Assembly: GCA_037131245.1 (NCBI GenBank)
Contig: JBAXRK010000008.1
Span: forward strand, 20,474 to 84,473
Source: Candidatus Omnitrophota bacterium
Lineage (GTDB): Bacteria; Omnitrophota; Gorgyraeia; Zapsychrales; Fredricksoniimonadaceae
Length of the DNA stretch: 64,000 nucleotides
Reading direction: 5' to 3'
Below the pieces are notes generated by a model, which saw nothing but the letters and a program-made list of their open reading frames with translations, was not told the origin of the DNA and did not search any database. Each line of letters starts with the position of its first letter. Positions within the stretch are counted from its first letter, which is position 1. Both the position numbers and the translations under genes were made by a program. Below, in pieces: positions 1 through 64,000 of this stretch.

Positions 1-204
1 GTCTTCGTCGTTCACACCGTAATTGCCAATAAGGGGATAGGTCATCACCACGATCTGGCCGGCATAGGAGGGGTCGGTGAGGACTTCCTGGTAACCGGAA
101 AGCGCGGTATTAAAAACAACTTCACCGGCCGATTCTCCGTGAATATTAAGAGAGCGTCCGGTAAAACACGTGCCGTCTTCGAGGTAAAGGACTGCTGCTT
201 TCAT
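1..204 (-). CDS. carA: carbamoyl-phosphate synthase small subunit, N-terminal part only (gene runs off the window start)
   Basis: Own translation from ATG at 204-202: [68 protein letters not shown]. This is the classic CarA N-terminal pattern (GYQE..TDPSY.GQI..TYP.IGNYG). Confidence 0.8.
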
Positions 205-258
205 TACAACGATTCTTTATGGAATTAATGACGGGAAAAGCCTTAAAAAGTCTGCCTT

Positions 259-286
259 ACTATAACATTCTTTATATATATGTCAA
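259..286 (-). promoter_or_regulatory. candidate sigma70-type promoter upstream of carA
   Basis: Minus-sense TTGACA (286-281), 16-nt spacer, TATAGT (264-259), about 55 nt upstream of the carA ATG. It is bracketed by the inverted repeat CTGCCTT (252-258) / AAGGCAG (285-291). Confidence 0.4.
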
Positions 287-319
287 GGCAGGGGGAATTA
301 ATCCAAAGGCCGCCCTTAT

Positions 320-736
320 TTAACTATACCGGTGCTCCGATGACAGCTTACTCACATAGTCTAAGATCAGCTTGATCATGTCCCGCCGGCTGATAACACC
401 AACCAGTTTTCCGTCCTTGATGATCGGCACACGGCGCACATTGCTTTTGATAAAAAACCGGCAGATTTCGGCCGCGTCCGCGTCCGGCGGAAAGCTGATG
501 ACATCGCGCGACATGTAGGTCGCCACGGTATCCTTAACGGCAAAGTCCTTCTTCACCAGGATCTCGAGAACGTCTTTCTCAGTCAGGATCCCTTTAAGAT
601 GCCCCTCATCGTCCACCACTGGCATGCCACTGATCGCGTGCTCAACGAGCAACTCCATCGCCTCAAAGATCGGCATATCGGGTTTGACGGAAATAACCTG
701 TTTCGAAATAACGCCATCAATGGGAATAATAGCCAT
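320..736 (-). CDS. CBS domain pair protein
   Basis: 138-aa ORF with two CBS-like units (VISVKPDMPIFEAMELLVEHAISGMPVVDDEGHLKGILTEKDVL; MSRDVISFPPDADAAEICRFFIKSNVRRVPIIKDGKLVGVISRRDMI). Confidence 0.85.
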   Translation of the reverse strand: MAIIPIDGVISKQVISVKPDMPIFEAMELLVEHAISGMPVVDDEGHLKGILTEKDVLEILVKKDFAVKDTVATYMSRDVISFPPDADAAEICRFFIKSNVRRVPIIKDGKLVGVISRRDMIKLILDYVSKLSSEHRYS

Positions 737-748
737 AAGATGTTCCTT

Positions 749-3280
749 TCATTTGCCTTGAATACGACGCTTGTTCGCCCAAAAATTGGCATCGCCCAGG
801 ATCTGGCGGGCCAGTTCATCCTTGTTATGACCATTATCAAAATCATAATCCACGATCGCCGCGTAACTCAGCAAATTACCGAACGGGGACTTGAGCATAT
901 CCGGGTTATTGGTGGTCAGCGCGTCGATCTTACCCACATATTCGCCCGGTGAATGGGCGATCACAATGCCGTTCTTGCGGAAACGGTCGATGAATTCCGA
1001 AACCGTCAGGAGCTTGATCTCCCGGTCGATGATCTGCGCCCACGGACGGGCACTTTTATCGAGAGCGCTCCACAACTCCTGCATGCCGATAGTCGTTTCC
1101 GCCACTGCCGCGGCCGCGGCGGCTGAAGCCGTTGCCGGATCCGGAACGTCTCCCTGCGCCGTCCTGGCCGCTAAAACTTCCTGGGCGGCCGACTGGCCCA
1201 AACGCCGGCGGACATCCTGCTGATAAGCGGCATTAAGCTCCGCGCGCTGCTTCATGACCGTGGCATTCTGCACCGCCGCATGGGCCAACAACTGTTGCTC
1301 CGTTGCCTGCTGGGCAACCTGGGCCGCCTGGGCTTGCATCATCGCGTTGCGTTTGGCGGCATATTCGGCGTACTGCTTGATGTCACCGTTAAGTTTCGCC
1401 TGGGCCTGGGCCTCCTGATACGCTTTGACTTCCTGCTGCTGCTTATACGCCACCATCGCCGCTACATTATTGGTCATGACCGCCTGCTGATACCGGGCGG
1501 CCTGCTGAGCCTGCTGCTGTTGCACAGCGGAAACAACCTGGACCGCCTGCTGCTCTTGCGCCTGCTTTTGGGCCAGCGCCTGTTCCATCGCCTGCTTCTG
1601 CGCGGCATATTCCGCCGCCGCCTGCTGAGCCGCCGCCTGCTGGGCCTGACGTTGCGCCATCGCCTGCTGATAAGCCGCCACCTGCTGGGCTTGTTGCTGC
1701 TGGGCCATCATCTGGGCTTGTTGCTGCTGCATCATCTGCTGCTGATACTGCGCTGCCGCCTGGGCCTGCATCTGTTTCTGCTGCTGGACCCGGCGCTGCA
1801 CCGCGGCGGCGGCCTGCGCGTCGGAAGGCAGCAAAAGCATCAATAATAGGGGAAACAACAATAGGGGACAGAGCCGCATGAGAACGATTATAACAAACCC
1901 CACGCATAACCAGGCAAAAAGATCACCAAAACGCGTATACCAGGTCTGCCCGCGGACTGGATAAGCTTCGGCCACCAGCCAACCCGGCGACTGACGAGGC
2001 AAGGACCGGATGATCCGGCCATTAGGGTCGATCAGGACGCTCCAGCCGGTATTGGCCGCCCGTACCAGTGGCCTTCCAGTCTCCACCGCCCGAAAAACCG
2101 CCAACCCGGCATGTTGGCTCAGCGCTTCTGCATGACTGAACCAACCATCGTTAAGCGCGCTGATCAAGACCCCCGCGTCCTGCGCCGCCAGGTCACGGTA
2201 AAGCGCAGGATACGCCTCCTCCGAACAGATCGCTACCCCGACGTTAACATTCAGGTTGCCCAGCCGCACCAATCCACGTCGCCGGCCCGCTATAAAGCGG
2301 TGGCTGTTGATCCCCGACGCATGCACCAGCCACCGTGAAACCGGGTCTGCCGGTAAGAACTCGCTCCACGGGACCAGATGCCGCTTCAGATAAATATCCT
2401 TCCACCGCCCTGACGGATCCAAAAAAAGCAGCGCGTTAAGATCGTGACCGTCTTGCGTCAATAAGGCCGAGCCGAAAATGACCCAGCCCCCCAGCCTTCT
2501 GGCAGCCGACTCCATGTTCGCCTTCCAAAAAGGATCGCGCAACACGTCATCAGGAAAAGCAGTCTCGGGCCAGATGACCAGATCCAGGCCCGCCGTACCA
2601 GCCTCTACCACCGCCCGCTGGCTAAGGCGTAAATGCGCGGTAATATTTTCGTTGAATTGCGCGGGATCGTCCTTGCCGGTGTGGGAAATATCCGGCTGTA
2701 TCAAGCCGATGCGGACCGGACGACCGTCCTGGTGCTGGCCGGCCCCCATCGCTACGGCGCCCGCGAGCCATACCAGGACAGGAATCAAAAGGATCCCGAA
2801 AAAAACCGGATCGCGAAGAACGCCAACCCCCCGATCCCGGATACGGCGATAACACGCGACGGAAAAGAACATCATCAGCCAACCCACCGCGTACACGCCG
2901 CCGAAACGGGCAGACTGGATCATTTCCGGCGCCATGGACTGGGACATCCCCAGCCCCCAGGTAAATCCTCCCAACATCATATTGCGCGCGTACTCACTAA
3001 AGACCCAGGCAGCGGGAATATAGAACAAAGCGATCACGCCGGACCGGACTGACCGCGGGCTGAGTACGCCGAAGAACAATCCCTGCATCGCCAAGGCCAT
3101 CACAAATAAACAAAAACCAACCGGTGACACCGGACAGAGCCACCACAAAAGCGCGCCGTGAACCAGCAAACCCCAGCTAAAACCCGCCAGGATCCGCGCC
3201 GGCCACGACCTGCCGTCCATTAAAAACAAAAGGGGGATGGCCATCAGCCACCCCCCTGGAAAAAGATCGTTCATCCCCAC
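749..3280 (-). CDS. lnt: apolipoprotein N-acyltransferase (Lnt) fused in frame to a Q/A-rich region and an unassigned C-terminal globular domain
   Basis: Polytopic N-terminus plus a CN-hydrolase domain with candidate E/K/C triad residues (VIWPETAFP, YLKRHLVPWSEF, GVAICSEEAYP). There is no stop after the last Lnt helix, and the ORF continues 376 aa further. The start is GTG at 3280 or ATG at 3274. Confidence 0.7.
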   Translation of the reverse strand: MGMNDLFPGGWLMAIPLLFLMDGRSWPARILAGFSWGLLVHGALLWWLCPVSPVGFCLFVMALAMQGLFFGVLSPRSVRSGVIALFYIPAAWVFSEYARNMMLGGFTWGLGMSQSMAPEMIQSARFGGVYAVGWLMMFFSVACYRRIRDRGVGVLRDPVFFGILLIPVLVWLAGAVAMGAGQHQDGRPVRIGLIQPDISHTGKDDPAQFNENITAHLRLSQRAVVEAGTAGLDLVIWPETAFPDDVLRDPFWKANMESAARRLGGWVIFGSALLTQDGHDLNALLFLDPSGRWKDIYLKRHLVPWSEFLPADPVSRWLVHASGINSHRFIAGRRRGLVRLGNLNVNVGVAICSEEAYPALYRDLAAQDAGVLISALNDGWFSHAEALSQHAGLAVFRAVETGRPLVRAANTGWSVLIDPNGRIIRSLPRQSPGWLVAEAYPVRGQTWYTRFGDLFAWLCVGFVIIVLMRLCPLLLFPLLLMLLLPSDAQAAAAVQRRVQQQKQMQAQAAAQYQQQMMQQQQAQMMAQQQQAQQVAAYQQAMAQRQAQQAAAQQAAAEYAAQKQAMEQALAQKQAQEQQAVQVVSAVQQQQAQQAARYQQAVMTNNVAAMVAYKQQQEVKAYQEAQAQAKLNGDIKQYAEYAAKRNAMMQAQAAQVAQQATEQQLLAHAAVQNATVMKQRAELNAAYQQDVRRRLGQSAAQEVLAARTAQGDVPDPATASAAAAAAVAETTIGMQELWSALDKSARPWAQIIDREIKLLTVSEFIDRFRKNGIVIAHSPGEYVGKIDALTTNNPDMLKSPFGNLLSYAAIVDYDFDNGHNKDELARQILGDANFWANKRRIQGK
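1290..1810. repeat. low-complexity CAG/GCN-rich coding repeat (Q/A-rich protein segment)
   Basis: Visible ctgctg/gcctg(g/c) runs on the plus strand. They encode QQQ/AQA/AAQ tracts in the lnt ORF and generate long spurious ORFs in the other frames (1280..1846 +, 1467..1907 -). Confidence 0.8.
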
Positions 3281-3292
3281 GGCCGCGCCCGT

Positions 3293-3871
3293 TTACTTCT
3301 CCCCGGGAACTTGAGGCGCGTCAGGATCAACCACCACCGGGATCGGCGCCAGTGCTTTGGACGCGTCCTTGGCCGCGTTCGCCGTCGCCGCGTCTTCCGA
3401 TTGCTGCTTGGCCGTCTGAACCAGCGCCGCCAGCAGGATCGCCGAGCGCTTCACGCCATCCTGGTCTCCCTTGGCATTAAAGATCTCAACACTGCGCCGG
3501 GCCGCCACGATCGCCGGCAGGGCCTGATCGCCACCGTCATAAGCCACCGCCAGCAGGTAGTAAGCCAACCCGTTCTCGGGGAACTGACGTACCGCCGTCG
3601 ACAGGACAGAAACGGCCTGCGGATACTGCTTCAGGTGAACGAAAGTCTCGCTCAGCATGAAATACCCTTCAAAATCATCCGGCGCCACCTTGATCGCCCC
3701 GGCAAAACTGCCAACCGCGTTCTTGATATCGCCCTGCTTAAGGTAGACCGTTCCCTCGACCACCAGCTTGCGGGCCGCTGACAAACCTTTAGAGACCGCC
3801 GCTGTTTCCTTCTTCGCGCAACCCGCCAGCAATAGCCCGGCGATCAAGATCAATGCCATCGACTTTTTCAT
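3293..3871 (-). CDS. TPR-repeat lipoprotein
   Basis: Signal peptide with lipobox (LLLAGC). TPR-like repeats follow (GDIKNAVGSFAGAIKVAPDDFEGYFMLSETFVHLKQYPQAVSVLSTAVRQFPENGLAYYLLAVAY). ATGA overlap with the gltD stop at 3868-3871. Confidence 0.7.
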   Translation of the reverse strand: MKKSMALILIAGLLLAGCAKKETAAVSKGLSAARKLVVEGTVYLKQGDIKNAVGSFAGAIKVAPDDFEGYFMLSETFVHLKQYPQAVSVLSTAVRQFPENGLAYYLLAVAYDGGDQALPAIVAARRSVEIFNAKGDQDGVKRSAILLAALVQTAKQQSEDAATANAAKDASKALAPIPVVVDPDAPQVPGEK

Positions 3872-5313
3872 ACCACACCTCGTTTGCTTGTTAAAAGATA
3901 CTGATGAACACCTTCCGCCGCCGCTCGCCCCTCGTTGATGGCCCAGACGACCAGGGACTGGCCGCGGGTCATATCACCCGCCGTAAAAACACCAGGGACC
4001 GACGTCATTTTATTGGCATCGGCTTTCACGTTACCGCGGGGATCAAGCTCAACGCCGATCTTTTCCAGAAGGCCGCCCTTGACCGGGCCCAGGAACCCCA
4101 GCGCCAGAAAAACCAGGTCACATTCGATCTCGAACGCTGAATCCGGAACTTCTTTCATTGCCGGACGGCCATTAGCATCCTTGCCCGACCAGTCCAGGCG
4201 CACACCGTGCAATTTTTTAAGGTTGCCCTGCTCATCGCCGGAGAACTTTTTGGTCAGGATATTGTAATCGCGCGCGCAACCTTCCTCATGCGACGTTGAC
4301 GTGCGCATAATGAACGCCCAATGCGGCCAGGGATTATCGCCGGCCCGCGCCACCGGCGGCTTGGGCAAAAGCTCGAACTGCTGGACAGAAGAAGCCCCCA
4401 GACGATTGGACGTCCCCACGCAATCGGATCCCGTATCACCGCCGCCAAGAACAACCACTTTTTTCCCCTTCACATCAATAAGGCCTTTCGCGTCAACTTT
4501 CGTCCCCATGACCAAACGGGTCTTCTGCGTCAGGTACTGCATGGCAAAATGAACGCCCTTAAGCTCCCGGCCGGGAATCGGGATATCGCGCGGTAATTCA
4601 GCCCCGCCGCAAAGGACGACCGCCTCATACTGGCGGCGCAACTCGTTGGGATCAATATCGGCGCCCACATTAACGCCCGTCTTGATCACAACCCCTTCCT
4701 GTTCCATCCGCTGGACCCGGCGTGCCACGACGCTTTTTTCCAGCTTGAAGTTCGGGATGCCCAGCGTCAGCAACCCGCCGACCGCTTCATTCTTCTCGTA
4801 AACCGTGACCTTGTGGCCTTTTTTATTAAGCTGATCGGCACACGCCAGGCCCGCCGGCCCGCCACCGATGACGGCCACCTTCATGCCCGTCCGTGACAGG
4901 GGCGGCTCAGCCTTGATCCAACCTTCCTGATAGCCGCGATCGATGATCGCGAGCTCTATATTCTTGATGGTAACCGCCGGGTTATTGATCGCCAGCGTAC
5001 AAGAGTTTTCACACGGCGCCGGACAAACACGGCCGGTGAACTCAGGAAAATTATTGGTTTTATGCAACCGGTCCAACGCCTCTTTCCACAGCCCCTTGTT
5101 CACCAAGTCGTTCCAGGAGGGAATGATATTCCCGATAGGGCAACCCCACTGGCAAAAAGGAACGCCGCAATCCATACAGCGGCCGCCCTGATCCCTCAAG
5201 CTTTTCTCATCGGGAAGCTTGATGAACTCGTTCCAGTGCTTGAGCCTCTCACTGACAGGCTCTTTGGAATACTCTTCGCGCTTGTACTTAAGGAATCCTT
5301 TAACTTCGCCCAT
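3868..5313 (-). CDS. gltD: glutamate synthase (NADPH) small subunit
   Basis: Fe-S cysteine cluster (CMDCGVPFCQWGCPIGNIIPSWNDLV), dinucleotide-binding motif VAVIGGGPAGLACA, and position directly after gltB. Confidence 0.9.
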   Translation of the reverse strand: MGEVKGFLKYKREEYSKEPVSERLKHWNEFIKLPDEKSLRDQGGRCMDCGVPFCQWGCPIGNIIPSWNDLVNKGLWKEALDRLHKTNNFPEFTGRVCPAPCENSCTLAINNPAVTIKNIELAIIDRGYQEGWIKAEPPLSRTGMKVAVIGGGPAGLACADQLNKKGHKVTVYEKNEAVGGLLTLGIPNFKLEKSVVARRVQRMEQEGVVIKTGVNVGADIDPNELRRQYEAVVLCGGAELPRDIPIPGRELKGVHFAMQYLTQKTRLVMGTKVDAKGLIDVKGKKVVVLGGGDTGSDCVGTSNRLGASSVQQFELLPKPPVARAGDNPWPHWAFIMRTSTSHEEGCARDYNILTKKFSGDEQGNLKKLHGVRLDWSGKDANGRPAMKEVPDSAFEIECDLVFLALGFLGPVKGGLLEKIGVELDPRGNVKADANKMTSVPGVFTAGDMTRGQSLVVWAINEGRAAAEGVHQYLLTSKRGVV

Positions 5314-5326
5314 GATCTTGTGTCCT

Positions 5327-8300
5327 TTATGCCTTGGCCGCCGCCATGCCGGCAGCCGCCTCTTGAGCTTTCTCTACGGCCCGGCGGAAATCGCTGGGAT
5401 AAACTTTCACGAACTTCGGCAGGACTGCCTCCCAACGCTCCAGGATGCCCCTGGCAACCGTGCTGCCCGTGTACTGCATATGGCGCTCGATCATCCCCTT
5501 AAGCTCAGCCTGATCGGCCGCCGCCGTCACCGGGAACAGCTCGACCATACCCATATTACAGCGGCTGGCGAACTTGCCGTCGCCATCAAACACATAAGCG
5601 ATCCCGCCGGACATGCCCGCCGCGAAATTACGCCCCGTGCCGCCAAGGATCACCACCCGGCCGCCGGTCATATATTCACACCCGTGATCGCCCACGCCTT
5701 CGACGACCGCCTGCCCTCCGGAGTTGCGCACGCAAAAACGCTCACCGGCGATCCCGCGGAAATACGCCTCGCCGCAGATCGCCCCGTAAAGAACAACATT
5801 GCCGATTAGAATATTCTCTTCCGCCACCAGCGATGCCTTCCGCGACGGATAGACAATGATGCGCCCGCCGGAAAGCCCTTTGCCCACGTAATCGTTGGCG
5901 TCGCCTTCGAGTTGAAACGTTACGCCCCGGGACAGGAACGCGCCGAAACTCTGGCCGCCCGACCCCGTAAAATCAATATGGATCGTCCCCTCGGGCAAGC
6001 CCGCCATCCCGTAACGTCGCGCGATGGTCGAACTGAGCATCGTCCCGACGGTGCGGTTGACATTCTTCACCTCGGCCGGGAACCTGACGGGCACTTTGGT
6101 CTCGATCGCCGCCTGGCATTTGGCGATCAATTCATTATCCAGCGCTTTTTCCAGGCCATGCTCCTGCTTGAGGCAGTGGTGGATAGGTATCTTTTTTGAC
6201 ACATCCGCCCGGTGCAGGATATTGGAAAGGTCGATGCCTTTTAGTTTCCAGTGGTTGATAACATCCTTGGGCTCCAGCATGTCAACGCGGCCGACCATAT
6301 CCTCGAATTTCCGGAAACCCAGTTCGGCCATGATCTCGCGGATCTCCTCGGCCAGGAAGGTGAAAAAACTCACCACGTATTCCGGCTTGCCGGCAAAATT
6401 AGCGCGCAACAAAGGGTCTTGCGTCGCGATGCCCACGGAACAGGCGTCAAGATGGCACTTGCGCAGCATGATACAGCCCAGCGTGACCAGCGCGATCGTG
6501 GAGAAACCGAACTCATCGGCTCCCAGCATCGCGGTAATGATCACGTCTCGTCCGGTCTTCAGCTGCCCGTCGGCCTGCACGCGGATGCGCCCGCGCAAGT
6601 CGTTCATCACCAGCACCTGCTGGGTTTCGGCCAGGCCGAGCTCCATCGGCAAGCCGGCATGCTTGATGGACGTTTGCGGTGACGCGCCGGTGCCGCCGTC
6701 GTAGCCGGAAATTAACACATGGTCGGACTTGCCCTTGGAAACGCCCGCCGCGATCGTCCCGACACCAACCTCGGATACCAGCTTCACGCTGACATCGGCC
6801 TGCGGGTTGGCGTTCTTAAGGTCATGGATAAGCTGCGCCAGGTCCTCGATGGAATAAATATCGTGATGCGGCGGCGGCGAGATCAGCTGCACACCCGGCG
6901 TTGTGCCGCGCGTGCCGGCGATCTCTTTCGTCACCTTATGGCCGGGCAGCTGGCCGCCCTCGCCGGGCTTGGCCCCCTGCGCCATCTTGATCTGCATCTG
7001 GTCGGAATTGACCAGGTATTCAATATTGACGCCGAAACGCCCCTGCGCCACCTGCTTGATACGGCTGCGGCGCCGGTCGCCGTTGGCATCCGGCTTGAAA
7101 CGCGCCGGGTCTTCCCCGCCCTCGCCGGTATTGGAAAAACCGCCCAGGCGGTTCATGGCAATAGCCAGCGTTTCATGCGCTTCTTTCGAAATAGACCCGT
7201 AACTCATCGCGCCGGTCGCGAACCGTTTAACGATCTCCATCGCCGGCTCAACCTCACTGAGGGGAACCGGATGGCCTTTCTTGAACTGCATAAGGCCGCG
7301 GATGTTCGGGATATTACGGTCGGCTTCATTGACCGTCTTGGTGAATTTCTTGAATAGCTGATAATCGTTCGCGCGCACCGCCTGCTGCAAGGTCGCGATG
7401 ACCTCAGGATTGATCTGGTGGAATTCACCGTCCTTGCGCCAATGGTACCAGCCGCCTTCATCCAACAGCTTCTCCTCGGGGCCGGATTCGGGATACGCCT
7501 GGGCATGGCGGCGCAGGGCCTCTTCCGCGACCATCGCGATCTCGATGCCGCCGATGCGTGAGGGCGTGGCCGTAAAATATTTTTCCACCAGCCCTTCGCC
7601 CAGACCGACCGCCTCAAAGATCTGCGCGCCGCAATACGACTGAATGGTCGAAATACCCATCTTGGAAATGATCTTGAACAGCCCCTTGCGCGTGGACTTA
7701 ATGTAATTTTTCTGCGCGTGATACATATCCGGATCCGGCAGCTTGAAATGCCCGGCATTCACTTCATGCTCGATGGTCTCAAAAGCCAAATAGGGATTGA
7801 TGGCGTTCGCGCCGTAACCGATCAGCACGGCGAAATGATGCATCTCGCGCGCTTCGCCGGTCTCAAGCACAATGGACACTTTTGTGCGCGCGCCTTTGCG
7901 GATCAAATGATGATGCAACCCGGCGCAAGCCAGAAGCGATGGGATCGCCACATTCTTCGCGCTCATTTCCCGGTCGGATAGAACCAGGATATTGACCCCG
8001 TCCTCCATGGCTTTATCCACGCGGGCGCACAGGTCTTCCATCGCTTTAGGCAACCCGGCAGCGCCTTCCGACTTGCGGAAAATGATCGGCAAGGTCGCGG
8101 CCTTAAGGCCCGTCACGTTCACGTGCGCGACCTGCTCAAGCTCTTTATTGGTCAGGATCGGGCGCGCCAAACGCAAGCGGCGAGCATGGTCGGGCGTTTC
8201 CGCCAGCACATTGCCTTCCGAGCCAAGATAAACATTCTCGGCCATCACCACTTCTTCGCGGATCGCGTCGACCGGCGGATTAGTGACCTGGGCGAAAAGC

Positions 8301-9865
8301 TGTTTGAAATAATTGAACAAAAGCTGCGGGCGGTTAGAAAGCACGGCCACCGGATTATCGGCGCCCATGGATCCCGTCGCCTCTTCGCCGTTCTCGACCA
8401 TGGCTTTAAGGACGATCTTAAGGTCTTCCTGCGTATACCCGAACGCGCGCTGGCGCTCCAACAAGGTCTTCTCGTTGAGCCCGGCCACTTTCTTCGGCTC
8501 CGGGAGGTTCTTCAGGTCGACAATATTATCTTTAAGCCACTGGCCATAAGGCTGGCGGCGGGCATAGGTTTCTTTGATCTCTTTATCGTCGATAATACGG
8601 CCGGCCACCGTATCGATGAGGAACATTTTCCCGGGCTGCAAGCGCCCCTTTTTCGCCACCCGCTCGGGCTCGATCGGCAGCACGCCGGTTTCGGAGGCCA
8701 TCACGACCAGGCCGTCCTTGGTGACCGTGTAACGCGACGGACGCAGGCCATTGCGGTCGAGAACCGCGCCGATATAACTGCCGTCGGTGAACGCGATGCA
8801 CGCCGGGCCGTCCCAGGGTTCCATCAACAAGGAATGATATTCATAAAAAGCGCGTTTTTCGTCGCTGATCGCTTCATCGCCCACCCAGGCCTCGGGCACC
8901 ATCATCAGGATGGCATGCGGCAGGGAACGCCCGGCCATCACCAAAAGCTCAAGGGCATTATCGAACGACGCCGAATCGCTGCCGAAGGGGCCGATAACGG
9001 GAGAGATCTTCTTGACGTCATTACCGAACAAGGCGTGCGCCATCTGCGCTTCGCGCGCGCGCATCCAGTTAAGGTTGCCGCGCAGGGTATTGATCTCGCC
9101 GTTATGCGCCACCATGCGGTACGGATGGGCCAGCGACCACGTCGGAAACGTATTCGTGCTGTAACGCGAATGGACCAGCGCGAGCGCCGATACCATATCG
9201 GGGTCGGAAAGATCAGCGAAGAACGGCCCGAGCTGTTCGGCCATGAACTGCCCCTTGTAAACCAGGGTCTTGGCCGAGAGGCTGCACATATAAAAAAAGC
9301 TGCGGTCATGGACAGTGGAAGTATGGACCTTGGTCCAGGTACGCTTACGGATAATATACAATTTGCGCTCGAACTCTTCCGGGCTGGTATTCCCGCCCCG
9401 GGCAATAAACAGCTGGCGCATTTCCGGCTGTACCGAATGCGCGACACGGCCCACGTGACGATTATCATGCGGAATGGCACGCCAACCGAGGAAATGCTGG
9501 CCTTCTTCGGAAATGATCTGCTCCACCCACTCCTCAATGATATTGCGCGACTGAGGCTCCACCGGCAGGAACACATTCCCGCAAGCGTAATCGCCAAACA
9601 CCGGAAGCTCAAACCCTTCCGCCTTGGCCACTTTCCGCATGAACGCGTCTGGCATCTGCAGCAGGATACCCGCGCCATCCCCGGTGAGCGGATCACAGCC
9701 GCACGCGCCGCGATGCGCCAGGTTCTCCAGGATCTTAATGCCCTGAGCGACAATATCGTGGGATTTGCGGCCTTTGATATCGGCGACAAAACCGACACCG
9801 CAGGCATCATGTTCGAATTGCGGGTCGTAAAGGCCCTGCTTGGAAGGATAACCGCCAGCATTCAT
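5327..9865 (-). CDS. gltB: glutamate synthase large subunit
   Basis: 1512 aa. N-terminal Ntn amidotransferase start (HDACGVGFVADIKG), an FMN/synthase core, and a C-terminal GXGXG-type domain. Confidence 0.95.
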   Translation of the reverse strand: MNAGGYPSKQGLYDPQFEHDACGVGFVADIKGRKSHDIVAQGIKILENLAHRGACGCDPLTGDGAGILLQMPDAFMRKVAKAEGFELPVFGDYACGNVFLPVEPQSRNIIEEWVEQIISEEGQHFLGWRAIPHDNRHVGRVAHSVQPEMRQLFIARGGNTSPEEFERKLYIIRKRTWTKVHTSTVHDRSFFYMCSLSAKTLVYKGQFMAEQLGPFFADLSDPDMVSALALVHSRYSTNTFPTWSLAHPYRMVAHNGEINTLRGNLNWMRAREAQMAHALFGNDVKKISPVIGPFGSDSASFDNALELLVMAGRSLPHAILMMVPEAWVGDEAISDEKRAFYEYHSLLMEPWDGPACIAFTDGSYIGAVLDRNGLRPSRYTVTKDGLVVMASETGVLPIEPERVAKKGRLQPGKMFLIDTVAGRIIDDKEIKETYARRQPYGQWLKDNIVDLKNLPEPKKVAGLNEKTLLERQRAFGYTQEDLKIVLKAMVENGEEATGSMGADNPVAVLSNRPQLLFNYFKQLFAQVTNPPVDAIREEVVMAENVYLGSEGNVLAETPDHARRLRLARPILTNKELEQVAHVNVTGLKAATLPIIFRKSEGAAGLPKAMEDLCARVDKAMEDGVNILVLSDREMSAKNVAIPSLLACAGLHHHLIRKGARTKVSIVLETGEAREMHHFAVLIGYGANAINPYLAFETIEHEVNAGHFKLPDPDMYHAQKNYIKSTRKGLFKIISKMGISTIQSYCGAQIFEAVGLGEGLVEKYFTATPSRIGGIEIAMVAEEALRRHAQAYPESGPEEKLLDEGGWYHWRKDGEFHQINPEVIATLQQAVRANDYQLFKKFTKTVNEADRNIPNIRGLMQFKKGHPVPLSEVEPAMEIVKRFATGAMSYGSISKEAHETLAIAMNRLGGFSNTGEGGEDPARFKPDANGDRRRSRIKQVAQGRFGVNIEYLVNSDQMQIKMAQGAKPGEGGQLPGHKVTKEIAGTRGTTPGVQLISPPPHHDIYSIEDLAQLIHDLKNANPQADVSVKLVSEVGVGTIAAGVSKGKSDHVLISGYDGGTGASPQTSIKHAGLPMELGLAETQQVLVMNDLRGRIRVQADGQLKTGRDVIITAMLGADEFGFSTIALVTLGCIMLRKCHLDACSVGIATQDPLLRANFAGKPEYVVSFFTFLAEEIREIMAELGFRKFEDMVGRVDMLEPKDVINHWKLKGIDLSNILHRADVSKKIPIHHCLKQEHGLEKALDNELIAKCQAAIETKVPVRFPAEVKNVNRTVGTMLSSTIARRYGMAGLPEGTIHIDFTGSGGQSFGAFLSRGVTFQLEGDANDYVGKGLSGGRIIVYPSRKASLVAEENILIGNVVLYGAICGEAYFRGIAGERFCVRNSGGQAVVEGVGDHGCEYMTGGRVVILGGTGRNFAAGMSGGIAYVFDGDGKFASRCNMGMVELFPVTAAADQAELKGMIERHMQYTGSTVARGILERWEAVLPKFVKVYPSDFRRAVEKAQEAAAGMAAAKA

Positions 9866-9933
9866 GGGAGAAACTCCAAAAAATTAAGGATTCACGTACG
9901 TATAAATAAATATTATAAGCGGTAAAGGGGTGT

Positions 9934-9962
9934 ATTTTAAGTCCAGAGCTATCGAAAATCAA
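9934..9962 (-). promoter_or_regulatory. candidate sigma70-type promoter for gltBD
   Basis: Minus-sense TTGATT (9962-9957), 17-nt spacer, TAAAAT (9939-9934), about 70 nt upstream of the gltB ATG. A GGAG Shine-Dalgarno precedes the ATG. Confidence 0.35.
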
Positions 9963-9971
9963 CAGTTTTTT

Positions 9972-11861
9972 CTACGAGCCCGGCTTGCGGTAATTGGGGT
10001 CGGCATAGACGGTCAGGTCCTGCGATTCAGCCGCTTTAACGAAAGGGCGCCCGTTATAAATAGCGTCGTGAGGCTTGTTCTTGGCCTGTGAATCAAGGAC
10101 CACACAAGGATGAAAGTCGCCAGCCGGATACGGAAACGCAGCCGTGGGGCCCGTGACCCCCACATGTTCAACGCGAAAGCCATCTCCCAGCAGAGCGCGC
10201 CAGATGTAATCCCAATCATCGCCGCCCAGCTTCAAGCCCACCTCGCGGCAATCCGACTTTTTAAGCAGCGCCACCACCCGGTCGGCCACCGGATACTCCC
10301 AGGCGTGCTTGCTAAAATAATTTTGTTCCCGGGAAAAACGGAACATGCTTTTTTCCGAAAAGATCCGCCGGGTATTATTAAGCAAAAGCGGATGAAGGGC
10401 CGCCATAAAAAGAATGACCACGATACCCGCCAGGAACTTTCGGGGAACAAACCGCTCCGCCGCAAAGGCCGCCAGCGGTATCGCCATGATGAATACCGGC
10501 AGGTGAAACCGGCTGATCCACGGTTGCCAACGGACCAGCACACAAAAAGCCAAAGCCTGAAACACCAGGGCTGTCCCATAAAACCAGACAGAGAGGCTCT
10601 TCCCGCGGATGAACCAGAACGCAACACTGGCGATGATCAGCAACAGCGCGTGAAGGGGGTTGGGCATATAATCTTCGTCCAGATAATACATCAGGCGGTA
10701 CGGCGTGCCGGACGTCGTCTGCGGATCAACAATATCGATCCCCGTCCCCTGATGCCACCGGATCACCGCGCCTTCGATCGCCTGGTTCCAACTCTGCCAA
10801 GGTGTTGCCAGTTGGGTGGAAAGCCCCCGCAGCGCATTCGACGCTGTTTCCAGCGGGCCAACCCGCCCCATGGTCACGGTTCCCCCGCTGTTGATCGCGG
10901 CAAAAGGATCCCGGTCGATCTGTGTCAACCGAAGGAAGAACGGCGCGCCCACAACAACGATCATCACCACCGCCAAAAGCGGCCAACCGAGCCTCCGACG
11001 GATGTCGATCCCCGGCATGATAAGCCAAACCACAAGAAATGCCCCGGCATACAATGCTCCCAGCCCTTTGGTCAAGACCGCGAGGCCAAGCGCGGCCGCC
11101 GACAAAAAAGCCCAACGGCGGGCCGGGCACGCCCGATACTTCAACAGGAAACAACCAGCCACGATCACCTGGAACGCGGACACATGATCATTCTGCGTAC
11201 TGGAGCCCTCCAGGATCCCCATGGGGAGCGTCAAAACCAGCAAAGCCGCGACGAGCTGGCCGAAACGCGATACGCCAAGGTAGGACGCCGCCAGCGATAC
11301 GCCGATCGCCGAACCCACCATCGCCGACCATTGCACCATATTGGCCAAGCGGTCACCTGAGCTAAGCACCTGCAACTGAAGGATCACATACTCGGCAAAA
11401 GGCGAATACACCAGCTGCCGGATGCTGTTCGTGGGATAGTTCATCACGCCGTGATCCTGCCGCCAGTACCCAACCCGCGACAGATGATAGGTCATGGAAT
11501 CCCAGGTATTCGGGGGCGCGTAGAGCGCGATAAATCCAACGCCAATAACAATGAACGCCGCCATGCCCAGCAAGACTTTTTCGATCAGGGTAAGCGAGAA
11601 GGCCGGACCGCGCCACGCCAAAGCCCCAGGGGAACGCGCCAGCAGAAAAGCCATGATGCTCAGGGCCAGCAACCAGAATAAAAGCAGGGAAATAAAATGA
11701 AGTTGCGTGACCGCCGTCAGGCCTTCGGTCGAAAGCACGATCAGCAAACCACTGGCGACATGAGCCGCCAGGAAACCTTCGCGTACCTCCAGGCCCCTGA
11801 GGACCAGCCAGCGCCAGAATAACATGATGAAAATAAAAGGGAGAAAAGCGAAAAAGATCAT
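9972..11861 (-). CDS. polytopic GT-C-type membrane glycosyltransferase (ArnT/PMT family-39-like)
   Basis: About 12 or more hydrophobic helices and an early periplasmic-loop motif (YAPPNTWDSMTYHLSRVGYW). It is coupled to the upstream polyprenyl-phosphate GT2. I prefer the ATG at 11861, which forms an ATGA overlap with the GT2 stop, over the ORF-track start at 11918. Confidence 0.55.
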   Translation of the reverse strand: MIFFAFLPFIFIMLFWRWLVLRGLEVREGFLAAHVASGLLIVLSTEGLTAVTQLHFISLLLFWLLALSIMAFLLARSPGALAWRGPAFSLTLIEKVLLGMAAFIVIGVGFIALYAPPNTWDSMTYHLSRVGYWRQDHGVMNYPTNSIRQLVYSPFAEYVILQLQVLSSGDRLANMVQWSAMVGSAIGVSLAASYLGVSRFGQLVAALLVLTLPMGILEGSSTQNDHVSAFQVIVAGCFLLKYRACPARRWAFLSAAALGLAVLTKGLGALYAGAFLVVWLIMPGIDIRRRLGWPLLAVVMIVVVGAPFFLRLTQIDRDPFAAINSGGTVTMGRVGPLETASNALRGLSTQLATPWQSWNQAIEGAVIRWHQGTGIDIVDPQTTSGTPYRLMYYLDEDYMPNPLHALLLIIASVAFWFIRGKSLSVWFYGTALVFQALAFCVLVRWQPWISRFHLPVFIMAIPLAAFAAERFVPRKFLAGIVVILFMAALHPLLLNNTRRIFSEKSMFRFSREQNYFSKHAWEYPVADRVVALLKKSDCREVGLKLGGDDWDYIWRALLGDGFRVEHVGVTGPTAAFPYPAGDFHPCVVLDSQAKNKPHDAIYNGRPFVKAAESQDLTVYADPNYRKPGS

Positions 11862-12550
11862 AGCCGGACGAACCGATAGTGAATGATCGCCCCGTACATT
11901 TCCAGGGCCTTGTTCCAATCGATCTTTTTTCCCTGCGCGATCGTCCGGGCCTGATACGCGATCGGTACTTCCACGATCCGCAAGCCCCGGCGCACCACCT
12001 TGGCCGATATTTCCGTCTCCAAGGCAAAATGATGCGACTCGATCTTCATATCTTTCAGATCGGCCGTGCGAAAAAGTTTAAAGCAGGTATTGATATCCGT
12101 CAGGCGAGCGCCGAACAAAAGATTAAAGGTGATATTGGAAAAAACGTTCGCCAGGCGGTTGACCGGCGCCATCGCCTCGATGCTGCCCGTGAACCGCGAC
12201 CCGTACACCACATCCGCCCGGCCATCAAGCAAAGGCCGCAACAGCACCGGATACTGGGACGGATGATATTCCAGGTCGGCATCCTGGATAAGCACCAGGT
12301 TGCCCGTCACCTCGGCCAGGCCCCGGCGGATCGCGCCCGCCTTGCCCTGATTCGCCTGATGGATGACGCGCACGAAGCGGTCGCCATCAAAACGGCCCAG
12401 CGCGCCGGCCGTGCCGTCCGTTGAACCGTCATTGACCACAACGACCTCAAGGGCCAGTCCGTCAGGGAGCTGAACCGCCTTGACCGTATTGATCAACTCC
12501 ACCACCGTCCGGACTTCATTGTAGGCCGGGATGATCACCGAAAGTTTCAC
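11858..12550 (-). CDS. family 2 glycosyltransferase, polyprenol-phosphate sugar synthase-like (Dpm1/ArnC-like)
   Basis: KLSVIIPAYNE..VVVVNDGSTDGT..LIQDADLEYHP is typical of GT2 DPM-synthase-like enzymes. GTG start overlaps the nadE stop (GTGA). Confidence 0.8.
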   Translation of the reverse strand: MKLSVIIPAYNEVRTVVELINTVKAVQLPDGLALEVVVVNDGSTDGTAGALGRFDGDRFVRVIHQANQGKAGAIRRGLAEVTGNLVLIQDADLEYHPSQYPVLLRPLLDGRADVVYGSRFTGSIEAMAPVNRLANVFSNITFNLLFGARLTDINTCFKLFRTADLKDMKIESHHFALETEISAKVVRRGLRIVEVPIAYQARTIAQGKKIDWNKALEMYGAIIHYRFVRL

Positions 12551-14163
12551 TGGGTCGCCTCATACCGGTTGGTCAGCGGAAGGCGCCAATCTTTGCCAAA
12601 AGCCCGCTTGGATATCTTCACGCCCGGAGGAGCCTGGCGTCGCTTATATTCACTCTTATCGACCAGCGCCACCACTCTGCGGGCAATGGCCTTGTTGCGG
12701 CAGGCCCGGCCCATTTCGCCAAGCGACGCGTGCTGTTCCACATACAAGCCCAGCAAGCCATCAAGGAGCGGATAAGGCGGCAGGGAATCCTGGTCTTTCT
12801 GGCCGGGCTTCAACTCCGCCGAAGGCGCGCGGGCAATGATCGAGCGCGGAATGACCTCGCGGCCGTCCCGGGCATTAATAAACTCGGAAAGCTCATACAC
12901 CTTGGTCTTAAAAATATCCTTGATCACCGCGTACCCGCCCGACATATCACCGTAAAGGGTGCAGTACCCCGTCGCCATCTCGCTTTTGTTCCCTGTTGTC
13001 AAGACCAGCCAGCCGAACTTGTTGGAAAATGACATCAACAGGTTGCCCCGGATGCGGGCCTGCAGGTTTTCCTCGGCTAGCCCGGAAGGCGTGCCCTTAA
13101 AATAAGGAGCGAGCGTTCTCATAAAAGCGCCGAGCACCGGCTCGATCGGGATCTCATGAAAAGCCACGCCAAGGTTCCTGGCCAGGCGCCGGGCATCCTG
13201 GCGCGTCGCTTTGGCGTTAAACCGGGTCGGCATGGAAATGCACACCACATTCTCTTTGCCGACCGCGTCGACCGCGATCGCCGCGACCAACGCGGAATCA
13301 ATGCCGCCGGACAAGCCGATCAGCACCTTTTTAAACCCGTTCTTACAAATATAATCACGCGTTCCCAACAGGACAGCCTGGTACATTTCCGCGACCGGTG
13401 TTAGCGGCTCCGGCAAGGCTGGAGCCGCATTGGCGGGAAGATCGACCAGCACCAGGTCCTCGCGGAACTGCGCGCCGGCCGCAAGCAAACGCCCGCGTTC
13501 ATCAACCGCCAGGCTGGCACCGTCGAAAACAAGCTCATCCTGGCCGCCCACCACATTAACATACGCGATCACCGCGCCGGTCTCGCGCGCGCGGCGGGCC
13601 AGCAACCGGGCCCGTTCGGCCCGTTTACCGGTCTCATAAGGAGAACTGGAAATATTCACAATGATGGATGCGCCCGCCTTCGCTTGCGCTTTAAAGACGC
13701 CGCCGTCCACCCAAATATCCTCGCAGATGTTGACCGCCACTTTCCGGCCTTTGAGCGTCAAGAGCTTAAAGCCGCGTCCGGGCAAGAAATACCTCTTCTC
13801 GTCAAAAACACTGTAATTAGGGAGCGCGTGCTTGCGGTAAACATCCCGCACTTTCCCGCCGGATATGACCGCAGCCGCATTATAAAGCTCTCCCTTGGGG
13901 CCACGGTCCACGAAGCCCACCACCGCCGTAATGCCACGCACCCGGCGGGCGATCGCCGCCAGGCTTTTTAAATTCCCATTGATGAAATGATCCTTGAACA
14001 GCAGGTCCTCCGGCGGATAACCGGTGGTGGTCAGCTCCGGAAAAGCCACCAGGTCCGCCCCCAGCTCCCGGGCACGGCTGCACGCGTCAAAGATCTTATG
14101 GGCATTGCCCTGCAGGTCGCCAACCGTCGTGTTGATCTGGGCCAGCGCGATACGGATCCTCAT
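12547..14163 (-). CDS. nadE: glutamine-dependent NAD+ synthetase
   Basis: N-terminal CN-hydrolase domain (IALAQINTTVGD..FPEL..NICEDIW) plus a C-terminal NAD synthetase domain with the SGGIDS P-loop. I prefer the start at 14163 (MRIRIALAQ), which makes an ATGA overlap with the upstream stop. Confidence 0.9.
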   Translation of the reverse strand: MRIRIALAQINTTVGDLQGNAHKIFDACSRARELGADLVAFPELTTTGYPPEDLLFKDHFINGNLKSLAAIARRVRGITAVVGFVDRGPKGELYNAAAVISGGKVRDVYRKHALPNYSVFDEKRYFLPGRGFKLLTLKGRKVAVNICEDIWVDGGVFKAQAKAGASIIVNISSSPYETGKRAERARLLARRARETGAVIAYVNVVGGQDELVFDGASLAVDERGRLLAAGAQFREDLVLVDLPANAAPALPEPLTPVAEMYQAVLLGTRDYICKNGFKKVLIGLSGGIDSALVAAIAVDAVGKENVVCISMPTRFNAKATRQDARRLARNLGVAFHEIPIEPVLGAFMRTLAPYFKGTPSGLAEENLQARIRGNLLMSFSNKFGWLVLTTGNKSEMATGYCTLYGDMSGGYAVIKDIFKTKVYELSEFINARDGREVIPRSIIARAPSAELKPGQKDQDSLPPYPLLDGLLGLYVEQHASLGEMGRACRNKAIARRVVALVDKSEYKRRQAPPGVKISKRAFGKDWRLPLTNRYEATQ

Positions 14164-14852
14164 TTTTGTCTCATCACCTTCAGAAAGTTTTCGCACAACC
14201 TGTTGCCGTTACGATGGAATTCTACTTTCACGGCAGCATACCGCGCCAGCATGGCTTCGCGCTCGAGGCGCTTTCTCTCAGAAAAATCTGCCGACCAATC
14301 GCGGATGCTGATATCCGTTATCTCGGAATGGAACTGCAACCCATACGCCTTCGCCCCGTAGCGAAAAGCCTGGACGGGGCAGGCCTCTGACGAAGCCAGG
14401 AGCACCGCGCCATCGGGGGGGGCGCACATATCGCCGTGCCATTGATAAACCTCAAGCGGATCCGGCAAGCCGGCGAAGAGTGGATCCTTCTTTCCCTCCG
14501 CGGTGAGGTCAACCGTGAACCAGCCGATCTCTTTCCGCGGTGAGCGAACAACTTTCCCACCGGAGGCTTTGGCCAATAACTGGGCGCCCAGGCAGATCCC
14601 CAGGACCGGGACCCCTTCGGCCAGAACTTTTTTCAGGAACACATCTTCATCTTTTAAGAACGGATACTGATCTTCTTCGTACACATTCATCGGCCCGCCG
14701 AGCGGAACAACCGCGTCGATCCCCCGCGGATCGTCCGGCAAGGCATCGCCAGCGTGCAAATTCAGGACCTTAAGCTGAAAGCCTTTATCGATAAAAAAGC
14801 TGCCCAGCGTCTCGGGCCCTTCGATCTCGATATGCTTAATGAACAGAATCAT
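14160..14852 (-). CDS. class I glutamine amidotransferase-like protein
   Basis: GICLGAQLLA nucleophile elbow and a QFHSE histidine motif. 230 aa. Confidence 0.75.
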   Translation of the reverse strand: MILFIKHIEIEGPETLGSFFIDKGFQLKVLNLHAGDALPDDPRGIDAVVPLGGPMNVYEEDQYPFLKDEDVFLKKVLAEGVPVLGICLGAQLLAKASGGKVVRSPRKEIGWFTVDLTAEGKKDPLFAGLPDPLEVYQWHGDMCAPPDGAVLLASSEACPVQAFRYGAKAYGLQFHSEITDISIRDWSADFSERKRLEREAMLARYAAVKVEFHRNGNRLCENFLKVMRQK

Positions 14853-14886
14853 AGCATAATGCCTTTCTAGATAAAGAGAATATTGT

Positions 14887-15043
14887 CTTGGCCCTGTGCT
14901 TTTGGTGGAGGCATATCATCGTCTGCTCAGACAGCACGTCCATCCCTTTCTAATAGGGATTGAAGGATGGCCGTGAACTCGCATCCGACGATATGCCTCC
15001 ACCTTTAACGCAAAGGGCCCAAGCACTTTATGTACTTGAGCCC
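14887..15043 (-). other. candidate structured RNA element with two mutually exclusive helices
   Basis: A long imperfect rod, 14887-15023, whose core is GGTGGAGGCATATC / GATATGCCTCCACC with base CTTGG.CCCT / AGGG.CCAAG. A 12-bp hairpin at 15015-15043 shares the GGGCCCAAG segment with the rod base. That hairpin needs two G-U pairs that exist only in the minus-sense transcript. Confidence 0.3.
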
Positions 15044-15111
15044 TATGGTTTTCTTAACACATTGATCTTACGAGACCTCTGAGACTGCTCTTACACAGGC
15101 CTCTGAGACCT

Positions 15112-17208
15112 TTAATATAAAAACAGCATCTCAGCGTACGTCGGGAGCGGCCAGAGATCAGCCGGCACCAACGCTTCAAGATCGTCAGCCGCCGCGCGGG
15201 TCTGGATCATGGCCGCTTTCATCTTGTCGGTACAATGGCATTCAATGGACGCTTCCAGCGCCTTGATGCCCGCGGCAAGTTCATCCGCCAGCTTACTGAC
15301 CTGGTCTAAGACGTCCTTCGCGGCAACAGCCTTGGAACCGGCCTCATCGACCGCTTTCACCGTCGACGCCAGCACCGCCTGATACTCGACCACGGCCGGG
15401 AAGATCTGGGTGGCCGCGATGGTCCGGGCGCATTCAGCCTCGTAGGACAGGACGCTCTTGTAGTTATGCATGTAGATCTCATAACGGGACAGGAGCTCTT
15501 TTCTCGACAGAACGGAATACTTCTCGAAGAGCTTAACGGTCTTTTCATCTTCCAGGATCTTAAGCGCTTCAGGCGTGGTCTTAAAGTTCGGCAAGCCGCG
15601 TTTGGCCGCTTCTTTATGCCACTCTTCAGTATAATTATCACCGTTGAACAGCACGCGCTTATGCTTTTTGATGATCGCCTGCAGGACCGCCTGAAGCGAC
15701 TTGTTGAAGTTCTTCTTCTCCTTAACATCCGCTTCGAGCTGGGTGCACATCTCATCGATGGCCGCGGCCACGATGGTATTGAGCGCCACGTTCGCACCCG
15801 ACGGGCTCATGTTGGAGCCAAGCGCGCGGAACTCGAACTTGTTGCCGGTGAACGCGAACGGGGAGGTGCGATTACGATCGGTGGCATCTCTCGGAAGGGT
15901 CGGGATCACGTCCACGCCGATCTGGATCACGCCGCCGCTCTTGGCCGTCTTGGCCTCGCCGCTTTCAAGCTGCTCGATGATATCCGTCAGCTGGTCGCCC
16001 AGGAACACGGAGATGATCGCCGGAGGAGCTTCATTAGCGCCCAGGCGGTGGTCATTGCCGGGAGTCGCGACCGTCGCGCGCAGGAGCGCCGCGTTCTCGT
16101 CGACCGCCTTGATGATCGCGCACAGCGTGAACAGGAACTTCGCGTTCTCATGCGGATTGGAACCCGGATGCAACCAGTTCTTGCCGTCCGTACCGACGAC
16201 CGACCAGTTATTATGCTTACCGCTGCCGTTGACGCCGGCGAACGGCTTCTCATGGAGCAGGCAAACCAGGCCATGCTTATCGGCGATCTGCTTCATCACA
16301 TCCATGCACATCATGTTATGGTCGACAGCGAGGTTGAGGCGCTCGTAAATAGGCGCGATCTCGAACTGCGCGGGCGCCACTTCATTATGGCGGGTCTTGG
16401 AGGGCATGCCCAGCTTCCAGAGGGTCTGGTCGAGCTCTTCCATGAACGCCAGGATACGCGGGCGGATAGCGCCGAAATAATGATCTTCCATCTGCTGATG
16501 GCGGGCCGGCTTGCTCCCGAAGAGCGTACGGCCGGTCTGCACCAGGTCGAGGCGCTGTTCGTAGAACGACTTGTCGATCAGGAAATATTCCTGCTCGGGT
16601 CCGAGAGTGGCATACGCCTTGGTGACGGCCTTGACGCCGAAGAGCTTGCCAGCGCGATCCATCTGCTTGGCCAGTGCCGCGATCGAGCGGAGCAAAGGCG
16701 CCTTCTTGTCGAGCGCTTCACCATGATAACCGCAGAAAATAGTCGGAATACAAAGGGTCGCACCCTCCGCGCCTTCTTTAATGAAAGCGGGGCTGGTAGG
16801 ATCCCAGGCCGTATAACCACGCGCTTCGAACGTGGCGCGCAAACCACCCGAAGGGAACGAAGACGCATCCGGCTCACCCTGGATCAACTCTTTAGCGGAA
16901 AATTCCATCTTGACGCCGCCCTGGCCATCGGGAGAAATGAAGGAATCGTGCTTCTCGGCCGTGGTGCCGGTGAGCGGCTGGAACCAATGGCAGAAATGAG
17001 TAGCACCCTTGGACACAGCCCAATCCTTCATGGCACCAGCAACTTCCGTCGCAATGGCCGGATCCAGCGCGCCGCCATCATTCATCGTTTTCTTGATGGA
17101 TTCAAAAGCTTTCTTGGACAAGACCTTCTGCATAACATTAAGACCGAAAACATTCTCGCCATACATGGCTTCAACCGCGCTGACCACTTTCTTGCTCTTT
17201 GCTGCCAT
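15112..17208 (-). CDS. glnN: glutamine synthetase type III
   Basis: About 700 aa, GSIII-type length and N-terminus (AVEAMYGENVFGLNVMQKVLSKKAF), with a GS catalytic core (HEKPFAGVNGSGKHNNWS). I prefer the ATG at 17208, which is preceded by AGGAGG and a 5-nt spacer. Confidence 0.9.
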   Translation of the reverse strand: MAAKSKKVVSAVEAMYGENVFGLNVMQKVLSKKAFESIKKTMNDGGALDPAIATEVAGAMKDWAVSKGATHFCHWFQPLTGTTAEKHDSFISPDGQGGVKMEFSAKELIQGEPDASSFPSGGLRATFEARGYTAWDPTSPAFIKEGAEGATLCIPTIFCGYHGEALDKKAPLLRSIAALAKQMDRAGKLFGVKAVTKAYATLGPEQEYFLIDKSFYEQRLDLVQTGRTLFGSKPARHQQMEDHYFGAIRPRILAFMEELDQTLWKLGMPSKTRHNEVAPAQFEIAPIYERLNLAVDHNMMCMDVMKQIADKHGLVCLLHEKPFAGVNGSGKHNNWSVVGTDGKNWLHPGSNPHENAKFLFTLCAIIKAVDENAALLRATVATPGNDHRLGANEAPPAIISVFLGDQLTDIIEQLESGEAKTAKSGGVIQIGVDVIPTLPRDATDRNRTSPFAFTGNKFEFRALGSNMSPSGANVALNTIVAAAIDEMCTQLEADVKEKKNFNKSLQAVLQAIIKKHKRVLFNGDNYTEEWHKEAAKRGLPNFKTTPEALKILEDEKTVKLFEKYSVLSRKELLSRYEIYMHNYKSVLSYEAECARTIAATQIFPAVVEYQAVLASTVKAVDEAGSKAVAAKDVLDQVSKLADELAAGIKALEASIECHCTDKMKAAMIQTRAAADDLEALVPADLWPLPTYAEMLFLY

Positions 17209-17226
17209 AAAAACCTCCTGTTTGTT

Positions 17227-17272
17227 AAAAGAAAAAGCCCTCAACCGAAAAGATCATTTTCGAAAGAGGACT
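17227..17272 (-). terminator. intrinsic terminator inside the glnN 5' leader
   Basis: Minus-sense AGTCCTCTTTCGAAAA-TGATC-TTTTCGGTTGAGGGCT followed by TTTTTCTTTT. It lies between the promoter and the glnN Shine-Dalgarno. Confidence 0.55.
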
Positions 17273-17326
17273 TCAATGCCCTGCTTCAGTCATTGTGAAA
17301 GCCAAAAAGCTTTCGAATATTGAAAA

Positions 17327-17355
17327 AGTATATACGCTGAAAAAAAACTTGTCAA
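17327..17355 (-). promoter_or_regulatory. sigma70-type promoter for glnN
   Basis: Minus-sense TTGACA (17355-17350), 17-nt spacer, TATACT (17332-17327). Confidence 0.55.
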
Positions 17356-17386
17356 CTTAAAAAAACTGCCGGAAAAAACCTGAAAA

Positions 17387-18610
17387 TCAGGCCGCTTTCT
17401 GGAAATCCACCATCAGCAGGATCGACTCCGCGATGTCTTTCATCGACTTGCAGGAATCCATGCTCTTGCGGTGGATCATCTTGTACGCCGCTTCTTCCGA
17501 AAGGCCATTCATCTTCATCAAGGCTCCCTTGGCACGCTCCACCAGCTTGCGGGTCTCGAGCGCTTCCTTGGCCTTAAGGGCTTCTTCCATCCAACGGGTG
17601 TTCTCCACCGCCGCGGCCGCCTGGTTGGCCACTAGCTGCAGGACGCCGATCTCATCCGACGTGAACGTGTGCGGCTCTTTAGTGTAAACATTGATGACGC
17701 CGATCGCCTTTTCCTTGGCGATCATCGGCACGGCCACCATGGTGCTCAAACCTTCCTTCACCGCCAGGTCGCGGTAAAAATACCGCTTTTCCTTGCGGAC
17801 ATCCTCCACGATCAACGGGCGCAGGGTCTTGATGACTTCTCCCGTCAAACTGGCGTCAACTTTCAAATTCGGCTTCTTCTTGTAATCATCGCTCAGGCTT
17901 TGCGTGGCCTTAATGACCAGCTCGGTGCCCTTGGCATCAAGCAGCATGACGGAACAGATCTTGGAATTAAGCATCTCGGCGGTCACGATCACGATCAGGC
18001 TAAGGATCTCATCGAGATATTTTTCAGAGGTGATCGACTGGCTGACCTTCACCAAACTGTCGAACTGCAGCGCTTTCTGCTTGATCTCCCCGAACAAACG
18101 GGCATGTTCGACCACGCCACCCAACTGGCGGGCGGCCATATTCATCAGATTAACAACGCTGACAGGAAATTCGTATGGCTTCTTGTGCTGAAGATTGATA
18201 ACGCCGATGGCCTTTCCCTTATAAACGATAGGCAGAGCCAGAAAAGCCTCATAACGATCTTCAGGCAACACATCGAACGCTTTAAAACGCGGATCAGCGT
18301 AGGCCTTCGCCGGAATCGCCAGCGGCTTAACGTTCTTCGCTACCCAACCGGTCAAACCCTCACCGACCTTAAGCGTCACCTGCCCCAATTCCTTCTTATG
18401 CGGGGTTTTGGACGCGCACATCACCAGGTTCTTGTGGGAGGCATCAAAAAGATAAACAAAGGCCGAATCCGCGGGCGTGATGGCGAGCGCCACCTTGATG
18501 ATCTCACTAAGCACGCCATCGAGCTCAAGCTCGGAAGTTGTGATCTCAACGATCTGGCGTAAAATGGTCAGTTCATCTTTTGAAGAAAGCTGGGCTTTGA
18601 CTTTGGGCAT
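17387..18610 (-). CDS. GAF-GAF-ANTAR RNA-binding antiterminator-type regulator
   Basis: Two GAF-like halves (..VYLFD..LVMCAS..GEGLTGWVA.. and ..SVMLLD..LVIKAT..). The C-terminus is ANTAR-like (LETRKLVERAKGALMKMNGLSEEAAYKMIHRKSMDSCKSMKDIAESIL). Confidence 0.75.
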   Translation of the reverse strand: MPKVKAQLSSKDELTILRQIVEITTSELELDGVLSEIIKVALAITPADSAFVYLFDASHKNLVMCASKTPHKKELGQVTLKVGEGLTGWVAKNVKPLAIPAKAYADPRFKAFDVLPEDRYEAFLALPIVYKGKAIGVINLQHKKPYEFPVSVVNLMNMAARQLGGVVEHARLFGEIKQKALQFDSLVKVSQSITSEKYLDEILSLIVIVTAEMLNSKICSVMLLDAKGTELVIKATQSLSDDYKKKPNLKVDASLTGEVIKTLRPLIVEDVRKEKRYFYRDLAVKEGLSTMVAVPMIAKEKAIGVINVYTKEPHTFTSDEIGVLQLVANQAAAAVENTRWMEEALKAKEALETRKLVERAKGALMKMNGLSEEAAYKMIHRKSMDSCKSMKDIAESILLMVDFQKAA

Positions 18611-18652
18611 CGACGACTCCGTATAATGTCTATTGGAATTTAAGAGAGTATA

Positions 18653-19195
18653 TCATATCGCGGGCTTGGCCGCAGGAAGATATTTCAGCAGGGCTTTAAT
18701 GGTGCGCAGGCCGATCTGCCCGTCCGCATCCAGCCCCTGAGAAGCCTGGAAGGCTTTAATGGCCTGGCGGCTGTTACGACCAAGCTGGCCATCGATCTTT
18801 CCAACGCCGAAACCGGCTTTCGAGAGGGCTTTCTGAACCGCGTGGCCGCTCAAGACACCTTTCTTGAACAACGGGCTTGTCAGATACCCCTGCATCGCGG
18901 CCCAAGTGGCTTTATCCACGAACCGCGTGACCTTAAGGCCTTCATCAGCCTGAAAACGCGCTACCGCCTCGCGGGTGGACGCGCCAAACTTGCCGTCGGG
19001 ATGGCCGATATTATAGCCAAAACCTTTAAGGATCTTCTGAACTTCTTCCACTCTGGCGTTAAAGACATTGAACTCAAAAGCACCCAAAATGGCCCGCTCT
19101 TCCCCACCCGGTTTATGCAAGACGGCGTAAATGCGGTCGCAGCCAGTGGCCGGCAGGAGCAAAACGAATAACAAAAGAAGTTTGGCAAATCGCAT
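18653..19195 (-). CDS. lipoprotein with two peptidoglycan-binding (PG_binding_1-like) repeats
   Basis: Lipobox LLPATGC. Two repeats of the G..DG.FG..T..A...FQ...GL pattern. Confidence 0.7.
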   Translation of the reverse strand: MRFAKLLLLFVLLLPATGCDRIYAVLHKPGGEERAILGAFEFNVFNARVEEVQKILKGFGYNIGHPDGKFGASTREAVARFQADEGLKVTRFVDKATWAAMQGYLTSPLFKKGVLSGHAVQKALSKAGFGVGKIDGQLGRNSRQAIKAFQASQGLDADGQIGLRTIKALLKYLPAAKPAI

Positions 19196-19215
19196 ATCAC
19201 TTTATAATAAGTCCA

Positions 19216-20922
19216 TTGAACGCTCTGTCAATGCGATATTCTGCCATGCTCGATAAAATTGAATCACTGATCAAGAAGTCTTCCACCGCGATCCTGCTAC
19301 TCACGCTCCTGGGCGTGATCGTTTACGCCAACTGCCTGCCCAACGAAATGTTCTGGGATGACGATGACTTCATCCTCAAGAACTTGTTCCTGACCGACTG
19401 GAAATACTGGCCGCATTTTTTCACTGATAACCTGATCGCCGGCAATCACCTGGTCTGCAATTACTGGCGGCCGCTGTTGCAGATCGTTTTCGCGATCGAA
19501 TGGCACCTGTGGGCCGACTGGGCACCGGGCTGGCACGCGGTCAGCGTCTTTTTTCACATCCTGGCCGGAGCCGCGCTGTTCAAATGCCTCGACCTGCTTT
19601 TTACCAACCGCGCGCTGGCGTTCTTGTGCGCGGCGATGTTCATTGTCCATCCGGCCCAGACCGAAGCGGTGGTATATCCCAACAGCCTGGGCGACGCACT
19701 CGCCGCGGGCCTGATGTTCTGGGGCACTTACGCCTATGCCCGCCATCACAAGACCGGCGCGCGCGGCTGGTGGTGGATCGCGCTTCTAATGTATCCCCTG
19801 GCCCTGATGTCCAAAGAGACCGGCATTCTTCTTCTGGGCTACCTGGCCCTGGCCGAATTCTTCGTCCTCCAACAAGAAGGCGCCTTCTTCATCAAATGCT
19901 GGCGCACGCTCAGGAACTTATGGCCCTTCATCATCACGGCTGCCGGATACTTGCTCCTGCGCGCGACGGTGCTTAATTTCGCCAACTCGTTCAATTTTTA
20001 TAAAGAGCCAACGGCGTTCACCTCTCATTTCGGGCTGAGGCTGACATCATTCTTTCAAACCCTCGCGGCTTACACCGGTTTACTTTTTATCCCCTATGAT
20101 CTGCGCGTTGAACGGGTCATTCAGCCGCCGGCCAAATTGTTCACACCCGACGAGCTCTTTGGCGCCGCTATTTTCCTGATACTGGTCTATCTGATCATCC
20201 GCTGCTGGACAAAGCGGCCACTCATCTCCTTCGGGATCCTGTGGTTTTTCGTAAGCATCCTGCCGACATCAAACCTGATCGTGGTCATCAATGCCATCCT
20301 GTACGAACACTTTCTTTATACCGCGCTGATCGGCGTTTTTTGGGCCCTATTCTGGACGGGGCTAACCTGGGCGCAAACAGCCGAGAGAAAGCGGTTCTTC
20401 TGGGGGATAGCGCTGACCGTGATCGCGCTCTTTGCCGGGCGCAGCCTATGGCGCACGTTCGACTGGCGCACCGCGATCGGGTTCTACGAAAAACTTATCG
20501 TGACCGCGCCGGACAGTTACCGCGTGATCAATAATCTGGGCATGGAATACGCCGAAAAAGGCCGCCTTGTCGAAGCCGAGGCGACGTATAAGAAAGCCGT
20601 CACGCTCGACCCCACGAACGCCGTGGCGTATCACAATTTAGGGAATTTGTGCCAGGCGTCAGGAAGAAGGAAGGACGCCATCGCCTATTTTGAACAAGCC
20701 ATCGCCCGGCAGAAGAATTTCATCTTTTCCTACAAGCCGCTGGCCAAGCTATACCTCGACAGCAACGATTACCCCAATGCCCGCCGCGTGCTGGAGCAAT
20801 TCTACGCCTACACGGACGAACGGGAGATGGTGCTCAAGACCCTCGTCGCCATTGCCCAAAGGCAAAGTGACAATGCCGCAGTCCAGCGTTACTCACAAAT
20901 TTTATCAAAGCTGCACCTCTAA
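19216..20922 (+). CDS. polytopic membrane protein with C-terminal TPR repeats (TMTC/O-mannosyltransferase-like GT-C candidate)
   Basis: N-terminal motif NEMFWDDDDFILKN followed by many helices. C-terminal TPR repeats (GMEYAEKGRLVEAEATYKKAVTLDPTNAVAYHNLGNLCQASGRRKDAIAYFEQAI). The start is uncertain: TTG at 19216, ATG at 19231 or ATG at 19246. Confidence 0.55.
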   Translation: MNALSMRYSAMLDKIESLIKKSSTAILLLTLLGVIVYANCLPNEMFWDDDDFILKNLFLTDWKYWPHFFTDNLIAGNHLVCNYWRPLLQIVFAIEWHLWADWAPGWHAVSVFFHILAGAALFKCLDLLFTNRALAFLCAAMFIVHPAQTEAVVYPNSLGDALAAGLMFWGTYAYARHHKTGARGWWWIALLMYPLALMSKETGILLLGYLALAEFFVLQQEGAFFIKCWRTLRNLWPFIITAAGYLLLRATVLNFANSFNFYKEPTAFTSHFGLRLTSFFQTLAAYTGLLFIPYDLRVERVIQPPAKLFTPDELFGAAIFLILVYLIIRCWTKRPLISFGILWFFVSILPTSNLIVVINAILYEHFLYTALIGVFWALFWTGLTWAQTAERKRFFWGIALTVIALFAGRSLWRTFDWRTAIGFYEKLIVTAPDSYRVINNLGMEYAEKGRLVEAEATYKKAVTLDPTNAVAYHNLGNLCQASGRRKDAIAYFEQAIARQKNFIFSYKPLAKLYLDSNDYPNARRVLEQFYAYTDEREMVLKTLVAIAQRQSDNAAVQRYSQILSKLHL

Positions 20923-20986
20923 TAGCGAATATCTCTTTTGCGGAATTTCCGAAATTATGCTATTCTTTGCATTAACAGGAGGCTTT

Positions 20987-21229
20987 ATGACCATTGCCAT
21001 GACAAACAAGAACCAGGTGACCATCCCTAAAAAACTCGTTACGCTGATGGGTCTTAAAGAGGGCGCTTTATTCAATATTGAAATAAAAGGGTCCCGGTTG
21101 GAACTTATTCCCCTGGAGGTCACCGAAAAGTTCTTTACCGATGAAGAATATGCCGGGCTGGAGCGTCTTTATCAGAAAGAAAAACATTCTGCTAAAAAGT
21201 TATCCCTAAAGAACATTGAGGCGCTCTAA
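20987..21229 (+). CDS. AbrB/MazE/SpoVT-family antitoxin-like DNA-binding protein
   Basis: 80 aa starting MTIAMTNKNQVTIPKKLVTLMGLKEGALFNIEIKGSRLELIPL (SpoVT-AbrB swapped-hairpin pattern). AGGAGG sits 4 nt upstream of the ATG at 20987. The ORF-track extension back to 20690 overlaps the preceding gene. Confidence 0.7.
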   Translation: MTIAMTNKNQVTIPKKLVTLMGLKEGALFNIEIKGSRLELIPLEVTEKFFTDEEYAGLERLYQKEKHSAKKLSLKNIEAL

Positions 21230-21427
21230 TGCCCTGGGAGCTGGCCTTTCTGCCTTCATTGGCACGAAGCTTAAAACATGCCGACCCAAACCAGAAGGAA
21301 ACCGTACTCCTTCTACGAAATCGGCGTTGAAGGAAAGACCCGCATCATTTTACGCCGGGAAGAAAGAACATTTACTGCCATTCTTGCCGGTAACCACGAC
21401 CAGATACGCTGTTTTCTCGCCAAATAA
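21229..21427 (+). pseudogene. frameshifted, shortened RelE/ParE-like toxin remnant
   Basis: The ATG overlaps the antitoxin stop (TAATG). Frame 1 reads MPWELAFLPSLARSLKHADPNQKETVLLLRNRR* and stops at 21330. Another frame, running to 21427, reads ..KPYSFYEIGVEGKTRIILRREERTFTAILAGNHDQIRCFLAK*. Together these resemble the RelE/ParE pattern W.l.f...a.k.l ... yRiiy......i..v.H. Confidence 0.4.
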
Positions 21428-21450
21428 AAAGGGCGGCCGAATGGCCGCCC
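21424..21450 (-). terminator. intrinsic terminator closing the large-gene cluster (between convergent genes)
   Basis: GGGCGGCC-GAAT-GGCCGCCC, a perfect 8-bp GC stem at 21431-21450. In minus sense it is followed by TTTTTAT. Confidence 0.7.
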
Positions 21451-21477
21451 TTGAAAGCACTTACACAGTTGTTACGC

Positions 21478-24400
21478 TCAGCCCGTTGCTCCTGCCATCG
21501 CGGGCGCCTGAACCCTTGGCCCCAGGAACGCCGGCACATCCGTGACTGGCGTGATGCTGCGGATGATCGGCACCAGGCCGTTAAAATCCCCGCGCTGGAG
21601 CATGGCCGGGTCAATATTGAACTTGATGCCCGGGCCGTTGGAATCGATGTTCAGATCGGCATTGCTCATGTCGAAGTCGATACCACCCTGCTGTAGGCGA
21701 TTACTAACAGGACTAGCCACTTGATTAACCACTTGTTCACTATTATCAATATGACCTGCTTTCATCGTTCCCTGCTCATCAAAAGTAATCGCTACATCCT
21801 CCAATACGATCCTTCCCGTAGCAGGCAACCCTAGTTCTTTTCTTGATTCAGGACTATTAAGATCCTGAGGCTTACCGGAAAGATTATTGATCCGGATGCT
21901 GCCAATTAAAACAGCGTCCTTCAAGATAACAGCATCCGATGCGTCGCCTTTCTTTAAAACAATCTGCAAAGCCTTAAGATCTTTAGCACTGCCATTCTTA
22001 CCCAATGCCACATCTTCTAACGTCGTCAAATTCTTATAGTATGGCGCATCATCAAATTCATCTTTTTTAGGAATCACAAACTCTAATAACGGTGGATGGA
22101 ACTTGGCACCATAAACATGCTTTAAGGTCCAATCATTCAGATCAAGGTCAAACGCATCTGTCATAAACTGAAACCAATAATCTCCTGCCGACTTGCCTGG
22201 AGTAAAGAACTCCATCCTGTCCTCAACCCCGATATTGACGATCTTAACCAATCGACCCGACTTTGTGTGTTTCTTTAAAATTTCTTTTGCTGCCGGTGTA
22301 TTTTCGAAATAATTCTGTAAATTCAGTAAGGCGGTTCCAAACGGCCCTTCCAACTGAAAGAAATCTTTACTTCCTTGCGGTTTCTTGGAATCGATCAAGT
22401 CCGGAGCAAAGATCTTGTACATATTCTCCCGTTTCTCCTCAAGCGTGGCCCCTTGGATAACATTCTGAAAAACGTCTCTTAGGATCTCCTCCAGCTTGGA
22501 CTTATATAACGCCGCAATATTCGTATTAAAACTTTGCGTACCTTCACCGCCAATCCCGCCCTTTCGGCCAGCATTCACAAAGGCTGAACGCTGATCGTTG
22601 ATCTTAGCTGAGGCCAACTCCAACATCTTGACATTGATCTTTCCCTCTGGCGTTATCTCAATGCCAAACTTACCGCCCTTGGTGTCAATATCCGTAGCTG
22701 TTGTTGAAAGCATGACAATAGGTATTTCTTCTTCAACCATCCATTGCATAATAGTGTCATTAACTAAGCTATTAACAGCATCTCCATTTTGAAACGTTAC
22801 AAACTCATTGCCTTCTGATTTTTTTGAAGAGTCAATCATCTCTCCCAAAAACGTTGTCGCCCATTCACCATGACTAACAGAGCTCAATCGCTCATAAGTT
22901 GGCTTTAATGTATCCACAGTCAATGAAGGATAGAACTGTGCCATCCTCATGTTAATATCAATGCCTTCATCCGCAAATATTTCACGGTACGTTCTTACCC
23001 GTGGGCGGTCATCTATAATATCCTGAAGGCATTCCTTTTCCAAAAATGCCTCATAAAACGGCTTCGATTCAACGTTCACCAAAGGTTCAAAAACAATACG
23101 ACCACCCCCCAAAAAACCCATCTTCTTACGATATAAAAGATTCAATGCCTTGATCTCGGCAATCGTCAAAAACCGGTCTTTACCTTTGATCTTCAACTTC
23201 ATTACTTTTTCTATCTCACCTGACGACACAAGCATACCTATGTCTGTGCCTTTAGCCCCAATGCTTAATACAATATTCCTGATCTTCTTGAATTGTTCAG
23301 CGGTATACTTCTTACCCGAAGAAGGCCGTTCAACAAACCATTTATCAGAAATTTTATCCTGAAGAGATTTGCCATCAACCGAAAAGCTAAATTCTGGCCT
23401 AACAAAACCATTCTCATCCAAATACCCATTCGAGTACAAAACCTCCCTTATGTCCTTATAGTCAAACCCCTCGCTTTCAAACCAGGGCTTTTTGATCTCC
23501 AAACTATGATTCCTAAGAACATACGTCTGACGCTCGATTGCTGAACCTAAGCCGGCGTCACCAGATGCGACAATGGCCGTATATTGATGTTTCCTGGTAT
23601 AATTGCTAACAATTCTTTTGATGTCCGAATATTCATTTCGCCCCAAAAGAGCTTCTTTCTCGGCAGGCTTCAATAACGCATCCAAAATATAATTGCTTTC
23701 TCCATCCTGTCTAGCTGAAGCAACCAGAGTTTTAATTAACTCGTCATCGCCAATTTGCTCTTTATTTTGTGCTCTTCGAAGAGCAGCTTCCAAAAATTTA
23801 TCTTTGCCATTCCGATTCAAAGAAATTTTTAGCCTCCGAACTTTCTCCCAATTGGCTTTATCTTTAATCTTGTCAAGAAAAGCTCTAAAATGACCCATCC
23901 AGGCAACCACGCCCCAACCACTAACCGGTCCATATTTACCTAGAATTCCATCCTCTCCTTTACCAGACTTTAAAGCTTCTTCCGCAAAGGTTATGGCTTT
24001 GGCTACCTGTTCCGGCGTTTCAAACAGTTGCGAAGCATTAGCCGCCGCCTGCGCGGCGCTGACATTGCCAAGGTCGACGCGCGCGCCAACAAGGCGATCC
24101 TGAGACACCACCGGAACCGCACTCGCCGGCATGCGCTCGGCATTGTTCACATCCTTCGCTGAATCCCCTAGCACACCACCCGAGAAATACTTCCGCGGGA
24201 TGACCTCATTGCTCTGCGCGTCGAGGTCTTCCTTAATATAGTTGTAAACGCCCTTCTTGAAGGCCTCCACATAACGCTGATAGACCTGCTCTTTTTCGGT
24301 CTTATCCGCCAGCGCGTTCCCGGCCACCTTGTTCTTGTCGGCGAACGACGCATTAAGAATGCTGTCCTTGACCTTCACCTTATACCAGGCGGCCAGAAGC

Positions 24401-25218
24401 AGCGAATCGAACACCTGACGCAGCTGGGCAAAATTCTTGCCTTCATTGACCTCTTTGGTGATCGCCGGGAGCACCACCTCGCGCAGCACGCGGGAGGAAA
24501 TATCATTAAGCGTTTTAGACGCTTCATCCGTGATCTCGGGCGCGTCCGACTTATTATTAGCCACCGCCAGGTAATCCTGCTCGGTCAGCACTTTGAGCGT
24601 ATGCTTGACGATATAAACGCCGTTACCGGTCTCGTACAGCGCGATCTTATCCGGCATGATCCATACTTTATTGAACGACTCCATCGGCACATCCGACGTG
24701 CCCAGCTTGGCCTGCGCCTCGGCATACACCTTGGCCCAGAATTCCTTCCCCAGATCTGTCTCGGGATACACCATGGTCGCGGTGAGCTGCTTGAGCACAT
24801 AATCCTGTGCCAGCATGTCGCGGCCCATTTCGGTGCTGCCCAGGGCATCCGGAATAATGCGGTTCTTTTCATAGGGCGAAAGGTTCACCCAGGTCTCTTT
24901 TTCGGGAACGGTCAGCGCGGTAAGAAAATACTTAATGAGGCGATCGCTTTCATCGGAAAGCGCCTGGCCTTCCAAGCCGCTCTCACCTTTATCGACTATA
25001 AAATCGAACGCGAAAGGGTTCGCCAGGTCCACCTTGACGCCTTTAAGGGCGGCCGGGGTGAACGGCGCGCTTGCCTGAACCATGGTGCCGGGCACGGGCA
25101 AAGCGGCCAGCGCCTGCGCGAGCGCGGGCGTGGGCATCACGGAATTGACGAAGAAAAGCATCGCCAACGCTGCCGTGAACTGCCTTACAATGAACGATTT
25201 TTTGTCGAAATGAAGCAT
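21478..25218 (-). CDS. large secreted protein P1: shared N-module, UDP-sugar pyrophosphorylase (UDPGP)-like cargo, shared C-terminal GGID tail
   Basis: Signal peptide (..FFVNSVMPTPALAQA). The N-module, about 25140-24170, aligns with P2 and P3. The cargo shows a UDPGP-like motif order (IVASGDAGLGS; LSIGAKGTD; SHGEW; FQNGDAVNSLVND; DTKGGKFG; SFNTNIAAL; FFQLEGPFG). The tail is QQGGIDFD.. at 21694-21478. The start at 25218 has a GGGGA Shine-Dalgarno; the ORF track allows 25251. Confidence 0.6.
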   Translation of the reverse strand: MLHFDKKSFIVRQFTAALAMLFFVNSVMPTPALAQALAALPVPGTMVQASAPFTPAALKGVKVDLANPFAFDFIVDKGESGLEGQALSDESDRLIKYFLTALTVPEKETWVNLSPYEKNRIIPDALGSTEMGRDMLAQDYVLKQLTATMVYPETDLGKEFWAKVYAEAQAKLGTSDVPMESFNKVWIMPDKIALYETGNGVYIVKHTLKVLTEQDYLAVANNKSDAPEITDEASKTLNDISSRVLREVVLPAITKEVNEGKNFAQLRQVFDSLLLAAWYKVKVKDSILNASFADKNKVAGNALADKTEKEQVYQRYVEAFKKGVYNYIKEDLDAQSNEVIPRKYFSGGVLGDSAKDVNNAERMPASAVPVVSQDRLVGARVDLGNVSAAQAAANASQLFETPEQVAKAITFAEEALKSGKGEDGILGKYGPVSGWGVVAWMGHFRAFLDKIKDKANWEKVRRLKISLNRNGKDKFLEAALRRAQNKEQIGDDELIKTLVASARQDGESNYILDALLKPAEKEALLGRNEYSDIKRIVSNYTRKHQYTAIVASGDAGLGSAIERQTYVLRNHSLEIKKPWFESEGFDYKDIREVLYSNGYLDENGFVRPEFSFSVDGKSLQDKISDKWFVERPSSGKKYTAEQFKKIRNIVLSIGAKGTDIGMLVSSGEIEKVMKLKIKGKDRFLTIAEIKALNLLYRKKMGFLGGGRIVFEPLVNVESKPFYEAFLEKECLQDIIDDRPRVRTYREIFADEGIDINMRMAQFYPSLTVDTLKPTYERLSSVSHGEWATTFLGEMIDSSKKSEGNEFVTFQNGDAVNSLVNDTIMQWMVEEEIPIVMLSTTATDIDTKGGKFGIEITPEGKINVKMLELASAKINDQRSAFVNAGRKGGIGGEGTQSFNTNIAALYKSKLEEILRDVFQNVIQGATLEEKRENMYKIFAPDLIDSKKPQGSKDFFQLEGPFGTALLNLQNYFENTPAAKEILKKHTKSGRLVKIVNIGVEDRMEFFTPGKSAGDYWFQFMTDAFDLDLNDWTLKHVYGAKFHPPLLEFVIPKKDEFDDAPYYKNLTTLEDVALGKNGSAKDLKALQIVLKKGDASDAVILKDAVLIGSIRINNLSGKPQDLNSPESRKELGLPATGRIVLEDVAITFDEQGTMKAGHIDNSEQVVNQVASPVSNRLQQGGIDFDMSNADLNIDSNGPGIKFNIDPAMLQRGDFNGLVPIIRSITPVTDVPAFLGPRVQAPAMAGATG

Positions 25219-25341
25219 AAACATCCCCTTTTTGAATGTTATAAATATCACCCAGTCATCAAATATCGTTGTCCGACCTCCACCATGACTACAGACACGA
25301 ACCCCTTGCTATACAAAGGATAAACTATATAAAGGCACTTT

Positions 25342-28300
25342 TCAAGGCAACGGGAAAATTTTCTCCAAACCCGCTACCGGTGTTATGCCCAGGAAAACAG
25401 GTGTAAAACCCTTAAATTCGCTGCTGCCGATGGCGCTGCGCAGGGCTTCGTCATCGAATTTGATGGCCGAACTTCCGGCCTGAGCGACAAGATTAATACT
25501 GCTGATGTCGATACCACCGACCTCTTGGCTATAATCAACAATAGCACGGGCGAAGACCGCCGCTTGTTCCGGCAGGCCCTTAAGCACATCCTCACGGGTC
25601 ATTTTCATGTTCTCGACATTTTTCCGCAAAATCGCAACCAATGCGTCTTTCTCTTTGCCATTAAGGGAATTGAACAGCCCAAGCGCCTCGCCCCATTTGG
25701 CCTCCGGGATAATGCCATAACCTTCCTTAACGACCCAGTCGCCTTTCTGGCCATTGACAATGATCCGGAAATACTCCCCGACAATATCCTGCACCGCCGT
25801 ATCATTAGGCGTATACCCGGTCGTAAAGCTGATCCCCTGGATCTGGCCGCTGGCCATTTCGCTCGCAAAAACGCTTTCAAAATTACCTTTCGTCCTGAGC
25901 TGCTGAAGGGGCTTTTGAATGTAAAGAAGCTTTAGCGGCTCGGTCCTGTTACCGCCGAGCAAGCCTCTCTTCTTAAGCTCTTCTTTCGCCAAAGAGAAAT
26001 TCTGCACCGTATACGCGGCTTTTTTCTCCAGGATCATCACATCATCGCTTTGAAGGTCCGGCACCAGTTTCTGCCAATCTGGATTCTTCTCGGCCATCTG
26101 AATAAGGATCGAACGGATCATTTCGGCTTCACTCGCCATCGTGACATTGAACCCGTTAGCCAACGCCGTTTTCTGAATATCCAGCGTCAGCCGGCCTGTG
26201 CCGCCCGAGATCAAAATATGCTTTCCGATGCCGCGCGCTTTAAGCTCAAGGACCTTCCGGTAAACGTTAAGATCGTCATTACCGGGGATCATCAGGACAT
26301 CAATATTCTGGCCCGGCAGCTGGTCTTCAGAAACGTCGTTGTGCAGAAGAACTGAAAACTGTTGGCTCAAGCTAGCATCATTCAGCGACATGGAACTATC
26401 GCTTTTCGCTGTGTCGATCGTTTTGATAGCCTCCAAGGTTTTAGCCTTAAGCTCAGGCTTGGCGGCATCGGCCATGATCGGCCCCAACAGATCGGGCGTA
26501 TACGTTTTAACCCTGGACTGTTCGCTAAGCGCCTCCCAGGTGGTTTCTTCAATGTCCCAAACTTCACCCAAGCCGGACTTGATCGCTTTCATTTCCTTGA
26601 TGAAAACATCTTTTAAAAGATCCAGGACCTTAACCAGCTCTTTCTTGCGCTCTCCACCGGCCTTGTAAATAGCCATGATCTCGGCCGGAACATCAGAAGC
26701 TGCCGCGGGCGTTTTATAAAAACGAACGATCATCGCCTTAAGGTCAGCATCTAATTTATTATCAGCCTTCAATGCGGCAATCGCTTTAGCCCGGGCCATG
26801 GTCAGTTTAGCCAGCTCTTTCTCGATCTTCTTCCACTCCGAAGCTGATCCTTGATAAACAGAAAGGGACCGAACTTCTTTATTGTTTGAACCCGGCTCGT
26901 CGTAAACATCAAAAGACACAAACGACAGTTTCCCGAACAACTTCGATTTCTGCTGTAAATTCAGCTCCTGATCCAATTCCTCGGTAACACCGGTAATATG
27001 CTTCATTCCCGTCACCAGATGGCCACCATAGATCGACCGGAAGAATCCGAATGTATTCCAGGGGGCGCGCACCTGAACAAGGACCTTTTTCCCGGGCGTC
27101 AGAACAAAAGCATTGGCTGTCTGATGAAAATACCCTAATTGTTCAGCGATATTGCGGTCAATGGTCCCATTAACCTTGATCACGCTGATAATGCCTTGCC
27201 CCTCTTCACGGGTTCTGGCTTTCTTCAACATTTCGATCGCCCGTGCGTTCATCTTTAGAATGTCGACCGACTCGCCCTTTAACTTCATCTCACCAGCACG
27301 GATCTTTTCCATGACAACATCAATAGCATTCACACGCTCCGCTGAAATAATAACCCCGCCATTGACCTGGGTTTCGATCGACTCGATCCCGTCCCGCACG
27401 ATCTTCAGGGTGGACTCAAGATTCTTTCTAGCCAGGACTTTCTCCTCCGCCGAAGCCTTCGCGTCATTGATAATGGCCGAATAGGCCCCGATCGACGCCT
27501 TTAATTCTTCTGAAAGCATCGACGCGTCGGCTTTCCTGCTACCCGTTACAGCCGCTACTTTCGCGCGGATCATTTCATTCGCGTTCTCTTTTAACGCTTC
27601 CACCGCCTTAACACCGCGCGGATCTCCGATCTGAAGCAAGGCATCGATCATCGCGGAAAGAACGAATGGGTCTTCCTCGGTCTCCAGCGCTTTTAAAACA
27701 ATCCCAAGCGCCTGCTCTCCACCGATATTCCCCAATGCCACGACCGCCGCGGCCACTGTCTGGAAATCAGGATCATGTAATCCCTTATTTGACTTGAGCA
27801 CATCAATGACACGAGGATCTGTCTTATCTTTGCGTCCCGCGTTGATCATCCCCAATCCCCAGACCGCGGTACGTTTGGCCCAATAGGTCGGCGCGTTCGA
27901 AACAGCATCCAGAAGGGCGGCTTCAGCGTCTACTCCGCCGCGCATGGCCAGGACCGTGATCGCCCAACGGCTAACGGCCGCATTCTGATTCATGATATGC
28001 GGCGCAACAAGAGCATTCACATCATCGCGGTCCGTTATGGTCAAATAGCGCGTCCTCCATAGATCATAGTTTCCCCTCTCACCGCTCGTATTGGCCACGA
28101 TCTCGTCAACGAACTCATTAACAAAATCATGCGGTTCCTCAGCCAGCTTGGCCGCGATCATCGTTTCACCGGCGAATTCACCATCGACAGCGGCCAGCTC
28201 TCCTTCAAAACGCGCTCCAGCCATCTGCATGGCCCACACCGCAGCGCCATGAACATCTTCGGGCTCACCCTTACGCTCCGCCAAAGACCTGAGCGCCTCA

Positions 28301-31300
28301 ATAGGCGCCAGCTTCGGCCAGGCCCCCAAACCCATCGCTGAATGATGACGAACATCGTCACTGTCACTCCCAAGCCCGTCGACCAATGCCGGAACGACCC
28401 GCGCGTCATGGATATCACGAAGCGCCATCAGGACATTATTCTTCACATCCGCATCCTGATCATCCACCATAGAAAGCAAGGTGGATACCAGCCCTTTGTC
28501 TTTCATGACAATAGCCGCAATAGCGGCCCGGTTGCGGATCACCTTATCTTCGCTTTTTAAAAGCTGCGCAACGCGCGCCACCAGCGGCTCAACCCGCAAA
28601 GGATCCGTCTGGCGGATCTCACGGAACGCAAGGCCCATCTGTTCCCTCATTTCAAGCGGAAGGCCCGACACCAGCACCGTGAACATGCCTTCCAAAACCG
28701 GATCATTTCCGGTCATCGAAGCGTCCGATGACTTGATCTTATTCCAAAGGTCCGTGTTTTTAGGAGTTAACAGCAGGTCGAGAGAATCAGGTGCGAAATA
28801 AAAATCCTTGGTCTCTTTAACCCCATTAAATTCAACCGGCAACTGCAAATACCGATTAGTTTTATCCTTATACGGCGATTCCTTATGATCAGGATTAACC
28901 AGCGCTTTATCCAGCTGATCATCGTTAACCGTCACAACCCCGACAACTTCCCCGCCGCCGCTGCGGAACGCCCGAAGGATATTAAGAACATCTTCCCCCA
29001 AGCCAACCGCGCTAAGCGCGGCCTTTGTTTCCTCCTCTTCAAAAGATTTAGCCAGCTGATAGAATTTCACCGTTGCAAAACCCTTCATCCAGGGCTTACC
29101 GGCAACCTTCTTCATCTTGTCCACCGGAACTTCAACAAGGATCCCGCCAGTGACCAAACGATCGAAAGCACCGGGGATATTATCAAAGAACCTGGCCTCA
29201 ATAAGCCCGCTCTGAACACGGAAGAACGCGTTCTTGTACTCCTCCCTGGTAACAGACTCCGGCTTAACACCGACAGCCGCTTCGATCACGCTCATTCTGG
29301 CTTTCACCTTCTCAAACTCTGCCGCGGTCAACCGATACTTGAACCAGGAACGGCGTTCCACATTATTGTCCCCGTCAGCACGGCGATCATAATCTTCGGT
29401 ATCAACAAAGACAGGGTCATGGTCAAGGCTGGGTAACCCCAATTCCTGCTCCAATTCCTCTTTAGCCGCCGACAAGTGATCTTCACCAACGCCCACATGG
29501 CCACCGAATACCGCCAAATGATCGTCATAATTGTCCTTATTGCGGATCTGCAAGACTTCTTCTTCCTTCCCATCAGCGTTAACCACAACCACCATGGTGT
29601 TCGCCGTTTCATGAGGAAGGCCGAAAGCTTCCGCGATATTACGGTCGATACGCCCGACCACTTCCGCGCTCCGCCCGACACTGTTGAGAATATGAACTTC
29701 TTCCCCTTTGAACGTTTTAATGGCCTTACCGGAAACGCTGATCGCTCCGGTCGTTGGATCGATCTGGCTCAGGCGCTGAGCCACCAAAGCATCGATTTTC
29801 TTCAAAAATTCATCATATCTGAGCTGAATATCAAGAGCGTCCCCTCCAGGGATCCCGTAATCTTCAAGGGCGTTGGAATAATTAAACGTTCCTTTTCGCA
29901 TCTCGGCCAATATACGCAATTCTGTGTCACTAAAATTACGCCAAATCTCGATGTCTTTCGTCACCTGCTCGAGCTGCGCTTTAACCCTTTCTAAATTAAA
30001 TGGCCGCTTGGAAACAAAACCCGTCGTTTCGTTGATATACCCGGGCGTGCCTTCTTGATCCCTCAATAACTTAAGATCGCTTTCCGAAAATTTTGGAGCC
30101 TGGGCCTTATCTTCCTTCTTGATAACGTTAGCATCGGAAATAAACGTCGTGCTTTCATCCCTTTGATAATCAAGAGACGCAACATAGGACGATTTACCAT
30201 CGTTGGTGGATTCCACCTTCACGGTCCACGGCACACCCAGCGCTTCAAATGCGGCCGCCTGCTTCACGCATTTATCGATCAATGCTTCTCTTGTAGTACC
30301 GGTATATTCTAAACCTTTGGCGCCTTCCCATACCGAGCCCGCAGGAGCCCCCTGCTCTATTGGACCAGGAAGAAACTGTTCAACAACGGACCTAACGCGG
30401 GCCTCATCAGCTTTATCCGGCGCCGCCGCGAAATCCATCGTCACCACCCGGCCGGTGCTCGCCACTTCCGTCGCTGCCGCGTTATCAAGCCTCGCGGGCA
30501 TGATATCCAGCACGCCGCCTGAGAAATATTTCTTAGGGGTCACGGTGCCCGTCGCGTCCGCCTCTTCCCGGATCACATTCACCACGCCTTTTTTGAACGC
30601 CTCAATATAACGCTGATAGATCTGCTCTTTCACCGTCTTGTCTGAAAGGTCCACGCCGGCCACCATCTTGTGGTCCACGTAAGCCTGCGCCATCAGCGTA
30701 TCCTTGATAGCCTCGCGATACCACTTGGCCAGAATGCCCGCGTAATAGATCTGGCGGATGGTGGCGAAATTCGCGCCTTCATTGACTTCTTTCTCGAGCG
30801 CCGGAACGATCACCTGGCGCAACACTTCCTTGGCCAATTCGATCGTCGGGGAGGTTTCCTGAGATGTTGCCGTGCCATTATTCTGCATGGCCTGGTAATC
30901 GGCATCCAGCATCACCTTGAACGTAGCTTTCGTTACATACACCGCATTGCCCTGCTGATAAACACGGGCCTCGGCCGGCATGATCCATACCTTATTAAAT
31001 GTATCCACCGGAATATCCGTGGAACCAAATTTCGCCTGGGCTTGGGCATAAACCCTGGTCCAAAATTCCTGACCGATACCCTGCTGCGGGTCCATCGATG
31101 ACGCTGTCAGCTGTTTGAGCGTATAATCCTGCGCCAACATATCGCGGCCAAGATCGGTGTTCCCGAGTTCATCCGTGATCATGCGCTGATGTTCATAAGG
31201 GGAAAGGTTGACCCAAAGATCTTTTTCCGGAAGGGTGACCGCCGCCAGAAAATAGCGCATCATCCGCTCGCCTTCCTTCTTTAAGTGGTCGGCAGAATCT

Positions 31301-31512
31301 TTATCGTTCCCGGAATCAACAATGAAACGGAATTTAAGGGGCTCATTGGGAGAGATCATGAGCCCTTTAATGAGCACCGGCTCGAACCGGGCTGATGTGG
31401 CCACCATGGCCCCCGGCTGAGGTAAAAGCGAAAGGGCAAAGCCTTGCGCATGAACGCTGGCCGGGCTAAAACCGATCAAAACGCACAGAACAATACATAA
31501 TGCTTTTTTCAT
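25342..31512 (-). CDS. large secreted protein P2: shared N-module, two Nudix/IDI-like modules, HEAT-like repeats, DUF218/YdcF-like domain, shared C-terminal GGID tail
   Basis: Signal peptide MKKALCIVLCVLIGFSPASVHAQG from the ATG at 31512. Nudix-like box FGGHVGVGEDHLSAAKEELEQELGL (about 29480-29510). A degenerate copy, YGGHLVTGMKHITGVTEELDQELNL, lies at about 27000-27030. HEAT-like repeats sit at about 27580-28620. DVLMIPGNDD..ILISGGTGRLT is at about 26200-26300. The tail VGGIDISS.. is at 25530-25342. Confidence 0.6.
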   Translation of the reverse strand: MKKALCIVLCVLIGFSPASVHAQGFALSLLPQPGAMVATSARFEPVLIKGLMISPNEPLKFRFIVDSGNDKDSADHLKKEGERMMRYFLAAVTLPEKDLWVNLSPYEHQRMITDELGNTDLGRDMLAQDYTLKQLTASSMDPQQGIGQEFWTRVYAQAQAKFGSTDIPVDTFNKVWIMPAEARVYQQGNAVYVTKATFKVMLDADYQAMQNNGTATSQETSPTIELAKEVLRQVIVPALEKEVNEGANFATIRQIYYAGILAKWYREAIKDTLMAQAYVDHKMVAGVDLSDKTVKEQIYQRYIEAFKKGVVNVIREEADATGTVTPKKYFSGGVLDIMPARLDNAAATEVASTGRVVTMDFAAAPDKADEARVRSVVEQFLPGPIEQGAPAGSVWEGAKGLEYTGTTREALIDKCVKQAAAFEALGVPWTVKVESTNDGKSSYVASLDYQRDESTTFISDANVIKKEDKAQAPKFSESDLKLLRDQEGTPGYINETTGFVSKRPFNLERVKAQLEQVTKDIEIWRNFSDTELRILAEMRKGTFNYSNALEDYGIPGGDALDIQLRYDEFLKKIDALVAQRLSQIDPTTGAISVSGKAIKTFKGEEVHILNSVGRSAEVVGRIDRNIAEAFGLPHETANTMVVVVNADGKEEEVLQIRNKDNYDDHLAVFGGHVGVGEDHLSAAKEELEQELGLPSLDHDPVFVDTEDYDRRADGDNNVERRSWFKYRLTAAEFEKVKARMSVIEAAVGVKPESVTREEYKNAFFRVQSGLIEARFFDNIPGAFDRLVTGGILVEVPVDKMKKVAGKPWMKGFATVKFYQLAKSFEEEETKAALSAVGLGEDVLNILRAFRSGGGEVVGVVTVNDDQLDKALVNPDHKESPYKDKTNRYLQLPVEFNGVKETKDFYFAPDSLDLLLTPKNTDLWNKIKSSDASMTGNDPVLEGMFTVLVSGLPLEMREQMGLAFREIRQTDPLRVEPLVARVAQLLKSEDKVIRNRAAIAAIVMKDKGLVSTLLSMVDDQDADVKNNVLMALRDIHDARVVPALVDGLGSDSDDVRHHSAMGLGAWPKLAPIEALRSLAERKGEPEDVHGAAVWAMQMAGARFEGELAAVDGEFAGETMIAAKLAEEPHDFVNEFVDEIVANTSGERGNYDLWRTRYLTITDRDDVNALVAPHIMNQNAAVSRWAITVLAMRGGVDAEAALLDAVSNAPTYWAKRTAVWGLGMINAGRKDKTDPRVIDVLKSNKGLHDPDFQTVAAAVVALGNIGGEQALGIVLKALETEEDPFVLSAMIDALLQIGDPRGVKAVEALKENANEMIRAKVAAVTGSRKADASMLSEELKASIGAYSAIINDAKASAEEKVLARKNLESTLKIVRDGIESIETQVNGGVIISAERVNAIDVVMEKIRAGEMKLKGESVDILKMNARAIEMLKKARTREEGQGIISVIKVNGTIDRNIAEQLGYFHQTANAFVLTPGKKVLVQVRAPWNTFGFFRSIYGGHLVTGMKHITGVTEELDQELNLQQKSKLFGKLSFVSFDVYDEPGSNNKEVRSLSVYQGSASEWKKIEKELAKLTMARAKAIAALKADNKLDADLKAMIVRFYKTPAAASDVPAEIMAIYKAGGERKKELVKVLDLLKDVFIKEMKAIKSGLGEVWDIEETTWEALSEQSRVKTYTPDLLGPIMADAAKPELKAKTLEAIKTIDTAKSDSSMSLNDASLSQQFSVLLHNDVSEDQLPGQNIDVLMIPGNDDLNVYRKVLELKARGIGKHILISGGTGRLTLDIQKTALANGFNVTMASEAEMIRSILIQMAEKNPDWQKLVPDLQSDDVMILEKKAAYTVQNFSLAKEELKKRGLLGGNRTEPLKLLYIQKPLQQLRTKGNFESVFASEMASGQIQGISFTTGYTPNDTAVQDIVGEYFRIIVNGQKGDWVVKEGYGIIPEAKWGEALGLFNSLNGKEKDALVAILRKNVENMKMTREDVLKGLPEQAAVFARAIVDYSQEVGGIDISSINLVAQAGSSAIKFDDEALRSAIGSSEFKGFTPVFLGITPVAGLEKIFPLP

Positions 31513-31576
31513 ACTTGAGTCCCTTTTCTGTTTTAATTGCGGAAAAATCCGGTCCAACCCACCAAACAAAGGCAAC

Positions 31577-31605
31577 AATATAGTAAAGAAATGTAGATTT
31601 AGCAA
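31577..31605 (-). promoter_or_regulatory. candidate sigma70-type promoter for P2
   Basis: Minus-sense TTGCTA, 17-nt spacer, TATATT, in the AT-rich gap between P3 and P2. Confidence 0.3.
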
Positions 31606-31654
31606 CAAAAAGTAATACGTTGATTATTAAAGTATATACGATGTTTTCCAGATT

Positions 31655-34600
31655 TCAAGGTTGACCGCCTAAAGCCGGGCCATTGACAAACGCCCGCAGG
31701 TCCGCGACCGGTTTAATTTCAAGCAGGACCGGCTGATAACCCAGAATATCGCCAGCAGCCGGAACGCCCTGTAAATTGAACCTGGGCTGATCGGTCGAAG
31801 CCACGTCTTCCTTAATGGCCAGCCCGGCCGGATTGAAATCGATACCACCCTGCTTAACCTGCTCAGAATGATCGAGCGAAACGATCTCATCATCGATCTT
31901 CACATTCTCCAGTTTCGCGGCCTTCTTCAATGCTTTCACCAAACGGGCGCGGTCACCGGGGTCTACCTGATTGAAATAAACATTCGTGAACGATGCCCCT
32001 TCAAAAGAGCCTTCCTTCAAGTCCAACAGGTTTGGCAGAGAGAACATGACGCCGCTGATCTCGGCACCCCTGAAATTATTATCACCGAACGCCAGCATTT
32101 CCCAACCAACATGGCTCAGGGTCCCAACCGCTCCGCCTTTATTGATACGGTCGAACTCCAGCGCTTCCGCCGGGGATACCTGCTTAAGGACCTTTAGATC
32201 AATGATCTTAAGGTCCACAACCTGTCCCCGCTCATCAAGCAGAACCATGATATTGCTGTCATCTAGATGGCCATGATAAAACAATGTCTGTTCATTAGGA
32301 TGCAACGCTTTCCCCAGCCAGCGATCTCCCTGTAAAAAGATCTTTTCGTCCCGTCGATTGGCAACATTGTGCCTGACCGCTTCAAAAGACTGATACTTCA
32401 TGGTGCTTAGGTCCATTTCATAGATCGCGTGCGTCCGGGGATCGTAAGCGAACGGCACGACCGACGCCGGCTTATCCTGTGCCAGGTGAAGAAGCGCGTC
32501 TTCATTATCGGTCATGGTATATTTCCTGATCACCCGCGATCCGTCCGGGCCTTCCAATATGGCGCGATCCGCGCCCGCGTTCGACGGCATCACCCCCACC
32601 TGTTTCCAGGAGGCGATCGTTCCATCATTGACCGCTTGCGTTAAACCATCAGCGCTTTTCCATATTTGATCAGAAGGCTGCCGTTCCAGGGCCACCGATC
32701 CTGATCGGGCCCGCTTCCACTTTGCCCAGGCCCGCGCCATTTCCTGAGGCGGTAGCTTTTCCATCTTGTACTCGGCAGGGTTTTGCCTGTTATTAAGCAT
32801 GGCGTCAAAATCAACGTAAACCATCTCAAACTTTTTTCCGTTAACGGCCAAAGACAGCGGGAGCTTCTCATTGCTGACCAAAGCATGATCCATCGCCAAC
32901 AGGAACTTGTGCACCATTTGAAACCGGTCCAACCCCAGGTGCTTTCTTAGATCAAGCATGGTTTCCACCAGCGGAACCTGCGGGTCGATAAAATACTCAA
33001 TACTCGTCCAAACCTGCAGGCCATTGTTCACATCCATCAGCGTTGGTTCAAAGCCGTCCGCGCGGCCCATCATTTTTTCATTAAGCCCGTTCTGGAAAGC
33101 CCGCAGCAAGACGCCGTTCGACGTCCGGCCCGCACGCGTCAGGATCTCTTTAAGCAGAACATCGACGGTCTTAACCTCAGGCTTCTGCCCGGCCACAGTA
33201 ACTTTTCTCATGGCTTGGCGCAACTCAAAATCGGCGACCTCGCGCTTGGCGTTTTTGATCGCGGCCTGCAAGGATTCGAGGTCGTTCCATCCTTTGTCTC
33301 CATTGATAATGCTGCTCATTGCCTGGACGATCTTATCAACGATCGGTTCAAGCTCATAAACAGCGATCAGTAGATCGGCTTTCTCAAGGAGCTTATCGGG
33401 CACAACCTTCTCTGTCGCCTGCGAAGCGTTCATTGAGACACCCGGCACAATGCGCTCGAACATCGCTTCAATGCGCGCCAAAGCGTCTTCCCCCCAATGG
33501 GCTTTAAGCATCCTGAAACGATCCAGCATTTGTCTGGCGATCGTGGTGCCATCGGAATCAGGCTCTCTCACATACCCTTCAGGATCAACAACCCAGGTCT
33601 GGTTCTTCCTGCCTAACGCCGTGTTCCCGTTCATTAAGTTGGCGGGGAAAGGATCTTTCAGAACGAATCTTTCATTGACGATCTCCCGAAAGAAATCCTC
33701 CAATGAAACCCAATCCTGCTCTCCGGCGCCCTCATGCAATATCTTCTCCCAGTCCCGCCCGTAGATCTTCTCTACCTGGATGTACGGATGGCTTCCCTTC
33801 GCATACCCGGAAAAGCCATTCATTTTCGGGACCCGCGACCCCTTATTCGTAAAAGCCTCCTCCATCCGATTTTTTTCCCTTTCCACCGCGGCTAACTCCT
33901 TAATGCCCAGGAGAAACTTGCTTTTCATATCCGCTTCCAACTTGAAAATCATCTGCGAAACCCTGAAAAGATTATTGGGGTCCATCGGATCGCTATATAT
34001 GCCGGCTGAATTTCCCTGCCCGACCAATTCAGATTCGGTATCCAGGATGATCAACTTTTTCGGCATTAAAACCTGTGGCTGATTGCGAGCCAGCTGCACC
34101 GGAGCTGGCTCGGCTGATTTAACAGCATCCTTCGGGAACAAGAGCGGATGGATAAAGAATTCCCCCGGACGCTCATCGGAAGGCACGATCGTAACGGCCT
34201 CAGACGATGCGATCTTTTCCAACAGCACCAGGTCGTTCCTAAGCCGCTCCTCGAAATGAGCCAGAAACTCCCTCGTTTTAGCGTCATCGCCCACCCCGGC
34301 CATCGCCAGGAACTGGCTGCCGTTAACGATCTCCCAATTATGCGCCAAAGCCGCCCGTTCCCCATTGCTATATTCTGGACGGTCATTGGGCACCACGTAT
34401 CCATGCCACTTTAAGGCACCCGCGGTGATCGTATGCTGCAACGCCAACCTGAAGAACTCCTGCTGCTCCTTGCTGGCCGCCTCCCGGGTTTCGGGCTTGA
34501 TCCGTTCGATCCTGGCTTTTTCTGTAATAAACCACCCTTTGATCGTCTCCACAAATGGTGCCGCATTACCTTGCATCTCTTGAATTTCTTCTGCGTTCAA

Positions 34601-36520
34601 AGTTCCCTTCGCATTCAGCCATTTCTCAACCTTGTCATACTCCGCTCTAAGGACCTTTAGCAATTCCGCGACCAGCGCACCTTCTTTCTTCATTTCCAGC
34701 GGAACAAGATACTCATTCTCTTTAAGCTCTCGCGGCGCGGCCTTCTCTTCGCCGGCACTAGGGAACGCCTCAACCAGGCGCTTTGTCACCGCATCGAACA
34801 AGCGATGGACCTGGCTCATTTTCTCCGCTGAAAGTCCGGTGTCGAACCAGAAATTAAGATAGGTAGCCCATATGTTCATCAGCTCAACAGGCGCCAGACC
34901 GGGATGATATTCAACCGCCTCGGTATCCACCATCCGGGCCCCTTTACCTGGCTCGTAAACAAAATTCTTTAAATGATGATCGCCGACAAAAACCCCGGCC
35001 TTGACCATTCGCACCATCAGGTCGGCCATGGCCTTGATGGCCTCCTCAGGGATACCCTGATCCTGCTGTGCCATCTGGAAATAATTCAGCCCGTTCAGGG
35101 CCTCAACCACCAGGAAGCGCGCCGAACCGACCACAATATCATCAGCCACCACGTTCGGCGTGATCTCCAAAGGCCCCAAGATATCATGATTCCGGCGCGT
35201 TTGATCAAGGTCTTCCGGTACGTCCGTATCAGTCCTGGCTGACCGCATAACCCAGGACCTACCTTCAACGTTATCCGTGATTTTGTAAACCAAACTGCGC
35301 CGATTCTCAGGGTCTAAAGCCTCCACGCTAAAACGCGCGCTATTTTCCTGGCGCACAGACAATGCCTGGCCGGAAAACTCCAGCGCCCCGGCAAAAGCCA
35401 TAGCATGATCGCGTCCCGGCCTGACCGCATCGATCTTAAATGAAATTTCCGTGACCGAACGGGATGGAACCTCCCCTGTTACCTCTGAAGGATTAACGCT
35501 CGAAAAAAGCGCCCCGCCGGAGAAATACTTGCGGGGGATCAATTCACCGGAGAATTCGTCCTGTTCTTCCCGCACCAGATTGACCGTACCCTTTTTGAAC
35601 GAAGCCACATACTGCTCCCAAATATGCTGGGCCGCGGCTTTCTCGCCATGGTCCACACCGGCCACTTTATTGCCATCCACGTAAGTGCTAAGGCCCGCGC
35701 CGTCCTTGATGATCTTGCGCTTGAGCCAGGTGGCCAGAATAAGCGCGCTGTAAACCTGCCGCACCGCGGCGAAATTCTTGCCTTCATTAACCTCTTTCTC
35801 AAGCGCGGGCAGAATAACCTCGCGCATCACATCAGTCGAAAGCGTGTCTTTCCCTGCCGCCGATGTACCGGCCGCCTGCGCTTCTTTAAGCGCCACATAA
35901 TCCACATCCAGCATTAATTTCATGCGGCTGCGCACGATGACCGCGGTGCCGTTCTTCACCACAATATCGGCCGCGTCCGGCATGATCCATACCTTATTAA
36001 AGGTGTCGACCGGAACATCCGTTGAGCCATAAAGCTCCTGGGCTTTGGCATAGACCTTCGACCAGAAAGCCTTGCCCAACGCCGTATCGGGCGCGAGCAA
36101 GGACGAGCTAAGTTGTTTAAGGGTGTAATCCTGCGCGAGAAGGTCGCGCCCCATTTCGGTAAGGCCAAAAAACTCCGGGATAACCCGCCCCTTTTCATAA
36201 GGGGACAGGTTTACCCAGAGGTCGGTTGCGGGGGTCGTCAGGGTGGCAAGGAAGTACTTAACGAGTTTGGTGGATTCGTCTTTTAGGGAGGGTCCTGACA
36301 ACCCCGTATCTCCCGGATCGACAATGAAGTCGAACCTGAAAGGATCTTGAGGATAAAAACGCACTCCCGTCATGAGGCACGGCGCGAACGGCTGACTTAA
36401 GCCGACCGCTTCACCAGGCGGCGGCAGGACAACAGCCTGCGCACACACCGGCCCCACATTAAATATTATAAAAAAGAACAATAAAGGCCATGCTGTAAGC
36501 GTTACACCCACCCTACGCAT
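31655..36520 (-). CDS. large secreted protein P3: shared N-module, three atypical kinase-like modules, pentapeptide-like stretch, shared C-terminal GGID tail
   Basis: Signal peptide (..FNVGPVCAQA). Kinase-like catalytic-loop look-alikes: GDHHLKNFVYEPGKGARMVDTE (about 34920-34990), LKDPFPANLMNG..QTWVVDPEGY (about 33570-33680) and FYHGHLDDSNIMVLLDERGQVVDLKIIDLK (about 32190-32285). The pentapeptide-like stretch is FRGAEISGVMFSLPNLLDLKEGSFEGASFTNVYF. The tail KQGGIDFN.. is at 31860-31655. Confidence 0.6.
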   Translation of the reverse strand: MRRVGVTLTAWPLLFFFIIFNVGPVCAQAVVLPPPGEAVGLSQPFAPCLMTGVRFYPQDPFRFDFIVDPGDTGLSGPSLKDESTKLVKYFLATLTTPATDLWVNLSPYEKGRVIPEFFGLTEMGRDLLAQDYTLKQLSSSLLAPDTALGKAFWSKVYAKAQELYGSTDVPVDTFNKVWIMPDAADIVVKNGTAVIVRSRMKLMLDVDYVALKEAQAAGTSAAGKDTLSTDVMREVILPALEKEVNEGKNFAAVRQVYSALILATWLKRKIIKDGAGLSTYVDGNKVAGVDHGEKAAAQHIWEQYVASFKKGTVNLVREEQDEFSGELIPRKYFSGGALFSSVNPSEVTGEVPSRSVTEISFKIDAVRPGRDHAMAFAGALEFSGQALSVRQENSARFSVEALDPENRRSLVYKITDNVEGRSWVMRSARTDTDVPEDLDQTRRNHDILGPLEITPNVVADDIVVGSARFLVVEALNGLNYFQMAQQDQGIPEEAIKAMADLMVRMVKAGVFVGDHHLKNFVYEPGKGARMVDTEAVEYHPGLAPVELMNIWATYLNFWFDTGLSAEKMSQVHRLFDAVTKRLVEAFPSAGEEKAAPRELKENEYLVPLEMKKEGALVAELLKVLRAEYDKVEKWLNAKGTLNAEEIQEMQGNAAPFVETIKGWFITEKARIERIKPETREAASKEQQEFFRLALQHTITAGALKWHGYVVPNDRPEYSNGERAALAHNWEIVNGSQFLAMAGVGDDAKTREFLAHFEERLRNDLVLLEKIASSEAVTIVPSDERPGEFFIHPLLFPKDAVKSAEPAPVQLARNQPQVLMPKKLIILDTESELVGQGNSAGIYSDPMDPNNLFRVSQMIFKLEADMKSKFLLGIKELAAVEREKNRMEEAFTNKGSRVPKMNGFSGYAKGSHPYIQVEKIYGRDWEKILHEGAGEQDWVSLEDFFREIVNERFVLKDPFPANLMNGNTALGRKNQTWVVDPEGYVREPDSDGTTIARQMLDRFRMLKAHWGEDALARIEAMFERIVPGVSMNASQATEKVVPDKLLEKADLLIAVYELEPIVDKIVQAMSSIINGDKGWNDLESLQAAIKNAKREVADFELRQAMRKVTVAGQKPEVKTVDVLLKEILTRAGRTSNGVLLRAFQNGLNEKMMGRADGFEPTLMDVNNGLQVWTSIEYFIDPQVPLVETMLDLRKHLGLDRFQMVHKFLLAMDHALVSNEKLPLSLAVNGKKFEMVYVDFDAMLNNRQNPAEYKMEKLPPQEMARAWAKWKRARSGSVALERQPSDQIWKSADGLTQAVNDGTIASWKQVGVMPSNAGADRAILEGPDGSRVIRKYTMTDNEDALLHLAQDKPASVVPFAYDPRTHAIYEMDLSTMKYQSFEAVRHNVANRRDEKIFLQGDRWLGKALHPNEQTLFYHGHLDDSNIMVLLDERGQVVDLKIIDLKVLKQVSPAEALEFDRINKGGAVGTLSHVGWEMLAFGDNNFRGAEISGVMFSLPNLLDLKEGSFEGASFTNVYFNQVDPGDRARLVKALKKAAKLENVKIDDEIVSLDHSEQVKQGGIDFNPAGLAIKEDVASTDQPRFNLQGVPAAGDILGYQPVLLEIKPVADLRAFVNGPALGGQP

Positions 36521-36675
36521 ACATGCTCCCCCAAAGACACTCTTTCATCCACCAACTGCTATGAGCCTCCACAGGCTCACGAACACCCTGTCCTCGCCAC
36601 TTGAAAGGATAGCTGATGAAAAGGCGAAAAACACGTGTTTGGGGAAAAGGCAAGAAAACGTTATCTTGTGGGGGG

Positions 36676-37998
36676 TTAAATATTAAAGAAAATGACGCGT
36701 CGCTCGTCGGAAGAAGCGTACAGTTTGACCGCTTCGGCCAGGGGAAGGGCCTTGATAATAATGGTCTTTTTTTTCAAGAATTTCAACGCTTTGGCGGCCA
36801 GGGAGGTCTTTTTGCCTTTACCGCAGGCAATAATAAATAACTCAGGCCCTTTACGGCAAATAATCTCCAAGTCGCTCTCGGTCAAATAAGAAGGCGTAAG
36901 GTCCCCTGGTTCCTTAACCTTCCCGTCCGCGCGGATAAAGAACGAGGATTGCATCAGTTTGCCTTTAACGCTCACCTTCTTTGAAGGGGTCAGCCGAAGC
37001 AAGGGATAATAGGGCGCGTCTTTAAGGTCTTTGGGATCGCATTCCTGGCGCACCGCGGCCACGCCGCCTAGCATCGCGGCGTCATCGCCCAATTTAGCCT
37101 GCAGCACTTTAGGCGTATTTAATTTCGAAAAGAAAGGATCGCTCTTCAGCGCCTTGGCAATGACCGGCAGAATATGATCGCCGCAGGACTCCACCACCCC
37201 GCCGCCAAGAATGAAGGCCTCGGGATTAAAAATATGATTAAGCGATACACAGGCACTGCCAAGGGCATCCGCGGCTTTTTTCATCACGCGCGTCACCAGC
37301 GGGTCTTTCGCCAGCAGGGCTTTCTTCAAAGCGCCGCTCTTGATCTGCTTAAGCTCCTTACCGGCAATATCCGTGATCAGCGACTTCTCGCCTTTTTTAA
37401 CCGCCGCGCGGATATCCCGTTCGATCGCCCAGCGCCCGGCCACTGCCTCAAGGCACCCTTTATTGCCACAGGTGCACGATGGACCATTGGGATCAACGCT
37501 CACATGCCCCAGCTCAGCCGCCGCGCCCTGAGCGCCATCCATCATACGGCCACCCACAATAACCCCGCCGCCCACGCCCGTTCCCGGAAATATGCCCACG
37601 ACATCATCGGCCTTATGCGCCGCACCCAGCCAGCGTTCGCCCATCACGCCGAAATTCACGTCATTGCCCACCGCCACGCGCGTGCCGTATTTGCCAACCA
37701 GGATCTTTTTAAGGTCCACGCCCCCTAACTCGATATTCGGCGTCACAACCACTTTGCCGCTGGCGTTAACGACGCCAGGCACGGCCACCCCGATACCCAG
37801 GACATTTTTCAGCTCGACTCCTTCCTCTTTGAGAAGGTCTTTGACCACTTGATGAACGGCCGAAAGGATAGCGCGGGCATTGGCTTTGGCCGGCGTGGAA
37901 AGCTTAATCGTGCGCGCGATCTCGCCCGAAGGGCTGACCAACCCGCCGTAGATCTTGGTGCCGCCAATATCGATGCCTATGAAGTACTTTTTTAACAT
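36676..37998 (-). CDS. ROK-family sugar kinase (glucokinase-like) fused to a C-terminal Mth938/DUF498-like domain
   Basis: N-terminal IGIDIGGTKI and the ROK zinc motif CTCGNKGCLEAVAG. The last 115 aa or so (..PELFIIACGKGKKTSLAAKALKFLKKKTIIIKALPLAEAVKLYASSDERRVIFFNI) follow the Mth938-domain pattern. Confidence 0.7.
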   Translation of the reverse strand: MLKKYFIGIDIGGTKIYGGLVSPSGEIARTIKLSTPAKANARAILSAVHQVVKDLLKEEGVELKNVLGIGVAVPGVVNASGKVVVTPNIELGGVDLKKILVGKYGTRVAVGNDVNFGVMGERWLGAAHKADDVVGIFPGTGVGGGVIVGGRMMDGAQGAAAELGHVSVDPNGPSCTCGNKGCLEAVAGRWAIERDIRAAVKKGEKSLITDIAGKELKQIKSGALKKALLAKDPLVTRVMKKAADALGSACVSLNHIFNPEAFILGGGVVESCGDHILPVIAKALKSDPFFSKLNTPKVLQAKLGDDAAMLGGVAAVRQECDPKDLKDAPYYPLLRLTPSKKVSVKGKLMQSSFFIRADGKVKEPGDLTPSYLTESDLEIICRKGPELFIIACGKGKKTSLAAKALKFLKKKTIIIKALPLAEAVKLYASSDERRVIFFNI

Positions 37999-38042
37999 AA
38001 GATCAAGTTTACACCAGCTCCCGTCGAATGTCGATAATGTTT

Positions 38043-38876
38043 TCAGGTACTGATAAAAAATTCATCGATCAGGTCCCCATCAATATCATAAACCCGCACC
38101 CGGCAGGCATTCTTTTCCATCGACAAAAGACAGAAATGAAAAGCCCGTTTGAATTTCACCAGCGCCGGATCTTCACGGTATTGATGGTCCAAATGTGACC
38201 CGCCGCCGCCGGTAACGATCTGCGTAAAGCCCCCGGACGCGAAACGCTGATAACTGTGGTCATGGCCGGAAAAAGCCAGCTTGAGCCCGAACTTGTTAAA
38301 AAGCGGCAGCAAATAAGGCCGCTGCCCTTTTTCATCGGCCTGATGGCGCCCGACATCGAACAGAGGATGATGAAAGATCGCGACCGGGAACAATCCCTGA
38401 CGGCGGGCCTCTTTCAGGTCGTCTTCCAACCAACGATATTGTAGCGACCCCGGCTTCAGAGCGACATTACTGTCCAGGACGATAAAATGAATACCTTCCC
38501 GGTTGACCGAATACCAGTGCCGGCCTTTAACGACCGGAAAATTCTTGAAATATAAATGTGACGAACGCTCATGGTTCCCTAACGCCGGATAATATTCCGT
38601 CGAAGACAAAAGCGGGGCATTGATAGCGTTGAAATCTTTCCAGAGCTCCGGGTCAAGGCCGTTATCCACCAGGTCGCCCACCCGGAAAACCGCGGCTGGC
38701 TTCGCGGCCGCCACCGCCGCGACAACCTTGCGCTGTGCGGCCGGATCATGCTGGCTGTCCCCGAAGATCGCCACCGGCGCGGCCAGCGCGACCGCCTGGG
38801 TAAGGACGCCAAGGAACAAGGACAGGACGATCCGCGTCCAGGACCGGCCAATGAAGCGCATCGTCAATCCCTTCAT
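38043..38876 (-). CDS. secreted calcineurin-like metallophosphoesterase
   Basis: Signal peptide; motifs GDSQHD, GDLVDNG, GNHE, GHDH. ATGA overlap with the upstream gene. Confidence 0.75.
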   Translation of the reverse strand: MKGLTMRFIGRSWTRIVLSLFLGVLTQAVALAAPVAIFGDSQHDPAAQRKVVAAVAAAKPAAVFRVGDLVDNGLDPELWKDFNAINAPLLSSTEYYPALGNHERSSHLYFKNFPVVKGRHWYSVNREGIHFIVLDSNVALKPGSLQYRWLEDDLKEARRQGLFPVAIFHHPLFDVGRHQADEKGQRPYLLPLFNKFGLKLAFSGHDHSYQRFASGGFTQIVTGGGGSHLDHQYREDPALVKFKRAFHFCLLSMEKNACRVRVYDIDGDLIDEFFIST

Positions 38877-40219
38877 GTTGCTACCTTAAAAGCGACCGTC
38901 AGTCCGAAGATCCGCTCCAGCAGGTCAGCTTTGACCCGGGCTACCGCGATCTCCTCGGAAATATCCCTGCCGCGCCGGGGCGTGACGGTAAAAGTGAGCC
39001 TTTTCTCGCCCAGCGAAACTTTTACCTGGGTTACCAGGGAACGATGCGTGCGGTCCAGTCCGTCGGCAATACGCAAGCAAGCGGTTAGGGCGCCCACCGT
39101 CTCCTGCTCGTAAGACGTCAACTGGTCATAATAGCGATGCTCAACATCCGGCAGGCTGCCGCGATGATAACGGGCAATAAGCGCCACCAGCACCCGCTCG
39201 CGGGCATCCAGCGGCAGGGAGCGGTCCTTAAGGATCAGGTCACGGGACGTCTTATGATGGCCTTCCTTGCCGTAGACAAAACCTATATCATGCAGGACCG
39301 CCGCCACGCGCAGATAAACCGACTCGCGCCAACCGAGCTTATGCAACGATTTAAGTTCATCAAAAAGCTGCCCGGCCAGGCGCATCACCTGAAGCGAATG
39401 GGCTTCATGCGGGGTTTTATGGCAAAGCGCCATCGCCGCCTGAAGGCATTGTTCCGTGGCGTCGCTTTTCAAACCGACGATCTCCTCCAGGCTGCGCGCT
39501 TCCTCGAAAGAACGGGTCAACCGGTCCGGAAAACCACGGTCGCGCATCGCGACGGTCAACTCGTCCAGGGAGTACGGAACACGGATATGTTCAACATCCA
39601 TTTTTCCGGAAAGGCCGAAGCTCACAATGGCGTAGGAGGCGCGCAGGTCATTATCGAAAGACCGGCCCACGCCGCCGGGATTGATGAACCTGACGCCACC
39701 GGCCACGCGGTCAAAAAACTCATGGGTATGCCCGCATAAAACAAGCCTGACACCATCTTTCGTCAGCAGGGAGGCGATATCCAGCAACTTGGCCACCGGC
39801 GTGCGCGGGGTCAAACAATCGCTCATGCCCTGCGGGCTGCCGTGGGTCATCAACACCCGGACACCTTCGACCAAGACCGGCTCGGTCCGGGGGATCCGCG
39901 CGATGAACGCCAGGCTCTCAGGTGAAAGGGCCTGATGGGTCCACTCAAATGAAAAAACCTTGTCGGGGTCCTTGCCCGCCGCGCGCATTTTTGCGGCGTG
40001 GGTGCCGTCGGCGCATTTAATATCGTGATTACCCAGGACATGACGCAAACACGCCTGGCGTAACAGGTCGATGCATTCGTTGGGAAAGGGCGCGTAGCCG
40101 ATCATATCGCCGAGGTTCCAGCACTCATCAACCGAGCGGCTGCGCGCGTCGGCGATCACGGCCTTGAGGGCCGGCAAGTTGGCGTGCACATCAGCAAAAA
40201 GGGCGATCCGTTTCTTCAT
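38873..40219 (-). CDS. chimeric protein: YfcE-type metallophosphoesterase domain fused to a Ppx/GppA C-terminal HD-like domain
   Basis: The N-terminal half carries DVHAN, GDMIGY, GNHD and GHTH motifs. The C-terminal half (HSLQVMRLAGQLFDEL..LRVAAVLHDIGF..GHHKTSRDLI..LIARYHRG..LRIADGLDRTH) follows the Ppx domain III/IV pattern. I prefer the start at 40219 (MKKRIALFADVH), which makes an ATGA overlap with the CHAD stop. Confidence 0.65.
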   Translation of the reverse strand: MKKRIALFADVHANLPALKAVIADARSRSVDECWNLGDMIGYAPFPNECIDLLRQACLRHVLGNHDIKCADGTHAAKMRAAGKDPDKVFSFEWTHQALSPESLAFIARIPRTEPVLVEGVRVLMTHGSPQGMSDCLTPRTPVAKLLDIASLLTKDGVRLVLCGHTHEFFDRVAGGVRFINPGGVGRSFDNDLRASYAIVSFGLSGKMDVEHIRVPYSLDELTVAMRDRGFPDRLTRSFEEARSLEEIVGLKSDATEQCLQAAMALCHKTPHEAHSLQVMRLAGQLFDELKSLHKLGWRESVYLRVAAVLHDIGFVYGKEGHHKTSRDLILKDRSLPLDARERVLVALIARYHRGSLPDVEHRYYDQLTSYEQETVGALTACLRIADGLDRTHRSLVTQVKVSLGEKRLTFTVTPRRGRDISEEIAVARVKADLLERIFGLTVAFKVAT

Positions 40220-41097
40220 GGGCGGTCGAGGGTAAAATAGCTGAGGCGCGCCCAGGTCTTCTGTTTTTTGAGGCGCGACCAGACAAAAAGGAATTCCTGG
40301 TAAGCGGTCGCGCGGCGGCGGGTGCACTCCTCATGCAGAAAATTAACGGCGCGGCGAAAGTGGACGTCGCGGCTGGACGAATCCTTGAAGATCCTGATCA
40401 GGCCCAGCCACACGTCAAAATTATGCATGTCCCCCAGGGCCCGCTGCACCTTCATGGCGGCAAAAATGAACGGCTTGACCTTGTTACCGTACAAGCACTC
40501 AAAATTCTCCAGGGTGTACCTTAAATTCTTCGCCGCGATGCGCATCTCATGAAGTTCCTTGATACAGGACTCCTTGCGGACATACGGCTCAAGGCTGAAC
40601 ATCTTCTGCAAGCGCTCGAGCACATTGTTCTTGGCCCACTCGTCGAGAACAACACCGGTCTCCTCCAGGGAAGGCTTCAGCCGCCGGAGGGATTTGAATA
40701 CTTGCTCCTGATGCAAACGGGAAAGGTCCTTAAGGATGCGCGGTTGTATCTCGGCACGGTCCTCGCGCAACTCATCAATGAGCTCAAAAAGGCCCTCGCG
40801 ATACTTAAGGCCTGAAGGCCCGGCGGCCAGTTCGGTCAAAAAAGAGATCTTGGTATCAATGTCGCGCGCCTGGCCAAGCGAACGCAGGAGACTCTTGATA
40901 TTCATGAAGGCCGTCTGGTATTCCCGCGTGCCGATGGTCTCCTTGAAATCCGCCAGCGTGCTCTTGAGCCGCCGCAGGTCCACCCGCATCCTATGCAGGT
41001 GCTCAATGTCCTGCCCCGCCCGCACCCCTTTAACCTCGGCTTCAACAGCGGCAATATGCTTTTCCACCAACTTGCTGAATAAGGAATGTTCGTTCAT
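40216..41097 (-). CDS. CHAD domain protein
   Basis: Repeated HRMRVDLRRLKS / HEMRIAAKNLRYTLE conserved-histidine helices. Located in the polyphosphate operon. Confidence 0.8.
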   Translation of the reverse strand: MNEHSLFSKLVEKHIAAVEAEVKGVRAGQDIEHLHRMRVDLRRLKSTLADFKETIGTREYQTAFMNIKSLLRSLGQARDIDTKISFLTELAAGPSGLKYREGLFELIDELREDRAEIQPRILKDLSRLHQEQVFKSLRRLKPSLEETGVVLDEWAKNNVLERLQKMFSLEPYVRKESCIKELHEMRIAAKNLRYTLENFECLYGNKVKPFIFAAMKVQRALGDMHNFDVWLGLIRIFKDSSSRDVHFRRAVNFLHEECTRRRATAYQEFLFVWSRLKKQKTWARLSYFTLDRP

Positions 41098-43133
41098 GAC
41101 GCCTGGCCATAATGTTTAATAAAGAAATCCTGGGCATTGACCTTGTCTTCGGTCGCTTTGCGGAACGAATACGTGCGTTGCGGTAACAGCAGGCGCGCGC
41201 GCTGATTGTCTTTCCAGGTCTGGTCGAGCACGAAACGCAAATGGTCCTTAAGTTCCTGGCGATGGATCTCGAAAAGAAGTTCAATACGCCGGTCGAGGTT
41301 GCGATGCATCCAGTCGGCAGAGGAAAGGAACACCCGGAACTCGGAATTGTTGTTGAACAGAAAAATACGGCTATGTTCCAGGAACCGCCCCACCACGCTT
41401 TTGACCGTGATATTCTCGCTTAAGCCCGGAACGCCGGGCACCAGCACGCAAATGCCGCGCACGATCAAATGGACCTTCACCCCTTCGCGCGAGGCCTCGT
41501 AAAGCTTGTCGATCATGCGGGTGTCTTCGAGTGAATTGACTTTGGCGAACACAAAGCCATTGCCATAGACCCGCTGGAATTCGATCTCCTTGTCGATGAG
41601 CTCAAAGAAATACTCGCGCAGGTCGTTCGGCGAAGAAATGACCCGCTTCCAGCGCGCCGGCTGGGAATAACCGGAGATCACGTTAAATACGTCGGAAATA
41701 TCCCGCGCGAAATCGTCGTTGGCGGTGAAATACCCGATATCAGTATAGACCCGCGCGGTCTTCTCGTTGTAATTGCCGGTCGACAGGTGCACATAACGCC
41801 GCGTGCGATTCTCCTCGCGCCGCACGATGAGCGCGATCTTGGAGTGGATCTTCATCCCCGCGATGCCGTAAATAACGTAACACCCGGCTTCCTCGAGCTG
41901 GCGCGCCCAGCCGATATTACGCTCCTCATCGAAGCGGGCCTTGATCTCTACGAGCACCGTCACTTGCTTTTTATTTTTGGCCGCCACCTTCAGCGCGGCC
42001 ACGATCTCGCTGTCTTCGCTGGCGCGGTAAAGGGTCATCTTGATCGCCAGCACGTCGGGATCGATCGACGCCGCCTTGATCAGGTCGACTGTTGGCTGGA
42101 ACGACTGATACGGCATATGAAGAATGAAATCCTCTTCCTTGATCCTATCAAAAATATTATCGTAGGCGATCTTGGCCGGTACATACGTTGGAAAGAAAAG
42201 CGCCGCCACCCCCGCCTGCCCCACCAGCTGGAACAGGAACGTCAGGTCCATTTCGCCGTCAATACGAGTAACGTCATCCTTAAGGAAACCAGCCGCCTCA
42301 GTGATCGCGTCCAGGAGCGCTTCCGGGCAAGCTTGCTCGAGGGCCAGCTGCACCACCTTCGCGCGCGGGCGCTTCTTGATCTCTTCCTCGATCGACTCCA
42401 GCAGGTTCGGTGAAAATTCCTCGTCCACCGATAATTCGCTGTCACGGATCAAGCGGAAAAGCGAAGCGCCGGTTATGTCGTACCCGCGAAAAAAGCTCTT
42501 AAGATTGTCGCGGATGATCTCGTCGATCAGGATGAATTCCAGCCCGTTCTTCGATGAAGGGAGCTTCAGCACGCGCGGGATGCTCTGGGGGACCGGGATG
42601 ACTGCCAGGCGGGCTTCACCCTTATACAGCAGGTGGACCGCGAACGCCAAGGTTTTGGAAGCCAGCACCGGGAAGGGATGCCCCTGGTCGATGGCCATGG
42701 GCGTGATGATCGGGTACAGGGTCGCATCGAAGAACCGTTTAACGAATTTCTGCTGATCAGCGGTAAGCTCCCCGGCGTGTCGGATGAAAATGTTCTCCGC
42801 CGCCAAACCGGGCTTAAGCCCCGACTCGTAGACCGTATAAAGTTTTGCCACCAGCTTCAGAATCGTTTCGCGGACCTCACGGTACACATCCTGCGGATAA
42901 TACCCGTAAATATCCTCACGGTTATACTGGGCATCGATCAGCCGCTTGAGGCCGGCCACCCGCACCATGATGAACTCGTCAAGATTATTGGCAAAGATCG
43001 CCAGGAAACGGGCCCGCTCGAGCAGCGGATTCTCAACCTCGGCCGCCTCTTCAAGGACACGCTCATTGAACGCCAACCAACTCAGGTCACGATGGATGAA
43101 CCTATCTTTTTCGTTGAACTTTTCGTCGCTCAT
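41094..43133 (-). CDS. ppk: polyphosphate kinase 1
   Basis: 679 aa. N-terminus RFIHRDLSWLAFNERVLEEA. PLD-like tandem C-terminal domains (HSKIALIVRRE..; LEHSRIFLF). Confidence 0.9.
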   Translation of the reverse strand: MSDEKFNEKDRFIHRDLSWLAFNERVLEEAAEVENPLLERARFLAIFANNLDEFIMVRVAGLKRLIDAQYNREDIYGYYPQDVYREVRETILKLVAKLYTVYESGLKPGLAAENIFIRHAGELTADQQKFVKRFFDATLYPIITPMAIDQGHPFPVLASKTLAFAVHLLYKGEARLAVIPVPQSIPRVLKLPSSKNGLEFILIDEIIRDNLKSFFRGYDITGASLFRLIRDSELSVDEEFSPNLLESIEEEIKKRPRAKVVQLALEQACPEALLDAITEAAGFLKDDVTRIDGEMDLTFLFQLVGQAGVAALFFPTYVPAKIAYDNIFDRIKEEDFILHMPYQSFQPTVDLIKAASIDPDVLAIKMTLYRASEDSEIVAALKVAAKNKKQVTVLVEIKARFDEERNIGWARQLEEAGCYVIYGIAGMKIHSKIALIVRREENRTRRYVHLSTGNYNEKTARVYTDIGYFTANDDFARDISDVFNVISGYSQPARWKRVISSPNDLREYFFELIDKEIEFQRVYGNGFVFAKVNSLEDTRMIDKLYEASREGVKVHLIVRGICVLVPGVPGLSENITVKSVVGRFLEHSRIFLFNNNSEFRVFLSSADWMHRNLDRRIELLFEIHRQELKDHLRFVLDQTWKDNQRARLLLPQRTYSFRKATEDKVNAQDFFIKHYGQAS

Positions 43134-43136
43134 AAA

Positions 43137-44669
43137 TCAGTAACTCTCGTTGATCACCAACCGGATCTGGCTCCCGGTGATGCGTTCAAATAGCTCTTTT
43201 TTCTCAAGAAAATCGTTCTTCTCCAGAAGAAAGTTATCCTTGGAATCAACCTCCAGCGTTATGTCATCGCTGGTACCGTTAATGACCTTAAGCTCCTGCA
43301 CTTTCTGCCGATGCGCGTGGTCCAGCGAATTGGCGATGCGCAGCAGCGCCGACAGCTTCTGCACCGCGATCTGACGGTCATCAGAAAGGCTGTTATAAAC
43401 CAGATGCGATTTCTGCGGGTCGCCGCGGCGATGATAGCGCGCCACGCAGGCGATGGTCTTGATCTCCTCATCGGTCAGGCGGAACAGGTTGAGCGAGCTG
43501 ATGATATATTCCGAATGCTTGTGATGCGCGCGATTGGAAATGAATTTCCCGATATCATGCAGGTAAGCCGCCAGGCTTAAGTACAGCAGGTCGCGCTCCT
43601 CGAGCCCGAGTTGCGGCGCCAGACCGTCAAAAAGAACTTGCGCCAGGTGCGCCACATGCTTGGCATGATCGATGTTGACGTTATACTGTTCGCAGATCGA
43701 ATGCGCTACCGACAGGAGCTGATTGGTCTTGTTGTAGCGTTTCGACAATTCAAGGCCCAGGATCTTGTTGGCCAGCACCGCCTCCGCCAGCGACGTCTCG
43801 AGAATGTACACCTGCGGGATACCGGTCAGCGTAAAAAACATCTTGAGGATGATCATGTAGGGCAAAAGCGCGTCGGTATTCTCCAGGGGCAGGTCGTATT
43901 CGCTAGCGATCTCCTCGTTGGTCTTGGTCGCCAGGAGCTCGATGACCTTGTCCACCTCACCCACCGAGACCTGATAAAAATTGGCAGACACTTTTTTGCT
44001 CGGCAAAATGGCCTTAAGCAACTCCTGGTTCTCGTCGATCAGGAAAATGTCGTCCACATTAAGCCGCGGCAGGCGCGTTTTTAAATATTGGAACTCGTTC
44101 TCAATGTATTCCTCAACGGCCTCGGCCAGCTCTTCCTTGCTGCCATCGATCTTGCCCGTCAACTGCTTGAACCTCAGGCCACCGAGCGCGAGGCCCGTAT
44201 TCATCAGGGTAAAACCTTTCTTAAGGACCGAGATATCCAGGCTACCGGCGCCCATTTCCGCGATCAGGAGGTTCTTGTTATGGACGGGATAAGTACCCTT
44301 GAGCTTATGGGAAATATACGCGTCGATATAATAAACGATATCGCCCACGTTGAGGACATCGATCTCGAGGCCGGTCTTGCGCCGGATCGTATCAACGAAA
44401 ATATTCCGATTATCCGCCTCGCGCACCGCGGTCGTGCCAATAACGAACAACTGGCTGACATTGTATTCAGCCAGGATCTTTTTATATTTCTCGAGTGTGT
44501 TAATGGTGAGATTGATCAGTTCCTGCGTGATGCTGCCCTTAAGGAACGTGGCCCGCCCGATGGGCACGACGTTCTTCAGGGACTCAATGATCATGATGTC
44601 GCCGCTCGACGGCTCACCGATGAGCAGCTTGATGGAATTCGACCCGATATCGATAACGCCGGAAGCCAT
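43137..44669 (-). CDS. ppx: exopolyphosphatase / Ppx-GppA family phosphatase
   Basis: ASKHA N-terminus (VIDIGSNSIKLLIGE) and a C-terminal HD-like domain (LHDIGKFISNRAHHKHSEYII..ARYHRRG). Confidence 0.85.
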   Translation of the reverse strand: MASGVIDIGSNSIKLLIGEPSSGDIMIIESLKNVVPIGRATFLKGSITQELINLTINTLEKYKKILAEYNVSQLFVIGTTAVREADNRNIFVDTIRRKTGLEIDVLNVGDIVYYIDAYISHKLKGTYPVHNKNLLIAEMGAGSLDISVLKKGFTLMNTGLALGGLRFKQLTGKIDGSKEELAEAVEEYIENEFQYLKTRLPRLNVDDIFLIDENQELLKAILPSKKVSANFYQVSVGEVDKVIELLATKTNEEIASEYDLPLENTDALLPYMIILKMFFTLTGIPQVYILETSLAEAVLANKILGLELSKRYNKTNQLLSVAHSICEQYNVNIDHAKHVAHLAQVLFDGLAPQLGLEERDLLYLSLAAYLHDIGKFISNRAHHKHSEYIISSLNLFRLTDEEIKTIACVARYHRRGDPQKSHLVYNSLSDDRQIAVQKLSALLRIANSLDHAHRQKVQELKVINGTSDDITLEVDSKDNFLLEKNDFLEKKELFERITGSQIRLVINESY

Positions 44670-44680
44670 GACCGTCCCCT

Positions 44681-47122
44681 TTAAGCCCGCACCTTGAGCA
44701 TATCACCCAGCACATCAAAATGTTTCACCCAGGCCGCCGCCGCGATATCCGACAAGCCCGTACCCAGCACCTGGGCCCGCTTGACCCGGGCGGTCCCCTG
44801 CGCGATCGCATAGTAACTGTTCTGCGCTTTCCAGAAATCCATATCCAGCTGCAATGTCTGCAGCACCCGGACCAGGTCAATAATGCTTTCCAGCAGCGCC
44901 GCGTCCTCCGGATCCCTCTGAAAACGCAACATGAGTTCATTGACTTTGTTCCCGCCGGCATATTCCAGCTGGTCCTTGTTGCGGCTAAGCGGCCAACGCC
45001 GCACCTCCTGCACCATGCGCCGCAATTTATCCAGCGGCACATCCGCCAGCGCCAGCAAGCGGGTGATATCCCGGTTGAGCACGAACTCCACCACGCCGGA
45101 TAATGTTTTCGGCAGCGGCATATGGTTCTCATTGATCATGCGGATCAGGGAATAATGGTCCTCATAAATGCGCCGGAAAGAGGACTCCACCTCGCGCATC
45201 GTGGATTCAAAAATATGGTCCAGGATAGCCTGCTGTTCCTGTTTGAAAAGATGCCACAATGAATAGTTCTTCGCCCCGAAATAGCGGTTGATCACGTGAA
45301 TGGAGCGCGGAATATCCCCGTCGGAGAAGATCTGGGCCACTTCCTGGCGCATTTTATTGAACTGCGCTTCGTCCCGGTAATAATCCACGCCGGTAATGAA
45401 GTTATGGTCCCCCAGGTGCAGGACCACAAAATGAACATCGAACGCGGTCAGGGTAATGCGGGAGATGATCTCGCAATGGCCGGCCACCAGGCTGAGCTTA
45501 CCGACGACCTGCTTGTCATAGACCTTGCGGATGACCTTAAAGCAGTACATCTCGGCCTGCGGCGGGTAATCCTGGTAAAGCGAGCTCATGGCGTAATGGG
45601 CGCCGACGCGCAGGATATCCACGATCGATGGCTCAACATAGATCTTGTAGATCCGCGCCCCGTTATTGGCTTCCGGCATATTGCTCTTTGCCCGGCCGAG
45701 GATCTCGATAAAGCCAAGCTCCAGGTCCTCATCGGTCACCCGGCGGATCAGCTGAATGACCCGGGCCGCGTACTTGATGATCTGGACCGTCTCAATACCG
45801 GAAATATCGTCGAAGAACCAGCCGCAGCTGGTGAACATCAACAGCGCGTTACGCTGGATCTCCAGGCAGCGAAGGATGCGGTTCTTTTCCTTCGGCTCCA
45901 GGCCGGGGCGCAAATGCTCAGTGAAAAACCGATCAATGTTTGACGGCGAACGGTCCAGGATAACCTCAATGAAAGCGTTACGGACTTTCCAGGGGTCGGC
46001 GGCATACCCTGATAATTCACGCTCAAAAACGCCCGTGGCACGATCGCGCAGCCAGTTAAGGGCCTCCCGCAACGGCGCGCGCCACTGCTGGTGCCAGCCC
46101 GGCTTTCCGCCGGAATTGCAACCGCAATCCGCCTTCCAGCGCTCCACGCCATGCATGCAGCTCCACGAGGTGTTCTCGATGATCTCGGCTTCATATTCCG
46201 GCGGGTTGCGTTCCAGGTATTCACCGTAAACCGTGATACCGGCCAGCTTGTTCTTTTCCACATAATGCAAGGCGTACGCCAAAGCCATATCGCCGAACTT
46301 ATGATGATGCCCGTAAGATTCTCCGTCGGTCGCGATATGCACCATCTGCGGCCGGTTCGTCAGGTCGAGCGCGCCCAGGATGCGGTTGGCCAGCGCCTCC
46401 CCGTTATTAAGCAAGCCTTCAAAAGACACCGCCCGGGAGATCGGGCCATCATAAAAAAAGAGCGCGATCGAGCGGCCTGACGGCAAGCGGCAAAGGTAAG
46501 GCCGGCGCAGGTCAATGGCCTTTGTATCGCCCTCGGACCACTCGCGGTCCTCCGAGATCTTTTTGGCGCGCTTGGCCTGGTGCGGCGCCAGCACCGTGAA
46601 CTTGATGCCCTGCTCGGCCATCAGGTCCAGGCTTTCCAGGTCCACCGCTGTTTCGGCCAGCCACATCCCCTCGGGCATCCGCTTGAAACGGGCCTCGAAA
46701 TCCCTGATGCCCCAAATAATCTGGGTCTTTTTATCGGCGGCGTTCGCCAGCGGCATGATCAGGTGGTTGTACACCTGAGCCATCGCCGACCCGTGCCCGG
46801 AAAAACGCGCGCGGCTCTGGCGATCGGCCTCCAGGACCGAACGATAAGCGTCGGGATCCTTCTTCTCCATCCAGGAAAGCAGGGAAGGCCCCATATTAAA
46901 ACTGATCTTGGAATAGGTATTAACGATCTCGGTGATATAGCCGGCCTGGTCCAGGATACGGGAGGCGCCATTGCGGGCATAGCATTCGGCCGAGATGCGC
47001 TCGTTCCAGTCATGATAAGGAAGGGCGGATTCCTGCAGTTCAACTTCCTCCAGCCACGGGTTTTCACGCGGCGGCTGGTAAAAATGTCCGTGAATGCAGA
47101 TAAATTTATTCATCGCGGTCAA
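44681..47122 (-). CDS. GH57-family alpha-glucan enzyme with a DUF3536-like C-terminal region
   Basis: The N-terminal FICIHGHFYQPPRENPW signature is typical of GH57. 813 aa. The start is TTG at 47122 or ATG at 47113. Confidence 0.75.
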   Translation of the reverse strand: MTAMNKFICIHGHFYQPPRENPWLEEVELQESALPYHDWNERISAECYARNGASRILDQAGYITEIVNTYSKISFNMGPSLLSWMEKKDPDAYRSVLEADRQSRARFSGHGSAMAQVYNHLIMPLANAADKKTQIIWGIRDFEARFKRMPEGMWLAETAVDLESLDLMAEQGIKFTVLAPHQAKRAKKISEDREWSEGDTKAIDLRRPYLCRLPSGRSIALFFYDGPISRAVSFEGLLNNGEALANRILGALDLTNRPQMVHIATDGESYGHHHKFGDMALAYALHYVEKNKLAGITVYGEYLERNPPEYEAEIIENTSWSCMHGVERWKADCGCNSGGKPGWHQQWRAPLREALNWLRDRATGVFERELSGYAADPWKVRNAFIEVILDRSPSNIDRFFTEHLRPGLEPKEKNRILRCLEIQRNALLMFTSCGWFFDDISGIETVQIIKYAARVIQLIRRVTDEDLELGFIEILGRAKSNMPEANNGARIYKIYVEPSIVDILRVGAHYAMSSLYQDYPPQAEMYCFKVIRKVYDKQVVGKLSLVAGHCEIISRITLTAFDVHFVVLHLGDHNFITGVDYYRDEAQFNKMRQEVAQIFSDGDIPRSIHVINRYFGAKNYSLWHLFKQEQQAILDHIFESTMREVESSFRRIYEDHYSLIRMINENHMPLPKTLSGVVEFVLNRDITRLLALADVPLDKLRRMVQEVRRWPLSRNKDQLEYAGGNKVNELMLRFQRDPEDAALLESIIDLVRVLQTLQLDMDFWKAQNSYYAIAQGTARVKRAQVLGTGLSDIAAAAWVKHFDVLGDMLKVRA

Positions 47123-48810
47123 AGGCCCTCAACACTCAAGTCACGCGGGTACTCCACGACATAAGAGAGGGTGACTTCCTTTTTTTCCTTCGGTTGCAAG
47201 GTCAGCGTCCATAAATAAACCCCGCCGCGGTCCTGATATTTCTCTGTTTCGGGCTTAAGGCTCGGCTGCACCGCCACCACTTTGATCTTGTCGTCCTGCG
47301 CGACCGGAACCTGGTCGAACAGCTTAAGCGTCACCGCGCGCGGCTTATAATTCTCCACAGTGATCTTGTAGACATAGGTGATCTTGCGGTTCGGTGAAGG
47401 AATATTCGCGATCAGGGTGTCGTCGCTCTTTTCGGAAACAAGCTCGCGCTTGACCGTCAGCCCTTCGTCTATCCCCAGATAAAGGTCAAAAGCCTCACCC
47501 GGCGCCACGGTTTTTGAGATGTCGGAATTTCCCACATACGTTCCATCAAGGAAAATATTGACCCGCCCGGCCAATAGCTGCGTATCGGGTGCGTTCGTGA
47601 CCCGGGACTTCAGGTAAGCGTAATTTGATAACTTGGGTGTGGTCGTGTATTCAAAAGCCGTTTCCAGCGTCTGCACGGTCAGGGGCACGCGGACCTCGCT
47701 GCCGTCAGACTTGATCGTGACCGGACGGGCCGCTTTGTAAACCAACGACACGCCGGAACTTTCCGCCTGCGCGTACGAAAACTCGGCGTCTTTCTTTTTA
47801 TCAGCCAACGCGGGAGCAGCCATATCCGACATGCTCTCGGCCATCATCGCTTTTTGATTCATCCCGCCGCCCAGGGCACCGAACACCCCGCCAGAGCGCG
47901 CATTACTGTAATGGTGCACAACCAAGGGCCGCAAATACCACGGCGAAAGTTCAGGCATCCGCCCGCCGACCGCCGGTTTGGCTGTGGACAAGGTGAGCGC
48001 AACATCCGTCCAGTCCTCACCCGTCGTCTGACGGACAACCGCGAAAGCGCTCAAGGCCGCTTTGCCTTTCTCAAATTCCACGCGGGCGTCATAGAGAGGA
48101 TACCAACCGACCTGCGGCACGGTATACGACAGTTCGATCGTGAGATCTCCGGCTTTCTCGCACTCAAGGTCGACCGCCAGCAAGCGCTCTTCGCGCCCGC
48201 CCATCGAGGAACGAACCTGAGCCAACTCATTGGCCAATACCTGCCGCTCATTATTCTTGTCGCGTAATTTAATCATCAGCGCCTGGGCGCCGTCTTCATG
48301 GGCCTTAAGGCCGTCATCAAGGAACGCCATGGTAGCTTTAAGTTCCTCCGCCGACGGAACTTTCGTCACCAGGTCTTTGGGCAGCTGATTGCCGTTAAAA
48401 AGGCGCACGGAGTCCAGAAAGGCTTTTTTCTGGTCGAGGACATTGCCCTCGCCTTTCATGGCCGCCAGCGCGTCATCGATAGCCTGGATCTTCGCTTCAA
48501 GTTCGCGAACGCGGTCATCGGAAGCCTCCTTGAGGTATTCCGTTTTAAGGCCCGCGCCCAGGATCTTTACCGAGGCCGACCCCTTGCCGGAAACCGACAG
48601 GGAATTTTCATCGAAAGACGGCACCACGCCGGTAAACCGCACGGTCTGCAGCCCTTCCTTCAGGCTGACCTTGGCCACGCGCGTGACGCGGGCCGATGAC
48701 GGATACACCACCGCCTGGCTGATCGCTGAAACGGTATCAACCTTGTCTGCCGACGCAAAACCCGCGAAAAAGACCACTGCTGCCAGGACTATCAAGCCGC
48801 GTTTTTTCAT
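47119..48810 (-). CDS. secreted DUF4140/DUF4139 (MuiA-like) protein
   Basis: Signal peptide. N-terminal pattern AVVYPSSARVTRVAKVSLKEGLQTVRFTGVVPSFDENSLSVSG, a central coiled coil and a C-terminal beta-rich region. Confidence 0.6.
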   Translation of the reverse strand: MKKRGLIVLAAVVFFAGFASADKVDTVSAISQAVVYPSSARVTRVAKVSLKEGLQTVRFTGVVPSFDENSLSVSGKGSASVKILGAGLKTEYLKEASDDRVRELEAKIQAIDDALAAMKGEGNVLDQKKAFLDSVRLFNGNQLPKDLVTKVPSAEELKATMAFLDDGLKAHEDGAQALMIKLRDKNNERQVLANELAQVRSSMGGREERLLAVDLECEKAGDLTIELSYTVPQVGWYPLYDARVEFEKGKAALSAFAVVRQTTGEDWTDVALTLSTAKPAVGGRMPELSPWYLRPLVVHHYSNARSGGVFGALGGGMNQKAMMAESMSDMAAPALADKKKDAEFSYAQAESSGVSLVYKAARPVTIKSDGSEVRVPLTVQTLETAFEYTTTPKLSNYAYLKSRVTNAPDTQLLAGRVNIFLDGTYVGNSDISKTVAPGEAFDLYLGIDEGLTVKRELVSEKSDDTLIANIPSPNRKITYVYKITVENYKPRAVTLKLFDQVPVAQDDKIKVVAVQPSLKPETEKYQDRGGVYLWTLTLQPKEKKEVTLSYVVEYPRDLSVEGL

Positions 48811-48813
48811 TGT

Positions 48814-50745
48814 CTACCTCATTCTTTTAAAATACACCACGCTGAGCGCCGGCAGGGTCACATTGATCGAATGCTCCCGGCCGTGAGCGCCCCAGCGCTC
48901 CGCCCAGGTCCCGCCATAATTACCCTTATTGCCGCCCCAGTAAATATCCGAATCCGAATTAAGGATCTCTTTCCAATACCCTTCGCGCGGCACCCCCACG
49001 CGATAGTTCTCGCGCATGACCGGAGTAAAGTTACAACACACCAAAATGGTATCGTCCGGGTCATACCCCTTGCGCAGGAAAAACAGCGTGCCGCCTTCCC
49101 AATCCCCGCAATCGATCCATTCGAACCCCGTATAATTAAAATCATCCTGGTACAAGGCCGGCTCGCGGCGATACGTCGCGTTAAGGTCCTGCATCCAGCG
49201 TGACACGCCCTGATGGCGGTCCAGCAAATGCCAGTCCAGGCTCGTCTGATAATTCCACTCGTCCCATTGGCCGATCTCGCCGCCCATAAAATGCAGCTTC
49301 TTCCCCGGCTGGCTGTACATATAACCGAACAACAAGCGCAGGTTGGCGAACTTCTGCCAGTCATCGCCGGGCATTTTATTAAGCAGCGCCCCCTTGCCGT
49401 GCACGACCTCATCGTGCGACAGCGACATCATGAAATTCTCGGTGAACGCGTACAAAAGGCCAAAGGTCAGCTGATTATGATGGTACTTGCGGTAAACGGG
49501 GTCCTTGGAAAAATAGACCAGCGTGTCGTGCATCCAGCCCATGTTCCATTTAAGGCCGAAACCCAGGCCACCGTCGAAGACCGGCTTGGAGACTTTGGTC
49601 CAAGCGGTGGACTCTTCCGCGGTCATCTGAATATCCGGATGCGCCGCGTACACCGCTTCATTCATGCGCTTGATAAAATCGATCGCCTCGAGGTTCTCCC
49701 GCCCGCCGAAACAGTTCGGGATCCACTCGCCTTCCTTGCGCGAATAGTCCAGGTACAGCATTGAGGCCACCCCGTCGACACGTAACCCGTCGGCGTGATA
49801 GTGCTTGAGCCAGAACAAAGCGCTGGAGATAAGGTAATTGCGCACCTCGACCCGCCCGTAATTAAAGATGGAGCTCTTCCAGTCCGGGTGGAACCCTTTG
49901 CGCATGTCCTCATGCTCATAGAGCGATGTGCCGTCAAACTGATACAGCCCGTGGCCGTCATTGGGAAAATGCGACGGGACCCAGTCAATGAAAACACCAA
50001 TGTCGTTCTGGTGCATTTTATCGATCAGGAACATCAGGTCCTGCGGATCGCCGAAGAATGATGCCGGCGCGAAAAAGCCGATGGTCTGATAACCCCACGA
50101 CCCCTGGAACGGATGGGCCAGCACCGGCATGAACTCCACGTGCGTGTAGCCCATCTTCTTCACGTAAGCCACCAACTTGTCGGCCAACTCAACGTAGGTC
50201 AGGGAGCGGTTGCCCTCTTCCGGCACGCGCATCCAGGAGCCCAAATGGACTTCATAGACGGCGATCGGCTGGTTCAAGGCATTGTTCACCTTGCGTTTCT
50301 GCATCCACTCTTTATCTTTCCACTGATAGGCCAGGTCCCACACGATGCTCGCCGATTTCGGCGGCACTTCAGAATGGAACCCCATGGGATCGGATTTCTC
50401 CAGTTCCCAGCCCTGCCGGGTACGGATATAATATTTATAATGCTGCCCGTGGCCGATGTTCGCCACAAAACATTCCCAAACGCCGGACCCGTCGCCGCGG
50501 CATATCATCGGCGTCGCCTGCCGGTTCCAGCCATTGAAATCCCCGATAACCGACACCACTTCCGCGTTCGGCGCCCAGACCGCGAACCACACGCCTTTCT
50601 TCCCGTCGCGCGTCACAAGGTGCGCGCCCAGTTTATCGTAAAGGTTAAAGTGATTCCCTTCGCGGATCAAATGCACGTCAAAATCGGAAAGATAGCAGGT
50701 TTCCGGCTTTTGAGCCGGGCCGGATGTTGTTGCAGCAATAGGCAT
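48814..50745 (-). CDS. glgB: 1,4-alpha-glucan branching enzyme
   Basis: GH13 branching-enzyme motifs (DWVPSHF, GLRVDGVASMLY, EESTAW, SHDEVVHGK). Confidence 0.9.
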   Translation of the reverse strand: MPIAATTSGPAQKPETCYLSDFDVHLIREGNHFNLYDKLGAHLVTRDGKKGVWFAVWAPNAEVVSVIGDFNGWNRQATPMICRGDGSGVWECFVANIGHGQHYKYYIRTRQGWELEKSDPMGFHSEVPPKSASIVWDLAYQWKDKEWMQKRKVNNALNQPIAVYEVHLGSWMRVPEEGNRSLTYVELADKLVAYVKKMGYTHVEFMPVLAHPFQGSWGYQTIGFFAPASFFGDPQDLMFLIDKMHQNDIGVFIDWVPSHFPNDGHGLYQFDGTSLYEHEDMRKGFHPDWKSSIFNYGRVEVRNYLISSALFWLKHYHADGLRVDGVASMLYLDYSRKEGEWIPNCFGGRENLEAIDFIKRMNEAVYAAHPDIQMTAEESTAWTKVSKPVFDGGLGFGLKWNMGWMHDTLVYFSKDPVYRKYHHNQLTFGLLYAFTENFMMSLSHDEVVHGKGALLNKMPGDDWQKFANLRLLFGYMYSQPGKKLHFMGGEIGQWDEWNYQTSLDWHLLDRHQGVSRWMQDLNATYRREPALYQDDFNYTGFEWIDCGDWEGGTLFFLRKGYDPDDTILVCCNFTPVMRENYRVGVPREGYWKEILNSDSDIYWGGNKGNYGGTWAERWGAHGREHSINVTLPALSVVYFKRMR

Positions 50746-50784
50746 GACGGTTCTCCCGTAAGACAGTTATGTCCTCTATATGAA

Positions 50785-50817
50785 CACGAAACGCTGCCGA
50801 ACGGCAGGTCCTTCGTG
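50785..50817 (-). promoter_or_regulatory. stem-loop in the DUF2934-glgB intergenic gap
   Basis: Minus-sense CACGAA-GGAC-CTGCC-GTTC-GGCAG-CGT-TTCGTG, two stacked helices with a GTTC tetraloop and no clear U-tract. Confidence 0.3.
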
Positions 50818-50825
50818 ATAAAAGA

Positions 50826-51071
50826 TTACAGGCCCAACTCTTTTTTAACCAGCTCTTCAGCCTTGTACCAGTCCTTGAGCGAATCACCCGCCGAGCAACC
50901 GCGCTTGATATAAAGCTCATAGGCCTTTTCCCTGGTCAGGTTAAAAAGCTGGTCATCGCTGACCGCTTTCTTCACGACCGCGGCTTTAACCTCGACAGGT
51001 TTGCTCATTTCCCTTACCGCTGAAACAGCGGAAACGGCCTTCGCGGCCGGAGTTGATTTTTTTACTGCCAT
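50826..51071 (-). CDS. DUF2934-like small protein
   Basis: The C-terminal TREKAYELYIKRGCSAGDSLKDWYKAEELV matches the DUF2934 pattern (AY.l...RG...G....DW..AE). Confidence 0.6.
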   Translation of the reverse strand: MAVKKSTPAAKAVSAVSAVREMSKPVEVKAAVVKKAVSDDQLFNLTREKAYELYIKRGCSAGDSLKDWYKAEELVKKELGL

Positions 51072-51098
51072 AAAACCCTCTTTCTTTTTTCGGTTAAC

Positions 51099-53537
51099 TT
51101 ATACTTTCCAGATATCCCGGGCATATTCCCGGATGGTCCGGTCGCTGGAAAACGGGCCGGATTTAGCCACATTGATAATAGACTTTTTCGTCCACTCATC
51201 CTGATCCTGATACAAGGCTGAAACCTCGCCCTGCGCTTTACAGTAAGCCTCAAAATCGGCGCAAAGCATGTAATAATCGCCGTGGTAAATAGTGTCTATT
51301 AACGGCGCGAACAACCCCTTCTGCCCCTTCGAGAACAAATCGCCCTCGAGAGCGCGGAACACGTCACGCAGCGCGGGGGAATGCTTGATGAACTCGCGCG
51401 GGTCATAACCGCCCTTGCGCAACACCTGCACTTCATGGGCCTGAAGGCCGAAGATGAAAATATCTTTCCCCCCCAGGCTCTGGGACATCTCGATATTCGC
51501 CCCGTCATAAGTGCCGATGGTCAGCGCCCCGTTAAGCATGAACTTCATGTTACCGGTCCCCGACGCCTCCATGCCGGCGGTCGAGATCTGCTCGGAAAGG
51601 TCCGCCGCGGGAATGATCTTCTCCGCGAGTGAAACACGGTAATTCTCCAGGAAGACCAGGCGCAATTTACCGCGCACGGCCTTATCCTGTTCAATGACCT
51701 CCGCCACGTTATTGATGAACCGGATGATCAGCTTGGCCAGAAAATATCCCGGAGCGGCCTTGCCGCCGATAATAAAAGTCCGCGGCTGCAGGAAGTCGAA
51801 CGGCGCGGCCTGGACCTTAAGATACTGCGAAATAATATAAAGCGTAAAAAGGAACTGGCGTTTGTACTCATGGATACGCTTGACCTGAACGTCAAAAAGC
51901 GAATTCGGGTCGACGGGAACATCGTTCGTGCGGGCAATGATCTCGGCCAGCGCGTTCTTGTTGGCCTGCTTGATGGCGCGCCACCGGCGGCGGAACTCCT
52001 TGTCTTCCTTATGCGCCTCCAGCCCCCTGAGCAGATCGAGGTCGGTCACCCATTTGTCGCCGATCGTTTCCGTGATCAAGTCGGCCAGCCGGGGATTGGC
52101 TTTCAGCAGCCAGCGGCGCGGCGTAATGCCGTTGGTCTTGTTGTTGAACCGCTCCGGGTACATCTCAAAGAAATCCTTGAACAGCGCGCTCTCCAGCAAC
52201 TGCGAATGCAGGGCCGATACCCCGTTGATCGAGAAACTGCCGACGATCGCCAGATACGCCATCCGGGCTTTCTTGGGCGAGCCCTCCTCAATGATCGACA
52301 TCCTGCGCAGGCGCTCGGAATCGCCGGGGAATTTCCGGGCCACGTCATCGAGGAAACGGCGGTTGATCTCGTAAATGATATCCAGGTGCCGCGGCAGGAC
52401 CAGCCCCAGCAGGTCCACCGTCCAGCATTCGAGGGCTTCCGGCATCAGGGTATGATTCGTGTAAGCAAAAGTCTTTTCGGTCACTTTCCAGGCCTCTTCC
52501 CAGGTGAGGCTTTCCTGGTCCATGAGGACCCGCAACAGCTCGACCACCGCCAGCGTCGGATGGGTATCATTAAGCTGGATACACACCTTCTCATGCAGGA
52601 GGCGGATATCGTTCTTGTCCCCTTTATGCCGGCGGATAATATCGGCGATAGAGGCGGCCGTAAAGAAATATTCCTGCTTGAGCCGCAGCTCCTTGCCCTG
52701 GCTCACATTGTCATTGGGATAAAGGACCTTGGAAATGCTTTCCGACTGGATCTTTTTCTGGACCGCTTTTTCGTAATCGCCGTGATTAAAAAGATCGAAT
52801 TCAAATTCGTCCGTCGCGCGGGCCGACCATAAGCGCAGGGTATTGACCACGTCATTCTTGTAACCGGGGATCGGCGTATCGTAAGGCACCGCCATGACCG
52901 CTTCAGCCTCAACCCACGGGGAGGTGAATTGCGCGCTTTTGTCAACGCGCCCGTAAAGCTGGACCTTTACCGTGTATTCGGGGCGCGGGATCTCCCAGGG
53001 ATTACCGTTGCGCATCCACTCGTCGGGAATTTCGATCTGCTGGCCATCACGGATCTTTTGATTGAAAATACCATAATCATAACGAATGCCGTAGCCGCAG
53101 CCGGCAATACCCAGCGTCGCCATCGAGTCCAGAAAACAGGCCGCCAGCCGCCCCAACCCGCCATTGCCCAAGCCGGCATCCATTTCCTGGGCGCGCACAT
53201 CATCGAGATTTATATCCAGCTCACGCAGGGCCGCTTCAATATCCTTTTCCTTGCCAAGATTGAACATGTAATTGCCCAGCAGGCGGCCGATCAAAAATTC
53301 CATGGAAAGATAATAAACACGGCGGGTATTGTCTTCGTGGTAACGGCTCTGGGTCCTCATCCAGCGCTCCACGATGCGATGGCGGATGGTGAGGGCTAAA
53401 GCATGAAAATTATCCAAAGACGTTGCGGTCCTTTGGTTCTTGGCCAGGTAATGCGCGCGGATATCCTGCAGGGAGGCCTTAATATCCTCTTTACTCATGT
53501 CCATCTTGACATCGTACTTGTCAGCAGGTCGCGGCAT
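51099..53537 (-). CDS. glgP: glycogen/alpha-glucan phosphorylase
   Basis: 812 aa. The PLP-site region EASGTGNMKFMLNGALTIGTYDGANIE is typical of GT35 phosphorylases. Confidence 0.9.
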   Translation of the reverse strand: MPRPADKYDVKMDMSKEDIKASLQDIRAHYLAKNQRTATSLDNFHALALTIRHRIVERWMRTQSRYHEDNTRRVYYLSMEFLIGRLLGNYMFNLGKEKDIEAALRELDINLDDVRAQEMDAGLGNGGLGRLAACFLDSMATLGIAGCGYGIRYDYGIFNQKIRDGQQIEIPDEWMRNGNPWEIPRPEYTVKVQLYGRVDKSAQFTSPWVEAEAVMAVPYDTPIPGYKNDVVNTLRLWSARATDEFEFDLFNHGDYEKAVQKKIQSESISKVLYPNDNVSQGKELRLKQEYFFTAASIADIIRRHKGDKNDIRLLHEKVCIQLNDTHPTLAVVELLRVLMDQESLTWEEAWKVTEKTFAYTNHTLMPEALECWTVDLLGLVLPRHLDIIYEINRRFLDDVARKFPGDSERLRRMSIIEEGSPKKARMAYLAIVGSFSINGVSALHSQLLESALFKDFFEMYPERFNNKTNGITPRRWLLKANPRLADLITETIGDKWVTDLDLLRGLEAHKEDKEFRRRWRAIKQANKNALAEIIARTNDVPVDPNSLFDVQVKRIHEYKRQFLFTLYIISQYLKVQAAPFDFLQPRTFIIGGKAAPGYFLAKLIIRFINNVAEVIEQDKAVRGKLRLVFLENYRVSLAEKIIPAADLSEQISTAGMEASGTGNMKFMLNGALTIGTYDGANIEMSQSLGGKDIFIFGLQAHEVQVLRKGGYDPREFIKHSPALRDVFRALEGDLFSKGQKGLFAPLIDTIYHGDYYMLCADFEAYCKAQGEVSALYQDQDEWTKKSIINVAKSGPFSSDRTIREYARDIWKV

Positions 53538-53605
53538 ACGGTCCCTCTGGTGTTTTTGTCAATAAACCATTGTAGAAAAAGAACTTACATCTTTTTATCG
53601 TTCAA

Positions 53606-55075
53606 TTATACGCAGTCTGCCGCCGGCGTCAAGCGGAAAAACCGGCACCACCAGGACTGGGTGCTCACATACCCGAATCCAAAAGCAAAGAGCATCATGA
53701 TAAAAGCATTGCCTTTGCAATGATGATGAAAAGCGTACATCGCGCTCAGGCAAAAATAAATGGTCAACAGCATCTCGAACCCGATAAAAGCCGCCGCTTT
53801 CAGTGAAAAAGCTTCCTTGCGAACCACGGCCTTGGTTCGAACGCCGGTCTTCGGGGTCCGCACGAACACGGCCTGATTCCCGCCAAGGCCCTTAAAGGCC
53901 GCCACCGATAAATGCGCCGATAGCCCCATCGGCACCACCACCGCCGCGCACACTTCCGGCAGATGCTTCCAAGCGCCGCGCCCGTAACGGACAAACTGGC
54001 CAAAAGAATGATAAAGGAACGCCACCGAACTTAAAGACAGAAAAACACAAAGGTCCCAGACTGTTTGCTGGCCGGTAGCAAACAAGCGCCAGAAAATGGA
54101 CGGCAGAACGAACATCGCGGCAAAAAGGCCGAGCGGGTAAACAATATTATTTGTCAGATGAAGAAAACATTCCAGCTTGACCTTAAGCGGCAGATGGCTG
54201 CCCAACACCGGCAGTAAAAGCTTGCGCGCCACCTGCACCGTACCGCGCGTCCAGCGTTCCTGCTGTTTCTTGAACGTCGGCATATCGGCCGGCAGTTCCG
54301 CGTCGGCCAGGACCCGGTCGACATAAACAAATTTCCAGCCTTTCATCTGGGCGCGATAACTCAGGTCGAGGTCTTCCGCCAGCGTGTCCCCTTGCCAGCC
54401 GCCGGCATCAGCGATCGTATCCCGGCGCCAGAGGCCGCACGTCCCGTTGAAATTAAAAAATCTTCCCGAACACGCGCGCGCGCGCTGATCGACCGCGAAA
54501 TGGCTGATGGTCAGCACTTCCTGCAAGCGCGTCAAAAGAGACGCCCGGCAATTAAGGTGCGCCCAGGTCGCCTGCACCACGCCAACGTCCGCTTCACAAA
54601 AATACGGGATCAGAGTTTTAAGGAACTCCGGGCGTGGCAGAAAATCCGCGTCGAAAACCGCCACGAATTCACCCTTGGCGGTCCGCAAGCCTTCCTGCAA
54701 AGCGCCGGCCTTGAACCCGCTGCGGTCCGTCCGGTGAAGATGCGCCACCTGATACCCCCGGCCGCGCGCTTCCTCAGCCAATGCGGCGGCGATAGCCGAC
54801 GTCTCATCCGTTGAATCATCCAGCAATTGAAATTCGATGCGCTCCTTTGGATAATCCAAAGCCAGGGCCCCGGCAACCAGGCGGGAAACAACCGCCGGTT
54901 CATTAAAAAACGGCAATTGGACCGTCACCAGCGGCCATTCATCCGGCCGAACCGCCGCGTTCTCCCGGCGGAAATGCCTGATCCACAAGAAAATTAGCCC
55001 GTAACGATGCAGCGCATACACCGTTAATAACATCATGAGCGCCGTATAAACCGGCCAGAATAACCACATAATCAA
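53606..55075 (-). CDS. membrane-integrated processive family 2 glycosyltransferase (cellulose-synthase-like)
   Basis: Motifs LLDDSTD, VFDADF, and QERWTRG (the QxxRW type), flanked by transmembrane helices. Confidence 0.75.
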   Translation of the reverse strand: MIMWLFWPVYTALMMLLTVYALHRYGLIFLWIRHFRRENAAVRPDEWPLVTVQLPFFNEPAVVSRLVAGALALDYPKERIEFQLLDDSTDETSAIAAALAEEARGRGYQVAHLHRTDRSGFKAGALQEGLRTAKGEFVAVFDADFLPRPEFLKTLIPYFCEADVGVVQATWAHLNCRASLLTRLQEVLTISHFAVDQRARACSGRFFNFNGTCGLWRRDTIADAGGWQGDTLAEDLDLSYRAQMKGWKFVYVDRVLADAELPADMPTFKKQQERWTRGTVQVARKLLLPVLGSHLPLKVKLECFLHLTNNIVYPLGLFAAMFVLPSIFWRLFATGQQTVWDLCVFLSLSSVAFLYHSFGQFVRYGRGAWKHLPEVCAAVVVPMGLSAHLSVAAFKGLGGNQAVFVRTPKTGVRTKAVVRKEAFSLKAAAFIGFEMLLTIYFCLSAMYAFHHHCKGNAFIMMLFAFGFGYVSTQSWWCRFFRLTPAADCV

Positions 55076-55091
55076 TTCACTTTCTTATCAT

Positions 55092-56744
55092 TCAATGAAA
55101 AACGGCACCAGTCGAAGCGGACGTGACCATCCGGGCATAACGGCCCAAATAGCCGGAGGCGGCTTTCAAAGGCAGTAATGTCATCTTTTTCCGGCGGCGT
55201 TTGATCTCGGCCCCGCTTAACCGGACGTTTATTTTTTTATTGGGGATATCAATATCGATCACGTCATTATTTTTGATGTAGGCGATCAGGCCGCCCGCGG
55301 CCGCCTCGGGTGAAATGTGCCCGATACAGGGCCCGCGCGTGCCGCCGGAAAACCTACCGTCGGTAATAAGCGCCACGTGCTTATGCAGCCCCAGCCCCAC
55401 GATCGCGGCGGTCGGCGAAAGCATTTCCCGCATCCCAGGCCCGCCGGCCGGGCCTTCATAACGAATGACCACCACCATCCCTTTTTTAACCTTGCCCCCC
55501 AGGATCGCGGCCATAGCCTCTTCTTCCGAATTATAAACCACGGCCCTGCCGCTGAACTTGAGCATCTCGGGTTCCACCGCCGCCTGCTTGACGATAGCCC
55601 CTTCGACGGCAATATTCCCGTAAAGCACCGCGATCCCGCCCTGCTTATGCTCCGGCGCGTCCGCGGGGCGGATCACCTCATGATCGATCAATTTCACTGA
55701 GCGCATGATCCCGGCCGTTGACAGGCCCGAAACTGTCGGCAGGTCATGCATATTGTTGGCCAGCATCCGCATGACCGCCGGAATACCGCCCGCGAAATGA
55801 AGGTCTTCCATATACCACTTGCCAGCGGGGTTCATGCTGCACAAATGCGGCGTGACGCGGCTAAGGCGATCAAAATGTTGCAGGGTCAGCGGCACCCCGG
55901 CTTCATGCGCGATCGCCATCAAATGTAAAACCGTATTCGACGAACCGCCCAGCGCCATATCCACGCGCACCGCGTTCTCAAGGGCTTTAACAGTAACAAT
56001 ATCCCGTGGGCGAATATTCTTACGGACCAGGTCCACCACCCGTTGGCCACTCTCGTAGGCGATGCGCTGTTTACGCGTCAGGACCGCCATCGTGGTCGCG
56101 CACATCGGCAGCGACAGCCCCATGGCTTCCGCCAGGCAAGCCATGGTGTTCGCCGTATACATGCCCTGGCAGGAACCACACGTCGGGCAGGCTTCCGTTT
56201 CCAGGATCTGGCGCTCGCCTTCCGCCATGGCGCCGGCCTTGACCTTACCGACCGCTTCAAAAGTATCCGTAATAAGATTAAGCCGGCGCTTCTCGTGACG
56301 GCCGGTAAGCATCGGCCCGGCGGTCACCACGATCGACGGTACATTGACCCGCAGCGACCCCATGATCATACCGGGCGTGATCTTGTCGCAATTCGTCAGC
56401 AGGATCAATCCGTCAAAAGCGTTCGCCTGCGCGACACATTCGATAATATCGGCGATCAACTCACGCGAGGGCAGCGAATTCTGCATGCCCCGGTGGCCCA
56501 TCGCGATCCCGTCGCAAATACCGGGCACGCCGAAAATAAAAGGCGTACCGCCCGCGTTCTCAATACCGCGCTCAATAGAGCGCTCCAGCACGCGCATCTG
56601 GGTATGCCCGGGAATAATATCGGTGAACGAAGACGCGATGCCGATGAACGGCCGGTCTAAATGAGAGCGATGCAGCCCCGTGGCATAAAGCAGCGCCCGG
56701 TTCGGCATGCGCTCGAGTCCTTTTTTGATCAGGTCGGATTTCAT
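55092..56744 (-). CDS. ilvD: dihydroxy-acid dehydratase
   Basis: 550 aa IlvD/Edd family ([40 protein letters not shown]). Confidence 0.9.
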
Positions 56745-56745
56745 A

Positions 56746-57099
56746 TCACCCTTTACTTTTATCCAGATAAAACTGCTGCCCGACAGATAAACCCAACCGG
56801 TCGATGGTGCCCGCGTTCATTTCGACGGCAATAACGGCTTTCCAGAAAACCGGGCTCAAGCCGAACGGCTTGATGGCGCGCACCAGCCCCACCACCTGCC
56901 AGGACGCATCGACAAAGATCACGTCGATCGGAAATTTCATGAAGAACATGTGGATGGAATTACACTGCGTGATCACCAGGGCCTCGCCATCCTTCAGCCC
57001 TGTACGGCCCAATAATCCTTTCATCCGGGTAAACGTGGTATCGGCCAGAACGGCCTGGTGGGCAACAACTTCCTGGGTGGAGAGGTTCGCGATGATCAC
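56746..57099 (-). CDS. DUF192 (COG1430-like) protein
   Basis: 117 aa with R.KGLLGR......[25 protein letters not shown], typical of DUF192. Confidence 0.6.
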
Positions 57100-57102
57100 C
57101 GC

Positions 57103-59280
<2,178 letters not shown>

Positions 59281-59299
59281 GCTCTTTTATCTATCATAG

Positions 59300-60997
59300 T
59301 TACTTGCGTTTGGCAACATTTTTAAGGAACTGGTCCAGGCTGTAAACAATAGGAAGGGTTACGGTTATCTCATCTTGCGTGAGCATGGCCGGAAAAGGGC
59401 TGTAGGGAGCCAGGACCTTGGCCGTATTGACCGCGTCCTGATCGAAAACATCATACCCGGAACTTTCTTTAACGAACACGTCCCGCAAGCTGCCATCCTT
59501 GCGAATGACCAGCGCGAGCTTCACCGTTCCCTGCCAGCGATTCTCCTTGGCTTCATAGGGATAAGCAATTGATGAGGAAACCCGCTGCTGCACAGCTTCG
59601 GCATAAGGCTTAAGGCCGGCCGCGATGGTAACCGGAACCCCGGCCGCGTTCTTGGTGATCACCGGCAGATTGGCGTCCCGCCGGGCCGAATCGATCACGA
59701 TGCGCTCATCAGGCGTCACGGACATAAGGGCTTGGCTTCTAACGACCGGCACCACGACGGGCGCTACCGGCGCCTCGGCCACACCAACATCTTTTCTTAC
59801 CTTAATAATAGTCGGCGTAATGGAAATGACCACTTCTGTTTCATCCTCCGGTTGAGCGGAGCTACGGAAAAGCACCCCGATCAAAGGGATTTTGCTGACA
59901 AACGGCACCCTGTTGGTACTGTTGCTGTCATGTTTCTTGATCATGCCAGCCAGGACAATGGTCTGCTTGTCTTCCAGGAAAAGCGAGGTCTGCGCCGTGC
60001 GCGTGGTGAACGCTACGTCGCCGCTGGTAAGGTCCTTGGTGGCATTATCGATATCACTGATCTCAACATTCAACAAAAGGTCAACTTTGCCTTCCTTGAT
60101 CGTGGGGGTCGCGCCCATACTGATCCCGTACGACTTGAACGTCGTGCTCGTGGTCTGTGAGCCGCCGGCACTGGCCGTTGCCGTGGTCGTCTTGATAGGA
60201 ACCTCGCCGCCCACCAGGAACGTGGCTTCCTTGCCGTTACGCACCACCAGCCGAGGTTTGGAAAGCACATGCGCCTTGCCTTCAGACACCAGCGCGTTGA
60301 CTTTCGCGACCAAAGCCGGCGTCCGCGCAAAGCCACCGATCTTAAAAAGATCTTTAGCTTTGTAGGTTGTCGGCGGGGTTTGCTCGGTATATGAAAAAGC
60401 ATTCGTCCAATCAACGCCCAGCGTTTTGGTCAACGTAGACGACAGCTCGGTGATCTGCATATCGAGCTGGATCATATCCTCGATCTCTTCCTTCTTAACA
60501 AGGTTGAGAACGCTACCCTGAAAGCCGTCCGCCACCGAATTAAGGATGGCCAGCTTGTCCTCCGGAATATACCCGGTCAGCATGACCTTGCCCTCCAGGT
60601 CATTAACTTCGATCTTGACGCCGGTCACACCGGAATTTGCCAGGATCTTCTCAATACGCGCCTTGATCAAGCCCAGATCATCACTGAGGACCCTGACCAT
60701 AAAAGACCTCTTGCCGCTATCATCCCACAGGAAGACCACGGTTTGCCCGGCCAGTTGGCCAACCACCGTCACCTGGTCCGGTTTGGCATCCGTAATGTCC
60801 GCGACATTCGGGTCCGTTACCGACACCCGTTGCAACCCTTTGGTCGCAATGGGATAAACGTCCCCCTTAAGGATCGTGATATCCTCAAACCCGCCGGACT
60901 CCGCGTTGACGCGGGGAACAGGCAAAACCATCAAACAGGCCGCCAGGAACAGGCACAGGCATTTCTTCATAGATTTCACCATGGTAGGGACGTTCAT
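59300..60997 (-). CDS. cpaC: CpaC/RcpA-type secretin with a C-terminal TonB_C-like domain
   Basis: Signal peptide. Secretin core (GGEVPIKTT..VPFVSKIPLIGVLFRS..EVVISITPTII). The last 130 aa or so carry YPYEAKENRWQGTVKLALVIRKDGSLRDVFVKESSGYDVFDQDAVNTAKVLAPYSPFP, which is the TonB C-terminal pattern. Confidence 0.7.
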   Translation of the reverse strand: MNVPTMVKSMKKCLCLFLAACLMVLPVPRVNAESGGFEDITILKGDVYPIATKGLQRVSVTDPNVADITDAKPDQVTVVGQLAGQTVVFLWDDSGKRSFMVRVLSDDLGLIKARIEKILANSGVTGVKIEVNDLEGKVMLTGYIPEDKLAILNSVADGFQGSVLNLVKKEEIEDMIQLDMQITELSSTLTKTLGVDWTNAFSYTEQTPPTTYKAKDLFKIGGFARTPALVAKVNALVSEGKAHVLSKPRLVVRNGKEATFLVGGEVPIKTTTATASAGGSQTTSTTFKSYGISMGATPTIKEGKVDLLLNVEISDIDNATKDLTSGDVAFTTRTAQTSLFLEDKQTIVLAGMIKKHDSNSTNRVPFVSKIPLIGVLFRSSAQPEDETEVVISITPTIIKVRKDVGVAEAPVAPVVVPVVRSQALMSVTPDERIVIDSARRDANLPVITKNAAGVPVTIAAGLKPYAEAVQQRVSSSIAYPYEAKENRWQGTVKLALVIRKDGSLRDVFVKESSGYDVFDQDAVNTAKVLAPYSPFPAMLTQDEITVTLPIVYSLDQFLKNVAKRK

Positions 60998-61000
60998 CGA

Positions 61001-61894
61001 CTAAAGTTCCTTTCCGCCGCGGAAGATCTGAATGTAGGGTTTGGTCTCCTGGACATTCTCGGTCTCAACCTTGATCTCGGGTTTCTCGGAAAGGTCTGCC
61101 GCCTTGTTGAGCGCGCTGACATCCGACCCGTTGAGCGGCTTGATATCCGCGCCGCTGTTCTCCAAAACATACTCACCCAGCGTTGACCAGTTAGCCGTCG
61201 GAATCATGTTGCGCCCTTTTTCCGTCGGCGTGCGCAGGGTCAATTCCAACGAGCCGTTCTGTTCCGCAAAAGCCAGCAGGCCCGCTTCCTGGGGCTCGAC
61301 CGCAAAGGTCACCTTGAGGGCCTTCTGCTGTTGCTGGTTCTCGTAGGAGCCCGGCTCATCGATATTCGTATTGATCGCCAGGACCTGAAGGTCCTGAAAG
61401 ATCATGGCCGTCACATTTTCCTTGGGATCAAGCTTCCGTCCCGTCGGCAGGTTCAAATGCGCGATGATGTCCACAAAATCACCCGGATTGATCAGGCCGC
61501 CCACTGCCACCAGCGACTGGATCTCAACCGTGATGGCCCGTTTTCCCGCCGGTGTCCGTAAGGCCAGCGACGCTTTCTTTTTCGGTGCCGCCGCCGCTTC
61601 CGCCCCGCCTTGTGGCTTCTGTGCCGCGGCCGCGGCCGCGCGGGCCGCTTCCTCCGCCGCCCGCTTGGAATTGGCCTGGACCTCCGCGATCCGCTGGTTC
61701 AAGAGCGCGATATCCTGCTGATACTGTTGCTTGGTCTGCTCCTGTGCCTTTTCGAACTGATACGACAATTTCTGCTGCCCTTCATTGATCTGGGCATTGA
61801 TAAAATTGCCGACCAGAACGGACGCAATGACCCCGCAGGCAATAGCCGCGATAATGATCACCAGCTGTCTCTTGTCCATATTTGGAAGGGCCAT
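61001..61894 (-). CDS. cpaB: Flp pilus assembly protein CpaB/RcpC-like, with a Q/A-rich coiled-coil insert
   Basis: N-terminal membrane anchor. RAITVEIQSLVAVGGLINPGDFVDIIA is typical of CpaB. The insert reads QQYQQDIALLNQRIAEVQANSKRAAEEAARAAAAAAQK. Confidence 0.7.
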   Translation of the reverse strand: MALPNMDKRQLVIIIAAIACGVIASVLVGNFINAQINEGQQKLSYQFEKAQEQTKQQYQQDIALLNQRIAEVQANSKRAAEEAARAAAAAAQKPQGGAEAAAAPKKKASLALRTPAGKRAITVEIQSLVAVGGLINPGDFVDIIAHLNLPTGRKLDPKENVTAMIFQDLQVLAINTNIDEPGSYENQQQQKALKVTFAVEPQEAGLLAFAEQNGSLELTLRTPTEKGRNMIPTANWSTLGEYVLENSGADIKPLNGSDVSALNKAADLSEKPEIKVETENVQETKPYIQIFRGGKEL

Positions 61895-61896
61895 AT

Positions 61897-62880
61897 TTAC
61901 TCTCCGGTTTTAGCGTTCAACAGGTCGGTATTAACACTGACCTTGACCTTCTTGGCAACGTCGGCCATTTTATCCAGCACCGCTTTCTGCTGCTTCTGCG
62001 ACGTCAGTCCCTTAATAAGGTCGGCTTTCACCGTCTCGTAAGCCACCTTGTCGCCGCCGCGAACATCATCAACTTTAACGATATAAAACCCTTCCGGCCC
62101 CTGGAACACGGCCGAAACGCCGCCCTTGGACAGCGCTTCCACCGCCTTGCCCTGCGCTTCAAAAGAAGGCTTGGCCAGGAAACCCAGGTCTCCGCCCGCT
62201 GCCGCCGATTTCCCCTTGGACTTGTCCTTGGCGGCCTGCGCGAAATCCCCGCCCTGCAGGACCGCGACCAGCACATCCTTGGCCTCTGCTTCTGTCGGCA
62301 GGACGATCTCGCTGATCTTCTTCTCGATGGGGTTAACAAAAACATCAGGGTTCTTATCGAAGTAATCTTTCGCTTCGGCTTCCGTAGCGACGATGTCCTT
62401 AGTAAGGTTGGCCACCAGCTGCTGGACCAGGATATTATTCTCAAAATCATTCATCGCCGCGATAACTTCTTTCGATTCATTGATCTTCTGTTCACGCGCT
62501 TCGTGGACCATCAGCTGCTGGCGGATCAGCTCATCAATGAGCATATTGCGCGACTCCGCTTTCTTCTCATCGAAAGTCGGCACGACCTGCTTGATATTCT
62601 TCACCCGTTCGTTGAAATCCACCACGCTCAAGGTCCAATCCCCGACCTTGGCCAGGACATCGGCGGACAGCTTCTCGGCGGCATCGGCTTTGGGCGCTTC
62701 AGCCACCGGCGCAGCGGGAGCCAGCGCGGCCGGGGCAGGGGCTGTCACTGTCACAGGAGTACTGGCCGGTTTGGGCGCGGCGGTTTTCTTGGCTTTCGGT
62801 GAAAGGCTGTCACACCCGACCAGGCAGGTGACGGCGATAAGTGACAGAAAAATGAATGCTTTACTCGATGACCCGACCAT
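61897..62880 (-). CDS. parvulin-type peptidyl-prolyl isomerase lipoprotein (SurA/PrsA-like)
   Basis: Lipobox LVGC, a SurA-N-like helical region, and a parvulin core GDLGFLAKPSFEAQGKAVEALSKGGVSAVFQGPEGFYIVKV. Confidence 0.75.
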   Translation of the reverse strand: MVGSSSKAFIFLSLIAVTCLVGCDSLSPKAKKTAAPKPASTPVTVTAPAPAALAPAAPVAEAPKADAAEKLSADVLAKVGDWTLSVVDFNERVKNIKQVVPTFDEKKAESRNMLIDELIRQQLMVHEAREQKINESKEVIAAMNDFENNILVQQLVANLTKDIVATEAEAKDYFDKNPDVFVNPIEKKISEIVLPTEAEAKDVLVAVLQGGDFAQAAKDKSKGKSAAAGGDLGFLAKPSFEAQGKAVEALSKGGVSAVFQGPEGFYIVKVDDVRGGDKVAYETVKADLIKGLTSQKQQKAVLDKMADVAKKVKVSVNTDLLNAKTGE

Positions 62881-62916
62881 TTTTTCTCCTCCGGATTGTT
62901 TAATTCGTTAAGATCT

Positions 62917-63894
62917 TCAACCGCTAATAAGCCCCTTGACCTGATCGCGCTCCTCCACCAATTCCTTGAGGGTGAGAGCGATCTTCTCTTTGGCAAAAGG
63001 ATCCAGCGTCAGGCCCTGCACCACCTGCCAGTCTTTTCCGTCGCAACGCAGCGGAAAACCAAACACCAGCCCGGCGGGTATATCATAACTTCCATCCGAG
63101 GCCACGGCCGCCGAAAAGAACTCCCCCTCGCGGGTCGGCGTCGTTAAAGCCCGGACCGTATCAATGATCGCATTGGCCGCAGACGCCGCGGACGACAAGC
63201 CGCGCGCCTTGATGATCTCGGCCCCGCGTTTCTGCACCGTTTCAATGAAGGGCCCCTTGAGCCAACCCTCATCGGATATGACGCCGACAGCCGGCAACCC
63301 GTTGATCCGGGCATTGCCAAAATCGGGAAATTGCGTAGCCGAATGATTGCCCCAAATGCCGACACGGCTGACCGCGTCGTACCCGGCGCCCGCCTTAAGC
63401 GCCAGCTGCGCTTTCGCGCGATTCTGGTCAAGCATGGTCATGGCAAAGAAATGACGGGGATCAAGGCCGGCCGCGCATTCCTTGGCGATAAAAGCATTCG
63501 TGTTGCAGGGGTTGCCGACCACCAGGACCCGGCAGTCCTTTTTGGCGGAACGCGCCAGGGCCTTGCCCTGAGCCACGAAAACGCCGGCATTGATCTTCAA
63601 CAGGTCGCCGCGCTCCATCCCGGCCTTACGCGGCACGCTGCCGACCAGAAGGGCCCAATCGATACCGGCGAACGCCTGTACGGGATCCGTCGATAAAGTA
63701 ACTTTTTTCAACAAAGGAAAAGCGCAATCTTCCAGCTCCATGGCCACGCCCTTAAGCGCGCCCATCGCCGGCTCAAGCTCAAGAAGGCTAAGCTCCACCG
63801 GCGTGTCCTTGCCGAACATTTCACCTGACGCGATACGGAACAAAAGAGCGTAGCCGATCTGGCCCGCCGCACCTGTGACTGCCACTTTCACCAT
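62917..63894 (-). CDS. mdh: malate dehydrogenase (LDH-like family 2 type)
   Basis: N-terminus [27 protein letters not shown] and GNPCNTNA motifs. 325 aa. GGAAGGAG Shine-Dalgarno upstream. Confidence 0.9.
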
Positions 63895-64000
63895 AAATTT
63901 GATCTCCTTCCTCTATTCTAGTATTTTTAGAATAATATTGAAAGATTAATTGATATTTTTGTACCCGGGGAACATCCGGCGAAAACGGGCGGGTGCCGCG

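Follow-up and report, generated by a model that had tools for sequence, protein, structure and literature searches.

An N-terminal domain of about 330 aa (the head) and a C-terminal GGID tail co-occurred in essentially every intact gene of the related Omnitrophota loci and were co-inherited as one unit, with the cargo between them swapped. The window, which here means the whole stretch of 64,000 nucleotides of Candidatus Omnitrophota DNA that was analysed, contains three such genes (P1, P2 and P3) in tandem on the minus strand, encoding 1246, 2056 and 1621 aa, respectively. All three proteins have a Sec signal peptide followed by the head, which is 49-50% identical among them, and because this domain is shared they are paralogues and not unrelated cargo proteins. 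The initial annotation of this DNA, from which the common N-terminal domain was absent, had described a similar tail on the three proteins and read it as a second-step export or attachment signal. The head-cargo-tail family is very large and undescribed, and it appears to be specific to Omnitrophota.

Three tandem genes and their tail module

The features of the three genes are listed below by window position.

21478-25251, minus strand: P1, with the probable ATG at 25218
21478-21708, minus strand: P1 GGID tail module; GGID is at 21676-21687, the profile match spans 21505-21708, and 8 further residues precede the stop codon
21730-21747, minus strand: DNSEQV, the junction motif before the P1 tail and a local form of D-x-[AS]-M
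21709-24174, minus strand: P1 cargo, 822 aa, weakly similar to UDP-glucose pyrophosphorylase and unrelated to the cargo of P2 and P3
24175-25218, minus strand: P1 signal peptide (about 25117-25218, A-L-A/Q) and N-terminal domain, ending in PRKYFSGG
25342-31608, minus strand: P2, whose real start is MKKAL at 31512, with 2056 aa obtained by an independent gene call as well
25342-25539, minus strand: P2 GGID tail module (GGID at 25507-25518, preceded by DYSQEV at 25519-25536)
25540-30513, minus strand: P2 cargo, 1658 aa, with a NUDIX-like module, HEAT repeats, a second NUDIX-like module and a C-terminal module
30514-31512, minus strand: P2 signal peptide (MKKALCIVLCVLIGFSPASVHA/Q) and N-terminal domain (HMM E = 4.8e-138)
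31655-36520, minus strand: P3
31655-31870, minus strand: P3 GGID tail module (GGID at 31838-31849, preceded by DHSEQV at 31856-31873)
31871-35512, minus strand: P3 cargo of 1214 aa; Pfam gives weak kinase-like matches (APH, E = 6e-4, which falls short of the cut-off for that family)
35513-36520, minus strand: P3 signal peptide (…VGPVCA/Q) and N-terminal domain (HMM E = 2.3e-131)

The N-termini of P1-P3 are hydrophobic and finish in A-x-A/Q-like sites, and the head that follows is marked by the sequence landmarks …WVNLSPYE…FNKVWI…PRKYFSGG; its HMM matched P1 with a score of 513 (E = 1.9e-155). The tail common to P1-P3 is a homologous module of about 65 residues, in which GGID is followed in order by amphipathic strands, a DPAM helix, a G-x-x-PVI-x-I-x-P segment and FLG. 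The three window tails are mutually 27-37% identical at the protein level, with G-G-I-D, G, P, I and P-V invariant in their alignment, and across thousands of tail sequences G-G-I-D, G, P-V-I and P were invariant together with the amphipathic periodicity. When all 1106 six-frame segments of the window were searched with an independent tail HMM, built from 48 homologues with the window sequences left out, the C-termini of P1, P3 and P2 were the only matches (E = 2.5e-21, 4.7e-7 and 1.1e-5; next best E = 3.5), so that the similarity noted by the initial annotation was borne out by both sequence and profile, and the positions and sequences that it gave were correct. The 11-mer TCGATACCACC that it had reported at the DNA level occurs exactly three times in the window, once per tail and encoding GGID, against 0.03 expected occurrences. 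The proteins end in …MAGATG, …KIFPLP and …ALGGQP, and in the search with the head and tail HMMs the tail matches stopped 8, 4 and 1 residues before the stop codon.

Matches to the tail profile were found in 6226 cluster representatives and lay nearly always at the very C-terminal end (0-50 residues after the match among homologues, usually at most 14), which extends the tail far beyond the three window proteins. At least 589 family loci were found in species-representative genomes and metagenomic clusters number in the thousands, with several family copies per genome. The assertion that the tail lacks a terminal hydrophobic helix also held: within the last 80 aa of P1-P3 no transmembrane helix was found by Kyte-Doolittle analysis, the maximum 19-residue mean being 0.76-1.21 compared with 1.6-2.2 in the signal peptides. 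Similarly, no LPXTG or PEP-CTERM model matched, and with a conserved module of about 65 aa and no autotransporter Pfam match the tail is indeed too short for an autotransporter barrel. Searches of Pfam and NCBIfam (full proteins, and isolated tails at E <= 10), PADLOC and PHROGs returned no family that describes head or tail, and PDB sequence profiles gave no match to the head-plus-tail or to the tail. The observations that the initial annotation had named as speaking against a tail signal were thus not made, since the tail recurs beyond the window and no domain known for folding, oligomerisation or sorting was matched by it.

Coupling of head and tail and exchange of cargo

The window contains three heads and three tails, confined to the same three genes. 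In 80 Omnitrophota loci, head and tail were found together in 67 closed ORFs, and the apparent exceptions among closed ORFs were 14, all but one of which resolved into split genes or a divergent tail. Seven ORFs with only the head were each followed on the same strand by a tail-bearing ORF past a frameshift, a run of N or an in-frame stop (six of these downstream tails scored as tail-only and the seventh lay below threshold), and one apparent exception was a divergent tail. The remaining exception was a 404-aa ORF in locus L012 with the head alone. Given that the 80 loci were retrieved via the head, the converse, that a tail implies a head, leans mainly on a smaller unbiased check. On long contigs, the ORFs with a tail but no head came from a frameshifted gene (L083), from error-ridden long-read assemblies (L084 and L086) and from an orphan remnant without a signal peptide (L085); L084 was also counted as an unresolved case in the unbiased tail check. 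The sole candidate for a tail on an unrelated protein, P0301, has a different signal peptide and is a possible chimera. Pairwise tail identity tracked head identity with r = 0.73-0.75, compared with r = 0.79 for the two halves of the head against each other. Paralogues are often in tandem: the window and L049 have three each, and P0008 lies beside a member of 1110 aa.

These results bear in two ways on the proposal of a second-step signal. The conserved extreme C-terminus, the Sec-signal proteins and the diverse cargo on which it was based all stood, whereas the claim that they form the usual signature of such a signal was not supported as stated, because the tail is found only on one family with a conserved N-terminal domain. 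The dedicated transporter, sortase or protease that was to be looked for was likewise not conserved beside the genes: clustering of 305 neighbour ORFs from the 80 loci gave no recurrent partner gene, and the largest cluster had five members from four loci.

The family proteins are 800-2800 aa long and their cargo is unrelated between members, often consisting of whole cytoplasmic-type enzymes (PGK, PEPCK, GDH, kinases, NUDIX, HEAT) and including consecutive metabolic enzymes (PGK, PGI, PEPCK and PPDK_N). The cargo segments of P1, P2 and P3 gave no BLASTP match to each other and differ in Pfam content, with HEAT_2 (7.5e-26) and NUDIX (2.9e-7) matched in P2 and UDPGP matched in P1 at E = 5.7e-4, which is below the family cut-off. 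For the P1 cargo, the P3 cargo and the last P2 module, phmmer against the PDB returned nothing. Exchange was evident in 47 pairs with heads about 80% or more identical and tails >70% identical, of which the listed pairs differ widely in cargo length; when the cargo was compared by BLASTP in nine such pairs, there was no match in eight and a weak one (31%) in the ninth. The GC content of P1 is 42.9% in the cargo compared with 55.1% in the head and 59.7% in the tail, and head and tail match the genome. A mobile-element origin of this low-GC cargo was considered and set aside, as tblastn gave no match in phage or plasmid collections.

Short motifs lie at the junctions of these modules. D-x-A-M occurred 85 times against 8.5 expected and clustered 3-47 aa past the head and 9-36 aa before GGID, and in P1, P2 and P3 a motif D-x-S-[EQ]-[QE]-V is located 2-14 residues upstream of GGID. 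In P3 the motif D-H-A-M is found at 35399-35410, about 40 residues past the head, and the cargo modules of P2 are parted by D-[AS]-S-M motifs at 28714-28725, 27517-27528 and 26389-26400. The D and A codons of D-x-A-M vary synonymously, which indicated selection at the peptide level there. An internal ribosome-binding site with start codon was rejected as the explanation of D-x-A-M, given these synonymous codons and a Shine-Dalgarno-like core in 14/85 motif contexts compared with 12/25 real window gene starts. The junction motifs are candidate processing sites and could free the cargo at its native N-terminus.

Proposed docking of the tail and rival explanations

P0008, a natural cargo-less member of 438 aa in which head and tail are connected by a 15-aa linker, was predicted by AlphaFold2 as a compact monomer (pTM 0.79, a value that can also be reached with a loosely placed tail) with a tail pLDDT of 58-87, and the tail formed strands at GID and at 378-382, directly past the last hairpin of the head. 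The P1 tail alone (51-sequence alignment) was predicted with pTM 0.28, no strands and two short helices, with the PVI segment at a pLDDT of about 80-85 even in isolation; this counts against an autonomous fold of the tail, as far as a prediction from such a shallow alignment, which is not final, can be taken. The differences in secondary structure and confidence between these two AlphaFold2 runs, which used different sequences and shallow alignments (50-51 rows), suggest that the tail may dock on the head. In Foldseek searches of the PDB and BFVD with the P0008 model nothing was obtained below E = 0.2 and TM was at most 0.13; the matches to MakA/MakB, at E of about 0.4-1, were not considered meaningful.

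We tentatively propose, at somewhat less than even confidence, that head and tail are the two parts of a constant carrier that is recognised for the onward fate of the cargo, and that the tail is no free-standing tag. Each member has a Sec signal peptide and the N-terminal domain, whose fold is unmatched, then at least one exchangeable cargo module, often a whole captured protein, edged by the short D-x-A-M-like motifs, and finally the tail. After Sec export, the amphipathic strands of the tail and its hydrophobic G-x-x-PVI-x-I-x-P segment would dock on the N-terminal domain, either in cis, so that the cargo forms a closed and displayed loop, or in trans on another copy, and the assembled unit could then be recognised by the cell for retention, surface display, further export or processing of the cargo. 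A sorting role for the head-plus-tail unit is possible. Strict co-occurrence of head and tail also fits separate, sequential roles for the two.

Alternatively, the tail could be an autonomous C-terminal secretion or sorting domain with a logic like that of T9SS. Following Sec export, an unlinked outer-membrane machinery specific to the phylum would recognise it in trans, cleavage might take place at the upstream junction motif, and the head would have a separate role. The extreme C-terminal position of the tail, the Sec signal peptides, diverse cargo and several copies per genome, the possible processing site upstream and the failure of any known family to explain the tail would all be expected in this case. 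We consider it rather unlikely, given that no intact protein was found to carry the tail without the family N-terminal domain, in contrast to every established sorting tag, that the isolated tail was predicted without strands, that no machinery gene is conserved beside the family genes, and that neither Por_Secre_tail nor any other -CTERM model matched. Less probable still is an intermolecular docking element, in which the tail inserts into the N-terminal domain of another member in the manner of donor-strand exchange and paralogue chains or a surface lattice display many cargo enzymes. A tail that lacks its own fold and is ordered beside the head is compatible with this, since a monomer prediction is blind to cis and trans, as are the several, often tandem, paralogues per genome and the consecutive enzymes PGK, PGI, PEPCK and PPDK_N, which would benefit from co-assembly; however, the co-variation of head and tail within one polypeptide fits cis pairing at least as well, and the cargo-less member with its short linker was modelled as a compact monomer.

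That the conserved ends serve as DNA-level recombination handles for cassette exchange between paralogues, the tail peptide being functionless, is very improbable. Cargo has clearly been exchanged between conserved ends and one exact 11-mer is common to all three tails, but these 11 bases encoding GGID are the sole reported DNA shared by the window tails, tail conservation follows a protein pattern across thousands of sequences, and synonymous variation is seen in the D and A codons of the D-x-A-M motifs nearby. As identity between the window paralogues is low at both the DNA and the protein level, we rejected this explanation as close to refuted.

The two-part carrier can be extended to a previously undescribed, phylum-wide system of Omnitrophota, in which whole genes are captured in frame between an exported head and the GGID tail, the head/tail clasp is the recognised carrier and the D-x-A-M junctions release cargo with a native N-terminus, giving ultra-small, host-dependent or predatory bacteria a route to export, display or deliver exchangeable enzymes. 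This wider version is doubtful in our estimate. The captured cargo would then include cytoplasmic housekeeping enzymes and even proteins that bring a Sec, Tat or lipoprotein signal of their own.

Relation to known systems and significance

The C-terminal domain of T9SS is recognised by dedicated Por proteins and matched by curated models. In Bacteroidota this domain (Por_Secre_tail, TIGR04183) is an autonomous Ig-like beta-sandwich found on unrelated proteins (structure reviewed in PMC11285876). Both it and the GGID tail are C-terminal modules of about 65-100 aa on multi-copy, Sec-signal proteins with very diverse cargo, and the processing site just upstream of the T9SS domain has a candidate counterpart in the junction motif. 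Unlike the T9SS domain, the GGID tail in isolation gave no Pfam or NCBIfam match, Por_Secre_tail included, even at E <= 10, is predicted to lack an autonomous fold (AlphaFold2 on a shallow alignment), and is found in Omnitrophota with only one N-terminal domain. No T9SS machinery (PorK/L/M/N, SprA, PorU/V) was present among the window ORFs at about 0.7-47 kb or among the neighbours in the 80 loci.

MARTX toxins have conserved N- and C-terminal regions around a variable effector array, with modules swapped between strains and processing sites between them; they have no Sec signal peptide, are secreted by the type I route and possess glycine-rich repeats, together with a C-terminal T1SS signal and a cysteine protease domain. 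The GGID-tail family resembles them in that constant ends bracket swapped modules, and differs in its Sec-type signal peptides, in the absence of RTX, CPD or related Pfam/NCBIfam matches and in having whole housekeeping-type enzymes among its cargo. Sortase and exosortase signals (LPXTG, PEP-CTERM and GlyGly-CTERM), which are tripartite with a motif, a transmembrane helix and a basic cluster, are likewise short conserved extreme C-termini of exported proteins with several per genome, whereas the GGID tail is longer, has no transmembrane helix and matches no NCBIfam model of this kind. Autotransporters (type V secretion) have a C-terminal beta-barrel translocator of about 250 aa or more, several times the length of the GGID tail. 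In the donor-strand complementation of chaperone-usher pili, a short terminal segment without a fold inserts into another domain and becomes a strand; the inferred docking of the GGID tail is alike in logic, with no relationship in sequence or fold.

The giant Omnitrophota proteins ('archaeovorins') of 10-147 kaa have mostly signal peptides or transmembrane helices (10.1101/2023.11.21.568195; 10.64898/2026.06.07.730766). They overlap with the cargo of the GGID-tail family in HEAT_2, NUDIX, HATPase_c, PPDK_N, radical SAM, response regulator and GNAT acetyltransferase domains, and are set apart from it by size (the GGID-tail proteins being far smaller); a keyword search of the two reports returned no mention of the head or the GGID tail. 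General literature searches and a keyword search of an Omnitrophota survey returned no passages describing either.

Omnitrophota are globally widespread, uncultured and mostly ultra-small bacteria for which dependence on, or predation of, other cells is predicted (PMC10066038), and the GGID-tail family is among their most expanded gene families. Its two constant modules in a Sec-signal family matched nothing in the Pfam, NCBIfam, PHROGs, PADLOC, PDB and BFVD searches, and ordinary periplasmic biology does not readily accommodate the fusion of whole cytoplasmic-type enzymes into Sec-signal proteins. If a carrier is indeed made up of head and tail, they would offer a concrete handle on secretion or effector delivery in Omnitrophota, and the family could provide a modular, naturally occurring scaffold on which to export or display proteins. 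Two new domain models, one for the head and one for the tail, are supported for annotation and would label thousands of current 'hypothetical proteins'.

Conserved ends of the three tandem genes

Three adjacent open reading frames (ORFs), together spanning 21.5-36.5 kb of the window, end in a similar tail of about 65 residues, and two of them, P2 and P3, were confirmed by an independent gene call for the source contig (ENA assembly ERZ4200879, NODE_69, 111,979 bp).

21478-25251, minus strand, P1, ATG probably at 25218, giving 1246 aa
25342-31608, minus strand, P2, real start MKKAL at 31512, giving 2056 aa
31655-36520, minus strand, P3, ORF of 1621 aa

The tail had been proposed in the initial annotation, and the three C-termini could indeed be aligned with invariant G-G-I-D, G, P, I and P-V. 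When all 1106 six-frame segments were scored with a profile of 48 homologues, from which the window sequences were excluded, only the three C-termini were recovered from the window (E = 2.5e-21, 4.7e-7 and 1.1e-5; next best 3.5). The DNA similarity was also borne out, each tail containing one copy of the 11-mer TCGATACCACC, three in total where 0.03 would be expected, and, in agreement with the initial annotation, no hydrophobic helix was present in the tail. Isolated tails gave no match in Pfam or NCBIfam at E ≤ 10, and a sequence-profile comparison with the PDB gave none either. An exhaustive search with the tail profile matched 6226 cluster representatives, 2489 of them at E ≤ 1e-10, and nearly all of the 6226 matches were located at the extreme C-terminus. 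The tail is conserved across Omnitrophota as a genuine module at the protein level.

P1, P2 and P3 also have in common a Sec-type signal peptide with A-x-A at its end, followed by Q, and an N-terminal domain of about 330 residues (the head) with 49-50% identity (WVNLSPYE, FNKVWIMP, EVNEGKNFA and PRKYFSGG segments). Scored homologues of the head numbered 901 among 8000 candidates, those with names being nearly all from Candidatus Omnitrophota/Omnitrophica MAGs, and it is encoded at no fewer than 589 loci in GTDB species-representative genomes, the best 80 of which all came from Omnitrophota or from PVC bins with automatic labels, apart from one contig that is probably misbinned. Other labels on family records were Ca. 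Elulimicrobium sp. (locus L052), Heimdallarchaeota (protein P0012) and many 'uncultured Planctomycetales' bins; these members most likely reflect misbinning or automatic mislabelling of contigs rather than true occurrences outside the phylum.

The 80 loci were fetched and read in six frames, and among the closed ORFs 67 contained both head and tail (800-2819 aa), eight the head only and six the tail only. For seven of the eight head-only ORFs a tail-bearing ORF followed next on the same strand, past a frameshift, a run of N or an in-frame stop. Six of these seven tails make up the whole tail-only count and the seventh was below threshold, as was the divergent tail of locus L080, so that the only leftover exception was a 404-aa head-only ORF (L012). 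Given that the loci had been picked through the head, short tail-only proteins from the tail search, restricted to long contigs, were examined as well. One belonged to a frameshifted gene with the head directly upstream (L083) and two to error-ridden long-read assemblies (L084 and L086, the latter with a head fragment upstream), and an orphan 132-aa tail ORF, which had no signal peptide and no head within 8 kb (L085, 7992-8396), is probably a remnant. Another protein (P0301, 377 aa), in which a different signal peptide is followed by family-type cargo and tail, is possibly an assembly chimera. From the 80 loci and this check, the tail is not a tag spread over unrelated exported proteins. Of the suggested sorting signal on diverse cargo, what holds is a conserved C-terminal module on exported proteins; this module forms one constant part, at the C-terminal end, of a single family, the other constant part being the exported N-terminal domain.

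Exchange of the region between the ends

The aligned middle regions (cargo) of 58 homologues had a mean column identity of 7%, and their Pfam content was mostly of cytoplasmic type. Matches were found to phosphoglycerate kinase (PGK, 1e-107), PEPCK, Glu/Leu dehydrogenase, alanine dehydrogenase, PPDK_N, RmlD/epimerase and uridine kinase, all housekeeping-type enzymes here fused behind a Sec signal peptide, and further to HATPase_c, HEAT repeats, GNAT, PP2C, methyltransferases, radical SAM and response regulator; in one split gene the cargo by eye resembled phosphoglucose isomerase. In the window, P1 contained a weak UDPGP-like region, P2 NUDIX-like and HEAT modules, and P3 weak kinase-like matches. 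The two NUDIX-like modules of P2 (about 29230-29500 and 26700-27000) are mutually similar and may be binding modules, not active hydrolases, because the Nudix boxes of both appear degenerate on visual inspection (REUxEE reads EELEQE in the first and G-x5-E is lost in the second).

Pairwise identities of the tails tracked those of the heads (r = 0.73-0.75), compared with r = 0.79 between the two halves of the head. In 47 pairs the heads were about 80% or more identical and the tails more than 70%, with very different cargo lengths in the pairs listed, and BLASTP of the cargo gave no match in 8 of 9 tested pairs and a weak 31% match in the ninth (P0088/P0191). Head and tail are inherited together and the cargo between them is replaced.

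The GC content of the P1 cargo (21709-24174) was 42.9%, against 55.1% in its own head, 59.7% in its own tail and 56-57% in the flanks; the break coincides exactly with the cargo borders, and head, tail and flanks are genome-typical. This sharp compositional island suggests that the P1 cargo is a recently captured foreign insert; tblastn of this cargo against phage and plasmid collections gave no match. The cargo frequently has the look of entire captured genes. In locus L015 the PGK module, a full phosphoglycerate kinase, opens with an apparently native Met (about residue 765 of the cargo), whose spacing to R-x-D-x-N-V-P equals what we take to be that of E. coli PGK. One cargo has a twin-arginine signal at its start, and lipobox-like or second Sec-like signals open several others; a captured-gene look or own signal sequences inside the fusion were noted in L015, L014, L044, L070, L004, L045, L049, L066 and L080.

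Possible roles of head and tail

In 67 homologues the cargo regions contained 85 copies of a D-x-A-M peptide, which marks module borders, against 8.5 expected; the copies cluster 3-47 residues past the head and 9-36 residues ahead of GGID. In the window the following were found.

26389-26400, minus strand, D-[AS]-S-M, module border of P2
27517-27528, minus strand, D-[AS]-S-M, module border of P2
28714-28725, minus strand, D-[AS]-S-M, module border of P2
35399-35410, minus strand, D-H-A-M, about 40 residues past the head of P3

A variant, D-x-S-[EQ]-[QE]-V, precedes the tail in all three window proteins, and the tail consensus has D-P-A-M-L within it. Given that the D and A codons varied synonymously and that Shine-Dalgarno-like cores were rarer (14/85) than at real window starts (12/25), an internal start signal and a link to ribosome-binding sites were ruled out, and the motif is one of the peptide level. 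D-x-[AS]-M may be a site of processing or may cap a linker helix.

A natural cargo-less member, P0008 (L081, 2704-4020; 438 aa), consists of the head, a 15-aa linker containing D-S-A-A, and the tail. It was found on five contigs, paired in tandem with a family member of 1110 aa (L081, 4093-7425); other tandem arrays are those of L049 and the window, each with three members. In the predicted model of P0008 (mean pLDDT 77.5, pTM 0.79, 50-sequence paired alignment) the head has long helices mixed with long beta-hairpins, and the tail (pLDDT 58-87) has short strands at G-I-D and 378-382 right behind the head's last hairpin; its DPxx segment is helical, and its PVI segment is extended and confidently predicted.

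We tentatively favour, with somewhat less than even confidence, a reading in which head and tail would work as a single two-part carrier, the tail docking, in cis or in trans, onto the head, with the junction motifs as candidate processing sites. Head-to-tail polymerisation, a variant of the docking idea, is considered quite improbable. The tail could instead be an autonomous secretion or sorting domain using unlinked machinery. The dedicated transporter, sortase or protease that the initial annotation had proposed to look for was not seen as linked machinery among the 305 ORFs within three genes of family members at the 80 loci, in which the largest homologous cluster, a GT2 glycosyltransferase, had five members in four loci, and PADLOC and PHROGs gave no match. 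Such an autonomous domain must, however, account for a tail that never leaves the family and that is not predicted to fold alone, and we regard it as unlikely, though less so than polymerisation. That the conserved ends are recombination handles acting at the DNA level is essentially excluded.

In their logic the proteins resemble T9SS cargo, which combines a Sec signal with a C-terminal domain, and MARTX toxins, in which constant ends bracket swapped effector modules and processing takes place between modules; the defining features tested for the T9SS CTD, for sortase/exosortase signals, for autotransporters and for RTX/MARTX were absent from the family. The cargo domain repertoire is shared with giant Omnitrophota proteins (10.1101/2023.11.21.568195; 10.64898/2026.06.07.730766), and no description of head or tail was found in curated libraries or the searched literature, including a keyword search of these two preprints. 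The head-cargo-tail proteins are a genuinely new family of the kind in which a conserved terminal module is carried by exported modular proteins, with an appreciable chance that the entire system is new as well.

Chromosomal surroundings of the array

The array lies in an ordinary chromosomal neighbourhood, with glutamate synthase, GS-III, NAD synthase and Lnt on one side and ROK kinase, polyphosphate kinase (PPK), Ppx and GH57 on the other. A nitrogen-assimilation cluster (3868-18610) comprises GOGAT large and small subunits, GS-III, NAD synthase, GATase and a GAF-ANTAR regulator, and a polyphosphate cluster (38043-44669) two metallophosphoesterase/HD proteins, a CHAD protein, PPK and Ppx-GppA. 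The ROK-family sugar kinase (36676-37998) is directly upstream of the array, and such a gene was also seen beside family genes in three other loci (L075, 16836-17762, and two more); the association is weak and may be due to chance. Just downstream of the P1 stop lie two overlapping plus-strand ORFs with tentative gene boundaries, one for a TPR protein (19216-20922) and one of 179 aa that has a MazE/AbrB-like domain (20690-21229), the pair covering 19216-21229.

Follow-up and report, generated by a model that had tools for sequence, protein, structure and literature searches.

To our knowledge, the breakdown of polyphosphate (polyP) in prokaryotes is attributed almost entirely to the Ppx/GppA enzymes, with the short-chain TTM enzymes making a minor addition. 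In Ppx/GppA proteins (E. coli 1u6z, D. radiodurans 8jgo and H. pylori 6pc0) the active site is carried by the ASKHA domains I-II, and the C-terminal half, which holds the III/IV module, is credited with processivity (Alvarado 2006, as cited in PMC6537752). CHAD is an experimentally shown polyP-binding and granule-targeting module (PMC6537752), and in the CYTH(TTM)-CHAD proteins such as E. coli YgiF, which often lie in polyP clusters, a small metal-dependent phosphoanhydride hydrolase is joined to it (PMC6537752, PMC4641920). Yeast Ppn2 is listed as an endopolyphosphatase/metallophosphatase, which means that a metallophosphoesterase (MPE) can be a polyphosphatase, and the same source states that endopolyphosphatases, including PPN1, are not found in bacteria (PMC11352482). 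Among the MPEs of known structure, SapH/Spr1479 (3qfm), Sphaerobacter 3rqz, P. furiosus 1nnw and P. horikoshii 2gju are single-domain proteins for which we found no reported link to polyP; the known substrates of SapH are Ap4A, ATP and phosphodiesters (3qfm PDB title).

Here we describe a gene of a Candidatus Omnitrophota bacterium that joins an MPE to the tail domains of Ppx. It lies in a window of 64,000 nt, by which we mean the whole stretch of DNA that was analyzed, and its features and neighbors are as follows.

36676..37998, minus strand: ROK-family sugar kinase with a DUF498-like tail (Pfam ROK 2e-60)
38043..38876, minus strand: purple-acid-phosphatase-like MPE with a signal-peptide-like N terminus (Pfam Metallophos 3e-14)
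38873..40219, minus strand: MPE-HDIII/IV fusion gene, 448 aa, stop codon 38873-38875 (ORF and translation)
39500..40219, minus strand: calcineurin-like MPE domain of the fusion, aa 1-240 (Pfam Metallophos_2 and Foldseek)
40178-40198, 40094-40114, 40022-40036, 39833-39850 and 39719-39736, minus strand: MPE motifs I-V
39044..39472, minus strand: helical HD-like domain corresponding to Ppx/GppA domain III, aa 250-392 (Pfam, BLASTP, PDB match)
39278-39298, 39248-39262, 39158-39175 and 39044-39079, minus strand: domain III motifs HD dyad, HHK, RYHR and LRIADGLDRTH
38876..39043, minus strand: small alpha/beta domain corresponding to Ppx domain IV, aa 393-448 (AF2 and 3rf0 match)
40216..41097, minus strand: CHAD protein, its stop overlapping the fusion start in ATGA (Pfam CHAD 1e-39)
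41094..43133, minus strand: polyphosphate kinase 1, all four PPK1 Pfam domains (TIGR03705 813 bits, cut-off 466)
43137..44669, minus strand: canonical Ppx/GppA-family exopolyphosphatase, ASKHA plus III/IV (Pfam Ppx-GppA 4.6e-20, Ppx-GppA_III 5.5e-24)
44681..47122, minus strand: GH57 plus DUF3536 glycoside hydrolase, head of the gene string (Pfam)

The fusion protein is 100% identical to the NCBI entry 'MAG: metallophosphoesterase family protein [Candidatus Omnitrophota bacterium]'. A longer GTG-started ORF (to 40327) was discarded because the homologues begin at the ATG. The initial annotation had described a Ppx-like protein with an MPE in its N-terminal half, and the ORF, Pfam, BLASTP and every motif quoted there agree with that description: the N-terminal half carries FADVHAN (aa 8-14), LGDMIGY (36-42), LGNHD (62-66), MTHGSP (124-129) and CGHTHE (162-167), and the C-terminal half carries VLHDIGF...GHHKT (308-324), ARYHRG (349-354) and LRIADGLDRTH (382-392). 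The AF2 model is that of a confident, compact fold (pLDDT 95.6, pTM 0.91), and in the literature searched we found no characterization of this architecture.

Pfam Metallophos_2 covers aa 4-200 of the fusion (7e-22), and its five MPE motifs (DVH, GD, GNHD, THG and GHTH) supply all of the ligands of a dinuclear metal site. Among 58 homologues no change is seen at D38, N64, H126, H164 or H166, and D10 and H12 reach at least 90% conservation, so that, judged by conservation, this domain is not degenerate, its ligands being as invariant as the HD signature of the C-terminal half described below. Foldseek places the model in the beta-sandwich MPE fold (1e-16 to 1e-13 against 3rqz, 3qfm, 1nnw and 2gju), the MPE part matching 3rqz at 1.8e-16 and SapH at 1.6e-14 with a TM of 0.79. 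With these four structures the fusion shares a subtype of ∼245 aa marked by a helical insertion and C-terminal helices, the same metal ligands, 25-30% identity and TM values of 0.77-0.85. The domain had been called YfcE-type; that it is calcineurin-like stands, but the finer label was loose, since TIGR00040 (YfcE) reaches only 35.2 bits against a cut-off of 56.25, a relationship that goes no deeper than Metallophos_2, and among structures 3rqz and 3qfm come closest. A subfamily signature, K87 together with a basic residue at 144 (Arg in 90% of fusions, Lys here), is common to the fused MPEs and those linked to PPK1/CHAD, but is mostly missing from unlinked MPE-only homologues; 3rqz, too, lacks K87.

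MPEs include many protein phosphatases, and the tight translational coupling of the fusion within a ppk1 operon could be taken to mean that it is a protein phosphatase or regulator that removes the phosphohistidine of PPK1 or protein-attached polyP and so tunes synthesis against degradation. We consider this very improbable: the domain belongs to the Metallophos_2/SapH/3rqz group and not to the PPP group, its sole match to a protein-phosphatase model is trivial, at 16 bits where the cut-off is 326, and the polyP-binding modules to which it is fused speak for the polymer itself.

The C-terminal half proved to be homologous to Ppx domains III/IV by profile, pairwise and structural comparison. 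Pfam Ppx-GppA_III (PF21447) matches aa 273-411 (6e-15, 55.9 bits against a cut-off of 27.3), the Ppx encoded in the same window aligns in BLASTP at 36% identity over 176 aa (E=6e-19, far above chance) with aa 234-404 only, and the Ppx of PDB entry 8jgo is matched at 7e-15. Foldseek adds the C-terminal fragment of Y. pestis Ppx (3rf0; about 200 aa, TM 0.72), and the AF2 model shows a domain IV of the order beta-beta-alpha-alpha-beta with pLDDT >90. A helical, Ppx-like C terminus of some 230 aa had been proposed; the likeness to Ppx is borne out, whereas the region is nearer 200 aa (250-448) and has an alpha/beta domain IV besides the helical domain III. Neither PF02541 nor TIGR03706, the models for the Ppx/GppA exopolyphosphatase family, matches the fusion protein, nor does the CHAD model PF05235. 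The fusion is hence an MPE plus Ppx domains III/IV without an ASKHA domain.

The same half also matches Pfam HD (PF01966) at 32.4 bits against a cut-off of 22 (1.3e-7), and among the 58 homologues H274, H310, D311, H321, H352, D386 and D389 are invariant, with H322 at least 90% conserved. Because this HD signature is complete and nearly invariant, a second active site at the HD metal site is possible, and the earlier view of the C-terminal half as the substrate-binding module of Ppx, right as to homology, may understate what it does. One could go further and take the HD site as the catalytic center that matters, with the MPE as an accessory in the form of a second activity or a degenerate binding domain, so that the protein would be bifunctional or an HD enzyme with an MPE adaptor. 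In its favor, the full signature is nearly invariant also in HDIII-IV proteins that stand alone, with no further catalytic domain, while in several genuine Ppx proteins it is relaxed, with position 386 being E, N or T, or with HE for HD as in E. coli and D. radiodurans, and in H. pylori Ppx it is lost; CHAD-HDIII (L042) and solo HDIII (L074) genes, too, lie in polyP clusters without any MPE. However, the ligands of the MPE domain vary just as little, polyP clusters also contain MPE-only and CHAD-MPE forms that lack HDIII, and in the literature searched we found no catalytic role reported for Ppx domain III, all of which makes this reading quite unlikely. An intact site restricted to the fusion and degenerate in true Ppx was a notion we had to reject as a clean rule, since many bona fide Ppx proteins, those of Nitrospira and Tepidisphaerales, carry the identical full signature, a finding that also speaks against the HD-centered reading.

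In a neighbor-joining tree the C-terminal module of the fusion falls among HDIII-IV modules that stand alone or are fused to CHAD, in a group that is sister to the Ppx tails and includes none of them (bootstrap for the exact split only 60/100). Given this grouping, it looks like a separate, mobile module. A recent copy from the neighboring Ppx finds no support in the 36% identity or in the tree, and the module probably does not stem from a recent swap. Hence, of the proposal that an MPE had replaced the ASKHA half, the absence of ASKHA and the presence of an MPE in its place are retained, but an exchange inside a Ppx is not what this tree suggests. The Ppx tail would then be a module that pairs with different catalytic heads, which has a bearing on the way polyP enzymes come by their processivity and their access to the granule.

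The setting of the gene in a ppx-ppk1-CHAD operon is equally clear in the sequence. The genes of the minus-strand string containing the fusion are separated by -4, 11, 3, -4, -4, -4 and 44 nt, and the two ATGA overlaps reported before can be read directly, as cccATGAag at the CHAD stop and fusion start and as aacATGAag at the fusion stop and the start of the next gene. The order Ppx-PPK1-CHAD-fusion-ROK recurs in three further Omnitrophota assemblies. The family is large, with 243 representatives at 50% identity matching the fusion protein at E<=1e-30, and is found in Omnitrophota, Planctomycetota, Chloroflexota, Synergistota, Bathyarchaeia, ANME-1 and methanogens, its members coming mainly from lineages of anaerobes that are for the most part uncultured (Omnitrophota, Anaerolineae, Bathyarchaeia, ANME and methanogens). 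Loci were gathered by sequence patterns and ranked by similarity, with ORFs called naively. In all 21 of the genome loci that carry the fusion (Planctomycetota, Chloroflexota, Synergistota, Bathyarchaeia, Methanolliviera, ANME-1 and Limnocylindria), PPK1, CHAD or PPX directly adjoins it, whereas a rough estimate gives a lone ppk1 a chance of about 0.5% of lying within any one 20-kb window when the genome measures a few Mb. PPK2 genes are present in many of the fusion-family loci.

The linkage extends to covalent fusion, and these two lines of evidence tie the gene to polyP far more firmly than the initial annotation, made from the sequence alone, could have done. The best 150 representatives at 50% identity include 76 MPE-HD3, 38 CHAD-MPE-HD3 and 6 CHAD-MPE proteins; triple fusions of CHAD, MPE and HDIII occur at loci L011, L014 and L015, an MPE-PPK2 fusion at L031 and an in-frame MPE-ROK fusion at L018. 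A split and permuted form, with separate HDIII, MPE and CYTH-CHAD genes side by side, is found at L060 and L069. The CYTH-CHAD protein YgiF resembles the fusion system in its joining of a small hydrolase to CHAD, but it is a short-chain tripolyphosphatase with a triphosphate tunnel fold rather than the MPE sandwich, and has no HDIII/IV. The database names are generic ('metallophosphoesterase family protein', 'YfcE family phosphodiesterase') and would suit a housekeeping phosphodiesterase whose place in the operon is incidental; this view is effectively refuted by the adjacency to polyP genes in 21 of 21 loci across bacterial and archaeal phyla and by the repeated independent fusions to CHAD, PPK2 and ROK.

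We put forward, with about even confidence, that the fusion is a cytoplasmic metal-dependent phosphohydrolase that acts on polyP at the granule and does so alongside the CHAD, PPK1 and canonical Ppx proteins of its operon. The CHAD partner, separate here and covalently fused in many relatives, and the III/IV module of the fusion itself would hold the polyP chain, and the dinuclear metal center of the MPE domain would then cleave phosphoanhydride bonds; the intact HD metal site of domain III may be a second catalytic or a phosphate-end-binding site. Given that a processive, exo-acting Ppx is encoded upstream in the same operon, the fusion most likely adds an activity that is not redundant with it, which might be endo cleavage that makes new chain ends or the clean-up of short chains. 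Its most likely role is thus to complement Ppx as a phosphoanhydride hydrolase associated with the polyP granule. Yeast Ppn2 (and Ppn1) would then be a functional analogue, a likeness drawn from the described activity; Ppn2 is a eukaryotic, vacuolar, Zn-dependent protein without a Ppx-type or CHAD module. Two points weigh against polyP as the substrate. The operon already has a Ppx, and a second polyphosphatase is therefore not obviously needed; and SapH, the nearest characterized MPE at 25% identity, acts on the substrates named above and not on polyP.

The genomic linkage fits equally a substrate that is made by PPK or Ppx or that regulates them. The fusion could accordingly hydrolyze nucleotide-linked polyphosphates (Ap4A, the adenosine or guanosine tetra- and pentaphosphates that PPK1/PPK2 form as by-products, or the (p)ppGpp that controls Ppx) and in this way clean up after the polyP system or regulate it, which we think unlikely but would take seriously. 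SapH, the closest characterized structure, is an asymmetric Ap4A hydrolase/phosphodiesterase, and the C-terminal half of the fusion belongs to the HD/PDE type and has kept its metal site intact. The HD fold is used by (p)ppGpp and Ap4A hydrolases. An MPE of the same subfamily is, in addition, fused to PPK2, a nucleotide-phosphorylating enzyme, and PPKs can make oligophosphorylated nucleotides, according to the title of PMC7595981. Against this, the recurrent covalent partner is CHAD, whose specificity is for chains of polyP (PMC6537752). The Ppx III/IV module that the fusion has kept is tied to the binding of long chains, not of nucleotides. We also take the ppGpp/E143 site of H. pylori PPX/GppA to be in the N-terminal ASKHA half, which is the half absent from the fusion. 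It was with the active-site E143A mutant that ppGpp was crystallized (6pc1 title). If nucleotide polyphosphates are the true substrate, the family would represent a conserved quality-control or signaling step attached to polyP metabolism.

Returning to polyP as the substrate, the intact active sites, the ppk1-CHAD-ppx clusters across bacteria and archaea and the repeated fusion to CHAD make the MPE-HDIII/IV family a concrete candidate, open to cloning, for a second way of mobilizing polyP. In the fusion we see a promising candidate for a new type of polyP-cleaving enzyme in prokaryotes, in a large family that is so far unstudied. A bolder extension, offered tentatively, is that this family, with CHAD as partner or fused, would be the first prokaryotic MPE-type polyphosphatase, tethered to the granule and cutting polyP internally or handling chains beyond the reach of Ppx, possibly with a second HD site, and that related MPEs would account for non-Ppx, Mn/Co-dependent activities in archaea. 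A 2026 study describes a Mn2+/Co2+-dependent polyP-degrading activity in Haloferax, without a gene assigned to it (PMC13318637). The connection to the MPEs of the fusion family is only a lead, because no PPK1, CHAD or PPX match lies within 10 kb of the MPE-only homologue of Haloferax (L077), and this homologue belongs to the group unlinked to polyP genes, which is mostly without the K87/basic-144 signature.

The genes at either end of the string differ in how far they are kept. The secreted MPE downstream, whose likeness to purple acid phosphatases is seen also in the PDB matches (2.5e-11), had been described as translationally coupled to the fusion, and that ATGA coupling is real; nevertheless, we rejected it as a member of the system, since three related Omnitrophota operons have no such gene between the fusion and ROK, and it appears in only 2 of 80 loci, non-adjacent in both. 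By this comparison the gene is an insertion peculiar to the window. A search of the 64,000 nt for tRNA genes found none. The ROK gene is the conserved downstream neighbor of the fusion in Omnitrophota (L081-L084), and the GH57 plus DUF3536 gene upstream of ppx is kept in the Omnitrophota relatives L081, L082 and L003.

The fusion gene, which joins a metallophosphoesterase (MPE) domain to the C-terminal domains III and IV of Ppx/GppA (HDIII-IV, or HD3), belongs to a single tight gene string that occupies 48810 to 36676 on the minus strand; its successive intergenic gaps are -4, 11, 3, -4, -4, -4, and 44 nt.

47119-48810 (-), MuiA/DUF4139-DUF4140 protein
44681-47122 (-), GH57+DUF3536 glycoside hydrolase
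43137-44669 (-), Ppx
41094-43133 (-), PPK1
40216-41097 (-), CHAD protein
38873-40219 (-), fusion protein, 448 codons plus stop
38043-38876 (-), purple-acid-phosphatase-like MPE
36676-37998 (-), ROK kinase with a DUF498-like tail

An alternative GTG start at 40327 would lengthen the fusion reading frame, and we place the start at 40219 because homologues begin at ATG (MKKRIALF...). The initial annotation of this gene holds for its reading frame, domain matches, motifs, and overlaps; every motif string that it quoted is found in the translation, and both ATGA overlaps (CHAD stop with fusion start, fusion stop with the start of the next gene) are real. That next gene, whose product has an N terminus resembling a signal peptide (MKGLTMRFIGRSWTRIVLSLFLGVLTQAVALA/AP), is inserted between the fusion and ROK genes and is missing there in related operons. 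The GH57+DUF3536 and MuiA-type genes head the ppx-ppk1 string as an overlapping pair, and in an Omnitrophota relative (L081) a CBM48/alpha-amylase gene lies immediately upstream; glycogen-type and polyphosphate (polyP) genes are therefore organized together in these Omnitrophota.

Pfam places Metallophos_2 on residues 4-200 of the fusion (7e-22) and Ppx-GppA_III on residues 273-411 (6e-15; 55.9 bits versus a cut-off of 27.3), and the HD model likewise exceeds its cut-off on the C-terminal half. The earlier label "YfcE-type" stands at the level of Metallophos_2 only, since the NCBIfam YfcE model requires 56 bits and the fusion scores 35. The proposed kinship of the C-terminal half with Ppx was borne out by the profile match and by BLASTP against the Ppx at 43137-44669 (residues 234-404, 36% identity, E = 6e-19). 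The structure predicted by AlphaFold2 from A1, an alignment of 58 full-length homologues (mean pLDDT 95.6, pTM 0.91), indicates a compact two-part protein rather than beads on a string, and Foldseek against the PDB separates it cleanly into two halves. The N-terminal half resembles MPEs of ∼245 residues, namely 3rqz from Sphaerobacter (E = 1.8e-16) and SapH/Spr1479 (3qfm, TM 0.79), an asymmetric Ap4A hydrolase/phosphodiesterase, with further matches to 1nnw and 2gju. The C-terminal half matches those of Ppx/GppA from E. coli, A. baumannii, K. pneumoniae, D. radiodurans, and H. pylori, as well as 3rf0, an isolated C-terminal fragment of Y. pestis Ppx (TM 0.72 over ∼200 columns). Because these matches cover the Ppx C-terminal halves, the Ppx-like part comprises the equivalents of both domain III (helical, residues ∼250-392) and domain IV (beta-beta-alpha-alpha-beta, residues 393-448).

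An identical protein is held at NCBI, from a Candidatus Omnitrophota MAG, as "metallophosphoesterase family protein"; databases give the fusion only such a generic name, and NCBIfam has no model at or above its cut-off for it. At least 415 clusters (90% identity) match at E ≤ 0.001, with both domains in 119 of the 120 best listed, and HMMER, run exhaustively over 1.84 billion representatives (50% identity), gave 243 at E ≤ 1e-30. With custom domain HMMs, the best 150 of these 243 were assigned to MPE-HD3 (76), CHAD-MPE-HD3 (38), MPE only (19), CHAD-MPE (6), HD3 only (4), and odd architectures (7, two being further CHAD-MPE with a double CHAD match). In the homologue loci, Pfam identifies CHAD-MPE-HDIII triple fusions (L011, L014, and L015), a CHAD-HDIII fusion in Methanoregula (L042:1376-3091), a solo HDIII between CHAD and PPX (L074), and, in Smithella (L060), a split and permuted order of HDIII, MPE, and CYTH-CHAD genes, which recurs in Dehalococcoidales (L069) by phmmer only. 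A deltaproteobacterial MAG (L031:9929-11692) encodes this MPE subtype joined to PPK2, and another PPK2 gene and a CHAD gene lie downstream of it. In an Omnitrophota genome (L018:2822-4912) the MPE is fused in frame to ROK-DUF498, without the HDIII module. In Brevefilum (L025:9806-11266) the partner of the same MPE subtype is a SAM hydroxide adenosyltransferase N-domain, and CHAD is adjacent. Stand-alone HDIII-IV proteins of ∼205-230 residues occur at L013:8208-8822, L049:9959-10582, L074:9833-10519, and L028:1-648. In these and in the CHAD-HDIII fusion the HD signature is complete and no other catalytic domain is present; they lie mostly among polyP genes (the exception being L049) and on their sequences are a small uncharacterized family of their own.

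The distribution of the fusion and its suggested linkage to ppk1 and CHAD were examined by scanning one genome per GTDB species, which gave at least 80 loci chosen by similarity, so that taxonomic breadth is a lower bound; ORFs were called mechanically and searched with the operon proteins of the window, and all sequences analyzed come from MAGs or metagenomes. All 21 fusion loci had PPK1, CHAD, and/or PPX directly adjacent and co-directional. The order varies: PPX-PPK1-CHAD-fusion (L003), PPK1-CHAD-fusion-PPX (L009), CHAD-fusion-PPX-PPK1 (L001 and L013), and PPK1-[CHAD-MPE-HD3]-PPX (L011, L012, and L027). Hosts include Phycisphaerales, Pirellulales, Anaerolineae, Chloroflexia, Limnocylindrales, Synergistaceae, Bathyarchaeia, Methanolliviera, and ANME-1, and three further Omnitrophota assemblies repeat the order of the window (GH57/DUF3536-Ppx-PPK1-CHAD-fusion-ROK). 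PPK2 genes are frequent in homologue loci too. Because, by a rough estimate for genomes of a few Mb, ppk1 is expected in only ∼0.5% of random 20-kb windows, the linkage is not chance. An incidental housekeeping role for the fusion is unlikely, as is one as a protein phosphatase or regulator. The ROK gene lies downstream of the fusion in all Omnitrophota relatives examined (L081-L084); its product falls under the NCBIfam cut-offs for ATP-glucokinase and polyphosphate-glucose phosphotransferase alike and could be a polyP-dependent sugar kinase.

The MPE had been read as a swap inside Ppx. An MPE head does stand in place of ASKHA, the actin-like catalytic half, but a recent swap is disfavored by a neighbor-joining tree of 58 HDIII-IV modules, in which fusion, CHAD-fused, and stand-alone modules fall on one side and every Ppx tail on the other. 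This split was exact in 60 of 100 bootstraps (mean best Jaccard 0.95), and mean identity was 40% within the fusion/solo group and 42% within the Ppx group, versus 33% between them. With moderate support, the split and the between-group identity therefore make it more likely that HDIII-IV is an independent mobile partner of ASKHA, MPE, and CHAD heads.

Both halves look catalytically competent from residue conservation in A1. The MPE ligands Asp-38, Asn-64, His-126, His-164, and His-166 are invariant and Asp-10 and His-12 at least 90% conserved, motif III being GNHD in the fusion versus GNYD in the family consensus. In the C-terminal half, His-274, His-310-Asp-311, His-321, His-352, Asp-386, Asp-389, Arg-350, Arg-353, and Arg-383 are invariant and His-322 is at least 90% conserved, which includes the complete H...HD...H...D signature of HD phosphohydrolases. 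In contrast, HD is replaced by HE in the PPX of E. coli and of D. radiodurans, H. pylori Ppx has lost most of the motif, and position 386 is Asn in the Ppx of the window and often Glu, Asn, or Thr in Ppx encoded beside fusions. Fusions and stand-alone modules thus preserve the HD site more strictly than Ppx does. However, Nitrospira and Tepidisphaerales Ppx carry a full signature identical to that of the fusion, and because some genuine Ppx retain it the intact site is an old property of the module rather than specific to fusions. That it serves as the key or a second catalytic center has a low but appreciable probability.

CHAD domains are high-affinity polyP binders that localize to granules, and they were proposed to render fused polyP enzymes processive (PMC6537752); processivity is credited to the Ppx C-terminal half (Alvarado et al., as cited in PMC6537752), and yeast Ppn2, a Zn-dependent metallophosphatase endopolyphosphatase, indicates that MPEs can cleave polyP (PMC11352482). 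Combining these three points, we give an even chance to the fusion being a granule-associated, metal-dependent polyP hydrolase, in which the chain would be held by CHAD and the III/IV module and cut at the MPE metal center. Its activity, endo-cleavage or short-chain clean-up, would be expected to complement Ppx, since many loci also encode a canonical Ppx. Kinship with SapH, the HD site, and the fusion to PPK2 point to the main alternative, hydrolysis of nucleotide-linked polyphosphates, which we consider rather doubtful. Full-text literature searches found neither characterization nor description of the MPE-HDIII/IV architecture, although CHAD-MPE co-occurrence may have been remarked in passing some twenty years ago. 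Judged on sequence, we rate the fusion as a probable polyP-system hydrolase that pairs a known tail with another kind of catalytic head, catalogued yet uncharacterized.

The N-terminal halves of 21 fusions, 10 polyP-linked MPE-only proteins, and 37 unlinked MPE-only proteins differ at five positions.

Residues at five MPE positions: fusions; linked MPE-only; unlinked MPE-only; protein of the window
87: K 90%; K 100%; mostly S/G; K
144: R 90%; R 60%; mostly F/S; K
134: E; E/D; E 38%; D
140: T; T 50%; mostly R; T
131: S; S 60%; mostly L/K; G

Lys-87 is absent from the crystallized 3rqz, unlike the fusion. The additional conserved basic residues hint weakly at a polyanionic substrate. An MPE-only homologue on the Haloferax sp. 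YSSS75 chromosome (L077, 10001-10681; 34% identity to fusion residues 4-249) has no PPK1, CHAD, or PPX match within 10 kb. H. volcanii has a Mn2+/Co2+-dependent polyP-degrading activity with its gene unassigned (2026 paper, PMC13318637), and a connection between the two is a lead only.

Elsewhere in the window lie three giant tandem paralogues.

21478-25251 (-), 1257 residues
25342-31608 (-), 2088 residues
31655-36520 (-), 1621 residues

The 1621-residue protein, the sole one run in Pfam, matched no family over threshold (APH sub-threshold only). All three have N termini resembling signal peptides, a common N-terminal domain of ∼350 residues (FDFIVD...WVNLSPYEK...TEMGRD.LAQDY.LKQL), and a GGIDF motif close to the C terminus. 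The GC content is 0.41 at 22001-24000 versus ∼0.55 elsewhere.

Follow-up and report, generated by a model that had tools for sequence, protein, structure and literature searches.

Type IV pili, the T2SS and T3SS, and filamentous phages all use secretins as their outer-membrane pores. The ways in which these pores are targeted, anchored and aligned vary between systems, and separate accessory proteins are usually needed. In the Tad secretin RcpA, a short S-domain tail follows the pore core, and the last residues of this tail bind the TPR pilotin TadD (PMC10499894). In Caulobacter, cpaD lies directly after cpaC, and CpaD, an OmpA-like lipoprotein, has been proposed as the secretin anchor (PMC13170226). 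Tad machines already make repeated use of strand complementation in their assembly: a hairpin of RcpC docks on the N-domain of RcpA (PMC12307814), and CpaC is the docking site of CpaI (PMC13170226). The C-terminal domains (CTDs) of TonB and TolA bind their targets by β-strand addition (PMC12204202).

We analysed a window, the whole 64-kb stretch of DNA from an Omnitrophota bacterium, in which one gene of 565 aa (59300..60997, minus strand; ORF, Pfam and NCBIfam) was shown to encode the outer-membrane secretin of a Tad/Flp-type pilus machine. The C-terminus of this secretin carries a TonB_C domain. In the literature searched, no description of a secretin-TonB_C fusion was found, and the main Omnitrophota paper on Tad/RcpA, which links the Tad locus of the phylum to attachment to hosts or prey, makes no mention of TonB (PMC10066038).

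Architecture of the secretin and identity of its tail

The protein consists of four parts in the order signal peptide, CpaC/RcpA-type N-domain, secretin core, and tether with TonB_C domain, all encoded on the minus strand. The Sec-type signal peptide region, MKKCLCLFLAACLMVLPVPRVNA/ES, was read from the sequence at residues ~1-33 (60899..60997), and residues 3-24 formed a helix in the full-length model. The N-terminal β-sandwich domain (T2SS-T3SS_pil_N, VirB9-like; residues ~36-104, 60686..60892) was matched by PF13629 at 5.9e-10 and modelled with a pLDDT of ~95, and the full-length model also matched VirB9 N-terminal domains in Foldseek. This domain stands at the N-terminus in place of N0/STN; PF03958 and PF07660 gave no match in the secretin in the Pfam scan. 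A second periplasmic α/β domain (N3/ring-building-like; residues ~105-170, 60488..60685) was assigned from the modelled secondary structure, with helices at 108-121 and 146-158 and strands at 127-132, 137-144 and 163-169 (pLDDT >90), and its region showed a weak BON match among relatives. The secretin core with its double β-barrel and gate (residues ~175-399, 59801..60475) was recognised by PF00263 over the full profile (E = 7.4e-43, residues 235-399), and the full-length model retrieved T2SS, PilQ and RcpA secretins in Foldseek, including RcpA 8ODN. The same PF13629 N-domain and PF00263 core occur in P. aeruginosa RcpA (RcpA-TadD, PDB 8ODN, PMC10499894) and C. crescentus CpaC (CpaC-CpaD, PMC13170226). 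Unlike in RcpA, where a short unstructured S-domain binds TadD, the core is followed here by a long tether and a folded TonB_C domain of 106 aa.

The disordered tether, rich in Ala, Pro and Val, occupies the S-domain position with 60 aa (residues 400-459, 59621..59800; assigned from pLDDT and alignment), and residues 405-443 had a pLDDT below 50 in the full-length monomer model. Across 69 relatives, the tether is poorly conserved and varies in length from 28 to 108 aa (A 14%, P 12%, V 11%), and it is much shorter and less regular than domain II of TonB. It is followed by the TonB/TolA-type CTD (residues 460-565, 59303..59620; PF03544, PDB profile and fold matches), whose elements run in the order helix, short helix, β1, β2, helix, β3 and C-terminal helix. 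An earlier note on this DNA had described a secretin end, a proline/valine-rich linker and TonB_C-like strings, and all three were located in the ORF, with EVVISITPTIIKV at residues 388-400, APVAPVVVPVV at 409-419 and YPYEAKENRWQG...APYSPFP at 479-536. The interval that it had marked, 59300-59800, coincides exactly with the tether, the CTD and the stop codon. While its expectation of a TonB_C-like domain after the linker was correct, the size that it had given, about 130 aa, was not, as the folded domain comprises ~106 aa including an N-terminal helix at 460-476, and the remainder belongs to the disordered tether.

The proposed resemblance to TonB_C was borne out by profile comparison. PF03544 matched the tail with E = 1.3e-16 and 61.2 bits, at a cut-off of 24.6 bits, a match far beyond chance that covered nearly the full profile (positions 3-79 of 79), while NCBIfam TIGR01352 (tonB_Cterm) matched at 4e-14. 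When the profile of the tail was compared with the PDB, the H. pylori TonB-CTD was retrieved at 1e-12, HasB at 6e-6 and TolA at 7e-3. A structure prediction, which had been suggested as a check, agreed with these matches: the AlphaFold2 model of the tail had a pLDDT >90 over the domain, and the top 25 entries in a fold search against the PDB were all TonB or TolA-III CTDs (TMt up to 0.80, rmsd 1.5-2.2 Å). In TonB, β3 is the strand that pairs with the TonB box. The terminal β3 strand of the tail is near-identical to the H. pylori TonB motif (IPIvYSL vs IPIAYSL), and 11 CTD positions are invariant among 34 sequences. The tail has the same fold and signature (YP..A...G.V, SSG, D.aA and a final PIxYSL strand) as the CTDs of TonB, HasB, FusB and TolA, including the H. 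pylori TonB-CTD (6SLY/5LW8), E. coli TonB-BtuB (2GSK) and P. aeruginosa TolA-III (1LR0), and its N-terminal helix matches the longer H. pylori TonB construct. Unlike the basic CTDs of TonB and HasB (pI of 8.3 in H. pylori TonB and 11.1 in HasB), the tail is acidic, with a median pI of 4.8, and it is sometimes tandemly duplicated. On sequence profiles and the modelled fold, the tail is confirmed as a genuine TonB/TolA-type CTD fused to a secretin.

The reading of the whole protein as a TonB energy transducer was rejected, since its N-terminus consists of a cleavable-type signal peptide and secretin domains without a membrane anchor. The database protein that is 100% identical (P0001; 556 aa in the NCBI entry, which starts at Met10) bears the automatic name 'TonB family protein [Candidatus Omnitrophota bacterium]', which could mislead metabolic reconstructions toward a Ton uptake system. 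The N-terminal transmembrane helix (SHLS-type) that docks into ExbBD/TolQR is absent from the protein, and because there is neither a membrane helix nor an ExbB/ExbD-binding segment, energy transduction of the TonB type is impossible for the tail. In TonB and TolA, the CTD is carried by an inner-membrane helix that plugs into ExbBD/TolQR, whereas here an outer-membrane pore bears it at its C-terminus, so that the polarity of the tether is inverted and no route is left for energy input. In the Myxococcus gliding proteins GltG and GltJ, TonB_C also serves as a periplasmic connector in a trans-envelope nanomachine and not in nutrient import, and both proteins have the polarity of TonB, reaching outward from an anchor in the inner membrane. 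The Omnitrophota TonB_C, unlike theirs, hangs from an outer-membrane component and represents a case of this fold with inverted polarity and without a motor.

Gene neighbourhood and spread of the fusion

The gene order MDH, PPIase lipoprotein, CpaB, secretin::TonB_C, CpaE::CpaF and DUF192 is kept in the best 80 loci, and in the window the genes from the PPIase lipoprotein to DUF192 all lie on the minus strand. The parvulin/SurA-like PPIase lipoprotein (61897..62880; Rotamase and SurA_N Pfam matches) opens the conserved cluster. Its gene directly precedes cpaB in practically every locus, and in most loci the protein has a lipobox (...GC/D) and a variable tether. Directly upstream of the secretin lies the gene for CpaB/RcpC, the alignment-complex protein (61001..61894; PF16976 4.5e-25, TIGR03177 1.1e-31), which adjoins the secretin in 78 loci. 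Directly downstream, after a gap of 19 nt, CpaE/TadZ (MinD-like) is fused to the CpaF/TadA ATPase (57103..59280; Pfam T2SSE 8e-60 and AAA_31/ParA matches, NCBIfam TIGR03819 7e-100) in a single ORF of ~720 aa, which is also found across related loci. The last conserved gene of the core cluster encodes a DUF192 protein (56746..57099; PF02643 1.6e-18); it comes after cpaF in nearly all loci with enough flank, and it was found in 57 loci by ORF clustering. Downstream, 50 loci encode an array of five to seven tandem Flp-like pilins (KGQSTxEY). This array is not in the window, where ilvD comes after DUF192, and TadB/TadC were found neither in the window nor within 10 kb in relatives.

The locus resembles RcpA/CpaC systems in its operon partners CpaB/RcpC, CpaE/TadZ and CpaF/TadA and, in most relatives, in the Flp-like pilins downstream. 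Unlike in RcpA/CpaC loci, CpaE and CpaF form one polypeptide, the PPIase lipoprotein and DUF192 are fixed members of the operon, and neither a TPR pilotin (TadD-like) nor a CpaD/RcpB-like gene belongs to the conserved neighbour families. OmpA-like, ExbB/ExbD and TonB-dependent transporter genes were likewise not among these families, and no TonB-dependent transporter or ExbB/ExbD (tolQ/tolR) was present among the ORFs of at least 200 aa in the 64-kb window. An HMM built from the tail matched secretin ORFs alone, without a second TonB_C elsewhere in the loci. The phylum offers a natural experiment in building a Tad machine without TadD or CpaD.

Relatives are encoded in at least 523 species-level loci, and synteny was examined in the best 80, which come from independent genomes. 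The secretin and the TonB_C domain form a single fused ORF in 78 of these 80; an apparent loss of the tail in L069 and an apparently split ORF in L070 were both traced to runs of N (scaffold gaps) and are not real. An assembly or annotation artefact, in which a secretin gene and a TonB gene were wrongly joined, had been allowed for by the earlier note, and nothing speaks for it except that such errors are possible a priori in a metagenome-assembled genome. The reading frame is continuous in the window, the two exceptional loci carry their N-runs at the junction, and the best 120 database homologues (NCBI, JGI, ENA, Logan) all share the same three domains; the chance of an artefact is practically nil, and we consider it excluded. 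Furthermore, sequence distances in the CTD track those in the core (Mantel r = 0.67, p ~0.001), in agreement with a single ancient fusion, and the mean pairwise identity is 57.8% for the CTD vs 52.6% for the secretin core. More than 150 clusters at 50% identity score >320 bits, and the architecture is kept in all ten that were scanned, while a tandem duplication of the TonB_C domain was seen in 4-5 of the 80 loci and in several clusters.

The fused proteins form a discrete sequence clade with at least 419 bits inside vs at most 128 bits to the unfused CpaC proteins of other phyla, among the matches listed. When we walked outward with P0263, a peripheral member of the clade, as the query, PF03544 was found in none of the ~50 non-clade secretins listed. 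Taken together, these comparisons show that the fusion is ancient, phylum-wide in Omnitrophota and constrained at least as strongly as the pore. The remark of the earlier note that such a tail is not a standard feature of CpaC/RcpA secretins is right for the model organisms and for the nearest CpaC outside Omnitrophota, but within Omnitrophota it is the standard form. Secretin::TonB_C marks the Tad locus of Omnitrophota as a signature protein specific to the phylum, in which a TonB/TolA-type strand-binding domain is hard-wired onto the pore at the site where other secretins bind their pilotins.

Possible roles of the tethered domain

We tentatively favour, with a probability of roughly 45%, a passive role of the tail as a tethered docking or anchoring module, which would bind an envelope partner by β-strand addition in place of the TadD and CpaD accessories. 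The suggestion of the earlier note, that the module could dock to the cell wall or to some other protein of the envelope, belongs to this class of explanation and is plausible. By analogy with RcpA and other secretin structures, we infer that the C-terminus is periplasmic. Each subunit of the secretin ring (13-14 in RcpA) would then dangle one TonB_C domain in the periplasm, outside the barrel. By β-strand addition, the CTD would hold on to a short strand from a further component of the envelope, and this grip would fix, align or help assemble the pore, whereby the tail would substitute for separate accessory proteins such as the TadD pilotin and the CpaD/RcpB-type lipoprotein. The partner might belong to the periplasmic or inner-membrane part of the same machine, or it might be a lipoprotein of the outer membrane, for which the PPIase encoded first in the operon is a candidate. 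Like the AMIN domains of PilQ, CpaD, GspB/OutB (PMC9239104) and the pilotins GspS, AspS and TadD, the tail is an accessory element at the secretin periphery; it has the position of the S-domain or CpaD and, as anchoring modules do, could connect the pore with a further layer of the envelope or help to direct its assembly. In contrast with CpaD, the pilotins and GspB, which are encoded by separate genes, and with AMIN, which is fused N-terminally, TonB_C is attached in cis at the C-terminus and has an unrelated fold.

An anchor to peptidoglycan, in which the tethered domains would bind the cell wall and pin the secretin much as PilQ AMIN, CpaD or GspB/OutB may do, seems unlikely to us, although several features fit it. 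A variable tether (which would span ~9-35 nm if extended) with one or two domains is typical of wall-anchoring modules, and the range in tether length (28-108 aa) together with the tandem duplication would suit an avidity-type anchor on an extended layer better than a protein contact in 1:1 stoichiometry. The C-terminus of E. coli TonB reportedly binds murein, in a single report attributed to Kaserer et al. in 2008. In addition, the TonB_C domain takes the genomic and structural place of CpaD, the proposed tie between CpaC and peptidoglycan (PMC13170226), and no other wall-binding domain was detected in the secretin and its conserved neighbours. However, peptidoglycan, which the earlier note had listed as an established contact of TonB_C, carries less weight than it claimed because the mode of binding established for TonB_C is β-strand addition with a strand from a protein (PMC12204202), and wall binding is not an accepted general property of the fold. 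Pfam found no AMIN, LysM, OmpA/OmpA_C, SPOR or PG_binding match anywhere in the secretin protein, although the tail may still be analogous to such anchors in function, and the acidic CTD argues weakly against electrostatic binding to anionic peptidoglycan. Rather less can be said for a role in assembly alone, which we find quite improbable. The tail would here be a substitute for the S-domain by which a chaperone or pilotin-like lipoprotein targets and oligomerises the secretin, with no later structural role, and it might be recognised by the SurA/parvulin-like PPIase lipoprotein of the operon or by Lol/Bam factors. The tail lies exactly at the S-domain site used by pilotins, a contact that RcpA assembly requires (PMC10499894); the PPIase lipoprotein (SurA_N-like and parvulin) keeps its place upstream of cpaB, and the conserved neighbourhood has no TadD-like TPR lipoprotein. 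Against this, the PPIase tether has no conserved strand motif, and a folded domain of 100 aa that is more conserved than the pore and sometimes duplicated seems excessive for a targeting tag.

A connection with Ton systems has a slim chance. The tail could capture the TonB boxes of TonB-dependent transporters and so cluster uptake receptors at the pilus base, or it could be grasped by an ExbD/TolR-type stator so that the proton-motive force acts on the secretin, and it is indeed a bona fide TonB_C with a conserved β3 strand; heterodimers of the TonB CTD and ExbD are reported to form in vivo (cited in PMC9389320). However, no TonB-dependent transporter, ExbB or ExbD accompanies the gene in the window ORFs and neighbour families described above, a survey of Omnitrophota that covered flanking windows rather than whole genomes found canonical TBDR/sus-type import clusters to be absent beside the giant-protein loci that it examined (10.64898/2026.06.07.730766), and the tail has no membrane anchor to deliver torque or pull in the usual direction. 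Slimmer still is the chance of a Ton-like link with inverted polarity, in which a TonB-box-bearing Tad component of the inner membrane or an ExbD/TolR-type stator would grasp the pore-borne TonB_C 'hand'. If this were true, the tether would transmit movement driven by the proton-motive force or an ATPase, so that the secretin gate would open or the pore would be coupled to the extension and retraction of the pilus. This would be a new way to energise or gate a secretin, fixed phylum-wide in host-dependent nanobacteria. Display on the cell surface is highly improbable. The C-terminus would have to thread to the outside, where the TonB-like domain would serve these host-dependent nanobacteria as an adhesin or in contact with the host. 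Such threading was once proposed for the T4P secretins BfpB and PilQ, whose C-termini were located on the outside by flow cytometry and labelling (PMC4453517), and Omnitrophota have been inferred to be predators or parasites that use Tad pili (PMC10066038). Cryo-EM, by contrast, puts the S-domains of secretins on the periplasmic outer surface of the barrel, and the C-terminus of RcpA binds the periplasmic lipoprotein TadD (PMC10499894, PMC12531336). Furthermore, a folded domain of 100 aa would need to cross the membrane, and TonB_C is a periplasmic fold.

For the favoured docking by strand addition, we looked at two operon products as candidate partners. In the window, the tether of the PPIase lipoprotein contains TPVTVTA, which was considered as a TonB box. 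This motif is not conserved in the orthologues from 80 related loci and was rejected as a partner motif because the orthologue tethers are variable low-complexity sequence. In CpaB, the conserved motifs outside the domains are W..L..YVL..QG and a C-terminal PxIQIFRGG, with no others. The latter is most simply read as the canonical docking hairpin for the N-domain of the secretin (PMC12307814) and not for the tail, a reading that neither favours nor counters CpaB as the strand donor.

Fused secretin and the fold of its tail

The 565-aa gene at 59300..60997 (minus strand) carries the feature of interest at its 3' end. Pfam placed T2SS-T3SS_pil_N at residues 52-103 (PF13629, 5.9e-10), Secretin at residues 235-399 (PF00263, 7.4e-43) and TonB_C at residues 477-554 (PF03544, 1.3e-16, 61.2 bits where the cut-off is 24.6, covering almost all of the profile), and NCBIfam agreed with tonB_Cterm (TIGR01352, 4e-14). 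A TonB_2/TolA-like Pfam match remained below threshold, and the GspD, PilQ and MshL models of NCBIfam matched only partially, through the common secretin core. The earlier note had claimed, from sequence alone, that a pilus secretin ends in a TonB C-terminal-like domain at 59300-59800. The strings it quoted were located at residues 388-400, 409-419 and 479-536, and its interval is exactly the tether (59621-59800, minus strand), the C-terminal domain (59303-59620, minus strand) and the stop codon. Because the profile matches, the strings and the interval all fit, the observation is correct, far beyond chance.

Structure prediction bore out the same claim, so that the profile search and the structural check suggested in the earlier note both came out in its favour. 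The whole protein was modelled with AlphaFold2 from 69 homologues (mean pLDDT 80.7). Confidence was high for a beta-sandwich at the N-terminus, for a second periplasmic domain of alpha/beta type and for the secretin core; residues 405-443 were disordered (pLDDT < 50). Residues 460-565 folded confidently into a globular domain (pLDDT > 90) whose elements run helix, short helix, beta1, beta2, helix, beta3, C-terminal helix. The full-length model matched T2SS, PilQ and RcpA secretins, while VirB9 N-domains and TonB CTDs were matched separately. When residues 446-565 were modeled on their own (pLDDT 83, pTM 0.72), the first 25 PDB matches were all TonB, HasB, FusB or TolA domain III, after which scores collapsed; they included the TonB-CTD of H. 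pylori (6SLY, TMt 0.73, E = 8.5e-6), TonB of N. meningitidis (9DC4, rmsd 1.5 Å) and TonB of E. coli bound to BtuB (2GSK, TMt 0.79). A sequence profile of the tail also aligned with the whole of the H. pylori TonB-CTD (1e-12), N-terminal helix and last strand included; that strand reads IPIvYSL in the secretin family and IPIAYSL in H. pylori.

Its domains and the partners in its operon place the protein among the CpaC/RcpA secretins, although it lacks their S-domain/TadD feature. It is not a TonB/TolA transducer, with which it has only the C-terminal fold in common, the membrane anchor and motor genes being absent; without a membrane helix, it therefore cannot be an energy transducer. An identical protein in NCBI is named 'TonB family protein [Candidatus Omnitrophota bacterium]', which is misleading, and JGI names the same secretin 'CpaC'. 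The architecture is thus already visible in public databases under automatic names, and our literature search found no paper describing or interpreting it.

Conservation of the fusion and its Tad locus

All of the best 120 homologues listed, drawn from NCBI, JGI, ENA and Logan assemblies and reaching down to 41% identity, shared this three-domain Pfam architecture. With each GTDB species represented by a single genome, 523 loci were found to encode relatives, and in almost all of the best 80 (L001-L080) the alignment reached residue 553-565. The tail HMM matched 78 ORFs in these 80 loci, all of them secretin ORFs, one of which was split. Locus L069, apparently tail-less, and L070, with the tail apparently in a separate ORF, were both discounted owing to N runs at those spots. 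As the same architecture recurred in the 120 homologues and, bar these two sites, in the 80 loci, an artefactual fusion was ruled out. Two tandem tail copies occurred in four of the 80 loci, a fifth being cut by a contig end (L023, L024, L061, L063 and L071; also database proteins P0121-P0125, P0226 and P0241). Some members with two TonB_C domains reach 1045-1091 aa, with additional unannotated C-terminal sequence.

An exhaustive HMMER search against 1.84 billion cluster representatives matched over 150 separate clusters (50% identity), each scoring more than 320 bits; ten, picked from the longest and weakest, were scanned, and all kept the architecture, six with two TonB_C domains. An outward search from a peripheral member showed a sharp score edge, where full-length fused proteins scored at least 419 bits, the next match was a fragment (254 bits), and unfused CpaC from other phyla did not exceed 128 bits. 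PF03544 was found in none of about 50 non-clade secretins among the matches listed. Record titles of relatives were mostly Omnitrophota or Omnitrophica. The few bins labelled Planctomycetales, Elusimicrobia, Phycisphaerae or Hydrothermarchaeota (an archaeon) carry the same locus and are probably mislabelled or mis-binned.

Across 69 family members, the tether varied from 28 to 108 aa and was poorly conserved, rich in Ala, Pro, Val, Lys, Ser and Glu, whereas conservation of the tail equalled that of the best-conserved pore regions. Mean pairwise identity was 57.8% for the tail versus 52.6% for the core. The two diverged in a correlated way (Mantel r = 0.67, p about 0.001), in line with a single old fusion inherited vertically. 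Eleven tail positions were invariant in 34 diverse sequences, including the YP motif, the Gly of GxV, DG, SG and the last-strand Tyr. The fusion is real, phylum-wide and strongly constrained, and the structural claim is solid.

In the window, the minus strand carries a parvulin/SurA_N-like PPIase lipoprotein (61897..62880), CpaB/RcpC (61001..61894), the secretin, a CpaE(TadZ)-CpaF(TadA) fusion (57103..59280) and DUF192 (PF02643, 56746..57099), with mdh and ilvD flanking the cluster. Where contigs were long enough, the best 80 loci had the order malate dehydrogenase, PPIase, CpaB, fused secretin, CpaE::CpaF and DUF192. In most relatives dciA-gyrB-gyrA is found a few kb upstream of the cluster (e.g. 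L032:266-5442, L013:4-5296), and this region is strongly syntenic. In most relatives, too, DUF192 is followed by an unannotated protein of about 550 aa with a weak HTH_32 match (52 loci), 5-7 tandem Flp-like pilin genes with a KGQSTxEY processing motif (50 loci, 252 ORFs) and further large TadE/TadG-like proteins with Cys-rich C-terminal parts. These elements lie about 4-10 kb downstream of the secretin in most of L005-L080 (e.g. L032:14177-21650, L065:14352-21668). Since the pilins and TadE/TadG-like proteins follow the cluster in most relatives, the locus is a Tad/Flp pilus locus. In the window and L001-L004, ilvD occupies this place, and the pilin part of this lineage is located elsewhere. 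From dciA-gyrB-gyrA we guess that the region is near the replication origin, consistent with V. archaeovorus, where Seymour et al. reported a Tad locus that is complete, expressed and close to the chromosome start (12-30 kb) and discussed RcpA phylogeny, never mentioning TonB (PMC10066038).

Several features of the partner genes were also observed. CpaE and CpaF form one 725-aa polypeptide, in contrast with the separate genes of model Tad systems; the MinD/ParA-like CpaE/TadZ half covers residues about 1-290, CpaF/TadA is a T2SSE ATPase, and a single ORF of about 720 aa is kept in essentially all related loci. The PPIase gene is always directly upstream of cpaB (window and L001-L080). Its product carries a lipobox (...GC|D, with Asp in position +2) as well as a tether of variable, low-complexity sequence, and may serve this Tad machine as a dedicated chaperone or pilotin. 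CpaB of the window lacks the usual N-terminal SAF-like part; a TM helix is followed by a coiled-coil-like stretch rich in Gln and Ala and by the RcpC domain, with conserved C-terminal motifs W..L..YVL..QG and PxIQIFRGG. The DUF192 protein has no obvious signal peptide and invariably follows cpaF (ORF clustering, 57 loci). In 5 of the 80 loci (L013, L015, L035, L043, L048), about 1.2 kb separates the secretin from cpaE/F; the only such gap scanned (L013:11738-12913) contains a gene for an AAA_14 + DUF4143 ATPase, perhaps inserted as a mobile or defence-like element.

Possible role of the tail

The function proposed for the tail is drawn from known systems and is testable. TonB and TolA C-terminal domains bind a target whose short strand joins their sheet (PMC12204202), and strand complementation likewise docks CpaI (PMC13170226) and the CpaB/RcpC hairpin (PMC12307814) on the secretin N-domain. 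Our best inference is that each secretin subunit dangles a tethered strand-binding module in the periplasm, which on an extended tether could reach about 9-35 nm. By clamping a further component of the envelope, the module would fix or align the pore or help it to assemble. It would substitute for accessories of the TadD or CpaD type, whose genes were not found in the conserved neighbourhood of the cluster. In Caulobacter, the CpaD lipoprotein is encoded right after cpaC, was modelled around the barrel and is proposed to tie it to the wall (PMC13170226). Secretin S-domains are placed by cryo-EM at the periplasmic outer face of the barrel (PMC12531336). Such an anchoring or docking module, the likely answer, would refine rather than overturn current secretin views. 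The one TonB-box-like string noticed, in the PPIase tether, was considered as the partner motif of the tail and dropped, as it is not conserved.

The main rival is that the tail anchors the pore to peptidoglycan, a reading favoured by the variable tether length and variable TonB_C copy number. However, the tail is acidic (median pI 4.8 versus 8.3 and 11.1 for the CTD segments of H. pylori TonB and HasB), and the TonB_C fold has no accepted wall-binding activity. A pilotin-like role in assembly only, less likely, would recall P. aeruginosa RcpA, whose last residues (412-416) bind the pilotin TadD and whose assembly otherwise fails (PMC10499894). Coupling of the secretin to a Ton-type system is also less likely; no ExbBD or TonB-dependent transporters were found among the window ORFs of at least 200 aa. 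The same grading applies to a surface-exposed tail, an arrangement proposed for other T4P secretins before cryo-EM (PMC4453517).

Remaining genes of the window

Outside the cluster, the window encodes housekeeping functions (Lnt and the metabolism of polyphosphate, glycogen and nitrogen) alongside three large ORFs with little annotation; TadB/C and pilin genes were not found in it. A polyphosphate block (PPK1, Ppx/GppA, CHAD, metallophosphatases) and adjoining glycogen genes (branching enzyme, GH57/DUF3536, glycogen phosphorylase) with DUF4139/DUF4140 lie within 36676..53537 (minus strand). The three large ORFs are consecutive (21478..36520, minus strand; 1257, 2088 and 1621 aa) and, apart from HEAT repeats, a NUDIX domain and weak matches, almost without Pfam annotation; Omnitrophota are known for very long proteins. 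The GC content is 0.41 at 22-24 kb of the window versus about 0.55 elsewhere.
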